From Podospora anserina (lineage: Eukaryota), in the NCBI GenBank assembly GCA_017654855.1, contig CM030335.1, positions 372,001 through 436,000 of the forward strand: DNA of 64,000 nt, written 5' to 3'. The notes under the pieces are model-generated. The model was given only the letters and a program-made list of their open reading frames with translations. It did not search any database and was not told the DNA's origin. Made by a program: the position numbers and the translations under genes. Each line of letters starts with the position of its first letter. Position 1 is the first letter of the stretch. Positions 1 through 64,000 of this stretch are shown piece by piece.

Positions 1-2206
1 ATATGTAGCGAGAAAGGTTGATATCTAACCAGAAGTATGCCGACCCATTTCAGTGTACCTATTGATCCCAAATGGCGGTTACTGCCGGAGATTTTGCTAG
101 GTACAAAAGCTCCAGATGGTTCGAGGTTAGGGATATTTAAAGCAAGCATATCCTGTGGTTGATACCACTGCGTCGTCATGGATGAGAGAGAACCAAGTCA
201 TGTCATTTGGAATAAAGGCACCTTGAATGAAGAATTGATGGCCTGGTATGACTATCTGAGATGTGCAAAAGGACAGGGAAAGGTAAGCGGTTCTATGTTG
301 CCAATGATTATGGGGTATATTGGAGGGGGAACACTTGGGCGTGGCAGAGGGTGGTCGACTGTGTTGTGGTATATGGCTGCATATGGCCCACGTTGTCCAA
401 CTGGTAGCGAAGGGGACGGTGGTGGGACAGGTGGTTTGGTTCAGGATTAGGTAAGCAAGACTGCCCGGCTGCGCATCCAAATCTCGGGGGTTCGTGGTGG
501 TCGGTCAACAGGATGATTTCCATATCGTTTGCTCGTCAGTCGAAATGTCATGTGGATGGGTGTGTATTGGGTGTGAAACTTTGCCCATCTGCGACAACAC
601 GATTCGGGGGAAGGGAACCAGGTGGGTTGGGTCGTGTTTGTGGTCTTGACGGCACATTAAGTCGATCTTTTTGCCCGCCCTCTGGGGCTTAGTGTGTCGA
701 AGAACACCAGGATGGAAACGTGACTGGGACCTGGCACGCATGGCGACAGGCATGGTTAGACCCCGGCGTACAAGAAGTGGATGAGAGACAGCGATGATGG
801 AGAACAGTAATATAGACATGAACAGAGGCCATCATCAATGGCAGCGGGCGTCGACTGCTTGTACCCCGCCTCAGTAGTCTGCCGTGAGGTCCCAAGCCGA
901 TGCAAACACACTGTTTTGATTATGTAAACCTGTGAAAAGTTCTGTTGTCTGCTTGCATTTCTGGTTTGTCACGTGCGACTGTCCAGCAAAATGTAAACAA
1001 ACCACTTGCGCCGTTGCCATTTCACAGAACAGTTTGCTACAGGGTGATTGTTTACTTTTTTTCAGGGGCATTTAGGGGACCATGCCAAGAGATGACGCTA
1101 CCCCGGATCTGCAGTTGGGCCCCCAACGACAGGGCTGTTTTAGCGAGCCCCACTCTTGACGACAGGGTAGTTGAGCCGCAATTAAGCACCATGCAGGTCA
1201 ACTTTTTGCTGTCGTGGAAAAGATGGGAGCACTTTTGATATCGAGGTTGGGAGTATATATTTTATACGACAGATGGCATTTTGGAGCATCATAAATACGT
1301 AGGAGACATGGGCAAACTTTGGATGCCAAACAGGCTGCGGAAGTGCTCTGCTTGATATGATGGACTTCTGGCTGGGATCTGTGACTGTTTGACGAATGGG
1401 ATGATTGTGTGATGAGGGGAAATAGATGTTTCTTAAACCATTAAGTCGACCTTTGCTTCCAGTCAAAGATGTCAGTCGCATCAAGGGAATGAAAGTGCCA
1501 TCTGTGGGAGGCGACAGCGAAGAGGACGACGACAGCGGGCAGAAGATGTGACTCGAGGTTATCTCTCTTCCCCAAGGTCCTGGAAACGCAGGAAAGTCGC
1601 AAAATCTGTCTCTATAGTGGCCCATCATCTCAAGCCTCGATCAAGGGACTGTTGTGATGCTGATCCTGTTGCTCAAGACCACCCACATCAACAGCAACAG
1701 ATATAAAGTCGGGCGGAGGAAGAAAACATAGATATATTACACTCTCAAATTACTGAATTGGGCTACAAAGCATCTATCTCATCATCACAATCATTCTTCA
1801 CTACCTTTGGCCTGGTCAAAAAATGCCACCCATTGCTGGAAAGTTCGTGTTTGGGGGAGAAAGGAGGATGCCCTGTTGACATTCTGAATGACCCGCAATC
1901 GCTGACGTCGCTGCTAAGATAGAGCAACATTTACAAACAAAATCTGGACCATCGCCATAGCGACTGTCAAAAGCGGGGGCCTCATTCACACAAGTATTTA
2001 TTGCCTGCTCTCTCCCAAATTTCCCAACCTTTTCCTCTTCTCTTCTCACGGCTTCTGTATTGCGCATTACATGTTTTCAGCTTCGCAGCTATTTTTCCGA
2101 TCTCAGATCTTTTCGCGTCTTGCGCATACTGCCTACTCGACTTCATTGTCATTTACACAAACGCTTTTTCACCCTCACGCCCCTTTTCGACTCGACAAAG
2201 ACCGCA

Positions 2207-4748
2207 ATGTCTTCCGCCGATAGAATCGTCTCTCTCGCCACTCGCGCCGGATCCTCCCGCCGTGATGCGACTCTCCCCTCCCCCCCCTCTGTCCCCTCCT
2301 CCCAGTCGCAGCTCGACCCATGCTTGGCCTTCCAAGATGAGGTCTTCGGTAAAAGTGGTTGTCTCCCCATTGTTACTGACGTCTCTCTTGCAGGACTCCG
2401 TGCTCGTCGCCAGCACTTGCTCGACGCCGAAGACAAGCAACGCGGCCACTTTGAAGGCCTGCGCAAGGAACTCATCGCCATCTGCCGCGAGCGACACCAC
2501 GAGCGCGGGGCCCGGCTTGACCTGCCGGTCCTCGTGTGCGACCGACGCCCTCTCGTCAAGACTTGGTCCAAGCAGGGTTGTTGGCTCCAGAAGGTTCACC
2601 GTTTCCGTAAGATTCTTCTGTCTCAGCTGGCTGTGATCGTTATTTGTTGACCTTGTTCCAGTCGTCCATCTTCTGAACGGTCCTTTCTGGTTCCTTGCGG
2701 TTGTTTACGTCTGGTGTGAGATTTATCACCGCCAGAATGTCTACCATCAGAACGACATCGTCGTTGCTGGCCGCGAGGCCGAGCTCGTTGCCAAGAGGTT
2801 CGAGCTCGAAGACGGCCGCAGCCGCCCACTGCCGGTCGCACGGGGTCCGCCAGTCGAGACCCTACCTACACGTAAGTCTTTTGTCTTTTATCTTTTTTTC
2901 TTTTTCCTTTTCGCTTTCATCTCTCCTCTTTCCTCCTTCATATCTCCTCTTTCCTCCTTCGTCTCTCCCTCTTTCCTCCTTCATCCTTTGGCTTTCCTCT
3001 TTTGTCTTGTTTGTTTGCCATTTGACTGATCATTGTTTGTTCCAGTGCCGACACCTGAGCCTTTCGTGTTCAGGTCAAATCCCTTCGCCGTTCCTTTTGG
3101 GATTTTCCGGGGCTTGATGCCTCCCAGCTATCAGCCTGTCACCAGCCAGGTTGATGTCGCCGAGCCCCCAACAATGCTCATGATCGAGCCTGCTCCCGTG
3201 TTCGTCACGGTCCCATCCCAGCAGCTCGTTCTTTTCGAGAGCATGCCGGCAGCCCAGCCCGCGTTCACGCCTGCTGCTGGTCCTTCGAAGATGGACGTGT
3301 TGTGCTCCTCTCTCGGGGCGCTCGCCGTCCAATGCGCCCACACGCCCATGGCTTCGATTCGGCAGGAGTCTTGGGCTGTTCAACGGTTCGGTCGTCCCGC
3401 TTTTGACCTCCAGCCAGCAGCTCTCATGCCCGCGCCGAGACTGCCTGGCTTGTCTTCGTTGGTCCAGCCAACGGTCGTTGCTTCGGTAGTGACTAGCAGC
3501 GAAGTCATGGAGACCGAGATCGTTCGCCCGGCTGTTCAGCTGCCACCCAAGCCCGCTGGCCAGCTGCCTCTTCCACCCCTGGCCCCGATTCCCGTCCCGG
3601 CCATGGCTGTCCCGACACCCCTTGCTGCCACAGACAACGTGGTTGCTCCTCCTGCCCCTGAGATGGAGGTTCGACCCCAGCAAGCGGCTGTCCAGCCTTT
3701 GAAGAGGAACCGAGTTGTTGCCCCTGTCAACTTGGTTATTCAGCAAGTCCCCCAGCCGGAGCTTGTCGTTCCACCAAGACGTCCTGCTGCCCCAGTCAAT
3801 CTGGTGAGGGTCCCTCCCGCCCCGGTGCAAACCTCGCCCCAGCAGCCTCTTCCCCCTGTGCAGCCGTCACCACCTGCGCGGGTTCCCCGGAACACGCCTG
3901 CTGGCCCTCTCAACCTGGTGATTGCTCCTCCCACTCTGGCGTCGAGCTCTCGCCCCCAGCAGGCACAAGCTCCCAAGCAGCAGACGCCACCGGCTCCTGC
4001 TTCCCGTGCTCCCTCCCCGCCTCCGATCCCTTCTCGTCCCCACTGGAAGCTGGTGAAGAAGCTTTCGCCGAGCGAGGCCCAGGCCAAGCTCACGCTTCCG
4101 ACGCTCGCCCTGCCGAGTGTCCCCAAAGTCACACCTGAGGTCGCCCCATTGCCTCAACCAGCACCGGTGGTTCCTGTCCCCGTGGCACCCGCTCCGGTCG
4201 CTGTCCCTCTCCCGCCTGCCGCCGCTCCCGCCATCTCCGACGCCGTCCCGGAGCAGCAGGCTCCCATCCCACCGCCTGGTTCTCGCCCCGTGGCACCCAT
4301 GCGTCGCCGTCGCGCCTTTGGAAACACGGTGCCCCTTCTCCCGGACGCCTCTGTTCTCGAACAGAAGCCCCTCCCCGCAACTGTCGTCGCTGCTGCCGCC
4401 GAGTCTTCTGGCTCTGTGATGAAGGCTCCGGCCCCCACCCCTCTCCCACCAGCTCGGACGGCCCACTGGGCCGGTCTGGAGTTGCGCGCTCTTGCCGATC
4501 GCCTGATCAAGGAGTGTGTCGATGTTGACGCCTGGCGTCGGCGTCTCTTTGGCGACATTGAGATGTACATTGGTGGGGAGGAGGACGACGACACCCTCTT
4601 CAGCCCGGAGCAAGCGTCGGAAGTGATGAAGACCTTGTTTTGGAGCGTGAGGAGTTCTGATGTTGGTTTCCAGCGTCAGAAGGACAATACTCTCAACAAG
4701 GTTGTCCGGATTGCGAGGAAGGAGGGATTGGTGATTGAGAGGTTGTGA
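2207..4748 (+). CDS. Proline-rich hypothetical protein, about 770 aa, 3 exons (2207-2606, 2662-2871, 3046-4748)
   Basis: ATG at 2207 (MSSADRIV). GT-AG introns 2607-2661 and 2872-3045 join the exons in frame to the 571-aa P/A/V-rich ORF, which ends in a short helical C-terminal domain. Confidence 0.7.
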
Positions 4749-6207
4749 TTTGGGTTGGCGTTTGGAGTTGTTGGAATTTGGAGTTGTTGGAGTTTGGAGT
4801 TGATGGATTTGGATTGATGGATTGGGTTGGATGGAGGATTGGGTTGGAGGATTTGGCATGGGTTTTGGGATTGGGATTTTGGGATGGAGTTTGGGTACGG
4901 CCTGGAGGATTGGGTCTGGAGTTTGGGTTTTGGGTTGGAGGATTTTGTACAGAGGATTGGGATGGGAGGACTTTGGGATTTAAGCTCGGGAGGAGCTTCG
5001 AGGTACAGTATGCCCTTTTTGGTTTTTGCTAACGGTGTACAGGTCGGTTTTTCTTTTCTTTCAACGTGTCCTGGGATGAGGGGGATCTGGGTTCGGTCGA
5101 CAACTGGGTTTACGCTGCACGGCGTCTGAGGTTTGGAGCTTTGGGCACGGCGAACACTGGTTGGGGAGCATCGGTCGGATTATCATGGTTTCTTTTGGTG
5201 CCCAGGACATCGTCGGGTCGGAGGAGGACGACGGAGGACTTTTTGTTGGGGTGGATTCATTCGGCAGCATGCCATGGTGCAAGGACTCTGGAGTTTGTAG
5301 CTTTGGGGACTCTTTGGGTGCTGGGAGGACCGAGATGGAAGACTCTGGCGGATTGGACGACGACGGACGACGGACGACAGCGACAGCCATCAGCGACATT
5401 CTGGTGGTGCCAGCCCGAGCTGGTTGTTAAGATAGGACGACAGTCGTCGCGGCCATGGGGGATTGCAGCCTAACCTCTGCCCACCTGTGGATTTGCTACC
5501 TGTGACGTGGGTTTTGTTAGGTTTCCCCACGCCCCAACGCCAAGTGGTGTTGCCGAATGGGCAGGTATGCACAGCAAAAAACGGTCAGTGTATTAGTTTT
5601 GTTGACGATATGGGGGTGTTTGGGGGTTGTTTCAATGTATTTTATGGGGGTGGTTGTTTTGGTGTTGACATTTTGTGCCTCTTGTAATGTGACTTGTTTG
5701 ATGTGAAATGGTGATAGTTTTCTTGGTGTTGAGAAATGACTTGAGTGAGTTTGACCCCGTCCCTCTGTGCCTGTCCTTCTATCCCTCTGTCCCTCTGTCC
5801 CTCTGTCCATCTCTCTTGTGATCTTGTTCGTTCAAATATCTCTAATCTCAACCACCGCTTTCCATACTTACCTGATGATTCCATTCCGTAATGATTCCAT
5901 TCCGTTCTCTACATCATCTTTCGATCCCGCATAAGTAGAGAGCGACATTGCAAAAGTCATGTGCATTTTTCCTCCTTGAGGCTCCCATCACACTTCAATC
6001 TTGGCGACGACACTCGCCGCATCAGCTCCGCTCTGTTGGTATAACCTCACTTCGATCTCTTCAAGCTTCATGCTTCGCTACCTACCATTTCTTTCTCTCC
6101 AATCCGTGGCCGCCATCCAGATTATTCGTGCTTGGACTCTACTTTGCAGATTCTCCATGCTGTCCCATCCCTGCAAAGTGCACCCGCACACAGCTCATCG
6201 TGACGTG

Positions 6208-6748
6208 ATGGCCACCATCTCAAACTCCCAACTTGATGACCAGCAACCCAAACCACGAACTTTCACGATACATCTCTGCAACACAACCGGTGCTCTCTTC
6301 AGAACGTCCATCAATTTTATCGCCTCATTTGCCCAATTTCCAAGCCATATTATCAACTTGCACACGTTGTACGAAGCGGTCAACACCATGCACGAAATCG
6401 GCGATGCAGTCATATACAAAGGCATGCTATTCCCCTATTTCTTGCACATTGCATACTAATTCTGACGACGTCTCAAAACAGGTGCGGAAGGCGACGAGGC
6501 CCTCGGCATCGTAAGGTCAGTCATGGAGCCAACGAGCAAGACCGCCGCGACGTTATACGAGGTATGTGATGTGCCCCCTTTGTACCCTCCCGAAATTTCT
6601 CTTCCCCCCCCAAACCCCCCAACCCCCTCCCCGCCTCTTTTGCTGACCCGCCCTCCAGATCCAAGACATCGAATCAGGCGAAACCTTCACCGTCGTCGAG
6701 ACTAGAGTCCACAACCCCCCCACCATCCCGAGTAGTAGTACATCATGA
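6208..6748 (+). CDS. Small hypothetical protein, 3 exons, first intron GC-AG
   Basis: MATISNSQ... reads in frame if 6422-6481 (GCATGC...CTAAT...CAG) and a second GTATGT...GCTGAC...CAG intron (about 6562-6658) are spliced; stop TGA at 6746-6748. Confidence 0.4.
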
Positions 6749-6936
6749 TGATTCGGCCAGCCTATTTTCTCTCTCCAATATATCTTGGCGTTCGCGGAGG
6801 AAAAAAAGGGGGAAAAGTGGATCCTGTAAATAAAACCCGCGGGGGGGCTGACTCATGCGGCGTGTCTTTTCCCCCCAGCCACACTGGCCCCATGAAATAA
6901 TGAACACCTGTTGCAAAGTCTCATCGAAATTGAACT

Positions 6937-7068
6937 GGCTCAATGGTCTAGTGGTATGATTCGCGCTTCGGGAATTAAACTTGAACTTTAAAAAAAAAGT
7001 CGAGAAGCCCCATCAGAGTTTCTGATGATGATTGTGCGAGGTCTCGGGTTCGAATCCCGATTGAGCCC
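6937..7068 (+). tRNA. tRNA-Pro(CGG) with 60-nt intron (6973-7032)
   Basis: GGCTCAA/TTGAGCC acceptor stem, A-box TGGTCTAGTGG, anticodon arm CGCGC-TT-CGG-G|intron|T-GTGCG, T-loop GGTTCGAATCC; matches the eukaryotic tRNA-Pro consensus. Confidence 0.93.
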
Positions 7069-7075
7069 TTTTTTT
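7069..7075 (+). terminator. Pol III oligo-T terminator
   Basis: T7 run immediately after the tRNA 3' end. Confidence 0.8.
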
Positions 7076-7222
7076 GATCTTGGTTATTTTCATCACACTT
7101 TTTTAGTGATGATGATGGTGGTTGCTATTCTTTTGGTGATGGTGGTGGTTATTTCATTTGGTGGTGGTTATTCCATTTGGTGGTTATTCCATTTGGTGGT
7201 GGTGGTAGTGGTGGTGGGAGGG

Positions 7223-7282
7223 GGGTTGGGTTGGGTTGGGTTGGGTTGGGTTGGGTTGGGTTGGGTTGGGTTGGGTTGGGTT
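7223..7282. repeat. (GGGTT)12 microsatellite
   Basis: Perfect pentamer tandem array read directly. Confidence 0.95.
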
Positions 7283-7342
7283 GCAAATAGGAGCAGCTGT
7301 GGTGATATCTATCTCTTGTTGATGTTGTATTATGTCTTGGCG

Positions 7343-8298
7343 CTAATAACTATCCCTTCTCCTCCTTTTGCGCTTGCGCGCAAAGAAGGTATCCTCCACT
7401 GTTGAGCCCTCTGAAACAGTCCATATCAAGACTTCGGGGCGGTCAGGGGCTGGGGAGGTCGGAGGTGGAGTTGCGACTGCAAATGGATCCCAGTATTTTG
7501 TCAGTATAAAAAGGGGAAAGTTGGACGGTTGGGAAAAGAGAACTGCTGCTCACCTTGTTGACTCCCCTGCCCACCATCAACGCTACTCTGCGTGGTGCTC
7601 AGCCGCTCCGTGTCGGACTCGTCCTGCTCGGAGAGCATCCTCTCCATGCTCCTACTCGGTGAAACTGGTATATGCCCTGTCGAACTCGTAGGAAAGAGAA
7701 GCAGCTGGTTGTTGCTGCTAGTAGGGCTCGGGTTGTAGTACCCAATGCCGCCGCTGGGCGACTCGGAGCTCATCACCTCCAAGTCCCCGAACGGCAACGA
7801 CGGACTCCTTCCCTGGGGTGGTTCCCTCGACCGGTTTTGCAGCAAAGTTTTGGCAGCCACGAAACGCTGGTAGTGGACTTGGAGTTCTTGCATGTTGGCG
7901 TCATGTTGGGATTGCCCCCCTACAACCCAGCCAAACCGTTTCCTCACTGTGGTCTTTGGACGTTTGGCGCCTTTATCATCTCGACGTTTTGGGGATTGGT
8001 CTTCTGGTTTGGCCTGAAGGGAACGGGCGCTGGAGGTAATGAGATCGTCCAGGTTTCGGATGGCTTCTTGGATTTCTTCAAAGTCATGATTGCTTGCGGT
8101 TTCAGATCTTTTGACGTCGAAGACTCTGTCGCGGAGGGCTTTTGCGTTGGTGATTTCGGCTTGGACGCTGGAGATTAAGCGGACGGCGCGTTGGATTTCT
8201 TCTGGGGCACCTTTCAAAGCTTGGATGGTTTGGGCGGCTGTGAAAGACTCGTTGAAGAGGCTTAGGCCTGTGGTGATGGGTTCTATCACTGCTGACAT
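7343..8298 (-). CDS. Protein with N-terminal helical HeLo/SesA-like (fungal STAND N-terminal) domain and disordered tail
   Basis: MSAVIEPITTGLSLFNES...ALKGAPEEIQRAVRLISSVQAEI...RKRFGWV pattern resembles fungal HeLo-like N-termini; one GT-AG intron (about 7477-7553); the last exon ends in basic RKRKRRRRDSY*. Confidence 0.55.
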
Positions 8299-8871
8299 GG
8301 TTCGTTTTGTGGAGAGACAATGCCGGGACAAAGGGTCTCTGCAGACAGGACTTCTCTGGGGTATCATTGCTTTTATGGTAGGACTAGAAGGCTCGGTGTG
8401 TTGGGGGGTGGCATGGTCCGCGATCCATCTCGGTCAGTGTTCCACAGGCGTCGATGGAGACGGCTGAGACGCATCATACTTCCCTTGGCGGTAGTCGGGG
8501 GCATGTTACCGCCCTGGCGGTGCATAATGACCCGAAGGCTTGATTTGTCTGGACGCCCCGGAACTCTGGCAGGATGCGACCACACCTTTGGCTTCGCCAC
8601 GATGGGCCGGCGAAGGAGTGCCTGTCCCTGATTGGGCTGTGCCTTCAAGGCACTATTGGCTCCTCCACAGCCGCTGCGCGCCATCCCCGCAGCCGCAACA
8701 CGCACTCACTGACATGATGCAGCCCACAGGGAGCTTGGCTGGTTCAGGTAGTTAGGCGTGACGAGCAGGTGAGGTCGGCAGTTGTCCTCAAGGCTCACCA
8801 GATCGACATGGGAAGAATGCGAGGTCGTTGACCGCTCATCATGAAGCTATTCTAGTGTTATAGCTGAAGCA

Positions 8872-11020
8872 TCACCCAGGCGTCGACTTGAGTCCCTCCT
8901 CCTCCCACTCTATCGTAAAAGAGTTCTTGTCCGCGTACTGCTTGTCATCAATCCACATCTCAAACCGGGCATCCAGAGCTCCTACCACAAAGCAGACATC
9001 ATACTTGATCTCGTAATACTCCTGCTTTTCCTTTGTGAGCCTTCCAAAGATTCCAGGCCTTTTTACATATCTGGTGTGTGTTTCAATGTGTCGTCTGTCT
9101 ACCGTTGAGAGATCAGATTCGACCGTGCAGAGGGGGAAGACGTCCACTGCCGTGCTGTTAGTTTCCAAACTTGTAGTGGTACCGAAATAGGGGCGAACAT
9201 ACCATCTGTTTTGCTGCTGGGCAAGTCATCTTTGTCTCGGTGACATATCACAAGCTCTCTTCTAGAAACTCCCGGATGGTGACGGTTGTTGAAGGCTTTA
9301 CTAAACCCTTGCCAGCGCACCCCTTCTTGTGTATTGATGTCTTGCCCCTGTGTCTGGTGAGGTCCTGTTCGGAAACGTTGGTGCTGATCAAGAATACCAT
9401 AAAGACTCACCTTTTTAATCACCCACTTGATCCGGTTCTCTACCACATACTCACCGTCAAGCCCGGACTGGATCTTTTCCCACTCCTCGTGCCGATGTGG
9501 ATCCCATTTCTCTTGTGTGACAACGCCATAGGAAACTCGAGCCTTTCTGACGCCCAGCACTGGCTTGCCATGCCGTGCCTTTTGCTTGCGGTCAAGGACA
9601 AGACCCTTTGCGACAGCAAGTGGCGGCTCGTCCCCGTCTGCAGCCACCACCTTGATGGGGAGTGGGAATGCCTCCCTAATCTTTTGCTGAACATATGCTG
9701 AGCTTCCCAGTCCGCCGGATAAGATGAAGTATTTCTGGAACGCGTCAGTATCGTAATCTCTCCTTTCGCCGTTGAACAGTCTCAGGGACTCACAGGGCGT
9801 GGGACATCAGCCTTGACACCATGCTCCAACATCTGACGTATGGCGTTGATGATGCCCTCCACTTCAGGATCAAATAGACCTTGGAAGTCGGAACTGATGG
9901 GCGATGTTAGAGGGGTGCTAAATTTCTCTCAGAATTTGGCATGGGTGTACTTACTAAGAGAAGTTCATCTTGCCATCTGTTATCCTCGCCGAGGTGCTCG
10001 AGGTCCCCCCTGATCTGATGGGCACTGTTATTCTCGGCGTTCGAAATTGAGCTTCTGAAAAGTTGCCAAATTCATGTTTCCATGTCTGAAACTCTTCGCT
10101 ATGCATCATTGTGTCCTCAGCATTCCTGTGAAAGACAAGGTGAGAGCGGCCAGCATTGGTGTCTGCCCTTGCCAGCGCCAACCGGCCATGAACCATCTTT
10201 GCGAACGCTAAATCGATGTTCGTTGAGCCAATGTTGATACCCTGCACAATGGCGCGCTCTCTAAGCTCGGCAATCTCGGCAGTGCCGCACTGCTCAAGCA
10301 AGGCAAAATCAGTGGTACCACCGCCTGCATCACAGGTCAAGATGACGTCCCCAGTCCGAAGGGTGATGTCCCCGTCCTTGGCGGTGTACACTGCCGCGGC
10401 CTGAGGTTCTGACAAACCCCATGAGACGCTGTGATTCTTTCCTCCAGTTCCGAAGCCGGCCTTTTTGATTTCTTTCATGAGAGCATCGCTGATTTCGAGG
10501 GACTGAAAGGTGGCCGGAAGACTGAAGACGAACTCGACCTTCTTGTGCCTCCACTCCTCGTTCTTTTGGAGGTTTCTGCTGATGTGTTTGTAGAGGCGCT
10601 CCATGTAATCTCGGTAATACTTCCGGACTTGTTCAATGGTTTCGAACTCGGGCTCCTCGCCATTTTCTCGGGCTCGTCGGATCATGATCTTGAGATACTT
10701 CTCATCAAGATATCGCTTGAACCACTCCACAGTCTTTTCGTGGTTGTTGCAGGTGAAGCCCCATGCTGTTGGTACATCATGCTTGTGGTCGTAGAGCAGA
10801 GTTGACGGTACTTTGTTGTGTGTTCCGGACTTTTGGTCTGGTAGTGGCCATTGTTGGATCATGCGGGGGCTTTCTTGGTGCTTTTTGGCGACAGCCACGC
10901 CTGTTGGGACTTGTCAGTCTGCAGATACTCAATTTCTCTTGGAGTAAAACGCTCACCTGTGCATGTCATGCCAAAGTCGATGCCGACCGTCAAGTCGGCT
11001 TCATCTGGTCTTGGAGCCAT
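8872..11020 (-). CDS. Atypical Hsp70 (HSPA12-like, actin-like ATPase), multi-exon
   Basis: Motifs VGIDFGMTCTG, KVPSTLLY, LSEPQAAA, CDAGGGTTD, ILSGGLGSSAY and RVSYGV are spread over ORFs 10859-11053, 9954-10898, 9099-9650 and 8872-9168, with GT-AG introns between them. Confidence 0.88.
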
Positions 11021-11784
11021 GGCTGATAGGGGTAAACACGCCTCACTCTGCACAGTGTTTGCTAAACAACAAGCGAGAGGCCCGATATGAGAAATAATCG
11101 GGTCGAAATTGGTACACTCAAGGAGGGCCCGTGTGATGGTGTCAGTGACGACTGCTCTGGACGATGAGGTGAGAGGAGTCTGGATTTAACCCAGCATGAA
11201 TGGGAAAAAGCACAAAGGTTCCATGGAATTACAAGTAGCAAATCACCAGCCGCAAGGCTACGGTTGCGGCACAAACTCGCAGCACCGCCCCCGACAATAT
11301 TGCATTAATCGACCGGATCCAGCCCCGAAGGAGAACTCGGGGCTGCCTCTGAAGGTGCCCCGCGAACCCAGCCTATTTGCCAGAATCACACCACGGCACC
11401 ACGGTCGCCTTATGGATCTTGATGGTGTGGGCGGTTTGGGATGCTCATCGGAGGGGGCATGAATATCGCGTGCCGTGTTTGCCTACCTAGTATGCATGCA
11501 TCCACCTGCAGCAAGCTGCGCCTCTTCAGGCTTGCACGGCACTGTGTCACCCGCCTCTTGAAGGCTTTGTAGGTGACAAGCGCCTGCATTCCACGTCATT
11601 GTCCCCTGACAACCACACCGAATTTCCGTCCCGGATCCTTCTTGTTTCCTTGACCATTCTTCATATTCATCATACCGAAAGATAGACAAGGCTTTGGCAC
11701 CGTCCCCACGAACTCTGTCTTCAAGAATTTGCAAGCAACTGAGTCATTCATACCTTCTACAGTGTCGATACCGCCCGAGTGACA

Positions 11785-13236
11785 ATGGGGAATAAGCAGT
11801 CGAAGCAAGATTCAATTCAAGAAGCCAGCACTACTGCTATGCCACCACCTCCAGCGCCAGGGCATCCATATCCACCAAGGACAAACAGCATCCCCAAACT
11901 TGACACCGACTTCCTGCTACAACCACCTGATGAAAGTTCCATCAGACGCCCGTGGCTGCAGCTCAACAATCTCATCGATTCACATGTTCAAACGTTTTAC
12001 ACCAACATCGCCAGCATCGACAACATTGCCCCTCGCGAAAAGATACAAGAAGTCCTGCTGGTTTCAGGAATCGTTGAGAGCACCAAGGACGTCGATAACC
12101 TCACAGAATTACTTTACGTTCCGAGGCACAGGAAGCTTGGGTTGCGAATATGTATTGCCCGGGCAGTGCTTGCGAGTATCGACTTTCAGAATGGAAGCCC
12201 TGAGATGACATCTCTCGACAGACAGGTTGTGGAGCTCATGAGCCGCTTCAAGACACTGCGGCCTGAACGAAGTCCAGAAGAAGAGGCTGCTATCGCCCAC
12301 TGGCGTATGATCACCGCCTTTTTCCTGGCCCCAGACTCGAAGCACTCAAGAGCGGATCTCGCCGGGGAGATTCCATGTGTGGACGTTCTCGTCAACTTCC
12401 TTGGGCTCTTCAAGCGACATTCGGATATTGCCAACCCGGAGCGAGCCGAACAAGGAACGAACAACGCAGACCAAGATTGGAAGGGGAGCATCAGGACCAT
12501 CGCCCTCCACGCCATCGGCATTGGAGAGAAACTATTCTGCCACCCCTCCACCTGGACCTTTCGCTGGTGCTCGCATCGCAAGGAACAACAAAGAGAAGCC
12601 TCGCAGATAGTGCTATTCCCAGCTCTTGTTGAGGACGTGCTGTCAAACAGCAGCAAGAGACGTCACAACACCATTCAGGCAGCCGACATCTCTCCTGCCT
12701 TTGTGTTCTCACCGAATGGCACCGTAATACCGGCACCAGAACAACAACTAGATCCAATACCGGCACCGGCGTCACCGAGCAGATCACCGAGCTCCACTGC
12801 CTCGAGGCCAGCCAGCATAGGATCTGGCGGCGGCGGCGGCGGCGGAGGAAGTGGCGGAGCACGCTGCACTCCGAACCAAGTCATTGCCGCCAGATCATCA
12901 CGAAGGAGCTACTTTGGAGAAGACAGCCCTCAGAACCATTACGTGACGGTGAATGGCGATACAGGATTCTCGACAACAATACCACCGGGGTCAAATGTGA
13001 ATATTGTCGTTGTCCCAAGACGGCCGTCAACCTCTCGCACCGGCAGCGGCACGCTGGTCTCCCCGGTGGTGTATGACAATCGAAGACCGATAGTGATCAG
13101 TCACTCTCCCGAGTCTCATTCGAGACGCAGCAGGAGACCACACTCGGCAAGTAGGGTGGTATATCCGGAGGAGTATGGGGAAGACTACGAGCGTGTCAGC
13201 AGGAGGGATAGTGCCAATCGGTATCGGACAGCATAA
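11785..13236 (+). CDS. Hypothetical protein with N-myristoylation motif, divergent from the Hsp70-like gene
   Basis: Uninterrupted 483-aa ORF starting MGNKQSK (MGxxxS/K consensus); helical core followed by an S/R/P-rich tail. Confidence 0.75.
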   Translation: MGNKQSKQDSIQEASTTAMPPPPAPGHPYPPRTNSIPKLDTDFLLQPPDESSIRRPWLQLNNLIDSHVQTFYTNIASIDNIAPREKIQEVLLVSGIVESTKDVDNLTELLYVPRHRKLGLRICIARAVLASIDFQNGSPEMTSLDRQVVELMSRFKTLRPERSPEEEAAIAHWRMITAFFLAPDSKHSRADLAGEIPCVDVLVNFLGLFKRHSDIANPERAEQGTNNADQDWKGSIRTIALHAIGIGEKLFCHPSTWTFRWCSHRKEQQREASQIVLFPALVEDVLSNSSKRRHNTIQAADISPAFVFSPNGTVIPAPEQQLDPIPAPASPSRSPSSTASRPASIGSGGGGGGGGSGGARCTPNQVIAARSSRRSYFGEDSPQNHYVTVNGDTGFSTTIPPGSNVNIVVVPRRPSTSRTGSGTLVSPVVYDNRRPIVISHSPESHSRRSRRPHSASRVVYPEEYGEDYERVSRRDSANRYRTA

Positions 13237-13862
13237 ATAAATTATGAAGGATGGTGGATGGATTGTTTTCACAGTGATGGATCATGAATGAAATCCCGAG
13301 CGGCGTTGATTGCTCATAATGACCCAAGCGCCAATGTCATATTTTTTTGTCTGATATATTTGCCTTGAAAAACGCCATCACAGGGCATCTGTCCCGATGG
13401 CTCAAATTGACGTCGATATTCCCGTCGGGTGAAGATCTGGACAGTGGCCCTTCGTCAGAGGTCACCATTTGATCAGTTCCGGGTCGCGGGTGACCCCCAC
13501 ACGATGGACAGCACGGTTAGAAGCGGACGGACTCGGTTTCCGGACCAGATCCACGGGATTTACAAGCGTATCAAGGAGATGCCTCACCCAAAGCACTCAA
13601 TTCCCCGACAGTCCATTCTCCAACACAAGTGAGTCGCATTCATCAGATACACTATTATATTGCTCTTCAGATTAGTTGCAGCTGAATCAAGCACCCGCCT
13701 CTCATTGGCTGCCTTTTGGTGGGGCACTGCGCCGTTGGAGCAGGGGCTTCATCCCAAGTTCAGTTGCTGACGGAGTGAATTCCGACTCTCGCATTTTCAT
13801 AAGAAAGACCATTTTCTCTCGCTTCCTTTGCTGGTTTTTCCTTTCCTTCCCTCATCATCACC

Positions 13863-15710
13863 ATGGCGTTGCTGGCCGCAATCAACGACGCGGGCCTCGG
13901 CGCCCGCCATGCCGCGCTCGCCATTGCCTTCTTGCTGGGATCGGTTATCGCCCACTATCTCTTCCGAGGCTATCAGGTGAGAAAGACATTCAAGGATCTC
14001 GAAAAGCAAGGTATAGTGAGTACTCCAAGTCGGCCCCTCCAAGAAAGGCCACGACACTGACCGACAACTCACAGCCAATTATGCAACATTCATGGATACT
14101 TGGCCATCTCGAAATCGTCGGCAGACTCCTCAAGGACCTGCCCTCGGACGCCCACGGCAATTACCTCCCGATTCTCATACTCGAAAACTGGCGCGAACTC
14201 TTCCCTCAATGCGACAACCGACCACCGGTCCTCTACCTCGACATGTGGCCCTTTGCCCAGCCATTCTTGTTGCCCCTCCTGCTGCCCATCGCGGTCCAAT
14301 TCACCCAAGACCACTCCCTCCCCAAGGCTCACGAGCAAAACAAGATCCTCCGACCCCTGACAAAGAACAAGGACCTCTCAACCATGGACGGAAACGAGTG
14401 GAAAGTCTGGCGGAAGAGGCTGAATGTAGGGTTCTCGATCCAGAACATCACGAACCGCATCCCCGACATGCTGGACGAAGTGGAGAAGTTTTACGACAAG
14501 CTCGAAGCCAAAGCTGGGAGGAATGGCGAGTGGGGCCCGGTCTTCCAGATGGAGTTGCAGACGACGAAGCTGGCGATGGATATGATCTTTCGCTTCTTCT
14601 TCGGCAAGCAAGTCCATGCCAGACTGGCCCATGTCCAGCCAGCCCTCGAAGATGCCGTCATGGACACGATTCGGAGATTTGTCTTTTTTCACCACATCGG
14701 CAACTTTCTGGTCGAACACAGCCCTTGGAGGAAGTTCAAGTTGTGGAAGAATTACCGGACTTTGATGGCAGGATTGGGCCCCGTCCTGCACCAGCGACTG
14801 GGCGAGTTGACCGCCGACGATAAGCCCCGAGCCAAGGTTGCCGACACCGTCGTGGACGCCCTGATACAAGGAGTCATGGAAGATCGCGACGCAGGGTTGG
14901 TCAACACATCGGACCGGGATTTCTTGGAATTGGCAGTTGGGCAAGTCGGCATGTTCATCTTTGCTGGACACGACACGACTGCGAGCGCTATTTGCTGGGT
15001 TCTCCACTTGCTATCGAAACATCCCGAGGTTTTGGAAAAGGTCAGGGCTGAGCACGACGCGGTTCTTGGGCCCGACCCGAATGCTGCCGCCAGCGTGCTG
15101 CGCGCGAAGCCAGAGTTGATCAACGCGCTCACTTACACCAACGCTGTCATGAAAGAGGCCATGAGAGTACATACCAACGTCGGCACCATGCGGAGGGGCG
15201 AGCCCGGTTTCTATCTCACAGGGCCAGCCGGGAGTGGATATGATGGGGTGAAATTCCCTTGCGGGGAAGGGTGGGTGGTATGGGACAACACCTTTGCGCT
15301 GCACAGAGACCCGGAGCAGTGGCCAAGGGTACATGAGTTCATACCAGAGAGATTCCTGATCACGGACGAGAACGATCCTATGCACCCACCAAAGAACGGC
15401 TGGAGGTTCTTCGAGCTCGGGCCGAGGAACTGCATCGGGCAGCATCTGGCGATGGTGGAGATCAAGATGGCGCTGGTGCTGGTGTTGCGGAGGTTGGATG
15501 TGAAGGCTGCTTGGGATGAGTGGGATGCTAAGAGGTGCGAATTCTACCCATCGAGTCTTGACAAGGTAACTAACATGAAATCAACCAAACAGGGCCCTCA
15601 AGGGAAAGAAGACGTCCATGATATGGGGTGACAGGTGTTATCATGCTGGGGGGGAGTCGCCGCCTCACGTCAAGGACCACATGCCGGTTCACATTCGATT
15701 GAGGCAGTAG
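13863..15710 (+). CDS. Cytochrome P450 monooxygenase (2 introns)
   Basis: N-terminal TM helix, AGHDTT I-helix, EAMR (ExxR), PERF and heme motif FELGPRNCIG. Confidence 0.95.
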
Positions 15711-16209
15711 TCGCTATTGAGGAGGCACGTCATGCGTTTGATTTTGTCTTGGAAACGGGAAGCGGAGGAAAAGAAAAGCGGACAGTAATGTTTAATGACA
15801 GTATTAACAAACCTCATAGGCTACTTGATTTGTCGCTGAATTCGTCAAGACCCTAGACCCTGAATTGTGCTTTTGGTGTGGTGATGAGCCTTTTGATACG
15901 ATTGCCGTGTGCTGGGAATACTACCTCTACAGGATCACAGGTCTCGGTTTCTCGGCGGTGAGAAAATGGTGAGGGCCTCTGATTGGGCCGGCAAGGACGA
16001 GCTCGATATTACCAACCTGCGAGGGCATCCTGCACATTCACCCCCGGCTACCACGAGGGGATTTGAGAACAATAGCCGTCATGCGCCGGCTACCCGGTTA
16101 TCTGCAGCGCGGGGATATATCCCAAGACCTGCCCCCTCCTCGAGGCTGAGAAATGCTTGTTCATTTTGGTTACCACTCCGCAACGGCATTCACCTCGACA
16201 TTCAACAGA

Positions 16210-18190
16210 ATGAAAAGCTCAACGATTTTGGCCTGGTGGGCTTTGACCGCTGGCCAGGGGGTGATTGCAGCAAGGGTGAAGCTTCATGTTCCTATTGTGG
16301 ACTTGGACTATGCGGTTTACGAAGGGTATCACAACTCAACTTTCAACACCAATGTTTTCCGAGGGTAGGCTTCCACACTCAACATCGAATTCCACGAGAC
16401 GCTGGCTGATATTGACGATCTAGCATCCGTTTTGCCGCTCCGCCGAAACGATGGCAACTTCCCGATGCACCTGAGGTTGACAGGGCTTCCGTAACCAAGG
16501 CAGTCAACAATCCACCGAGATGTCCTCAGTCCGGTGCTGCGCCAGGGTAACCTGAGTCTTCTATTCTAGTCGTCAAGATACTGACATGGATTTGTCAGAC
16601 CTGCCGCGGTCAACTTCACACAGGACGTACTGGGTGATGAGGACTGCCTCTTTCTCAACGTCTTTGCCCCGGTCAGGGCGAAGAAGCTGCCTGTTTTGGT
16701 ATGGATTCGTACGTCTTCCACCAGCCCCAGTCCAAAGACCACATAGGTATTAACTCTTGCAGATGGCGGCGGCTATGGGCTCGGGTCCGCTGCTAGCTTT
16801 GACTTCTCCCACATGGCCCAGACCGTCAACAACGGCTTCGTCAGCGTTGTGATCCAATACCGCCTTGGAGCTTTTGGGTTTCTTTCGTCGGCAGAAGTAG
16901 TAGAGAACGGGGGGGTTCCCAACGCTGCTCTGCACGACCAGCGGTTTGCCTTGCAATGGGTGCAGAAGTACATTGATCGGTTTGGCGGCGACCCAGACCA
17001 GGTCACAGTCTCGGGTGGGTCGGCAGGCGGTGGATCAGTGATGTTGCTTGCGATGGCAAACAACGGAACAGAGGGGAACTCGTTGTTCAGACGCGGAATC
17101 GCGAGCAGTCCGTATTTGCCTACTCAACCGTACGTTTCCCTTTTACTTGCGTCATGATTTTGTGCTGAGGTGCCACAGCAATTTCGACGATGGCCTGCCA
17201 ACAGAATACTACCGCCAACTCGCCCGTCGCACCAACTGCCTTAACGCCACCTCTGTCTTCTCCTGCCTCCGAAACGCTGACACGTTGCTCCTGCAAAACG
17301 CCTCCTCAGCAACAAGCTACTCTGCCCGGTTCAACCAGTGGGCTTTCATCCCCGTGACCGATAACAAACTCATCTTTTCCTCCCCCACCGAGCAGCTCCC
17401 TGCAGGCAAAGTCAACGGGGAGGCCTTCCTCGCTGGTGTAAGCCCCCCCCCCCGCTTCCCCCCTTTGCCCCTCTCCCAAAACAATGCTAACCACTCTGTG
17501 TGTACAGAGCAACTCAAACGAGGGCTACTACTTCACCCCCCAAAACATCACCTCCCAATCCACCTTTCTCTCCTTTGTCACCCTCAACTACCCTTTCCTG
17601 TCCCCCGAGAACATCTCCTCCATTCTCTCCCTCTACACCCCCTCCCCTCTCCCCGCCGACACTCCCCTCTTCGAAACCGACGGCCTCAACCCCCCTTTTG
17701 CGACTGAGATGTCAGCAGTTGGGAAGGGCTGGCAGCAGGCAGCGAATAATTTGTATGCAGAAACAACATTTGTCTGCACGGCGTACTGGCTGGTGGAAGC
17801 GTACGGGGAGAAAGGGTGGCAGTATCAGTTCTCCCCTCCAGGGGCAGGGTTTCATGGGAGTGACAACGGGCCTTTGCTGCAGGACTCCAAGATTGGGAGG
17901 AGTGGGACGGTGATGGATGAAGAGTTTAGACGGGGGTTTCAGGGGGTTTGGGGACGGTTTGTGACTAGGGGGGTGCCGACTCTGGATGGGCAAGGGGAGG
18001 GGGCGGTGGCGGAAGCGGTGAGGGAGGGGGTATGGAAGGCGGGGGGGAGGGACTCGTTGTTGAATCTGAACGTTACTGTTGCTGAGGGGGGGAGGGAAAG
18101 GGTGAATACCTGGGCGGTGGTGGATGGGGAGGGCTGGGAGGGGGGACGGGGGGGAGGTGCAGGTTTTGGAAGGGGGTTGGGTTTCGTTGA
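16210..18190 (+). CDS. Secreted type-B carboxylesterase (multi-exon; apparent frameshift near the C-terminus)
   Basis: Signal peptide MKSSTILAWW, EDCLFLNV, LPVLVWIHGGGY (spliced), QYRLGAFGFL, FGGDPDQVTVSGGSAGG nucleophile elbow and FHGSD His; the terminal RCRFW lies out of frame after a G run. Confidence 0.9.
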
Positions 18191-18408
18191 GTTTGGAAGG
18201 TTAAGTAAGGAGACTGGGCTGCGTTGGACGGGACAGGTCACGGCGAAGAGAATAGAGACTGTTGGGGTTGGTAATAATGGTTATGTACTACCGCCTGGTA
18301 TGTCAGGTGGCAAAATGCTAAAGTATATACAGGTGAAAATAAGATGTTTGTTGGTATTAATCCGACGTCGCTCATGCTCGTGCCCTTTTCCGAGTCGCAT
18401 TGAGACAT

Positions 18409-19393
18409 TTATGGGAGGCACTGGCCTGGAGGAAAGACACGTCAGCATGTGTGAGGCAAAGAAGGATAAGGGGGACAACATACTGTACCACTGGTTGGAA
18501 GCCACGCAAGTACCCTGAGCACAGGTGGTAGGGCCGGTATACCCCTGACCACCGCACTGGCCATAAAGAGGAGCACCGGCACCACCACCGTTTCCACCAG
18601 TAGGCTGGGGGTTAGGAGCAGCAGAAGTGGGCTGAGGCTGGGGGTTGGGGTTGGAGCCACCGGAGCAGGTGAGAGGAGCAGGGCCGGGGATGGTGTAAGG
18701 ACGGCCGCCGTTGGTAGGGCGGCCCTGGAGGTCATAGATGGAGACCAAGATGCCGGGGTGGTCCGCGGTGTAAGCACCGGGGAAGCTGACAAAGTTGGAG
18801 CCGGTGTTGGTGCCAGACCCAGTAATCTCGATCTGGGCGCACTCCATGTAGAACTGGGCGGCACCGCGGACGCTGGCGGAGTGAAGGGCGAGCAGCTCGA
18901 CGCGCATGAGGTAGTGGCCGGGGGCGACGCAGCTGGGCATGTCGAAGTAGTGCCAGCCGCCGTTGGAGATCATGTTGTCGACAGCCCAGACGCCGTTGTT
19001 GAGGCCTTGCTCGGCGACCTTGAACCACTGGAGGCCGGACGTGCCGGCGTTGGCAGCATTGTTGACCTTGGCGAGGTAGACCTGGATGGGACCCTTGTGG
19101 GAGGCGGCGATGGGGTGATCCGGGTCGTTGGGCCCGGCGGCACCACCAATCTCATGCCCCCACCAGGCACCGACTCTGGCGCCGGCTGGGACCTTGATCA
19201 CGGTGTTATCCCGCAGCTGGATGTTGGTGTTGCAGGCAAAGTCGGGGTGGTTGACGTTCTCGATGGGGAAGTTGCTGTAGGGAGCGCGGACGCCCTTGAG
19301 CTGGCCTTGGTCGACGCCGTTAACCGACACCTTTTGGAAGATGGAGTGGGCGCTGACGGACGCAGCCAGGGAGACGAGAGTGAAGGCCTTCAT
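18409..19393 (-). CDS. lpmo9H: AA9 lytic polysaccharide monooxygenase with C-terminal CBM1 (PaLPMO9H-like)
   Basis: Signal peptide then His1 ([11 protein letters not shown]), second His (WGHEIGG), SHKGP, AQFYMEC, P/T linker and CBM1 [15 protein letters not shown]...NQWYSQCLP after a short 3' intron. The gene symbol is from recall of the Podospora enzyme. Confidence 0.95.
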
Positions 19394-20946
19394 TGTGTAT
19401 GTGTGTGGAGAATCTTGGGGATGACTGAAACCGAACAAACAAGCTTTGGGAGATGCTCAGAAAGAAACAAGCAAATGACAAGAACAGGCGGTGGCGCTTG
19501 TAGGTTGCAGAGACAAGACAGTACTTTCTTGACCCCTCGGGAGTCAACTCTTCTTTTATACATCTCGTCCGATGTCATTCCGGTCTGGCCTTGCATCGAG
19601 GTGTGTCAAGTGTGTAATTTCGTTGCATTGTCCGCGGGGCAGCCTAGCGGCTCAGTATTCCGGGAACCGATTCTCGCAATTGCTCAAATAGGAAACGGAG
19701 GTATCCTCCACGACGGAAGCGAACTCGATCGCCTTGGCACCGTCCAAGCGGCACACCCAAAACCCGGTCCAGGTGCAAAAGAAAACCTGGGGTAGATGTG
19801 GAGGTAGCCTTCCGCATGGTCAGTCGGCCCGTTCGTGGTAACTAAGGGTGGCGTGGACGGCTTGTATGTACATATAGACCGCCCCCTTTTCATCCCCGTG
19901 ATACGCTCGGAATTTTCCTCCGTGGTTGGAAACTTGAAGAATCTTGCTGTTTGCTGTAGCTACCAAGGCTTCTGCCCCACACAGACTCGCGTTGATGTTC
20001 CGGATATATTGATGATGGGTGCGGGATGCACTGTTGGTGGTGGTGATGATGCTGGTTGGAGGAATTGGGCTGCTTGATCGAGAGCCCAAGACGACGCCAT
20101 CATCACCATTAATCACCACGCCAACACTCCAGGGTGAGAACGGCGTTGCACCTATGCGCACCAAGAGCACCAAGACGGAATTTTCTTGCAAATATATTGA
20201 ACCGTCGTCACCTCTTGATAAGGACGGCGGGGGACACTCTACACATCCCACGTTTGCCCACCACCTATTTACCAAGACATTAATGACGAACAAATACAAG
20301 CTTTGGGTAGCATTTATATACTAGACCAATGACAGTTTCCATAAATAAAGCTGCCCCCACGTCGAACAGAGTGTCCTTGCAAAAAGATGTTATCGCGCCC
20401 TCAAACCTTAGCACAGAACATCGGCTGTAAAAGCATCCACCAAGGGCAAGCCAACCCGCTAGCAGGCTTTTGAGTTTCCTCGTGCACTATATTAGCTAAG
20501 TATCTCATGTTCTCTAACTTAGGCACCTATCTCAGCTCCATCAACACACAGGTCTATCCTTCTTGCATTCAAGAAAGTCGTCGTAAAGATGACGCAGCCC
20601 TCAGGGGGCCGGTTACACCATGATTACGGTCCCAAAAGCCCAAAACATGATGGATTGTATTTACAATGACCTGTGGTTACCTAGATAGTAATGTTATTTC
20701 ATGCCGATTAAAACCTACCTACCCATCTACACTAACCAGCATAACTTCCACTCCGGTACAACCTAAATACGCGATGTATGCACGTTCAGTTAGGTAAGGT
20801 ACCCAGAGATATCCTTTGTCACTGAAGGTGAAGTAGCATCCAGCTCTTATCTGATCGCTGGGCGCCACCCACGCTGCAATCGCCGCATCTTTCCCTGACC
20901 GCTTGCTGACTTTGTCTCTGTCACTTATCTACCAACACATCGGGAT

Positions 20947-21879
20947 TCAGACGCTCACTGGCCCATGGGTTATCGCGTCCTCATCAGTGTAGCCCTGCTC
21001 CAGCATGAACACCGCCTTTTTCAATCCATAATATCTTGCCAGTTCCAACGTTGTCGCGTGGGATACTCTATATGGCGGGGGGTGCTTGTTACCCACCATC
21101 CACCCTGTCCTTGGTTCCATGCTCATCTTGTCCCTCATCTCGCTTCCGTATTTGATGAAACAGTTGTGGATATGGGTTTCGGTAGTTCGTTGCTGCCCTG
21201 TGCTCGCTCTGCGTAGCAGAAGTAGTGTTGCTAAGGCTTCATACCGTCCTTCAATCGCCAGGTGAAGAGCCGTCCGTTTTGTTGTGCTTTGACCTTGATA
21301 CTCATACACTGGCTCTACATCCTCCGACCATCTATGCAATAGTGAGCGAGAGGCATGTAGGTACGGGTCAGGAGGTATGTTCCAAGCTTGGCTATATACC
21401 TCCTCGGTCAAAGCATTGATGGTGGCACAGCCTGGATGGCAGTCTAACAGTGCCCGGGCTACATCAAGATGTCCTTTTCTCGCAGCGTGATGTAATGCAG
21501 TATGTCCCGAGCCATCTTTTCTTTTAGCCTCTGCACCCTTTTCCAGAAGTATCCGCACGACAGCTTCATGCCCTCTCTTTGCAGCAAGCTTTAGCGGCCT
21601 GGGGTTGGAGCCATGGCATCCCTTGAGAGCAGGGTCGGGTTCGTTGGCTGTTGCCCACCAAGGAGGTGCCCGATTATCAATGATTTCCTGGTTGAAGCTG
21701 GGTTGGTTAAACATCAGTCTGACAGCGTTGGTAATCCCAAAGTGTGCTGCCAAGTGTAAGCCTGTCCACGGTTCTTTGGTGAAATCTTCGCCTGAGATGG
21801 CCCCACTGTTCCTCACAAAAGCACAACATGCATCTGTCTTGCCTTTATTGTGCAATATAGCCAAGGCATCTTGTATCAA
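20947..21879 (-). CDS. Ankyrin-repeat protein (5' end uncertain, possibly a truncated NLR remnant)
   Basis: TGLHLAAHFG, PLKLAAKRGHEAVVRILLEKGA, TALHHAARKGH and TALHLAIEG repeats; upstream frames are interrupted. Confidence 0.7.
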   Translation of the reverse strand: MIQDALAILHNKGKTDACCAFVRNSGAISGEDFTKEPWTGLHLAAHFGITNAVRLMFNQPSFNQEIIDNRAPPWWATANEPDPALKGCHGSNPRPLKLAAKRGHEAVVRILLEKGAEAKRKDGSGHTALHHAARKGHLDVARALLDCHPGCATINALTEEVYSQAWNIPPDPYLHASRSLLHRWSEDVEPVYEYQGQSTTKRTALHLAIEGRYEALATLLLLRRASTGQQRTTETHIHNCFIKYGSEMRDKMSMEPRTGWMVGNKHPPPYRVSHATTLELARYYGLKKAVFMLEQGYTDEDAITHGPVSV

Positions 21880-22321
21880 GCCAAAGGACGCAGTGAGGTC
21901 ATCAGGAGGGCTCGTAGTCGAGGTACCCCAGCTGGTTTATTTTCGGAAAGTTCCAGTACAGGGCTTCAAGCAACTCCAAACTGAGCACTTCTAAGCTTTC
22001 AGGGTTGACCGGGGCGAAACGGACAGCCTTGAGTACCTCTGACGGCGAAGCATCATTGCCCCCGTGTCTCTTAACACAGGAAACGTCAACGAGGGGCTGA
22101 GGTGTTGGTAATACAGAGGTATGGCGGATGGACACTTCCCAGGGAGTCAGACAAGCTGGATATTCTGATTATAGTGATGCTGGTATGGTTATGGTGAGCG
22201 TTGATGAACCTGGCGAGCTCATGCGCTCCCCTGACCGCCTCAAGAGTATGTATCACATCTGCTGGTTTGTTGCTGCAGTTCTCTTCACAGCCCATCATGT
22301 AGATCTTCAAAAGCGCACCCA

Positions 22322-25300
22322 TCAAAGCTTCATCGAAGAAACAAACCTCACCGCCAACCCCGTCACCACCTCCGGCGCCTTTCCCCCCATCCTCAACCCC
22401 TCCGTCGGCCCCTCAAAATACTCCCACACCTCAATAAACTTCCCAATCTCCCTATCCACCCCCATCTTCTGAAAAACCAACTTCATGTTCCTATGATCCT
22501 TCAAACTCACCAATCTCCCCGCCTCCACCACCGGCCCTGCCGCCCCTGACCCAACCCCATTCACCGCCGTACCCCCACCACCACTCTTCACCCTCTCCCT
22601 CTCATTCTCCCCAAATATCGCAGCCAACCTAACAACATGCAACACCAGCGCCGCCAACCCCGCCGCCAAAGCCGTAGCAACCGAGCTCCCCGTGTTCTCC
22701 TGGAAATGACTCGGTATACTACTATTAATCGTCTCATGCCGTGAAACAACCGAACACCCCGGAAAGATAAAGTTCAAATTGTGGGTGTCACCCGACCTCT
22801 CCCAGGGTCTGCCATCGTCGGTAGCGGCACCAATTCTGATGATGCGGCTACGATCAAACTCGTAAGGGTACTCCTCGTCAGAGAAGTTCCCTGCGTCGCC
22901 TGCCGCGCAGAAGACGAGGATGCCGGCGTCGAGAGCGCGTTTGATGGCGTCTCCGAGGTCTTTGAGGTCGGCGTCGCGCTCGCGTTCTTTGGGCTTTTTC
23001 ACAGTCCAGGAAATGGAGATTATATCTACCCCGCGGGCGACGGCGGCGTCGACAGACTGCACGGGGGTTAGGATTTGAGCGGAAAGAAGAGGGAGCGCAT
23101 ACGGGGGGTGGCATACCTGGGTGGCGCTTCTGGCTACGATCTGGTTGTGAGTCTGCCCATCGACTAGGGAGTCCGGGGAGAGGTGTGTTTCCAGCTTGAA
23201 GACGTAGAGTTTGGCGGTTGGACAAACTCGGCAAATCATATCCGCCATGACGGTGCCGTGGCCGCTGGCAGAGATAAAATAGGGGCTTGGGCCGTTCTCA
23301 TCTGGTTCGCCACGGTCAAAGGTTGCTCCGCCAATGACTTTACCCCCGATAGAGGAAGTATCGATATTAACTCCATCATCAATCAGAGCAACAGTGATGT
23401 CTTTTAGCAGTAGCTTGTGCTGAGTTGGAGGCACCTCGACACCTTGGATCCCATCGGCAAAGGCGTCCATGCAGTTGAGCCACTTGTGGGCAGACAGATT
23501 CCTCTGGTTTGCTACACGCATGGGCTTAGCGCGGGTGCCGGAAGATGAGCCACTGTCCCCCCGCGAAAAGTTCTCCTCGATGGTTTCAACAGTGATTGTC
23601 CGAACAGGCCCATCCATGGAGGGACGGTCTCCGGTAACAGTCCGACGAATCCCAGGAACGGGAACAGCCTTGTCATTCTGCGGTCGAGCAGCAGCGGTGA
23701 TACCCTGCTTCTCCAGCTCATAATTCCGGACGGCTTTTCGTAACCGGCGCTTGAAGTCCTCCACATAAGATTGGATGCGGTCAGCTGGCTCTAGGACTTC
23801 CGCGGAATTCCACAACAAGTGGATAGTCTTGAGTTTCTCAAGCCTCACCAACCCATCCGGTTCGCTCCATGCCCGCAGGACAGCCCTGTTTCCACTCCAC
23901 CACAAGTGCAGATGGCGGACATGTTGACAGGCGACAAAAAGTGTTTCGGGACAGATGTCCGATTTCCGCCACTCGAGACTCTCAATCTCAAAGTGCTTCA
24001 GGGAGTCTTCTATGGCCTTGTCACTGTGAGGTCTTTCGGGCCAATCGTCGACCACGACCTTGAGGATATGCTTGACAGACTTCTCCCGAAGCCAGTTGAA
24101 AAAGAAGACGAGGTCCACCCGGCCGCGGCCAGGCCTTGGCTGCTGTGCAAGACGTTTGGCGTGGAGTTTGCTGGTGTTGTTTCCGGGGCTGTCCAGCTCG
24201 ATCTTGTTGAAGGCGACATATCTTAGGACGCTGTCAAAACGCATATGAGCGAAGCTCTGTTCAAAGTTCTTGCGGGTAACTGGTGAAACTGCTTTGGAGT
24301 AATCAAAATACAAGTTCCAATCTGGTGGAGCGTCAGTGACAACACCGTACTGTCGTGATGGCTCTGATACACTTATACGTACCCTGGATGTTGGACCCGT
24401 GGAGAAATCGCAGTGCCTGGCTCTGATCTCGCGGTTGAGGACGATCTGGTGTCTGGAACGTGGACCGAAGGTAATGCAGTTTGATACCCTGGATGATCCT
24501 GTCTGCCCACTCCCTGTTCACATCACGTTTAACTCCATTGATAGGTCCCGGCGGAGGTGGGTCCATATTTCTTGTTGATGGGGCATTGGACTGTTCACGG
24601 ATCGCCTCTCGTCCTCGCTGAGGTTCAACATCGCCCCCCTTCTTGCCGGGGGCATGGTTTGTCGTGCGGCCCCGAGAACTTTCCACATTGTACAGGTGAG
24701 GTACGTTATCTGGAAGATGACCGACTCGGCCAGACGGAGATTTTCCCCGGTTCTGATTTGAAGATTGAGAGGTCCCGTTCGGCTCACCAGCCTGGCCCGC
24801 CAGCAAGCCCGTTTTTCGTTCAGCATCCGCCCGTGTATAATAGTGATATTCGTAGACAGACAGTTGTGAGGGATTGGTAGTGAACTGGTCCAAGCATTCA
24901 TCTGCTCTCTGCAGCAAAGCCTCAACAATCCGCTGCTGGCTAGCAGAACAGCGGTCGTACTGAATGGCAAGATGCAAGGGGGTCAGGCCATCATAGTCTC
25001 CGGCGCAAAGAGTGCCCTTGGAGGCTCTCTGTATAAGATTCAAAGTATGTTGTTCGGGGAGATTGTGGATTATGGCAGCATGGATGCTGTTTCTGCCGTG
25101 GTCGCATGTTCTAGCTAGCAGGCTGTCCAGATCTCCGTTGAACTTTTCCACGATGGCGCGCAAGACATTTTCGTTTTTCCTGGTGATGGCAATCCAGAGA
25201 GGTGTTTTGCCATTGTCGTCGGCCACGGAGAGAAGCTGTGGGCTGTTCTTGATAAGAAGCAGGGTGAGGCCTCTGTGGCCCACTCTGTTGGCAACAAGGT

Positions 25301-25574
25301 GGAGGAGTGTTTGATTTTCCGGTGCAACACGCCCTTCAAAGTACTGCTGATACTTCTGCTTGAAGGCTTCTCTGTACGCTTTGTCGCCCAATCTCAGCTT
25401 ATTGGATTCAGCATCAGCGAGAATCTGGTCAAACGCTTCTTTTGTTGGGTCTTTTTGAATGATCGCAAATGAATGGAAGGGGTTGTGGGCCGGTCCGTCG
25501 TCGTACTCCTCGTCGCTGTCGTCAACTTCGACACTCTGGGCAGGTGGAAGGTCTTGGGTGGTTAGAGTCATCAT
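22322..25574 (-). CDS. Cytosolic ankyrin-repeat / LRR-like / subtilisin (S8) serine protease
   Basis: Exon 1 carries ANK repeats (QTLLHL, GKTPLWIA, GRNSIHAA, GLTPLHLA); introns 24322-24382 and 23057-23116; catalytic triad VALIDDGV (D), SASGHGTVMA (H), NTGSSVATALAAG (S); no signal peptide. Confidence 0.9.
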
Positions 25575-25859
25575 GATTGTCCGTAACGTATACAGAGGTG
25601 AAAGATGATAGATTGAGTGAAGCTGTCTGCACAGGTGCCCCCCCAGTCAGAGAGGAGCGGGGTGCCTCCAGTCCGCATCTCCTCCTGCAGCCCAGCTTCC
25701 AGCCTCATCATTGGAAGTCCTGATACGACTGGCGTCCCACCCCACTCACACCCCACCCTGAGTGAGCACTAGTAACGCGCCTTTCCATAGTGAACACAGT
25801 GCCGATACAGTCCCAGTCCCCAATGCAACCCTACGATGGCTTCGCCACTGGGTGCCTCC

Positions 25860-26720
25860 TCACCTTTGTTCAGGTAGCCCTTTTCTGAAAGTGACGTTGG
25901 GAACAGTCGATAGCTGCTTGAAAGCTTCCGCAAGGTTCATCTCATCATAGTGGGTTCTCTTGGACTCGATTGTCGGATCGAACAGGACCGGATCGTCAGG
26001 TGGTGTAGAGCCGAACACAGATTCCAATGTTGTACGCCAGTCAGCGCGCGCCTTGATGGTGACGGAGCACTGGAAAAGCTCTTCATCCTCCCTCTCAAGC
26101 AGGACAGCGGCCCGCATGGCGACGGGAACACCGGTCTCGGTCGCGGGATTCTCCAGCAGTGTCCACGAAGCCGAGTTTGGCTGGCCAAAATTGCGCCCCC
26201 GGAGAGACTTTGCGCCCACAACGGTTGCAGCGTAGGTCATATCCCTGGTGATGCTCTTGTCTATGCTGATACCGGCGCTCAAGGTTGGGGCAGGGCCAGG
26301 AGTGGCGCTTATACCCAGATTTCCCGAGAGCGTGCTTGACTCGGTTTGGGTTGTTGGAGCAACGGTGAAGTTTCCGTCAGGGGAAATGGCCCTGACCTCG
26401 GGCTGGTAGGGACTGTTGGGATCCAAACTACTGAATCGGAGGTCAATGTGGACGGAAGCGATGCGTCGGGCGCGTTTGCGGGAGTCGAAACGGAAGTCGA
26501 GGACTATCAGGGTACAAAGAATATCGCTGTCGGGTGACAGGAAACCGTGGACTACATCGGCACAGGAGCACCGGACGTCGACGGCGCCCTTCCGTTCAAC
26601 GTAGTTCTGCCGTTGGAGAGGCTTGTTGGGGTCGTTTTTAGTGTGAAACTGACTCCCACTGTCGCCAGTGGGAGCAAGTGCGATGTTCCAAGAGAGCGAG
26701 TCTGCCGCTTCGTCTTCCAT
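25860..26720 (-). CDS. Uncharacterised 286-aa beta-rich protein; candidate beta-pore-forming protein
   Basis: Intronless ORF without signal peptide; strand-like segments flank an S/T/G-rich alternating hairpin (TTQTESSTLSGNLGISATPGPAPTLSAGISIDKSITRD). The CDS is well supported; the function is inference. Confidence 0.8.
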   Translation of the reverse strand: MEDEAADSLSWNIALAPTGDSGSQFHTKNDPNKPLQRQNYVERKGAVDVRCSCADVVHGFLSPDSDILCTLIVLDFRFDSRKRARRIASVHIDLRFSSLDPNSPYQPEVRAISPDGNFTVAPTTQTESSTLSGNLGISATPGPAPTLSAGISIDKSITRDMTYAATVVGAKSLRGRNFGQPNSASWTLLENPATETGVPVAMRAAVLLEREDEELFQCSVTIKARADWRTTLESVFGSTPPDDPVLFDPTIESKRTHYDEMNLAEAFKQLSTVPNVTFRKGLPEQR

Positions 26721-27204
26721 ATTTTCATCCGAGGTAGCGGGACGGAGCGATGGAAATGAACATTCGAAGAGGATTATGGGAAACTAGGGTTATCGAACCA
26801 GTCTTCTATGACGACGAGGGAGGGGTTTTGCTTACCGGCCTGCCACCTTTCCTTTCTCGGCATCGCTTGATCGAAAAGACCCCTAAAGCGAGTGATTTTG
26901 TCGAGAAGCAGTCTTCGCGAACTTCTTGGTTCTTCTTGGTTGAGCAGAAATCCTTCAGGCCTCCCTCCTGAAACTCGCACTGTACAGATAGATGTGTGCT
27001 AACCAATGGCGATTGAGACCCAATCATGCAATTTTGCGGCACAGCTGCCTAAACCTCCCAAAACCCCGCGCCTTCGACTCCACCACCCACTGCAGATGAT
27101 GGGAAGGAACGACGACGGGGTTCTGGCAGGCACAGAGGAGCCCCCAGAGCCGAGGGGTGCTCGTCTTGAACCGTCAGTCTTCACCATCCCATACTCTTCT
27201 CATC
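26721..27204. promoter_or_regulatory. Putative bidirectional promoter
   Basis: 484-bp gap between head-to-head start codons at 26720 (-) and 27205 (+). Confidence 0.45.
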
Positions 27205-30200
27205 ATGTCGTTGGATATTCATTTTTCTGGTGAACCTGGGGATGCCAGCTTTGAGTATGTCCACTCTGCCATGACTCGGGCACAACCATCACTGACAGAT
27301 ATCTTATCTAGCCTAGTAGCTGTCCATGGATTCTTTAACACATCGAGCGAAGCATGGGACCTTGGTTCGGAATCCGAACCATGGTTGAAGGAGCAGTTGA
27401 CGGCCAAAAAACGCTATGGCCGCCTTCTATTTCATAGATATGACACTGGCGCCTCCGCAGTTCAAGGCCTCTGTGGTCGAGATGCAATCCAGAAGGAGGC
27501 CATCATGCTGCTGCAGAAGGTTGCCGAACAACGAAAAGACCAGGACCCCGTGAGTCCATCGGGACCTACAAGACAACATGATATTATGACTAAACCCAGA
27601 GTAGCCTCGACCACTTATTTTTCTCGCCCTGGACTTTGGGGGGTTAATCATCAAAGAGGTGCAGTGCTTGATCATTTTGCTGCCTGCTTATTGACCTCGA
27701 TCTTCTGACCTCGAGTATTTCCAGGCCATCATCCAAGCGAGCAGACACACGCTTGAGTTTGCAAATATCAGTGCTTCTACCCGTCTAATGGTATGTTTCT
27801 TCCATATTCCGTCGCTGTAAAATCTATGCACATGCCGAACTAACCTTCCGTCCCCTGCTTCTTGCAGTCTTTCGTTGGTACTCCGCACAGATGGCACAAC
27901 GAACAAGACCTAGAATCAAAGCTGGCCAGCTTTCTATTTGCCAAGCGGCCTACAGCTCTAACTGTTGAGGACATCAATCGGCTGGCGAAGACTGTCTCAT
28001 CCATCTCTGAAGAATTCCTACAAACAAGAGCAACCATCCACAGTACACTAATCAGTGTTTGTTCAGAAGCTCCTGACGCGTATGGGGTGAGTCAACTCAA
28101 AGTTTCCGTGTTTGTTTCTGGATAATCGCAGCTAACGAAGAGTTCTAGATTCATCAGATCTTCACGTCGAGTTTTGGCATTCCCATGGAGTTGCGCTTCT
28201 CCGCCCAGTCAGTTGATGCGGTCCAGGAGGTGAGCGTGCGGGACGCTCTTATCGAGACTCTAGAATCGAGAATTCTTGGAGTGATCAACAGTGTGTTATC
28301 TACACCCAACCACCCACCACCGACTTCTGTGCTGACATGTGTTGCTTTCAGCCCCAACTCCAACCCACACACTAGCTTGGCTGAACGGTGCTGTTGTCGT
28401 TCAGGCTCCGTCACCCACCCCAATTATGTCTGTAAAAACAGCCGACAGTGACCATGTGCCATTTTCATGGCTGGATGATAGCCCGGTTTTCAAGGAGTGG
28501 ATGAACCACGAAGGATGTAAAATCATGCACATCCATGGCTCGTCCAATGTCTCAGTCGCCGCGTCTTATGCCTACCAACAAGCCCGAATACACGCGTCGA
28601 CTGGAGGTTTTACAAGCGGTCTAACACTGTATTTCAGATTCGACCGCCACGATTGTCAAAGAAACACCATCAAGTCAATGGCGACCTTATTCCTCGCTCA
28701 GACTATTGCCCGGTTCGGCACCCTTCCAGCCTCCGCTCAGTTTCCAAGCTTTGAACCACCGCTGTTTGACAAGGCCCTTACGGAAAAAGATGTCTTCTTT
28801 TTGCTCAACAGCTTTCGACTGGATTGCAACAGGCCAGCAAGAACGACATGGGTGCTGGACAGACTCGATGAGTGCGAACCAGCTTCGTGCAACTGGTTTC
28901 TTAACGAGTTGGCCTCAATCGCAGCGCGATGCGAGTTGTACTTCAAGGTCTTGATTACTACTGCCAGTCCTAAGCATGTCCAAACTCAACTTGCTGCCGC
29001 CGGCTGCGAAAGCTTGTCCTTGGATATCGCCTCCTCGCAGGTGGGCCCCGGAATCAAAATACCGCCGGTCCCAGCCAGTCGCCACTGTCCAGCGCTCGAG
29101 CCGTATGCACCTCAACTCGGCGATCTGCTTGGAGCGTGCCAGCCTGACCAGGATCTTTTCAGAATGGTTGTGGACTGGCTTAATTTGCAAGCTTCTCGGT
29201 GGAATACAAGAGCGGAAATAGCCGAAGTGGTGACGGCATTGTCTCCCCCATCACCGCGGGTGCTGTTGGGAGCGGTAATGCAGGCTGTACCCACACTTTT
29301 ACGGCCGATTGCTCGCGACATTCTTTGCTGGGTTCGGAACGCGGTCCGGCCTCTGACACCACTTGAATTAGCATCGGCCCTCGAGTTTCAAGGAGCTGAC
29401 TTGGGATGTCTTAATATCGAGTTGTACATCCCCAAGATCTTCGGACCACTTCTCACGACTCGCCACGGTGAAGTTCACTTCACACAGCCATGGGTTCGGG
29501 AGCTTTTGTCAAATTTGGAAAAGACGACCCATTGGTATGCGGCGGCCTCGACAGCAGATGATCACAAAGAAATTGCCAAGGCGTGTCTTCGCTTTTTGCG
29601 TCTTCCTGAGACGATCAAGGCATTGTCTCAGAGGTGTGGTGGGGCAAAGGCCTCGGGAGTCTTGCTCACTAGCCGACACGACATTGTCTCCTATGCTGTC
29701 ACGTTCTGGCCAACACACTACCGCTTGGGATACCTGGCAGCAGACTCATCGGCTTCGGCACCCCAAGACCTCATTTCATTCCTTGGAGATCCGAAAGCTT
29801 TGAGAGCGTGGTTCAGTGCTCATGGGTGCCTGTTGCCGCCGCACCACCAACCCCATAGCTCATATCTTTCCGCCTTACCTATAGTCTCGCATTTAGGACT
29901 GGAAACACAGGTCGAGAACATGCTTCCCATACATGCCGACCTTCCAACCAGCCTTCAGGAACTAGAGGACGCTTTATGTGAGGCTTCCAGAATGGGTCAC
30001 AAAAACATTGTGGATTTGCTGCTCAGCAGACCATGGACATTGACGTTGCACGGTGTGGTTGGGGCAATGGAGGCCGCAGCCCTCGCAGCTGAGTATGAGC
30101 TAGTAGAAGTGTTGTTCGCGTACGCCAAGAACAAACACAAGGACCAGGCGACATCGCATATGTACCCTCATTCCATCCTTGCTCGACTAGCTTGGGCAGG

Positions 30201-32892
30201 GAAGGGGAAGCTTCTGGAGTCACTGATGCAAGGTCGCCCATCCGGAGACCCAACAAGTCCAACAGTACCAGCCTCCAAGCTTTTGTGTGCTGTGGCAACC
30301 GGTCAGCTCGGCACCATTAAGACTCTTCTCCAACATGGCGAAGACGCGAACTTTCAAGATGACACCCGGCTTTCACGCACACCTTTGCATATGGCATGCC
30401 GATCCGGATATGGGGACGCAGTCAGGGCTCTCGTTGCAGATAGCGCCGCGGATATTGAGGGTCACAACGGACAGGGCCAGACAGCACTGCAGAAGGCCAT
30501 CAATCTTGGAAACATTGACGCCACGAAAGCTCTCTTGGACGGTGGCGCAGACATCGCCAGCGTCGAGGCTGAGATACCGCGGACCGATGGCTCTTTTCCG
30601 TATCCTGCTTTCTATATGGCTGCTTGCGAGTCTAGCTTCCAGTGCATTACGGCGGTGCTGGAACGGGGTGTCAATGCAGATGCCACCACAGATGAGTACA
30701 CCCCTCTCTGCTATGCAGCCGTCACCGGAAAGCTGGCTTGGGCAAAGCTTCTCCTGGCTCACGGAGCTCGAGTGAATGGATTAGGAAAATGGGTCCCGCT
30801 GTGTCAGGCCACCGCGAAAAACACTGGAAAGAATATGGATATGGTCAAACTTCTGCTTGAGCACGGCGCCGATATGAACGCTTCGGGTCCAGCTGACGTT
30901 GCTACTCCATTGGAGCGGGCTTCGGAGGCAAACTTGTTGGAAGTCGTCGAGTTCCTCATGGCCAAGGGGGCCGACATTGGGCTTCACGGGGCTGGAAGTA
31001 CAGCTCTGTCCCGTGCTGCCTCGAAGGGTCATACAAAAATGGTCCGTTATCTTTTGAAAGCGGGATCCAACCCCAATGAGGCCCATCCAGAAGCAACATC
31101 ATGGAAGGCATTGCACTGGGCGCATGGTCATCCCGAGTGTCTAGAGGTGCTTCTAGATAGCGGTGCCGATATCGACGCCATGTCGAAAGACGGCACCGCA
31201 GTATACATTGCGTCGTACAACAACCACCTGGAGTCTGTCAAGCTCCTCATCTCACGTGGAGCCAACCTCGAATTGACATGCGAGTTTCCAGACTTATGGG
31301 ACTCGAACTGTACAGCTCTTCTTGGGGCCGCTGGAAAAGGCAACGCTGAAATTGTGCGGGCTCTTCTAGATGCTGGTGCCGACATCACAGCCAGGTCGAC
31401 AAGGGACGAGACAGCTCTGCACCTCGCGATTAGCCATGGAAACAGCGAGGCCACAGTTAGGGTCCTTCTCGAGTATACTCCTGATTTGAATGCCCAAGAG
31501 TCCTTCTTTCAACACACCGCTCTTCATCGACTGATGTTGGAGGCAACCACGCATCTCAGTATAGCGAAAATTCTAGTCACGCGAGGGACGAGCCTTGAAA
31601 TACGAAACAAGGGAGGATATACTGTTCTCGATTATGCCATTTACTGGCGTGAGTATGAAGTTGCCAAATACCTCGTCAGGGCAAAGGCCAAAATCAACAC
31701 CGTCGGCAGTACTTGGGGAGGACCGCTCCACATTGCTTGCTGGCGAATGAACCTTGATATGATCAGGTTTCTTATGGCGAATGGTGCAGATGCTAACCTG
31801 ATTGATAACTCCCGTGGTGTACCGTTGCTCGTAGCCATGACTGAATATCAAGAGGGAGAGGATGTGACGCTTGAGATGAAAACAGCTGTCGTCCGTTATT
31901 TGATTGAGGAGGCAAAGGCGGACGTGACGGTTCGGGGAGGGATGTATTTCATCACGGTTCTCAACGGAGCATGCATGCAACCGGATGCAGACCTGTTGCA
32001 ATATATCCTGGACCAGGACCCTGTGGATTCCGACATGAATACAGCAGGCTTCAACGGCTGCCGGCCCATCCACTTTGCAACATATCAGAGTTTGGAGCAT
32101 GTTTCAAAAGTGTTGGCCAGAGGGGCTGATATCAATGCCTGTGACAAGCTCGGACGAACCACCCTCCACACAGCGGTCGCCAGTGGCAGACCAGATGTTG
32201 TCGAAAAAATCTTATCACTGACCGGGAGCCGGTATATCAACGAAATCGATCGAGATGGATGGACACCGCTGATGTGGGCGGTGAGGCAGTGTTCACACTG
32301 GGGTGTGAAGTCGGATAATCAAGAAGAGATTGTCCGATTATTGCTTGATCACGGCGCCAGCCTGTGGATAACTGGCAGGACATGCAATGAAGAGGGATGG
32401 TCAGCGCTGAAGTTGGCCCGCTACTATGGAGCCTCCCAAGAGGTGATTTTACTGCTTACCCCAAAGCAGAGACACTATCTCGATGACAAAGGAGAACCCC
32501 AAGTGTGGGACCCGCAGGCACATCGTTCCCGCAGGGCAAAAAGACAAAATGGCTTCTGCGACTTGTGTCTATATGTAAGTTCATCAGGTTCGAATCCTAT
32601 TTCTCCCAACCTCCAGAGCTAACACAATTGACAGACCCTCTGGGGCTCGGGGTACGCCAACGGACGGCTGTGGCTTTGCGCCAAGTGCTACACGTATCAG
32701 AATGAGTTTTTCCCCGAACTGAAGGACTGGAAACCGGCGAACGATGGAGAAGAGTTTGATCCTGACGCGCCGGAAGAACAGGAGGAGGAGGCAGAACCAG
32801 CGGTGGGTGAGATTGGCGAGCCGTCGCCAGGGCAGGTGAAGCAAGTACAGACCACGGAGGCGGATTATTGGTCTGATTCGGATTCGGATTAG
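27205..32892 (+). CDS. NLR-like protein: SesB-like alpha/beta hydrolase, NACHT-like, many ANK repeats, CxxC/CxxC zinc-finger-like tail (8 exons)
   Basis: Introns 27255-27311, 27550-27604, 27659-27724, 27791-27867, 28087-28148, 28291-28351 and 32575-32634 keep the frame. Motifs: DLVAVHG, RPLIFLALDFGGLIIKE, FVGTPH; W...FKEW, LYFRFDRHD, VLDRLDEC, KVLITT, AVRPLTPLEL; roughly 20 ANK repeats; FCDLC...LCAKC. Confidence 0.88.
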
Positions 32893-33377
32893 TTGAATAT
32901 GGTGCTCGGGGAACGATATAATTCATCTGCAATATTGGACATTTATCCATGCGTACAAATCGACCTTATCAGAGTCACCAACACCTGCATTTGTATCGCC
33001 TTGATGGCCCCGCCCACGGTCCCACCACGCCCCTGAACCCCTTTATCCACACCCTGCTTTGTTTACTTGCAAGTTGGCGTTGGCACAACAACAATGCGCG
33101 TTCTATCAACTCCAAAACATGAGTAAGGGGTTGGCACATCATGGGTTCACATGGGCCATCTGGGTCACATTTCGATCAGTGTCTTTGGTCGCGCCAAGCA
33201 GAACTATTGATGAACCCTTGCGGCACCGAACGCGTCAAATCACGCGGCCGAGCCTTGGTATTCAGCTCAGGCAGCCTTCTCTTGGCCAACGCTGCGATTT
33301 GCTATTAAAGATCACCACCCACATTTGCCTACGACTGCTTTGTTTGCTTCGCCAATCCCTTCAAAAGAAAGACTACA

Positions 33378-35534
33378 ATGCAAGTCCGAAAGCTCAAGAC
33401 CATCGTCAAGACCCTCCAGGCCTTCAACTACCACACCGCTTCCAAGCTCGAAAAGCCCGAGACAGACTTCCGCCTCCTCGAGCTCTACCCCGCATCGGCA
33501 TCATTACCTTCTAATTCGAGGCCGTCAACAGCAGAACCCCCCGATAACGCTTCCAAACCCCAGCATGGGAACTCTCCAAAAAGCAATAATACCATGCCAT
33601 CAAAAGATACCCCACCTCCCCTACTATGCCGCCTCTTCACCACCCCCCTCACCAACCCCTCCACCACTCCCTTCAAAGCCCTCTCCTACGTCTGGGGCTC
33701 CGACGCCACCCCCCATTCCATCAACGTCATTTCCACCCTCCCCAACGGGACAACCACAACCCTCTCCCTACGAATAACCTCCTCCCTCCACACCGCCCTC
33801 CTCCACCTCCGTGACCCCGACGTCCCCATCACAATCTGGATCGACCAGCTCTGCATCGACCAGTCCAACCCCGCCGAAAAGTCCGCCCAAGTCTCCCTCA
33901 TGGGCAAAATCTACTCCGCCGCATCCCAAGTCCTAGTCTGGCTCGGTCCTGCCTCGCACAACTCCGATTCTGTCATGCAGCTCTGGGCCGCCGTCGGCCA
34001 AGAAGTGCGCGACATGGGCATCGAAAGGTACTACACCAAAGAGGGCTGGCCCCTCCTCCACGACATCATGTCCAACACCGACCCCTCCGACCCCGAGACA
34101 CGGCAGTACCAAGCCCTACTTCAAAAACACGCGCCCGATTTCGCTGCTCAGATCCGCGACGGAAGCATCAAATCCTGGTTTGAAAGGCCCTGGTTCACCC
34201 GTGCGTGGGTGACACAAGAATTCTGCCTCTGCCCCGACACCGTCTTTGTTTGCGGCGATCAAAAGCTCGATGTCGACTTGGTGATGCTCGCGGGGCAGAT
34301 ACTAAGTTACTCAACCTTGCTCCTCGTCCGCCCGCCTTATTCCCTCACGGTGGAGGAGTTATCCTCTCTTGACGATCCCACGGCGGATTTCTTCAGCTGT
34401 CGGAAGCGTCGGAGGGGTTATGAGACCAAGACTGGGGATGCAAAGGGTGACACGCTTTTCGTGCTGTTGAAAAAGATGTTTGTCGGCAGGGAGACGTACG
34501 CAAAAGTTTGGAGGGACAGGGTCTACTCGCTGCTGGGACTGGCGGTAAATGCAGAGGCGTTGGGGATAAGGCCTGATTATGGGGACTTGTGGGGGGAGGA
34601 AAAGACGGTGGAGATTATGACTGATGTGGCGAGGAGGATGATTACGAATGATTACTCGGAACGGGTGGATGTGTTGTGTTATTCGAGGTTCCCAAAGGAA
34701 GTTCCAGGGCTGCCGTCTTGGGTGCCGGATTGGAAGACGAATACGGTCAAGTCGTATTATCAGGTGCAGGAGGTGGTTGACCCGCATTATTTTGCGGCTT
34801 GCGGGGAGGGGAATCTGGAGGTTCAAGTGGTGCCATCTTGGTCAACACGGGTGCTGGGGTTGGGGGGGTTTTGGGTCGATACTGTTGACATGCTGCCTCC
34901 GGGAGATGGCAAGGAAGTCTGGTCTGATGTGCACAGATGGGATGGGCCGCGCTTGATGGGGTATCTGAGGCAGGTCGAAGCTCTGCTTGAAGCGGCAATC
35001 TCTAGACCTAGCAACCCGTATGGCTCCGACGAACGACGGCTCGAAGCACTTTGGAGAGTTCCCATTGCAGATACGTGGGATGATCGGTCGACGGGGGTGC
35101 GAGCGTCTCGAGAGTTGAAGGTCGATGTGCAGTTTCGACAGGTCGTCGAGGCGATGTTATATGACATTTGGATGAAAACAACAACAGCTGAACCGGCAGA
35201 AGCTCAACGTATCATGGACGAGTTCAACTGGGACGAAAGAATGAGGAAAGATAAGCTGGGGGCGAAGTACAGGCAGTTTATGTTATCTGGTGGTGGTAAC
35301 AAGAAGCCATTCTTGACGACGAAGGGCTACGTGGGCATGGGCCCACCTGATATGGAAGTAGGAGACGTGGTGGTCGTGTTTTGCGGTGGGAGGATCCCGT
35401 TCGTGGTGAGGCAGCTGCCAGCCAAGGAAGATGGAAGGAAGACCTTCTCGTTTGTGGGTGAGGCGTTCTGTGATGGCATCATGGATGGGGAGGCTGCCAT
35501 GGAAGAGAACCGTGGTGACTTTTTCTTGGAGTAG
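33378..35534 (+). CDS. HET-domain protein (HET-6-like heterokaryon incompatibility family)
   Basis: FKALSYVWG, IWIDQLCIDQ, EKSAQVSLMGKIYSAASQVLVWLG, PWFTRAWVTQE, LPSWVPDW and C-terminal GYVGMGP...GDVVVVFCGG...VGEAFCDGIMDGE. Confidence 0.93.
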   Translation: MQVRKLKTIVKTLQAFNYHTASKLEKPETDFRLLELYPASASLPSNSRPSTAEPPDNASKPQHGNSPKSNNTMPSKDTPPPLLCRLFTTPLTNPSTTPFKALSYVWGSDATPHSINVISTLPNGTTTTLSLRITSSLHTALLHLRDPDVPITIWIDQLCIDQSNPAEKSAQVSLMGKIYSAASQVLVWLGPASHNSDSVMQLWAAVGQEVRDMGIERYYTKEGWPLLHDIMSNTDPSDPETRQYQALLQKHAPDFAAQIRDGSIKSWFERPWFTRAWVTQEFCLCPDTVFVCGDQKLDVDLVMLAGQILSYSTLLLVRPPYSLTVEELSSLDDPTADFFSCRKRRRGYETKTGDAKGDTLFVLLKKMFVGRETYAKVWRDRVYSLLGLAVNAEALGIRPDYGDLWGEEKTVEIMTDVARRMITNDYSERVDVLCYSRFPKEVPGLPSWVPDWKTNTVKSYYQVQEVVDPHYFAACGEGNLEVQVVPSWSTRVLGLGGFWVDTVDMLPPGDGKEVWSDVHRWDGPRLMGYLRQVEALLEAAISRPSNPYGSDERRLEALWRVPIADTWDDRSTGVRASRELKVDVQFRQVVEAMLYDIWMKTTTAEPAEAQRIMDEFNWDERMRKDKLGAKYRQFMLSGGGNKKPFLTTKGYVGMGPPDMEVGDVVVVFCGGRIPFVVRQLPAKEDGRKTFSFVGEAFCDGIMDGEAAMEENRGDFFLE

Positions 35535-35954
35535 GTAGTGGGTCGTCATAAGGCCAGTGTAACGTTGACGATGGATGGGATCGAGAGGGCCTGCCGCCAA
35601 GAAGTACAACGCTGCGGAGATCTCGGCAGGGCACCCTGACTCTCCCCGCATCTCCCCCACCTTTCCCCAATCAACCCTGTCGGAACTTCATCAAATCTGG
35701 AAATTCGGAACACCACTCCGGAGGACAACGCGACAACTTTTTTTTGTTTGGAATAGCAGCATGATGATGGGGATGATGGCGGGTACCGCTAGAAGAGACT
35801 TGTGTCCTTACCAGCCTCGGCCTCCTCTTATTTACTTGAGGCCCCCCTCCTGAGCTGCGAGTCCTGTGTCTCTCTCCTCCTCGGACTTCACCACACCACC
35901 ACCACACCACCGCCAGACCACCGCCACTAGTCCTCACACCACACCACCAGCAAA

Positions 35955-36929
35955 ATGAAAGTCGACTCTTGGATGATGGCCGCGAGCTTCCTCGCCTCCA
36001 CCACCTCCGCCCTCGGCCCCAACGTACCAGAAACTGAGAAGCGTCTGCCAGGCAAGCCGGCGCCGATGCCGAACTGGAAGTGGCCCAACCCCTTCCAGTC
36101 CTCCCGCGCCGCCAAATACGAAGCCACCTGCCAGGTCCAGCGCTCCTTCAAGGCCGAAGAATTCAAGCTCGATGACTTGGCCCAGAACCCACCCCTCGGC
36201 TTGCTCCCATGGCGCGACGCCCTCAAGGATGTCTTTGCCGAGCGCGAGTACCCTGGTGGATGGGATGGTATTGACAACCACGGCTACGACCGCAACATCC
36301 TCAAGATGGATTACGAGACTGTTCCCCTCAAGGTGAGGGAGTGGATCGAGGAGCAGGAGCGCAAGGAGCTCCCCGGCCAGGGTCTCTTTGCCCTATTTGC
36401 CAGACCCGCGCCAGGGACCAGAGTGTTCAAGCAGGTGCCCGTTCCAAAGGAGCCCACTCCTGAGTTCAGAGAGAAGGACGACAGGAGAGTCCTCATCTTC
36501 GCCCCAGGGGCCATCTATGAGAATCTCCCACTCTGGCTGGGCGAGGACAGCGGGTGTGACGGTATGTTGTTTGTTGCGATGGTGTGTCTGATGTGAATGC
36601 TAACTTCTACCGTGATAACAGACGAGATGTTGGATCTTGCCAAGTATTCTGGTCAGGCCAAGGATGGCGGTGTCATCGGTTACCCCATCTACCACAGCAA
36701 GCCCCAGAGGTCGAAGGGCGAGCGCGACATCGAGTTTAGCCTCTTGGCTCAAGTTGTCAAGCTCAAGGAGGGCGAGACAGAGGAGGTAGCAGAGAGTTCC
36801 TCGCAGGCTGAAGCCGAGGCCAAGACAGAGGCAGAGAAGCCCGCTGTGACTGAGGTTGTCAAGGAGGCTGTCAAGGAGGCTACCGAGGCCGTCAAGGAGG
36901 CCACCGAGGCTGTCAAGGATGAGCTCTAA
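35955..36929 (+). CDS. ER-luminal protein (signal peptide and C-terminal KDEL), 1 intron
   Basis: Hydrophobic N-terminus, intron about 36562-36621, acidic AVKEATE repeats, ends KDEL*. Confidence 0.85.
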
Positions 36930-37429
36930 AGGGCTGGGCATGAAGAGACACCAGGACGATGGTAGAAGGCGTCAGAACAATTGGATAATACCACCATACC
37001 TTACATACTGCACATGTACAATATTTCCTTTGTGAGTCAAAATAAACACCGAAACATCTTCAGCAAAGAGCGGATACTATTCAAAGAGCAATGACATCGT
37101 TGAACAAAGGGCCGGAGCAACTCGCGGCTATCTTGAAAATTGTCTGTTGGGCCCAATGGCCGACCAGCGATGCCAAATTTGGAGCACTTGCGTGGACGGG
37201 AGTTAGATCCAGTTTTGTATTTGTTGAGAAGCGGCCACGGGTCTGATACGGCCGAGTGGGCTGATGCCTTGCCTTCCACAAAGAGATGCTCCTAGTTTGC
37301 TCTTGCTAGGGAATCAGGAGTGGGCAGGGCAAACCCCCAGGTATTTATTGATGGCCTCTACCGCACTCAACTCTCTTCCTCATTCACAGAGCAATCAAGA
37401 CCAATCTTGCTTTGCATTCACAGTTCACC

Positions 37430-38181
37430 ATGATCTCACTCATCACCCTCATTCCCAGCGTTTTGGCGCTCTGTGGCGTATGTCCAAGGCTCACTCCCTT
37501 CTTCGTGCATTTCTGACCATGACGCAGTTTGTCCACGCCGCTCCCGCAACCCTCGGTCTAGCCCTCGACGATGTTGATGATTTCACCATTGTTCCCGTCT
37601 ACTTGGAACTTCCCATCAAGCCCGACGACCCCAACGGCGCCACGGTGACTGTCGAGGGCACCATCCAGCAGGCCATCGCCAAGATGGACACTGACTACCC
37701 CGGCTGGAACCAGACGTTCCAGGCCGGACTGGGTGATGTTAGTTACGTTAGCGCTTCGCTGGCTGCGCTAGCTGCCCTCGAAGGCCCGACATATGACTGC
37801 AAGATCAAGACCGACATGGCCAACAGCTTGGCCATCAAGTGGGGCATCCACTATCTGCGTGCCATCCCGGGCAAGGCCAAGAATGGGCCTGGACCCAAGA
37901 ACTGCGGGCGTGTTAGCTGCTCGTGGGACTCTGCTATCTATTGGTGCAATGAGGTATGTTGCCATGTTTCTCTGCTATGTGTTATGATGTCTGACAGGAG
38001 CAATACTACGCAGGATTCTTCCGGAGACAAGGAACTTTATTGGGGCCAGATTGCCGACCTGGCTCAGGGCATTCTCGACAACTGCGCGGGATTGACCAAG
38101 GTGAAGGGGCAAGGGACATACAAGGATGACAAGTGGAGCGTGGTTGTTCGTTTTCCCAAGGGCAGCGAGGGCAATTGCTAG
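37430..38181 (+). CDS. Small secreted cysteine-containing protein, 2 introns
   Basis: MISLITLIPSVLALCG|FVHA signal peptide; GPGPKNCGRVSCSWDSAIYWCN motif typical of a fungal secreted family. Confidence 0.8.
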
Positions 38182-38874
38182 TCGAGGTTATCGCTGCCCT
38201 CAAGACACACAAGATATGGGATTTGGCGATGATCTGTGATCCGCGGTTGGTAGTCTGAAATAAAATGATTTCAGAGCTGAACTTCTGCCGCAAAACTATG
38301 GACTATTTGATAAGGATGTTTAAACCGCAACCGTAATAAGGAAGAGGGTTAAACGCGATGTTTTGGTGCGTGAAAGTTGGGTGAACGACACACGGTGTAC
38401 CCGGGCTAGCGACAGAGTGCGTGCATATATCAACGGCATCTTCAACGTTGCAAAGTGAGCTTGGTTAGTAAAGGGCTTATATATCTACCAACCCTTCTGC
38501 AATTGCACCTTCTGAACAACCAGATTGCGGCTTTCGGTGGTCGCCTTCGCTGTCGCTCTTTCTAAATAGCCCCCCGGCCACACCTAGTCGACTCACACAA
38601 CCGCAAATACGGTCGCGTTCTCTACCTACTTACGACAACCACCGAACACGGTCTTCTCACACAACCAAGGGACGTGTCTGGTCACCTGGCTCAGGCCCTG
38701 CCAGCTAAATTACACGCCTGATCTTTTTTCTCAGAGCACCTCACAAGATAACGTGAACCACCTCACGAAAACACCTTAACACCTTACAAGATAAGTTGAA
38801 CACCTCGCAAGATAACCTGAACCCCTCGTCTTACATGTTCAACCCCTAGTTATTTCCCGACCACACCTCGCAAG

Positions 38875-39806
38875 ATGTCTCACAACGACCACCGCGTGGA
38901 GGCGTTCACCAAGACCTTCGAATCGGCCATCGAGGCGGCGATTTCGAAGCAGTTCACCGACCTCGTCTCGGCCGAGTTCCGCCGCATGAACAACGATCAG
39001 GAAGCCGAAATTCAGCGACTCGAGGAGAAATTCCAACAAGAGAAGTCGCGGTTTCTGACTATTGCCAAGGCCGCCGCCGGCGGCAAAATTAGCCAGGACA
39101 AGCTCGAGGTTCTCGCGGACAGGCTTTTGAGAAGGAAGGAAGGGAGTCGTCGTTGGGTGCTGTTCCAAGGCGGAGGAGGAGGAGGAGGAGGAGAAGGAGG
39201 AGGAGGTGGTGGTGGTGGTGGTGCCACCTGGTTCTTCGGTTCCGGCCCCGACCCCGGGGGCCCAAAGTCATCGCCAAACGGTCTAGGACCCAGCCCGAGT
39301 TTGACCCTGCGGCTGGTGGGAGCAGCAAGAGAGCTCATGTGGGCTTTGCGGCCGAGCGCGCCGGTCATGCGTTCGGAGACGAATCCCCCGCGCTGGCAGG
39401 CGTTGGTCGTGCCGTGCGCAAGCGGGTCGAGATCAAGAATCGCGACGTGTCCGACTGGGAGTCGGAGGGGCAGGACGATATTTTTGAGGATCTGGAACTT
39501 GGGATTGGGTGGATTGTGTTGAGGTGTGATTTGGGGGCTGATATGGCTCCTGTTAAGTTTACAGAGGATCCGTTCGCTGTGCCGGGGCGGCTGGCGGAGA
39601 GGCATTTTGATGGGTTTGAGAAGTGTGTTAAACATGATCACCGGCGGGTTTATACCAATGAGGATAGTTTGAGGGAGTTTGGGCATCGAGGTGAGGGCTT
39701 TGGAAGGGGTGGACACGTTCGACGCATGCTAACATACTTTTGTGGTGTAGTGGTTGATGCCGGGGGCTCCGCACCGAGTCTGGAGTGGGTGTTGGCTGCT
39801 AACTGA
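38875..39806 (+). pseudogene. Frameshifted coiled-coil hypothetical gene
   Basis: Protein-like sequence passes through three frames (MSHNDHRV..., KAEEEEEKEEEVVVVVPPG..., PKVIAKRSRT...) across a (GGA)n(GGT)n tract and a G run. Confidence 0.5.
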
Positions 39807-39849
39807 CGATTTGCGACGGAAGTGTTTAGGCGTAGTTAGCGGTCTCGGA

Positions 39850-40345
39850 GGGGTTCGTCGTCAGCGTATGGCGCTTATTAATAGGTGTGTAAGAGGAAGC
39901 TGGAGGTGTGGGAAGATAGTGGAAGGCGTTTAATTTATCATTGGTAGGCCTTGGAATGTAATTGACACGCCTTGAAATGATGGTAGAAGGCCTCAAACTA
40001 TGATTTATAGGCCCTGGCATGATACGAGAAGGCCTCAAGTTACCATTCGGAGGCCTTGAACTGATAGTTCAAGGCGTTGAACTATTATCGAGGGGTATTG
40101 ACTTGAGTTATCTTGTTGTTTGGAGGTTTTGGCTTGGACTTGTTATGTGTTTGGAAGTTATTGAAGGGGGTCTTAGCTATGGATGTTAGGCCTATTTGGG
40201 AGTTGACAATGTGCTGGAGGTTTTCTTTCAGGCGTTGAGATACTTTATGTAGGCTAGTTGTATTCTGATAATGGGAGTGATTGACGGTCTTGTTACGGCA
40301 TTTTGAGGCTAGCATACGTCTCGAGTGTTTGAGATTCTGTGACAT
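39850..40345 (-). pseudogene. RIP-inactivated gene with 21-nt (heptad) repeats
   Basis: ORF MSQNLK...NTPR* continues in frame as **FNALNYQFKASEW*LEAFSYHARAYKS*FEAFYHHFKA; stops are TAA/TAG at likely Gln codons. The 3' end is approximate. Confidence 0.6.
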
Positions 40346-40669
40346 GATAGGGCATGAACTTTGGAAGATAAATGATATACATGAAGCTATGCAGACAGTA
40401 TGTAAGGTTGATAGCTTTGATGCAGTGATTTTATGCTGCTGGTATCACGAATGAAAACACTCTGCTCTGAACCAGACCCTAACCCTCTGCGAGTGAGCAT
40501 AGGCCAGAGTACTTCCAAGTTGTCACAATTTACGTAGGCTAGGAAGTAGATTTCACGCGATTCCGCGTCTGCGTCTCAAAAGGATTTGAGGCACAGAGCG
40601 GGCCGAAGGGCGGGCGGACCTGTAGAACTAAGAGGAATCATCGAAAATACAATGAACTTGAGATTGGGC

Positions 40670-41235
40670 CATTTGCCACCATTCGCAGCGTACATGACAA
40701 GCCAGCTCTTCCCCAGCTCGTTCTACACGCCTACAACTCGACGCCAAGCGGATAGCTTCCGAACCTCTGGAATAACCGCGCCCTTTACCCCATCCCCACG
40801 ACCTTGGCAGTGGAGTATCTCTTTGCCCGTTTTGCCTGGACCATTTTAAGCCCCCATGTCTTCGATGCGTCTCTCTCCTCGACGTTTGTGCCGAGGCGCC
40901 TGCTTCTCTGGAGTTGCGAGAGGGGTGAATGGGAGACCGAAGAGGCTAGTCCTGAGTTGTGCGGGCAGATCTGGAAGAATTCTAGGTCGCGCTCCCCTAG
41001 GAAGAGAAGCACACCGGGGTCCGACGATCCCACTGATGAGATACTAGGAATGGAAAGCCTCAATCCACGTGATAGCGGCTATTTTGGAAGAGATACCTTG
41101 AAGAATGATGGCTGCTATGATATTGACGAGTTCGGCTATTCTAAGCAATATGAGGAGGAGCGTTTGGGGCGGCCACGGAAGCGGAAGCGTGGCTCGAGGC
41201 GCGTATCGATGTTGAGGACCCATTTGCTACAGTAG
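40670..41235 (+). pseudogene. C-terminal relic of a fungal HNH-endonuclease-family gene
   Basis: LVLHAYNSTPSG*LPNLWNNRAL...AVEYLFARFAWTIL followed by SRSRSPRKR, the typical tail of fungal HNH proteins; in-frame TAG, 5' part absent. Confidence 0.6.
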
Positions 41236-41745
41236 TCTAAGAGCTTGGCAACTAAGAGATGCGATCCAGACTCACTTTTTAGGACCAGCCTTGTCTACCA
41301 GAGCTTTCAAATATCAGACAACCTTTTACCCAGAGACATGACAATCTGATGAATTCACCAATTTTTAGATCAATCCTGGGTACTTCGACAACTCGAGGTA
41401 CTCTTGTCGCGACTCCAGGATCAATTGGATAGCTTTGACCGTGGTCGTCATCGTGTTCTCTCCAGTCAAGGGAAATATCTTACCGCTTTTGGACTTGGGT
41501 GGGGGGTGTGGTTAGTTAGTCTGTGCCACCCTACTCCCCTGTTGATAGTTGATTTCAGCTTTGGAAGTCCTTGATTTCGGAGTGTCCAAATTAACTACGT
41601 TTCAAATCAGAAAAGTCTGGAAATTAAAACAACGTTTCGATTATTATATAAGACAACATACTGCTGTTTATAGGTACCTAAGCACTCTCCCTATTTTATA
41701 ATTGCCTCTAGGTTCTTTATCACTTCTTATCAACAATTAGCACTC

Positions 41746-42085
41746 ATGGCGGCATACATACCTAGTTCCTTGGCATCAGCTGCCGCTCTCGCGGGCTTAA
41801 TTACTGCCGTTAAATCATCATGGGAGTTATCTCGTATGATAAAGAAGAAATACGAGCACCATGTGTTGAAAGATTAAGCAAATGAGATTAATATTAGGTT
41901 GCGCAGGGCTTTGTGGACCGGCAGAATTTCCCATCAAAACTATAACTTCTGGAAGAAAAAGGTTTTAATGGCAGTCTGGGAACAGGACCGTAGGTTAACA
42001 CACCCAGGAATCCAAACCCATCTACTTACCACAGTATCTAGGTGCTACTCTACTTGACATTAAGTCGTACTTACGCTGGGACTAA
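41746..42085 (+). pseudogene. Small helical-protein gene with a premature stop
   Basis: MAAYIPSSLASAAALAGLITAVKSSWELSRMIKK...KD*ANEINIRL..., one GT-AG intron, ends LRWD*; AT/TpA-rich context. Confidence 0.5.
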
Positions 42086-43545
42086 ATCGGATGGCAATAA
42101 GTTTTGGTTGTGAGTAGATAGGTACTATATACTCTTAGGTTAAATGAATCTATGTCAGGGGTCTAGCTCGATAGAAGCCTTTAAAGCGCCTTCATACATG
42201 CTCCCTCGAAAAGAGAAATTGACAGCTAGAAACTTTCGTTTTGTCGCTCGTGTATTATATAATGGGCACCGCTTATATCCCGTTTTCTCCCAACGAATTA
42301 GACATGGACCACATAGCATATGACCTTTAAGTACCTATTAGCGAGTGCGTGCCTAGAATCGCCTTCAATACTTACTACATCTTGATGTAAACATCTTGTT
42401 TCCAATTACGTATCCCTCAAAGCAGACAGAGCAGTCTGTAGCATAAAGACGCAGTGATGTCTGGCTACATACTATGCCCTGAGGAGAAGTGTGAGGCAGA
42501 TTATGACATGAATGATAAGTGAGACATCCACAAGAAATACACACCATGATCTTGCCAATCTAGGTGCTGCTCTGGATGACAGCTGAGTAGATATAACAGT
42601 TATGAACTTCGTCATCGGTGAGGTCGATGCTAGCCTTGAATGGTATATGGTTGACCGACAGTTGATGGTCGTCTTCCTCGGTAAGATCGATAACTTGCCG
42701 GGCTTGTGGTTGGGAATGCGAGGGCATGGTTGAGGGTGACTTGACAAGTCGGCTGTTATGTATCTGTGCGAGTCAAGATTTCCTGGCTCTCGGGGAGGAA
42801 GGAGAGGGGGGGTGACCGTTCTTATACTTTCTCAGTCACAAACCTGACCATCAGGCTTGATCCTTTCGCTATACCCGAATAAAAAACCGCCGTCTACTAC
42901 TTGAGAGATTATCACGGGCTAAGGTTGAGCTGGATTCTTTCCTCGGATATTCATACGTTGAAATAGGTGAATGTCACGGCTTTGTTACGCTAAGCGCCTC
43001 GTCCCAGGTAACAACGACATTGTTTAACGCATACTACCTATACATGATCAGAAGCACTTCCGAGTACATTGTACCCTCCTTGCGGACAACTTACCCCTCG
43101 CTGCCCCTCGCTGTATCATCACGCGCTCTCCGGAGGAAGTTTCACGTACAGGAAAGACTGTCATCGAATCATCCGGCTGTTATCATCAGCTGCAAGGTAA
43201 TCACATCGGGGCCTAAAGCTGGGACTGTCAGCAGGTTCTTCCGTCTCCCCGCTTGCCACCCCAGATTGGACTCTTAGAGGATGAGAAGGACAGTGCGATG
43301 GCGGGTATAAGAATCCGTGCGCCCTCTGTCACTCCTGCTCTGCTCCTCTTCATCTTCCTCTCTCTTCGTCTGACTTCGTCTCTCTGTGTCTTCATCATAT
43401 CTCACCGTCCGTTTATCGTCGGTTGTGATCTCCTCCTTTCTTATCGATAGGTACTCTTGAATTCTTGTCGTCTGCTTCCTGCTGTCGTACTTTATTCTCG
43501 ACTGCCAGTATCAAGTTTTCCTCGCCCATCATTGTTATCAGCACC

Positions 43546-45149
43546 ATGGCCAGCCCTTCGACTCTCCCACCGTGTATTTCTCCGCTTTCTAACAGCCAAG
43601 GCCTCCCAACAGAGTCTCACGAACCTACGGACATTGATCCTCAATTCTCCGCAACGCTTGGCTTGAGCACCTCCACCCCCACTTCTCAACCTACCCAAGT
43701 CATCTCTGATGGTGCAATGGAGTCCATGCTGCCTTTCGATGCGATCATGGCTTCTGAGCTCGATCTGCTGAACGAGATAGACTTGGCCATCAATCTCGCG
43801 TCTCAGGACCCTAAGCTGCTTGAAGAACTGGCTGAACTCTTTCGGTTCGAGGAAACCCAGTCGATGAACCAGACTGTCACTCCCATTGAGGTAAACGCCT
43901 CGGACGGTGGTGCCTTTCCTGTTCAACACACCGTGTCGAGCGGCTCAGTGCATGCGCCTCGAAACGACCCAGAGCCCTGCACTACTGGGAGTGAAAGGGC
44001 ACCAACCCTTGATTTGGATGTTTGGGATAGTCTCTGGGCGCCCAGTTTCTCTTTCACGACAGAGGGCCCGTGCCCTAGTCTCCAATTCCATGATGTAGGA
44101 AGCGCCAACGTCGACATATTTACACCCTGCCTCACTCTGGCTGAAGATACCCTGTCACCCTTTCCCGTTCACAAGCGACAGCTCAGCTGGCTGAGATGGA
44201 TCCCATTCCTCCGTTTGCGGTAAACGTCGTCATGGGCAGCCAACACGACACCGCAGTCCATGAGACTGACCAGGTATCCATCCACATCAGCTCACAGCCC
44301 AAACAGTCGCCCGTTACATCTAATGATAATAGCGGAGTCGATGCGACAATATCCAAAACTGGCGTCAGCGATGTCAATATGAACGCAACCCAGGCGTCGT
44401 CACTGGAAGTGAAGCGGGAAGATGAGGACTCCGCAGATCCAGTTCTGCTGGCATCTAAGTATGACGCTTGGGAATGCAATTCATATGCCATCACGGACAA
44501 CCATGCAACCACCCTCTCTCGGGAGAAGTTGAAAAAGAGGAAGACCGATCTCGACCTCGAAGCCAGCGACCCGCTCCCACAAAAGCGACCATGCATCAGA
44601 ACAACCTCGGAGGCCATGGCTCCTCCTGAAAATGCATCAGACGTGAGAAGGGAGGCAGATGTCGACACGCATAACAGCGAATCTCATGACGACACTCATG
44701 TACTCAATACAAAGAGGCCTCGCACCCAAAAGCGCCGATACCGCAGCGCGTTGCGCAATAGCGAGGAACCAAAGTTCGTCACACTCAGCGATACTGTTGG
44801 GTCAGATGGATATATCAAGGACTCATTTCCTCTACATATTCACAGTCTGGACATGCACCCTGACCCGACCGACACTTTCATGCTCCAGTACCGCTGGGAT
44901 CGTCGGCAGAAGCTTTGGGTGACCGATGCAACGGGCACCGAGAGTCTACCTCAACATATCCTTCCTGCCCCCACGATAACGGCAGACCAAGTGCTTAGCT
45001 TGGTGGCGGCCGTCCCCGCATTGTTCGATATTTATCTTCGGGTTGGCTATAGCACGAATTTCGTCATGTCATGGGACGACTCCGAGAGCTGTTTCATCAT
45101 AGATGATCCTATTGTGTGGTGTCTTTCAGTCGTTCGTGGGGATGTGTGA
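43546..45149 (+). CDS. Hypothetical cargo protein (two ORFs probably joined by an intron at about 44095-44186)
   Basis: Overlapping long ORFs 43465-44223 and 44196-45149; a phase-0 GTAGGA...TCAG intron would join them; low-complexity sequence with basic NLS-like patches. Confidence 0.5.
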
Positions 45150-46118
45150 CTGAGAACAAAGTGGGGTGATCAAACAGCAAATGGTTGGTTGGTTCAAAGC
45201 CGGGCTGCAGTCAGCGGTTGCCGGTTGCGGTTGGAAATAGTGGGTCTAAGCGCATCAACCAATCGTGCAGTCAATGGAAGGTCAAAACGGAGCCTCTTCG
45301 GGCTCAATCCCAAGAAGGAATCCTGCTGCCTCGAGAGGTAAAGCGGCATCACGACCCGCGATTCCGACACTTTGCTCCAAGGGTGTGTTGCTTTATTAGA
45401 TGTCGGTACCTTACCATCGGTGACCCAGCGATGATTGGGATGGTTTACCGGAGGACTGGAGTTACAACCCTAGAGCTGTCCGTCTTAGTGTCGGGCCTGC
45501 TTGGCCTCGGTACACCCGCTCGAAGCGAGCGCCACGTAAACTCCTACCCCGGTTTACCGACTGATCAAAAACCCCGACCCCGGAATTCTTATGCAATGCC
45601 CACGTGCATAAACTTTTTATCCCTGCTCGGGCCGTGTTCCGACTTACTTAGTACCGCGGACTGCGGACGATAAGATTTAGAGTCGATGTGACTGCTGCCG
45701 TGGTGGAGTGATGCTCGGCTCCAAACTGCTGGCCGTACCGCGCTAGATAAACAAATCAGGTCAGTAGTTTAGGCAGCCGAGTAATGGCCAATGATTAGCT
45801 GTTGTGAATCTCTGTGCCCAGCATCGGTAAAGACTAGATGGTACGCTGTACACACTACGATCTGGGAGCCTCCACCAGTGGACCGGCGGGCTGGTTGAGA
45901 ATGTCGTTGTCGTTGATGGCGTACCCATATTGGGTGAGTAGTCTTAAACTTCTGATATCGAAGTACCTTGGCATGGAGAGAGTATAAAGTCGTCGTGCTC
46001 TGCCACTGTCTTTGCTATCAACTCTTCAGCACCAGCTTCCTCCGCTTCATCAACTTCCGACTTCATTCTACCCTACCTACCTACCATCCACTCAACCCTC
46101 AACACCACCGCAGCCAAC

Positions 46119-46673
46119 ATGTTCGGCCTCAAGTTCACCCTGACGTCCCTCCTCGTCAGCGCTTCCCTTGTCAGCACCGCCGCGGCTCAGGCAGCGTACC
46201 TTTCACACCCCTATGTCAAGTACTGCGATGGAGTCGACCTGGGAGGACCTTGCGAAGTGATCTCGGAGGCAGAAATTGGGAGATGCTACAGTATTCCCTC
46301 ACACATGAACGACAAGGTAAAATGATCCGGCGCCCATGAAAGAACTCTCACGGTCTCAGTCTGGAAATGCTGACGATATACCTACCTACAGCTCAGCAGT
46401 TATGTGGTCGAGAACGGCGAATGCGAGTTTTACAGACACGCCAACTGCCAGGAAAGGCTCTGGACGGCCAGAGACCGCTCTCACATGAGCGTCACGACCT
46501 CAGGCCACAACAATGCGGTCTCATCCATCAAGTGCACAAAGGGCTGCTGCAACCAGAAATATTTTGACCGATGCTACATTCCGTGCAGTTTGGGGTGCAG
46601 AGGTAGTGCCATCGACCCGTGGTGCAACTACAACTGCTCCAAGGACTGCTGCCCTAGTGGCGATTACTGCTAA
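46119..46673 (+). CDS. Small secreted Cys-rich protein with beta/gamma-crystallin-like domain
   Basis: Signal peptide, intron 46317-46391, Greek-key signatures NDKLSSY and NNAVSSIKC, Cys-rich C-terminal extension. Confidence 0.8.
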
Positions 46674-47912
46674 GGGGCAAGTCCCGCTCACAGGGGTTGA
46701 CTTTGACGGCAGAGGGAGAACGGCGGATAGGGCCGAGGTGCGAGGTTTTGAAATCTTGGACATACAGACTAGGTATTTAATACAACATCATTGATATCGG
46801 CCTCTTTGTTCCAAGTCACTCACTGGACCATTCATCTCGGATGTGTATGCAATATTACATTTTGGAGATGTGAAAAACTTGTCGCAATGACTCTTGTAAC
46901 AATCATCTTCATACTCTTTGCTAAAAAATACTTGATGTCGGCACAAATGCTGGGATCTCAGGACGGCACAGGTGGTGGGGCCGAGCGGACCCGGAGCTGA
47001 CCCGGGTTGTGGGGCCGGGGCCGGAGTGAGTTTGGAGCACCGGTGGGCAAGCTTCTGGAAGCTCATGAGATGACCCCGGACCAACTATTTGAAGTCTTTC
47101 TTACCAACTCACACACCCGACTACATCACCTTATGTAAATGCCAGTTTGACTCCCACTCTACCGACGACTGCGTTTTCTCCTTCTGCCTCTATTCGCTTA
47201 AATGTTCGTGCCTCTCTTCTGAGTCGCGCTTTCTACCAAGAATAGACTTGCTTTTCGTTGTGGCCTCGTCTGCTTCCCTGGCCTCATGTGGCCCCTTAAA
47301 AAGATTGTAAAGCTGAGGCCGAAGGGCAGCAAGCCATCGCAACGCCCATTTAGGCGGCGAAAAACATTTGCCGCTTGAGTAGTTGAATGTTAGCCCTCTA
47401 CAAGAGCGGTTTCCGCCAGGCCCCTCGGCTCACCCAACGCAAAATCCTCGTTGGTATAGTTCTTATTATGAAAGAAACCCTAGACCGGGAGGCTGTATGA
47501 TGGTATACGTGGAAACGGAAAACGGGTGGTGCGATAAACCCACTTTATCGGATCAGACGGACGCGGTTCTCTGCGAGGCAATGATGGTCCCTGCGGCGTA
47601 TGCAGCGCTGAATTGGAAGCACAACAACGCTTTTGGATGACTCAGCAGGGAGGTCACGTGTATTTAGCTTGAGCCGTAATCGTGGCCTTTCTTTCTCACT
47701 CTTCTGAAATTATCACCAGTTTTCATCCATAATCATGGCACATTCATTCATAGGCATGAGACTATAATATATGCGTTATAATCACGAGGCGGAAGATATA
47801 ATGTATATAACAGAAAATTGCTATAGGTCCATATCTCGATCAAAGACATGTAGCTTTAAAAGATTTTTCGAGTTCGGTAACGACCCTCTCGCCGGGGCAT
47901 TATTATAATAAT

Positions 47913-48115
47913 TGTCACGAAGTGGCCAAACGAGAGGCAATGCTGCAAAGCTATACTCAATTGACGAAATACTAAGCTAAAGAAGAGAAAAAGGAAAGGA
48001 AGGCTTTGCCTGGCCTGGCCTGCAAGGCATTTAAGGTGCAAGGCTGCAAGGCTCGGTGGGGCAGGGCAGGTGAATGATAAGATAAGGTCAGGGTGCCAGT
48101 GCCAGTGCCATGACA
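47913..48115 (-). repeat. 3' LTR (203 bp) of a Ty3/gypsy element
   Basis: TGTCA...TGACA termini; polypurine tract (G run on the minus strand, about 48116-48131) directly upstream. Confidence 0.85.
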
Positions 48116-48300
48116 TCACCCCCCCCCCCGCAAAGAAGCTCGCGTTCCGAGTAAGCGAGCGCTGCTGTAAAAAAAAGAATTTGCTGCTTCGAAGACTTGA
48201 ACTTGTGCCTTTCCGACATACTTTTCCTCCCAACTCCGACAAGTGTGCATCAACCTGCATCAACTTGCATAAGACTTGTTCTGACCTGCATAATCCTTCA

Positions 48301-51300
48301 TCACTTTCCTCTGATCCGTGTCGAGCGACGCATGGCGGAAGCCCTCCTGACGAGCGGCTTGTTGTCATCCGGGTGTGGAGGGTCGAAGCGATCTTCTTCT
48401 GCCGCTTTCTTCCATTCCGCGAGCCTTTTCGGTGGACCTGGTCTATCGGCGTATTCGGCGTGATACTCTTGTAATTTCGATGCTGAATTCTTGAAGTTGC
48501 TCGCGTCGTACCACTCTGGATCAGGGTCCCAACCCCTCCATTGGACTTAATACTATAATCTACCGTAATACTTGCGGGAGGTGAGAATCCGATCGACTTC
48601 CCATTCTTCCTTGCCGTCAAGCTCGTTACTCCCCGGGTTCTCTGATTCTTGCCCAGGTAGTGGGTTGGCGGGGTCCTTTCGCAGCCGGTCTGCGTGGAAC
48701 ACGCGGGATCCGCGCCACGAGGCTGGAAGCTTTAGCTTGTAGGAGTGTCCCTCCATTTTCTCGATCTCGTAGGAGTTCCGTGTCATCGGGAAATCCAGTT
48801 TGTCGCTCGGGCGGTCCGTTGACCAGTTCCTCTTGATGATAAACACCTTGTCGTTAGGGTCTTCTTCGTTGACCTTGAAATCGGGGACTCGGCGTTTCTT
48901 GTTAGCCTGGACCGTTTGCCGCTGTTGCGCCTTTCCCATAAACTCGCGAGCTTTCGTTACCTAGGATTGCAGCAGTTTGGCGCGTTCCTGTGCCTCGCCG
49001 CGGTTCAGTCGTTCTCTGGCCTCCATGGGTTTCGAGAGGTCGGTGCGGGCTTCCCAGTCGAAGTGAGTGGGCATTGGGCAGCCCATGATAACTTCATGTG
49101 GCTCGCAGTTAATCGACTCGTGGGGAGAGGAGTTCTGAATCATGTCCATCGCTGGTATCGCGATCGACCAATTATCCTAGTGGTAATTCACGAATGGTCG
49201 TAGGCGCTGGTCGATGTACTCGTTTATGATTTCGGCCTGCCCGGCGGTCTGGGAGTGTCCCGACGACGAGAGTTTCCACTTGACTCCGAGGATTCGCGAC
49301 AGTTTATCCGCAAAGTCGGCCACGAACTGAGGGCCTCTGTCGCTGACGATCTCTTTTGGCACTCCGAATATACGGTAAGGTCCTTCGTAATACATCATCG
49401 CCGTATTTTTTGCTGTGGCACTTGTCGTGCACGGGGTTGACCACACAATCTTGCTCAGGCGGTCGATAGTAACCAATACGTTGTTATATCCCCGTTTGTC
49501 CATGGGCATACTCTTGAAGTCCATCACCAAGCACTGCCAAGGGCGCTCAGGAGGCGGCAGCGGGTGCAACAGACCGGGAGTCTTGTCCCGGGGGTTCTTG
49601 GCTGGGAAACAGTAGCAATTCGCAACGAACCTGTCGACGTCAGCTACCACTCCGGGCCACCAGTATCGGGCGGCCACCAGTCTCCTTGTCTTGTTCCTGC
49701 CAGGGTGAGCTGTTGATATCCGGGTGTGTACCTCACGCAGGATGGCGGTTCGCAAGTTGTCGTCTTCCGGGACCACCAACCTCCCTTTGTAGAGCAGTAT
49801 CCCACCACTCGTCAGGGAGAACTCGCTCCTCGTTCCATCCGACGCTTTCTCCCTATACTCATCCAGACTCTCCGACGTCTTGTTCATCTCAATCAACTTG
49901 TCCACCAGCTCCAATCCTGACATCTCGGGTGCAGGTGCATCCTCATCCAGCACCATCAAGGGGAAGACCTCTCCTTCCCACACTTCTCCTTCCGCTATAC
50001 CCTGGACATCCAACACAGCTACCACCTGCTCGTCACTCATATCTTCCTCTCTCATGGGTCGGAAGATCTGCATCGTTCTCTCCGCCTCCTTCTTGTCCTT
50101 CTGGGTCTTCAAGTCTTCGGACTTCCTGGACAACGCATCTGCCGCAGCGTTTGCGCTTCCCGGGCGGTACGTGATCGTGAAGTGATACTGGGCTAAGAAG
50201 TCGGCCTAAGTAGCTTGTCTCTGGTTGAGCGTCCTCTTGGTGCTGAAGTACTCTAAGGCTTGGTGATCTGTGACGACCAGGAATGGTTGGTCTCGAAGCC
50301 CGATCAGTTCAGCGCGGAAATGCATCATGGCGCGCACCACTGCCAGCATCTCCTTGTCGTGGATAGCGTAGTTGTGCTCAGCGCCTTGTATGGTTTCCGA
50401 AAAGAAGGCTACCGGGTGCTAGCCGTCGTCGTGTTCTTGTGCGAGCACTCCCGCTAACACGCCGTCAGATGCATCGGTTTCGATTCGTGTAGGAAGGGCG
50501 AAGTCGAAGTGTTTAAGTACCGGTGCCGACAACAACAACTGTTTCAGTTTATTAAAGGCTTGTTGTTGTTTACCCCCCCAAGAAAAGGGCTGATCCTTCT
50601 TCGTGAGCATCGTTAAAGGACGGGCGATTCTGCTGTATTCTGGTACGAACTTCCTGTAGAAGTTACAAAATCCTAAGAAGGATTGGACCCCTTTGACCGT
50701 GTGTGGCTCCTCCCACTGCTTAACGGCTTTAACCTTAGCTGGGTCTACCTCAATTCCGTCGACGCCTACGATAAAACCTAGGAACTTGGTCTTCGGGACG
50801 TGGAATTCGCACTTCTTGATGTCTGCATTTAAACCGGCCTCCCTTAAACGGGCCAAGACCTTCTTGACGTGCTCTATGTGCTCCTCCTCCGAGTTCGAGT
50901 AAATCAGGATATCGTCGATATACGCTGAGCAGAATACATCGAGGTAATTCAGCAACGTGTCGTTGATAAAACGCTGGAAGGTCGCCGGACCGTTGGTCAC
51001 TCCAAAAGGCATCACCTTGTACTTGTACGTTCCCTGACGGACCTTGAATGCCGTCAGCTCTTCTGATTCTTGGTCCATCTTGATTCTGTGGAAAGCCGAG
51101 ATGATATCGATCTTGGTGAAGATCTTCGCTTTCGTGACGCGCGACAGTGTTTCCTCGATTAAGGGAAGGGGGTATATATCCTTCTTTGTAAGGCTGTTTA
51201 GTTTCCTGTAATCCACGCACAGTCTTAATCCTCCGTTCGGCTTTTTTACAAAGATGACTGGTGCTGCCCAGGGGGCCACGCATGCCTCGATCCATCCTTT

Positions 51301-52626
51301 CTGAAGGTTCTCCAGGATATACTGTCGACAAGCTTCCAATTCTTCCGAGGACATCTTGTACAAGGGGTTGGACCCTATGTCTTCAGGTCTCTTACCCGGG
51401 GTAAGTTCGATCTTGTGGTCGTAGTTGCGAGAGGGTGGCAATCGGTCCGAGTCTTTCCTGCTAAACACATCTCGATACTCGTGATAGTGTGACGGGAGCA
51501 CCGAATCAACCAGCGCTCTCAGACTCTCCTCATCTTCGGCCAGAGGGTCGTCTTCAGCTTCTCTCTTGCGGGCGATCTGTATGTACTTGTCGATTTCCAT
51601 CAGGGTGATAACTCCCACCTCAGGGGTGTCAAGCTTCCCTGCGACCTTGAGGAAGGTTTCGGCTTCCAACACGGCAATATCGATGGTTCTGTCTTTGTAC
51701 CAACCGACACAATCTCGCTTCAAGATGTAGGCGCCTTGGCCGTCGTACTTGATCCGGTCTCTCCGTTCTTTCTGCTTCTCGCGGGCCTTTCGCAGTTCCT
51801 CCAGGGACGGCAGAGGCTTCGGCTCGTACCCATTGAGGGCTCTTGTCATGTTGCGTTCTCCCCTCATGATGGCGTTGAGCAGGCCGGGGTGAGTATCGAC
51901 CGTCTGGTCGGGGATTGCCCACCGCACATGTTTTTCTTCGGGGATGGGGGAACTGTCGGCTTCCGCTTCTTCCCACTTGCCATCCTCTTCATCGTAGAGC
52001 TCCTTTTCGTTTCGCTCAAGCTCCAGGATGCGCTCCTGAACCAGGAGCAGGGTAACGTCAACCTCCCTGGGCACGTTTGTTGCTTTGGGGAGGTAATACG
52101 GGTCGTCGGGGTCTTCATGCGCCTCGTCGCCCGGTGTGGCGGCCTCACCAGGAGCTGTGTCGAGGTCCTCCTCGAACACGATAGTACTCGATTTAGGGTG
52201 CATCCAAACAGACCACTCCTCGAGCTATATCTTGCCCAAGATAATGTCGGTGGGCATATCCAGTACCAGCAGGACCTGCTCCTTCATTATCTTTCCTTCT
52301 AAGAGTAAGTCTACCACGATGGCGACGTCTACCTTTTGTCTTCCTTTTCCTGAGTAGCCTCCCACTACCACGGGGGCGAAATCGCTCCTCTAAGGGACGC
52401 CCATCTTTTCGACCAATTGCTTCGTAAACTTTACACTTACAAAGCCATACCCATTAGCTCCCGTGTCCAACAGTGCGTCGTCTGTGTTAATCTGATGTCC
52501 ATTATAAGCTACTGAGTAAGGGTATACTAAGGGGGAACCCCCGAAGAATTCTGCTATGGGAAACCCGTCACCAACATCCGTCCTGCCTAATAAACTGACC
52601 ACTTCCTTAACCAACGCGAGTGACAC
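48301..52626 (-). pseudogene. pol: pol polyprotein (protease, RT, RNase H, integrase, chromodomain) with in-frame stops
   Basis: LLDTGA, RLCVDYRKLN, MPFGVTNGP, YIDDIL, ETDASD, HPGRNKT, SDRGPQF, GQAE, VFHADRLR, EEWEVDRIL; stops at about 52390, 52225, 50419, 50207, 49177, 48961 and 48553. Confidence 0.95.
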
Positions 52627-53513
52627 TTCCCCTGGGGGGGAGACCTCTTTGCCCAGGACCCAGAGTCCCCTAAAACGGAGAGCAAATACGCTGGCGAGCC
52701 CATTTCTTGGTCCCTGTTTTGGTGGAGGATCGTCCCTGTAGGAGAGGGAGGCTCCAAATTTGGACTATAAGAGCGTCGCGTAAAGTTGTCGTTTTTGGAG
52801 AATGGCGAGCGTAGGGTGAGCGGTGGTGAGCTCAAGGTGAGCCGAGGGTGAAGCGAGCCTGATTTTGGGCTAACCAGGTTTGGACGAGACACAAAAGGTT
52901 TTAGAGACCGACTACCCAAGTAATCCCACTGAGCACACGAATACCGCAACAAGGCCGAAAGGCCGATTCCCAAACTCCCTGACTCCAGATCCTTCGAATA
53001 ATCCCATTCCCAGACCTCCACTGATTTAAGGCCGAGGCAGTGGGCAGAGGTTATCGCCACGCTCTGGTGAGCTTAGGCCATACGGCTGAGTTAGGTGGGG
53101 AGCGTACCTTTATACATCTCCAAATATTATAGGTGATATTGTTTTCATATGAAGTTATTCCATCGGTGTCCTTCATATCACTAGCATAACGCTTCAATGA
53201 GGCAACACACCTCAACGGGCTCATGGGGAATTCCGTATATCGTTGTATCATTGCCAGACCCTTAACCCCTAACCCCAGTTCGAGAACTTTACAGGGATGC
53301 TGCCATAAAGTGTTGCAGCACCTTCACAAAAACCATGAATACCTGAGCTCCACCACGCTTTTGAAACCTTACTCTCCTCCTTTCATCATCAACACAAGCG
53401 CCACAAGCGCAGAAGCACTAGAAAAGTACCACCGTCCCCGTCCATCCTCCACAACGCGGTGATCACTTCAGCCACCTCATTGTCGCACACTCCGCTCTTA
53501 TCACCTGTGCAGA

Positions 53514-54431
53514 ATGTCATCACAGTCCCAGCCAAGCCCTCAGACCTTCGCCGACACTAGCGAAGGTCCGAAGGCTTCACAGACGCAATCAGATCCGTCT
53601 ATTGTCCCGTACAATCCTGACTTGCGTAGCACGGCATCCCTTGCGCTCAGCCTGCCTTCGAGTACTCTCGCTCAGCTGTCTCCGAATTATACCGCTGGAC
53701 AGCCTTTTGAAACACTGGAACACTACCATGAAAGATTAAAGGGGATACTTGGTAAGCTCAAGCCTGGAACACTAGGGCTGGTGGAGACCGTGATAAAGCG
53801 GTTGCCACACGAAGAGAGGACTGGCCCTCTGCGTAGCACGAGCAGTGATCCCGCTGTTTCGACCAGCGCTGTGCAACGCCTCGGTATCCGTACCCGGATG
53901 GAAACAAAGCCGGAAGTGAGTCAGCACAATAACGGTGAGTATGCCTTCCGGGATAGTCTAGGTATTCTTGGTATTAAATGCTAATCAGTACCGCCAGGAG
54001 AGGGTGTTGCGGTTGCAAATCCGACAGAAAGGAACGGCAATTCAGGGCCGGCGCAGCCAAAACCTAAGAATACCGGTGCCTATCGAACGTTGCGATCTCG
54101 CCAGCAGCGGGACTCATCCGACATTCACGTTGCCAAAGGCTTATCCCATCAACCCAAGTCCCACACGTCTACTAAACGCAAAGGAAACTTAAGGGTCTCG
54201 AACGCTCCAAAACGATGCAAGGTTAGCTGTTATTGGGAATGCGAGCTAGGCGAGGTTGACCTGAAACCCACTGGTGAACTGAGTATCATGGTCCATTGGG
54301 CCCCATCATTGGTTACAATTGATGATCTATCCCCCGATCTAATTCCAGATCTTCAGTGCGTTGTAAGCCAGAAGTATGGTCCTGAAGAATGGAAAAGACA
54401 GAGCGCAAAGTTGGTAAAGGGAGGCAACTGA
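53514..54431 (+). CDS. Hypothetical cargo protein with C-terminal chromo/chromo-shadow-like segment
   Basis: An intron at about 53935-53997 joins ORFs 53514 and 54090; C-terminus YWECELGEVDLKPTGELSIMVHWAPSLVTIDDL. Confidence 0.55.
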
Positions 54432-54622
54432 GGGAGTTTTTTATTAGCTTTTTTACGCAGAAGGGTTTTTTATTTAACCATATATTTCTTAGCTTCATAT
54501 TATAGAAAATACTATTTACTATCGAACGCATCAAACTACTACAAAATTGCAACGAATCGAAGACAAAAGAAGGAAAATACAAAGAGAATCATCAATAAGT
54601 CTACACACCCCCGAAACACTTA

Positions 54623-55309
54623 TTATTTAGCTTTTCTCCGTCCGGAGCTTTCCTTATGCCCTTTCACAAGGTTACGTCGCTGTGACCTCTTCTTCGGTCG
54701 CTTCTCTTCCTCGCTACTCTCTAACTCCGAGTCAACCTCTTCTCTCGCTGATTCCCCGTCGTCTTCGTTCTGAACACCGTCCTGTTCGTTCTCCTCGCTT
54801 TCGCTATCGTCATTCTGGCTGTCATGATGGGGCTTCCCCCTCTGTTTGCTAACTTTAGGCGCGCTCCCCTCATTACCGAGCGCCGTTTCGAAGGGATGTG
54901 TTAAGCCGATCTCGGTCTTGCGCGGTATAATAACGAGCATCGCAATTAATGCCCTCCACTTGGCCCCATCACTTTCGACTTGCCAAGGAGCCTTTCGCTC
55001 TTTGCACTGTGTGTATCGTTCCTTCTCTTCCCTAAGCATTTTCTAGGCGATTAAGAGCGACGTAATGCGGCTCTCGATATCGTTAAAGTATTTATTATTG
55101 ATCTTATTAAACTGAGAAGCAATAGTCTTGGTTGCATCCTTTTCTGACTTGGCTAGATTCTGCAGGAAGGACAGCTCCTTTCCGGTAAATATTTGCTCGT
55201 TATTTTTTGAAGAGACTTTCTGAACCCATTCGTGGTACAGGAGGTTAGGGATAGATAGGAGCTGCGAAGAAAAAGGCACCTGCCATGTTAACGTAGTTTG
55301 GCTTGTCAT
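54623..55309 (-). pseudogene. Cargo gene with in-frame premature TAG
   Basis: ORFs 55043-55309 and 54623-55039 are in the same frame, separated by one TAG; acidic then basic C-terminal tail. Confidence 0.6.
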
Positions 55310-55885
55310 TACGCCGGGGTATTGGTGAATAGAGAGTAGGAACTGGATGTTAATTAACTAGGTATATAGGATGGTGGAAGTAATCTTATACTTAATGAGG
55401 TTGTCTGCGCTTTTATATAACGAAGCTAGTATTAGTTTCAGAACCTCAGCTCTATTTTCCAAAATTAACTATTCTCAAAATAAAAGCTTAGTGAAAAGAA
55501 GTTTTATTTTCAGTTTAAGGTAGGGAATCGAAACTACAGGACTTTTATACTGAATTCTATATTTTATAACCTCCGTATATAGTAACACTTACTTTCTATA
55601 CGAAGCAGATTAATCCTTTGATTCTCATCGCTATAAGCAAATAGATAAGATATTCACCTGTGTATACATGTAGGTTGGTCCATTTTGATAGAACTGAAGT
55701 ACTGCTATGCCACGGTAGTCAGAAACTCTACCTAAAATAATCTCAAAGATCATATCTGGTTACTCTTGACGATGAGGAACGTAACCTCACTAAATTCTAA
55801 TCCTCGCACGTGCTATAATGCTAAATGAGGTTGGGACACGCTATATAACCCAACACCGCTATACCCTTTAGGAACAGTAAATCTC

Positions 55886-58282
55886 CTAGCTTCTTGAAAC
55901 CGTCTCATCAGGCGCAAACTCTACAAAACGATGGGCGAAGACGTCGTATGAATGCTCGATGGCGAGATGATTCTTGAAGGCGGTGACGCCACTGGTGTTT
56001 TTATGCCCACATGAAGGGCTCGGGCATCGGATGGCGGTAGCCTTATCATATCCGTGGAGATGATATCTCTCCACGTGGTTCCTGGCTTTGTACCTTGTGC
56101 TGAATGTTCTGTCGCTTTCTAGGTCCCAATAGCAGAAAAAGCAGTGCATGGTTCCACACGCTAATCTGACCTCCTGCAATACCCTGCCCGGGCTTATCTT
56201 ATCAGTCAGGGGGGATGACTGAGGTTGGTTGTTCGTTTGTGTCGGCATTGGCTCTGAGAGCTCTGTGAGTCCACCCAAAAGGATCAATGCCTCTACCGTG
56301 CAGATACGAGCCTGAAGCCTTATAGTCTCAGAGCTTTCGCTTAGATCGTTACCCAGTAGCTATATAACAATTTTCCGTTCGTTAAGAATGCATCCAGACA
56401 GGAGTTTGGTATTAAGTTCGGCTTCAAGTTGATTAAGGTACTCTGATTTCTTATTGCGGAGTTGGCGATCAATTTCCATGCTACTAACGTTATTAAAAAA
56501 GTTGTCCCGTGTTCTCTTTGCCGCCTTATTCCGTACGAGAACCCGTATTGCTCGGGCTTTCTTATTAATATCGTTAAACGTATAATATAGATCCGTCCCT
56601 GTTTCACGGGCCGCCTTTAGTGTACCAGACTCCGAAGTAACTGCGTTCTTAAATAGTTCTCGAAGCTACTCGAGTTTATTAAGCTAATGCTCCTTGGTAA
56701 CGATCTTAAGGTCTTTAGGCGCCGCTGTCACTAGAGCCCGGGCATCTACAGAACGACTTAGGTGCGTAGCTATCCTTATAAATGCTAATTTCGAAGGTTT
56801 ATTAATAAAGGCGGCGACAATATCTACCTGAACGGACTGGTTAATATATACCTGATATATACCTGCGTCTCGATGGTTTATCACTTATTATAGTTGGCCC
56901 TGAGTCGCCACACCTGCGATGGTCAGCGATCGGACTCGAGTGTAAGGTGAAGCGGTTCTAACCTTTAATGGCCTCTCCGGCTCCTCTTCGAAAAGCATAT
57001 AGAGTAATAGCAGCCTTAAATCCTGTATGCTTCCCAAGCTCGCGAAGGTATTCCAAATAGGTGTAGTATCCAATTAGCTATACACATAAACTCGTTTCTA
57101 GACAATCGGAACCGGTATAGCGAAAAATTAGTATATTAAGAATGCTCTCCTTCCAGGATAAGTTTAAAGAACCGCGGTTAGAGGTGGTTCGGACGGAGTA
57201 AAGGTTTTCCACAGAGCTAAAATCATCCCTGAAGGCGTTGTCTAGAAAGCCGATTGTAATTATAAGGACGGTTGCGTTAAATATAAGGTTGTTAACCTTA
57301 TATAAAATGAACTTCTTACTATATTATATTAGTATATCCTATATCTTTTTAAAAAACTATTACTCACGGGTTCGGATTTTTAGCCCAGCCTTTAGTATAT
57401 CTCAGAGTAATCTACATGGTAATAAGGTCCTTGGGCCCTCCTGGATTTGGCAAGGTGAACAGCGAGACATCCCTATACGTAAGTGTTTTGAAACCCCCTC
57501 TTTGTTCGCCTTGTGAGAGCGAAGGGCTAGGCGGTTCTTGACCGATATAGTAAGTAGCAAGTCGGTCTGGATTTATTGCCTTGTGGGCGATTGTTGCAGG
57601 GCGTATTGCGGTGAAGAATGATATTTGTTGCATAAGCGCAACGTTTAGTCTCTGCCGTTCGCTCGGGTATTTGATCTCGGGGCTTCCCCAGTGTGTCTGC
57701 AACAGCCGAAAAACATCATCGAAACAGAGAACTGGCTTTTCCCGGCGTTCTAAATCAAGACTGTAATCCATAGAAAGGTTGTTGTCAATCCACTGCGAAC
57801 TGATGTTAGTTCGTTTTATTTGGTCCGTTATGGGCCTCTCTTACAAGATGGAGCGCCTCGTATATCTCTGGACTTAGTGCCATCCCAACTGACTTCTCGT
57901 ACATCATCTTAAATGCTCTCTTGTAGCCCAGTAATGTCGTCTATTTCTGGATTTTTGAAGTGTCACAGAGCCACGTGAAGAAAACCATGAAACTTTCTTT
58001 GGTACCAGTCATCAAAGCGTCGTGATCGCTCAGATTCATTTCTTTGCAATATCTTGTGTCTGTAAGTAGTGGACTCGTCAGGCTGGATATTTTGACATAC
58101 CCTTTCCATTTTTTGGCCAAAACACTCATCTTCAGTTGCGTTGTCTCGGAATAGTTGCGTTTCGGCTTCCACTGCTGTAAGCCTCGCTAAAGTGCCTCAT
58201 ATTCACCTCTGCTCAAAGGCTTGCGTTCTGAATGTTTCGATAAGGTGCGGTCCTGAGTATAAGACCTCCGTATTGGAGTCAT
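55886..58282 (-). pseudogene. DUF3435 tyrosine recombinase (Starship captain-like), RIP-inactivated, with C-terminal C2H2 finger
   Basis: W..YC, FFTWL, REKPVL, ERQRLNVAL...FTAIRPATI, LTYRDVSL, FSYGIRR, NHRDAGIYQVYIN (H/Y catalytic region) and CFFC...HVERYH...CPSPSC...FKNHLAIEH; many TAA/TAG stops. Confidence 0.85.
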
Positions 58283-59138
58283 GTTGCCTGTAGTTCGCAG
58301 GATGTTATGTTCTGGAATTCTAGCTGGAGACGAGGAGCACACAATCTTATATTTCTCCAATGTGTCGCATGGTGTGAGAGGTCCTGGTTCTGCTGTGCCG
58401 CACTCCAGGCTAGCGAATGGCATATGCACGGACATAACCGCTCTTCAAACATGCTCACATGCCACCCAGCCTTGGCGAACATGAGTGGAGAATGCAACGA
58501 TCATGAGAAACTCAGAGTGAATGTGCAGTCAAGTGTCAATAGACGTGTCATGGTAGATAGATAAGGTACCTTGTCCTGCCAGAGCTGGAAATAGAGTGTG
58601 TGCCGTAATGATTGCCGCCCGGTTCTATTTTCAACTTTTCATGTTTATTTTCTGTTGGCGCTTAGCGGCTAAGCAGGTATCGAGTGGTTGAGGGGAGTGG
58701 ATGTAAAAAACCACAGGGCAATTTTCCTCAGTTTTCAGCAGATATTTCTGCCAGAATCGGCATCACATTTCCCTTGAATTGATTGTCTGGATGTTCACTG
58801 GATGGTGGCCGTCGGTGGTTTGATTGTGAGCCAGATAATAACACAACCCGGAATCCAATTCCTCACAGCTGTTGTCTACGGGGTACTATGCGATGAGAAT
58901 AGCTGCAATGATGCCAATCACGATTAAACATTTGATGCGAGTTTATTGAAACCTCAAATATCTCGGCGAAGATCGATGCTTACACAACGCTATCTCCTGG
59001 ATCCAAATTTCTCCATACTGGTTTCAAGGAGCTCTTGCACTTCGTTTTCTTCCAGGACATGTTCCGGTCCCGTAATATCTATCGCATTATCCATCGCCAC
59101 GCAGTTTCCTGCTTTAACACTCTCCAGACTTAAAAGAG

Positions 59139-62002
59139 TCAGAACGCACCACGAGGCCCAAACATCTCTGGGCAGAGATACAGGGTATTGTCCATCTTTC
59201 CCCCAGCGCGCTGCTTTAGACTGACCCAGGCATGTATACCCCGCCCGTCACTCAAAGGCCTTCGCTGGGCAGCAGCCAGCACCATGGCATATCTCTCCCT
59301 CGCCGCGACCGATGCGCCTACATCGATCAAATATCCATCGACCCTTCTCTTTACCTCAGCATCATCCGCCGCATAAGCATCGACAGGGAAGTGCACTGTT
59401 CCTACCGGTCGTTCACCAGTCTTTCCTGAGAAGGCAAAGCAGGAAAACAGAGACTTCCTTCGGTTCGAGCTGTTGTCCCGACCAAATTCATCCCCAGCCA
59501 TGGCGGCAAAGAAGCGCTGAATTTCAAAGGCGTCGGCGTCAGGACAAATGCTGGCATGTTTCTGCGCGACTTCGGCCACGACGGCTCGGGACGTGGCATC
59601 GGCTCCGCCATGCGCAATGTACACCTTCACACGGGCCTCCTCGGTGTTGGACGCCAAGTCCAGCGAGAAATAAATCACATGGTCATTGGGACCAAGAAGC
59701 CCTTCTATCAACCGCCACCCCGTATCCAGGCCGAGCCGAGAGAAAGCCTCTCGGGCTGTTTGGGTAGCACTTTCTTTTCCCGCGGCACACGGGTCAAGGT
59801 AGATCTTCCATTGCGGTCCTTTGCTCGTCGACCAAGCACAGCTGTGCCAGGCTGCCAACTTCATTTCTCTGCGGGAGGATGGGGGTAAAAAGAGATCACG
59901 GATCGCGTCGAAGCGTTCGAGTGAGACAATGGAAGGATAGCTCTTCCCAATATCTTGGTTGGCGCGAAGTGCAGCCTCGACAAGATGTGCCCAGCTGTTC
60001 TCAAGAGGTTGGGCTTCGGTCAAGAAGCGCAACTCGGCTTTCCCGGTACCCTGATCGATGGAAACCGAGTATTCGACCGCGGATCCGTCGTTGCTGACGC
60101 TGGACGTCCACCGTGTCGTGTCGAGTTGTTTTGGAACCGCCGTCTTACCCCATTCACCAGTCACCAGGGCAAGGGCTTGGATCAACTCCTCCGCGGCGGC
60201 AGCGTCTTGTCCAGTTGCGGTGGAGAGATGCCTCAGCTGCCTGCTTGCTTCGCCGAGAAAGCTGTCATTGATAGCTTGATCTACGGCAACTGGCTTCAAG
60301 CCTGCTGAGAAGTGGCGAAGTTTCATGTGCTTGCCGCGAGTGATGACAGCATTGGGAACCGTGTGCCTTCGCTCATACAAGTCCTTGATAGCTGCCACAG
60401 TGTAGTCGATGTGCTCATCAGAATACACGTGACGTGGTACGGCAAAGCGGACGAGATTGGGAATCTTGGAACGCTCCTCGATCGGCTTGAGATCATACGC
60501 CCAACCGAATGGGCCGGCCTCGGCAGCACGGATGCCGTATTTCTTGATCAGCTCAATCGTGAAGCCAACGGCGGCAAAGTCCTCGAGCTTCCTGTTGCAC
60601 CCGAAGAAGAATTGGTCCATGTCAAGGTAGACCGCGTGACCGCCAGGGGGAGACAGCACTGCGACGCCATTTGCCTGGAGCTTCTGGGCAAAGGATTGGA
60701 CCTGTGTGATGCGGTGGCAAAGGTAGGCTTGGTCGGTGACTTGGTACAGACCAGCCGAGGCTGCCATGAGGTCACGGCCGCTCACTGAAGAGACAGCGTG
60801 TTAGTATCACTACCCGGAGACATAATGACAGATGCAACGTACTGCCGCCATAGGAGTCATTCCCATAACATAGGATCTGCCTCTCCTTAAGCAACATCCC
60901 AATGCCCTCGTATCTCTGTGCAAACAGACCTTGGTCACGGAAGCACAGCACACCGCCCATGTTCGCAAGCCCGTCCTTCTTCAAGCTGATGGTGAATCCC
61001 TCAGCATATGAAAACATCTCCTGAACGATGTCGGCAATGCTTTTGTCTGCATATCCATCTTCATATCTCTGGATGAAGTAGGCATTCTCCGCAAACCGAC
61101 AAGCGTCCAGGAACAATGGTATCGAATGGAATTTGGCCAGAGAAGCGGCACCGCGAATATTCGCCATCGAAACAGGCTGTGCAGCGGCCCAGTTGTTTGT
61201 GATTGTCACCAAGATCATGCTGACCTTCCCGGGGTTCGCTTCCAGGTAGGCCTTGGTGGCGGCCAGGTCCAAATTCCCCTTGAAGTTGTTCTTGACACCA
61301 ATCAAAGCCGATGGGAACGGATCCGTCAAGCCCGGCTGCGTGAAGGTCTGAAGGTTAAAGCCTGCAACAGCGGCGTTTGCCCCCGTGGTGTCAAAGAACC
61401 CGTTGCTGATGATGGCAGCGGGCTTGTCATGCTCAAGATGCGAGCCGTACCCTTCTGCAATCATGGCGCTCATGGTGGAGAAGAGGAGGGTTTCGGCGCA
61501 ACGCCCCTGCGGCAGGATGAAGAAGTTGGGGCGCTCGAGCTGATGGCGGCCACCATTCACGAAGCCCCCTTTGGAGGATACGAGTAGCTTGGTCTGGTAA
61601 AACGCAACGTCGGTCTTACCTGCCAGCACCTTATCCATGACGTTGTGTCGATTGGTGCCACGCTCAAAGATATCGCGGAAGGCGTCCAGCAGGCAGTAAT
61701 AACCCCAGTTACGACCGTAGCTTTCGTCTCCTCTCACCACTTCATCATCAGGTCAGTCACAGTGGCTTTGCCAGCTGTATTCGGAATGGGGGGATTCGCT
61801 TACAAGCTGCCCATTGGACATCAGTCATAGCCGAGGTGCCAGAGTCTGACAGAAAGTCACAAGTAAGGAGCCCAGCGGGGAAGGCAAAAACATTGTACTC
61901 AACATCCTCCAGAATCTTCTCACGTTCCTCTGCTGAGGCTGAGGGGAGAGATCTGACAACAAGGGCGGCATGTGCCGGTGGACGCGGGACAGAAGTCGCC
62001 AT
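59139..62002 (-). CDS. Fusion of a tryptophanase/tyrosine phenol-lyase-like PLP enzyme and a DMATS-type aromatic prenyltransferase (about 913 aa, 3 exons)
   Basis: Introns 61740-61803 and 60785-60842. Lyase motifs DFLSDSGT, GDESY, QGRCAE, FDTT, DACRFAENAYFI, SLKKD (PLP Lys), PPGGHAV, RFAVPR, LRHF. Prenyltransferase motifs SNDGSAVEYS, LRFLTE, WKIYLDP, YFSLDL, RVKVY, WVSLK...TLYL. Confidence 0.9.
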
Positions 62003-63504
62003 GGTGGCAGCAGCTTGGAAAGGCCTTGAACGGAACTGAAACGGCTACGTTGGACAACAGACTCACGACCGCCTTTTAAAATTTTTTTGACTGTGGTCTG
62101 GATTGTCTTCTCACTACTGCTATGCAAAGAGCCGTCATCTTCGGACTTTGCCCATCTCCAGTATACATCTGCTGCCATACAACGGGGCCATTTCGTGCGA
62201 GGCCGAGACGGCGGGATGTAGTATTGCTGACCGGCATCATCCTCAATTTCATCATAGCCTCAAAAGTCGGAGACGGCTCGGGAAGGCAAGACTAGGAGAT
62301 AAAGCCAAAGCGGGACTAGAACCCGACAGGATACGAACCAGGACGGACTGATATTGCAAGCTGTATCTCCCAGCAAGAACCGTGCTTGGTTCTTGACATT
62401 TTACAGACGATAGGTTCTTGGGCCTGCATCTGTTGTGTTCCACAGGACTTCCCTATCAGGGATGTTTCCGACTGCCTGTGCTACGGGTATAAGCTGTTTT
62501 AGGTGTAGGCTGTACATCACAAGCCCGAAGAGATGCAGCTTTCTCACTCTCCTCGCATTTGTCACGCACCTCGGACGAACCTGAACACCGCGATCTTACC
62601 AACCGAGGGTGAATTTACTAGCTTCAATTTCGTGATGGATGTGTTGACCGCTTCTCTGTTGTGGTTAGGTTGTAACGCAATTGAGACATCTGCGTGGGAG
62701 CTGGACTCAAGAGACAATGCTGGGTTCCTCGAGGACTTATTGTCTAAGGTGCTTATCACGACTACTTACCCAAGGTTTGTATTTATGTCAACATCTGTTA
62801 TCTCCCAATGGTAGATCATCCGAGCTCTACATATCATTTGGCCAGACTCGATCTGAGCTTCAATGTCATCTATCCGCTCGAAGACCAACCAGATAGCTCG
62901 AACGACCAATCCCCGAACGACTGCCCGTTCTTTTTCACTCAACAACTGGTCCAGGAGGATGCATAGAGACTTGCTCTATATTTTGCCAGTGATTTGGCCC
63001 GCCGCGGCTCTAGCGACCGGAGAGCTTGATGTTTTCCATACCTAAGGATGGGATGAACCAGAGGTCTCCCGATTGCATGGTTACAGCGCTTGTTGTTTAT
63101 TCCCACGTAATGCCTTTACGGCGACGCTATGGTGGTTGGACGGGATCTGACGCTGTAGATCAATGGGACAGCTCGGCCCGCTCGGATTGAGTGTGAAAAG
63201 TTTGAATTTACTGTGTACAATGCAGGTTGGTGCTGACATGGCTGCAATGTCATCAACCAGGCCAGTCGAGGTTGACGGAACAACTTTTATCCAACTATTG
63301 ACCACTTGTTGGAGGTTGGGAACTTGTTGGTTGAGAGCCTGATGGATTCATGTCAAGAAAACGAATTACCAACGATCCGCTGCATAATCATGTTGCTCGG
63401 TCAGGCACCAAAGTAATATGAGATGGTAGTTTCCCCCCCTTCCCCTTGAAATACCTCCCAGATCAACCGCCACCGCCACCGTTCCACCTGCTAGACGACA
63501 TCAA

Positions 63505-64000
63505 ATGTCTTCCCTACATGTTTGGACAACGGCCACCGCCGTCATCGTCTCTCTTCTTCTCCTCACCAGGGCAATCACCTCCAAGAAGACGTCCAAATTC
63601 TCCTCCCTCCCATTACCACCCGGCCCACCTACCCTTCCCATCATCGGCAACCTCCACCAAGCACCCAAAACCCACCCATGGTTCCAATTCCACACCTGGG
63701 CCAAAACCTACGGCCCCGTCCTCCACCTCAACATGGCCGGCCAGCACGTCATCGTCCTCAGCACCAACAAAGCAGCCCACGACCTCCTCGCCAGGCAAGG
63801 TGCCACCTTCTCGGACAGACCTCACTTTGTCGTCGCGCACGAGCTGGCCCTCCAGGGAATGCACATGCTCCTCCGACCATACGACCAACGCTTCAAACTC
63901 CACCAAAAGCTCGAGAGCCCCGTGCTGGGCGAACGAGCGGCAAAGGCCTACGTCAAGATCCAAGACTTGGAGTCGAAACAGCTCCTCCTTGACCTCTTAC
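63505..64000 (+). CDS. Cytochrome P450, N-terminal part (runs off the window)
   Basis: TM anchor, LPPGPPTLPIIGNLHQ, WAKTYGPVLHL, FSDRP. Confidence 0.88.
   Translation, partial: MSSLHVWTTATAVIVSLLLLTRAITSKKTSKFSSLPLPPGPPTLPIIGNLHQAPKTHPWFQFHTWAKTYGPVLHLNMAGQHVIVLSTNKAAHDLLARQGATFSDRPHFVVAHELALQGMHMLLRPYDQRFKLHQKLESPVLGERAAKAYVKIQDLESKQLLLDLL

Follow-up and report, generated by a model that had tools for sequence, protein, structure and literature searches.

According to Clave et al. 2022 (PMC8851545), 80% of the fungal gasdermin genes lie at most 10 kb from a protease gene. In the het-Q1/het-Q2 clusters the gasdermin is accompanied by an S8 or a CHAT protease, and the three-gene clusters that these authors describe consist of one gasdermin and two proteases (PMC8851545). 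HET-Q2-like proteases carry repeats (ANK, TPR or WD40) in a long N-terminal extension and have an S8 domain with its catalytic triad, an architecture described in the same source (PMC8851545), and the C-terminus of HET-Q1 is reported to be shortened by about 5 kDa, likely at F238 (PMC8851545, PMC12881547). Here we describe a locus in a window of 64,000 nt of Podospora anserina DNA, where three adjacent genes encode a subtilase with ankyrin repeats, a small protein of 286 aa and an NLR. The trio probably forms a protease-triggered cell-death module of which the killing part is no recognisable gasdermin. As in the het-Q1/het-Q2 clusters, a cytosolic repeat-S8 protease is encoded beside a small cytosolic protein (about 280-300 aa in those clusters) with a short C-terminal segment past a conserved aromatic residue, and, like them, it is a widespread arrangement of Ascomycota that can occur in several copies per genome. 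It differs from het-Q1 in that the small protein has no sequence relation to gasdermins and is predicted to be helix-free except for its tail, with one very long hairpin, and from het-Q2 in that a third gene of its own encodes the NLR, which is not fused to the protease.

Two other types of system are also similar. The bacterial CARD-NLR-like/protease/gasdermin systems, including versions that use another effector, follow the same logic and encode a protease and a death effector together with an ATPase of the NLR type (Wein et al., preprint PMC10312443). In contrast to these, the protease of our eukaryotic locus is of the S8 and not the trypsin-like type, the small protein has no prokaryotic relative that we could find, and a BLASTP comparison of the NLR with the protease revealed neither a CARD-like nor another adaptor domain common to both. 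The NWD2/HET-S-type clusters described in PMC12881547 likewise place an NLR beside a separate executioner, head-to-head or adjacent. No amyloid signalling motif is evident here, however, a protease is present as a third partner and the effector is not a HeLo protein. We found no published description of this three-gene module.

Layout, expression and conservation of the three genes

The small gene (ORF P0001, 25860-26720, minus strand) has no Pfam match of any kind. A spacer of 285 bp (25575-25859, minus strand) separates it from the ATG of the protease, which is represented by an ankyrin-repeat ORF of 413 aa (24333-25574, minus strand; ORF list and Pfam) and a Peptidase_S8 ORF of 640 aa (22322-24244, minus strand; Pfam E 4.4e-16). 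On its other side, 484 bp (26721-27204) lie between the small gene and the NLR gene (27205-32622, plus strand), which is oriented head-to-head with it, has its ATG at 27205 and encodes a hydrolase-like N-terminal domain, a NACHT-type NOD and ankyrin repeats. Its main ORF of 1398 aa (28426-32622, plus strand) covers the NPHP3_N/NACHT-type NOD and the repeats. The initial annotation had given this order with the same two gaps, and the ORF coordinates agree with it exactly. The HET and ANK genes that it saw at the borders of the trio are present as ORFs at 33378-35534 (plus strand; E 1.4e-29) and 20947-21714 (minus strand), respectively.

All three genes are covered by spliced RNA contigs from four runs belonging to four studies. 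These contigs join the two protease ORFs by removal of introns 23057-23116 and 24322-24382, resulting in one gene (22322-25574, minus strand) with two introns and a product of 1043 aa, in which the ankyrin repeats are followed by a conserved middle domain and the S8 subtilase domain. In its 5' leader the small gene has a 52-nt intron with GT..AG borders (26784-26835, minus strand), seen as an RNA joint in X1, X4 and X6. In each run (X1, X4, X6 and X10) a single contig of about 4.07-4.15 kb crosses the 285-bp spacer, reaching from 22593/22610 to 26784/26865; such a contig alone is no proof of a single transcript. For the 5' part of the NLR gene, the joints in the RNA contigs define six introns on the plus strand (27255-27311, 27550-27604, 27659-27724, 27791-27867, 28087-28148 and 28291-28351), which gives a product of 1679 aa if translation continues to the stop codon at 32622. 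The orthologue P0222 (1749 aa) suggests that the gene has another 3' intron and a longer C-terminus.

To survey the linkage we used 41 metagenome loci, which formed 28 groups once near-duplicates had been removed. A homologous ANK-S8 protease adjoins the small gene in 21 of these 28 groups and a NACHT gene does so in 13 of 28. Both neighbours are present in all eight groups that have at least 6 kb on each side. The expectation of the initial annotation that an S8 protease and a NACHT-ANK would accompany the homologues elsewhere was therefore borne out. Groups without a protease neighbour are short contigs or explained cases, and two seeming exceptions are accounted for by a Helitron insertion (L031) and by a NACHT ORF that lies where the contig ends (L035). 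Among the locus groups surveyed, the small gene is always the central one, and it is found in two orientations. All three genes are kept in 8/8 distinct well-flanked loci, far more often than chance would allow. Across Pezizomycotina the trio is inherited as one conserved unit. Loci with a more similar small protein also have a more similar S8 domain (rho 0.85, n=11) and ANK part (rho 0.79, n=18), correlations that shared descent alone can explain, whereas the identity of the NACHT part shows no such relation (rho 0.03, n=12).

The ANK-S8 protease and the NLR

The ankyrin-repeat part of the protease lies at approximately 24951-25307 (minus strand; between two repeat motifs, Pfam Ank_2/Ank in P0003), N-terminal to the S8 domain. 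The catalytic motifs of Asp (ALIDDG, 23372-23389), His (SGHGT, 23252-23266) and Ser (TGSSVAT, 22673-22693), all on the minus strand, are conserved in every covered locus, and the triad is intact in all loci whose alignment reaches the site. The closest solved relatives of the protease are bacterial intracellular subtilisins, and by-eye inspection recognised neither a signal peptide nor a propeptide. With its N-terminal repeats, in the ANK version, and its C-terminal S8 domain with an intact Asp-His-Ser triad, the protease is HET-Q2-like, as proposed earlier. The locus departs from the HET-Q2 type in the neighbour of the protease, P0001, which is by its sequence no recognisable gasdermin.

The NLR matches the NPHP3_N, GPIID_WHD and Ank families of Pfam, corresponding to a NACHT-type NOD with C-terminal ankyrin repeats. 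Its N-terminal domain, which may resemble SesB, contains the alpha/beta-hydrolase-like motifs FDLVAVHG, xxDxGG and FxGxPH. Neither Pfam (E<=1) nor the PDB sequences gave a match for it, and the label SesB that it was given initially is putative. In its "nucleophile elbow" (LALDFGG, 27623-27643, plus strand) Asp replaces the nucleophile Ser, as it does in 5/5 aligned NLR orthologues, and this makes an enzymatic activity of the domain uncertain. The domain could nevertheless be the effector of the module in place of the small protein. The P-loop is also unusual. The NOD has a non-canonical Walker A, HIHGSSNVSVAAS (28528-28566, plus strand), and a Walker B-like VLDRLDECE (28852-28878, plus strand). 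A canonical Walker A (GxxxxGK[ST]) is absent in 14/14 covered loci; L010, L013 and L021 retain the Lys as GxxxxSK, and the window reads GSSNVSV. A role of the NLR as an ATP-driven sensor is doubtful because of this absence, as a non-canonical Walker A across the family fits poorly with the standard form of such a sensor.

A family of small all-beta proteins

P0001 is the founding member here of an unnamed, undescribed family that is large and Pezizomycotina-wide, with 1333 cluster representatives. Several copies can occur per genome, as in Coleophoma and Xylogone, which have two each. The structural model is all-beta (mean pLDDT 77.7, pTM 0.73), and its sole predicted helix (residues 263-272) is in the tail, with none before residue 263. 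The central element is a long beta-hairpin at residues 116-172 (26205-26375, minus strand), for which model, covariation and column hydrophobicity are available. Its modelled strands, 116-137 and 149-172, have 22-24 residues each, an antiparallel covariation ladder of 10 contacts connects 125-137 with 148-161, and the columns from 133 to 153 alternate between hydrophobic and polar, so that the hairpin is amphipathic around a Gly-rich tip. A Trp-rich column is present at 153, and the tip itself is modelled with low confidence (pLDDT <50 at 139-147). The beta-PFT-like hairpin that had been noticed in the letters alone can be considered real as a structural element.

Aerolysin and ETX-MTX2 protoxins are all-beta proteins with long strands and a single amphipathic insertion hairpin rich in Gly, Ser and Thr, and they are licensed to oligomerise once proteolysis has removed a C-terminal peptide some tens of residues long. 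The model of P0001 shares with these proteins and with the leukocidins an amphipathic hairpin in an all-beta protein. In contrast to the aerolysin and ETX-MTX2 proteins, it lacks a signal peptide, would act inside the cell that produces it, and comes with an NLR and a putative cognate protease of its own. Comparison of its sequence with Pfam and the PDB likewise gives no match: none of 40 family members matches Pfam Aerolysin or ETX_MTX2, and just one of the 40 touches Leukocidin (E 0.065). The nearest named Atlas clusters of two homologues were Leukocidin (cosine 0.88), Aerolysin and ETX_MTX2 (both 0.82), values below the level of evidence that serve as leads only.

Near the C-terminus lies a conserved motif, DDPVLFDP (residues 242-249; 25974-25997, minus strand), with candidate cleavage after Phe247. 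D243 and P244 are invariant in the family alignment, and 150 of the 186 family proteins carry the motif in the form D[PA][VILM]x[FYLM], where the P1-like residue is F (125), Y (14), L (10) or M (1). The motif is followed by a tail with a median length of 44 aa in the family; in P0001 this is residues 248-286 (25863-25979, minus strand), a proposed inhibitory peptide that includes the predicted helix. Covariation connects the motif with the core (N29-D243, P122-V245 and C218-F247) and the tail with the core (V167-V276 and T230-A266). The site DDPVLF|DP is a candidate, guessed from conservation and from the analogy with HET-Q1.

A possible mechanism and its alternatives

The cytosolic ANK-S8 protease would stay inactive until a trigger is sensed by its own ankyrin repeats, by the neighbouring NACHT-ANK protein, or by both. 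The activated protease may then cut the small protein at DDPVLF|DP, a cut that would shed the tail of about 40 residues packed on the beta core. The freed core could oligomerise, and the long amphipathic hairpin could enter the membrane as a beta-barrel pore. Activation would proceed as in pro-aerolysin or epsilon-prototoxin, but within the producing cell, and the module would act like het-Q2/het-Q1 with another executioner family and a separate NLR gene. That the trio is a regulated cell-death or immune module with a protease-activated hairpin pore-former and a separate NLR we consider about evenly balanced. The proposed pathway from sensor to protease to pore in the initial annotation is supported in part, by the conserved unit, the HET-Q2-like protease, the non-gasdermin sequence and the hairpin; its SesB label is putative. 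Tentatively, and leaning slightly against it, we also consider that the small proteins may be a third, undescribed executioner family of filamentous ascomycetes, beside the HeLo/MLKL-like proteins and the gasdermins, in the form of an aerolysin-style cytosolic protoxin. A dedicated ANK-subtilase would here clip the tail of about 40 residues at DDPVLF|DP, and a NACHT-ANK protein whose P-loop is degenerate would be wired into the same three-gene module, inherited throughout Pezizomycotina.

An alternative is that the small protein represents a gasdermin of very divergent sequence. The locus would then be a het-Q1/het-Q2-like cluster of the ordinary kind to which an NLR gene has been added. Fungal gasdermins are phylogenetically very diverse (PMC8851545), and a cytosolic protein of about 290-310 aa with a short C-terminal tail past a conserved aromatic residue, next to an ANK-S8 protease, fits what is reported for them (PMC8851545, PMC12881547). 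No recognisable gasdermin sequence is present, however, in agreement with what had been claimed at the outset: Pfam Gasdermin matches 0/40 family members at E<=10, PADLOC gives no relevant match, and the family profile matches none of all PDB chains at E<=10, although fungal and bacterial gasdermin structures have been deposited (PMC12881547). In the text of Clave et al. 2022 (PMC8851545), only Pa_6_6615 and Pa_5_3510 are named as het-Q1 homologues of P. anserina. Our locus is not among them. The orthologue of its NLR carries the tag QC763_401040, which we infer to be Pa_4_1040, and the latter is discussed as a chromosome 4 NLR (PMC13449251). The small-protein model has one long hairpin and no helix outside the tail. 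Gasdermin N-domains, by contrast, contain helices. We therefore regard a divergent gasdermin as distinctly unlikely. Still far less probable is an arrestin-like trafficking adaptor in a neighbourhood without cell-death meaning. The UniRef label "LDB19 N-terminal domain-containing" on P0006, a source label only, points to it, and an all-beta make-up as modelled is compatible with an arrestin-type sandwich, but Pfam LDB19/arrestin has no match at E<=10 in P0006 or the 40 members, and this reading would explain neither why S8 protease and NACHT genes so strictly accompany the small gene nor the hairpin strands of 22-24 residues.

That the three genes are functionally unrelated, and adjacent merely through chance or common descent, is barely credible. 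It is true that synteny is common among related genomes and that only in the two closest loci are the NLRs clearly above background similarity. The linkage nevertheless persists down to 34-38% small-protein identity, outlasts rearrangements that flip the small gene and spans several Pezizomycotina classes, and the eight well-flanked loci already bring this explanation close to refuted. A functional trio in which the small protein is not the executioner deserves more weight, and we consider it unlikely. The small protein could serve as a decoy or substrate that is guarded, could connect NLR and protease as an adaptor, or could regulate or chaperone the protease, with death or signalling coming from the hydrolase-like domain of the NLR or from other protease targets. 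The constant position of the small gene between two larger genes, the protease without a recognisable propeptide and the conserved enzyme-like domain of the NLR itself would fit, and lipase-type N-domains of fungal NLRs are held to be cell-death domains (PMC13449251). Against this, a long amphipathic Gly-rich hairpin together with a motif and a tail is unexpected in an adaptor or inhibitor, and the Ser-to-Asp replacement in the elbow makes activity of the NLR domain itself uncertain.

Public gene models treat the small gene as part of one gene together with the protease (P0075) or an NLR (P0120, P0114 and P0140).

The three-gene locus and its transcripts

The three genes that the initial annotation described as closely packed were found between 22322 and 32622, with spacings of 285 bp and 484 bp. 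The protease gene consists of two minus-strand open reading frames, one with ankyrin repeats (24333-25574) and one with a Peptidase_S8 domain (22322-24244; E 4.4e-16). They are parts of a single gene, with a 61-nt intron between them that was predicted and then confirmed by RNA contigs, and the same type of evidence places a second intron, of 60 nt, in the S8 part. The product of 1043 aa has an ankyrin N-terminus, a low-complexity linker, a conserved middle domain that has no name in Pfam, and the C-terminal S8 domain. The small gene, encoding the 286-aa protein P0001, shares the strand of the protease gene (25860-26720, minus) and is 285 bp upstream of it, and the ORF annotation of the window gave no Pfam match for it. 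A 371-aa Podospora comata gene model contains a stretch with 100% identity to P0001, and its 85 extra N-terminal residues are found in none of the homologues. This model begins farther upstream than the RNA contigs extend.

The NLR gene starts at 27205 on the plus strand, head-to-head with the small gene and 484 bp away from it. RNA contigs place six introns within its first 1.15 kb. The protein starts with an N-terminal domain of 280 residues, continues with a NOD of the NPHP3_N/NACHT type that includes a GPIID winged helix, and has a long array of ankyrin repeats. The spliced N-terminus matches that of P0222, an annotated orthologue of 1749 aa, except for scattered substitutions, and the overall identity is 96%. 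P0222 extends beyond the stop of the window NLR (about 32550-32622), adding a CxxC...CxxC segment and an acidic tail ending in DSDSD. One more intron at the 3' end of the NLR gene is likely; the RNA contigs were compared with the window only as far as 32300, short of the stop. An ANK ORF and a HET ORF flank the trio, in agreement with the initial annotation. We do not count either as a part of the module, as their presence next to the trio is not conserved at other loci.

Contigs from four runs, belonging to four studies, contain nine canonical GT..AG joints on the correct strands in the region 22322-32300. The runs lacked a recorded RNA label, and we treated the contigs as transcript assemblies because of these joints. 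Together they cover all three genes. Each of the four runs has a single contig of about 4.1 kb (22593-26865, minus) that extends from within the protease gene over the spacer of 285 bp and through the small gene, and in three runs it reaches a 52-nt intron in the small gene's 5' leader (26784-26835, minus). The two genes may therefore be cotranscribed as a bicistronic unit, or their transcripts may overlap; cotranscription is given as a possibility, because one spanning contig does not prove a single transcript, and it is not required, because the small gene and the protease gene can be divergent in other species. By eye, the 5' leader (26721-26921, minus) contains two short upstream ORFs that are out of frame.

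Conservation of the small-protein family and its neighbours

A word-indexed search with P0001 returned 69 relatives of similar length, with identities as low as 32%. By source name, they come from Sordariales, Xylariales, Magnaporthales, Hypocreales, Glomerellales, Eurotiales, Helotiales and a lichen fungus, and the genera include Podospora, Fusarium, Aspergillus, Verticillium and Colletotrichum. Coleophoma and Xylogone each have two copies. When 1.84 billion cluster representatives were searched by profile, 1333 proteins matched at E<=1e-3, 861 at E<=1e-10 and 334 at E<=1e-30. A pattern scan combined with tblastn turned up no relatives in prokaryotes.

Linkage of these homologues to an S8 protease and a NACHT gene was the check that the initial annotation had set in advance for its proposal. 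Scanning JGI metagenome contigs, we collected 41 loci encoding relatives and probed them by tblastn with parts of the window protease and NLR. After near-duplicates were dropped at 90% small-protein identity, 28 groups were left. A protease gene adjoins the small gene in 21 of them, a NACHT gene does so in 13, and 12 groups have both. When the representative has at least 6 kb on each side, both genes are present in all cases (8 of 8 groups), so the expected linkage was found, and this outcome carries the most weight in the whole analysis. Six groups lacked a match to either gene. Five of these are short contigs (1.1-2.2 kb), and in the sixth (L035, 7.1 kb, 34% identity) Pfam identifies an NPHP3_N/NACHT ORF at the contig end. 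Locus L039 (3.2 kb, nothing upstream) has the NLR only. The lack of a protease match in L031 is explained by a Helitron ORF (Helitron_like_N plus PIF1; L031:12985-17382) downstream of the small gene, which takes the position that the protease has in the sister loci L030 and L032-L034.

The small gene is always located between the protease and the NLR, in two layouts that differ in its orientation. A third layout was seen once, with an S8 match downstream of the small gene on the opposite strand, in a convergent arrangement (L036:1385-1786). The ankyrin array of the NLR aligns almost end to end, at 42% identity in L001 and L002 and at 30% in L024-L026. In public gene models the small gene is fused to its ANK-S8 neighbour (P0075, from Nemania abortiva) or to an NLR (P0120, P0114 and P0140), again reflecting the adjacency of these genes. 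Loci whose small protein is closer to P0001 also tend to have a closer S8 domain (Spearman 0.85, n=11) and a closer ANK part (0.79, n=18), and no such trend is seen for the NACHT part (0.03, n=12); shared descent alone could yield such correlations. Because of the gene linkage, we hold with high confidence that the trio is a functional unit.

A hairpin in the small protein

The family alignment has three strongly conserved blocks, NDPxxPxQR, TLxVLxFRFDxRKRARR and NxASWTLLEN, followed by DDPVLFDP and then by a more variable tail. Among 186 family proteins of 230-360 aa, 150 have the motif D[PA][VILM]x[FYLM] past residue 150, with F at the last position in 125, Y in 14, L in 10 and M in 1. In the proteins with the motif, the tail beyond it has a median length of 44 residues (10-90% range, 35-56). 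Twenty of the 36 motif-less proteins were inspected, and these either contain close variants of the motif or are fragments, truncated or frameshifted.

At the sequence level, the claim that the small protein lacks recognisable gasdermin motifs was borne out, as none of 40 family members matched Pfam Gasdermin at E<=10. At the same threshold, there was also no match to Aerolysin or ETX_MTX2, nor to LDB19 or arrestin, so that the UniRef label 'LDB19 N-terminal domain' was not reproduced. Leukocidin was matched by one of the 40 members, with an E value of 0.065. A protein-language-model search with two homologues gave the same nearest named clusters for both, Leukocidin (0.88; 144 shared features), Aerolysin (0.82) and ETX_MTX2 (0.82), and scores below 0.9 are taken as leads only. 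PADLOC returned no relevant match for the small protein, and searching the PDB with a single sequence and with the family profile found no chain at E<=10 except one chance match.

An AlphaFold2 model of the small protein, built with an alignment of 40 sequences, has a mean pLDDT of 77.7 and a pTM of 0.73, with low confidence at residues 1-24, 139-147, 230-238 and 281-286. It consists of eleven strands, and the sole helix (263-272) is in the tail. Its most striking feature is a hairpin of two long strands, 116-137 (22 residues) and 149-172 (24 residues). The hairpin has independent support, because the mean-field direct-coupling analysis (233 family sequences, Neff 194) was run before the model existed and its strongest coupling cluster is an antiparallel ladder between 125-137 and 148-161. 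Ten contacts of this ladder are within the top 220, including ranks 6, 9, 22, 26 and 37. The hairpin that had been proposed for this protein can thus be seen both in the modelled strands and in the covariation. Column-averaged hydrophobicity alternates over 133-153 around a Gly-rich tip; Trp occupies column 153 in 55% of the family sequences, with Lys, Glu and Lys around it, and the flanks are rich in Thr, Ser, Gln and Glu. The membrane-insertion hairpins of aerolysin-type toxins show an alternating pattern with a Gly-rich tip and flanks rich in these same residues. Further couplings connect the segment around DDPVLFDP with the core (N29-D243, P122-V245, C218-F247 and I222-I251) and the tail with the core (V167-V276 and T230-A266), which fits with a tail that packs on the beta core.

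A possible protease-controlled executioner

Regulated cell death in fungi is attributed to a few executioner families, with HeLo/HELL, gasdermin, HET, patatin or SesB-type domains, and the pair of a protease and a gasdermin is the main tie to animal pyroptosis. In het-Q2/het-Q1, the gasdermin adjoins the protease, whereas here a small-protein family that is unrelated by sequence is in the same slot. Fungal executioners under protease control beside HET-Q2-like proteases are known only for gasdermins (PMC8851545). By analogy with het-Q2/het-Q1, the most likely action of the ANK-S8 enzyme would be a cut within the conserved motif of the small protein, on the C-terminal side of Phe247; HET-Q1 loses about 5 kDa, likely at F238, according to excerpts of PMC12881547. 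Such a cut would take off the last 39 or so residues, and the core without this tail could then attack the membrane through the amphipathic hairpin. We infer each of these elements, the cleavage, its site, the toxicity and the pore, and we think it plausible, but not more likely than not, that the small protein represents a genuinely new executioner family of the beta-PFT type. The protease itself seems intact, as the Asp, His and Ser motifs of S8 are conserved in every locus whose alignment covers them. The nearest solved sequences are bacterial intracellular subtilisins, which is consistent with an enzyme of the cytosol.

The role of the NLR is the least secure part of this mechanism. It may act as a sensor and activate the protease, it may work alongside the protease by means of its own N-terminal domain, or it may be a nucleotide-independent scaffold. 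A canonical Walker A (GxxxxGK[ST]) is present in none of the 14 covered loci; the window NLR has GSSNVSV (28528-28566, plus), and variants in other linked NLRs include GNPNVSQ, GTSGTSD and GTTRSSK, with Lys retained as GxxxxSK in three loci. The Walker B-like motif containing DE is retained in the linked NLRs. Judged from these alignments, the non-canonical Walker A is a conserved departure and not a one-off decay. The N-terminal domain has alpha/beta-hydrolase-like motifs, and the elbow, xxDxGG (27623-27643, plus), has Asp in place of Ser in all five orthologues (P0222-P0225 and P0120). This domain matched no Pfam family at E<=1 and no PDB sequence. We found no domain common to the NLR and the protease beyond the ankyrin repeats, and low-stringency BLASTP for shared domains or motifs among the three proteins gave a low-complexity match only.

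In bacteria, NLR-protease modules with alternative effectors have been reported, including the CARD systems, in the parts of PMC10312443 consulted. A second, unrelated family beside a HET-Q2-like protease would show that eukaryotes also have a modular sensor-protease chassis, and if our reading of the hairpin is true, a beta-PFT-type protein would be used in self-killing from the cytosol. This hypothesis is directly testable in an established system, because the family is large, occurs in model and pathogenic genera, and is expressed in Podospora.

Outside Datasets S1 and S2 of Clave et al., our literature search, which covered some papers in excerpt, found no published description of the small-protein family or of the three-gene module. 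Clave et al. named Pa_6_6615 and Pa_5_3510 as distant het-Q1 homologues of P. anserina, the latter adjoining an S8-type gene (PMC8851545), and the present locus is neither of these. The aerolysin-like P. anserina gene Pa_5_2020 encodes, according to excerpts of PMC3689799, a secreted lectin fusion and is unrelated to the small protein. The closest database orthologue of the linked NLR is tagged QC763_401040, and from the numbering we infer that this tag and Pa_4_1040 name orthologues. In the available portions of a 2026 article (PMC13449251), Pa_4_1040 is a chromosome 4 NLR near hnwd1 and het-e that was introgressed into three of five P. comata strains and has reduced divergence in P. pauciseta; the words 'protease' and 'subtilisin' do not occur in these portions. 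Given this introgression, the entire module may have passed between species, provided that the three genes are transferred together.

Elsewhere in the window, an ORF with reverse transcriptase and RNase H-like domains (50419-52203, minus) is a retrotransposon remnant or copy, and the G+C content drops to 0.43-0.44 at 54-58 kb. A cytochrome P450 ORF (14081-15631, plus) and a tryptophan dimethylallyltransferase-like ORF (59139-60767, minus) may belong to secondary metabolism.
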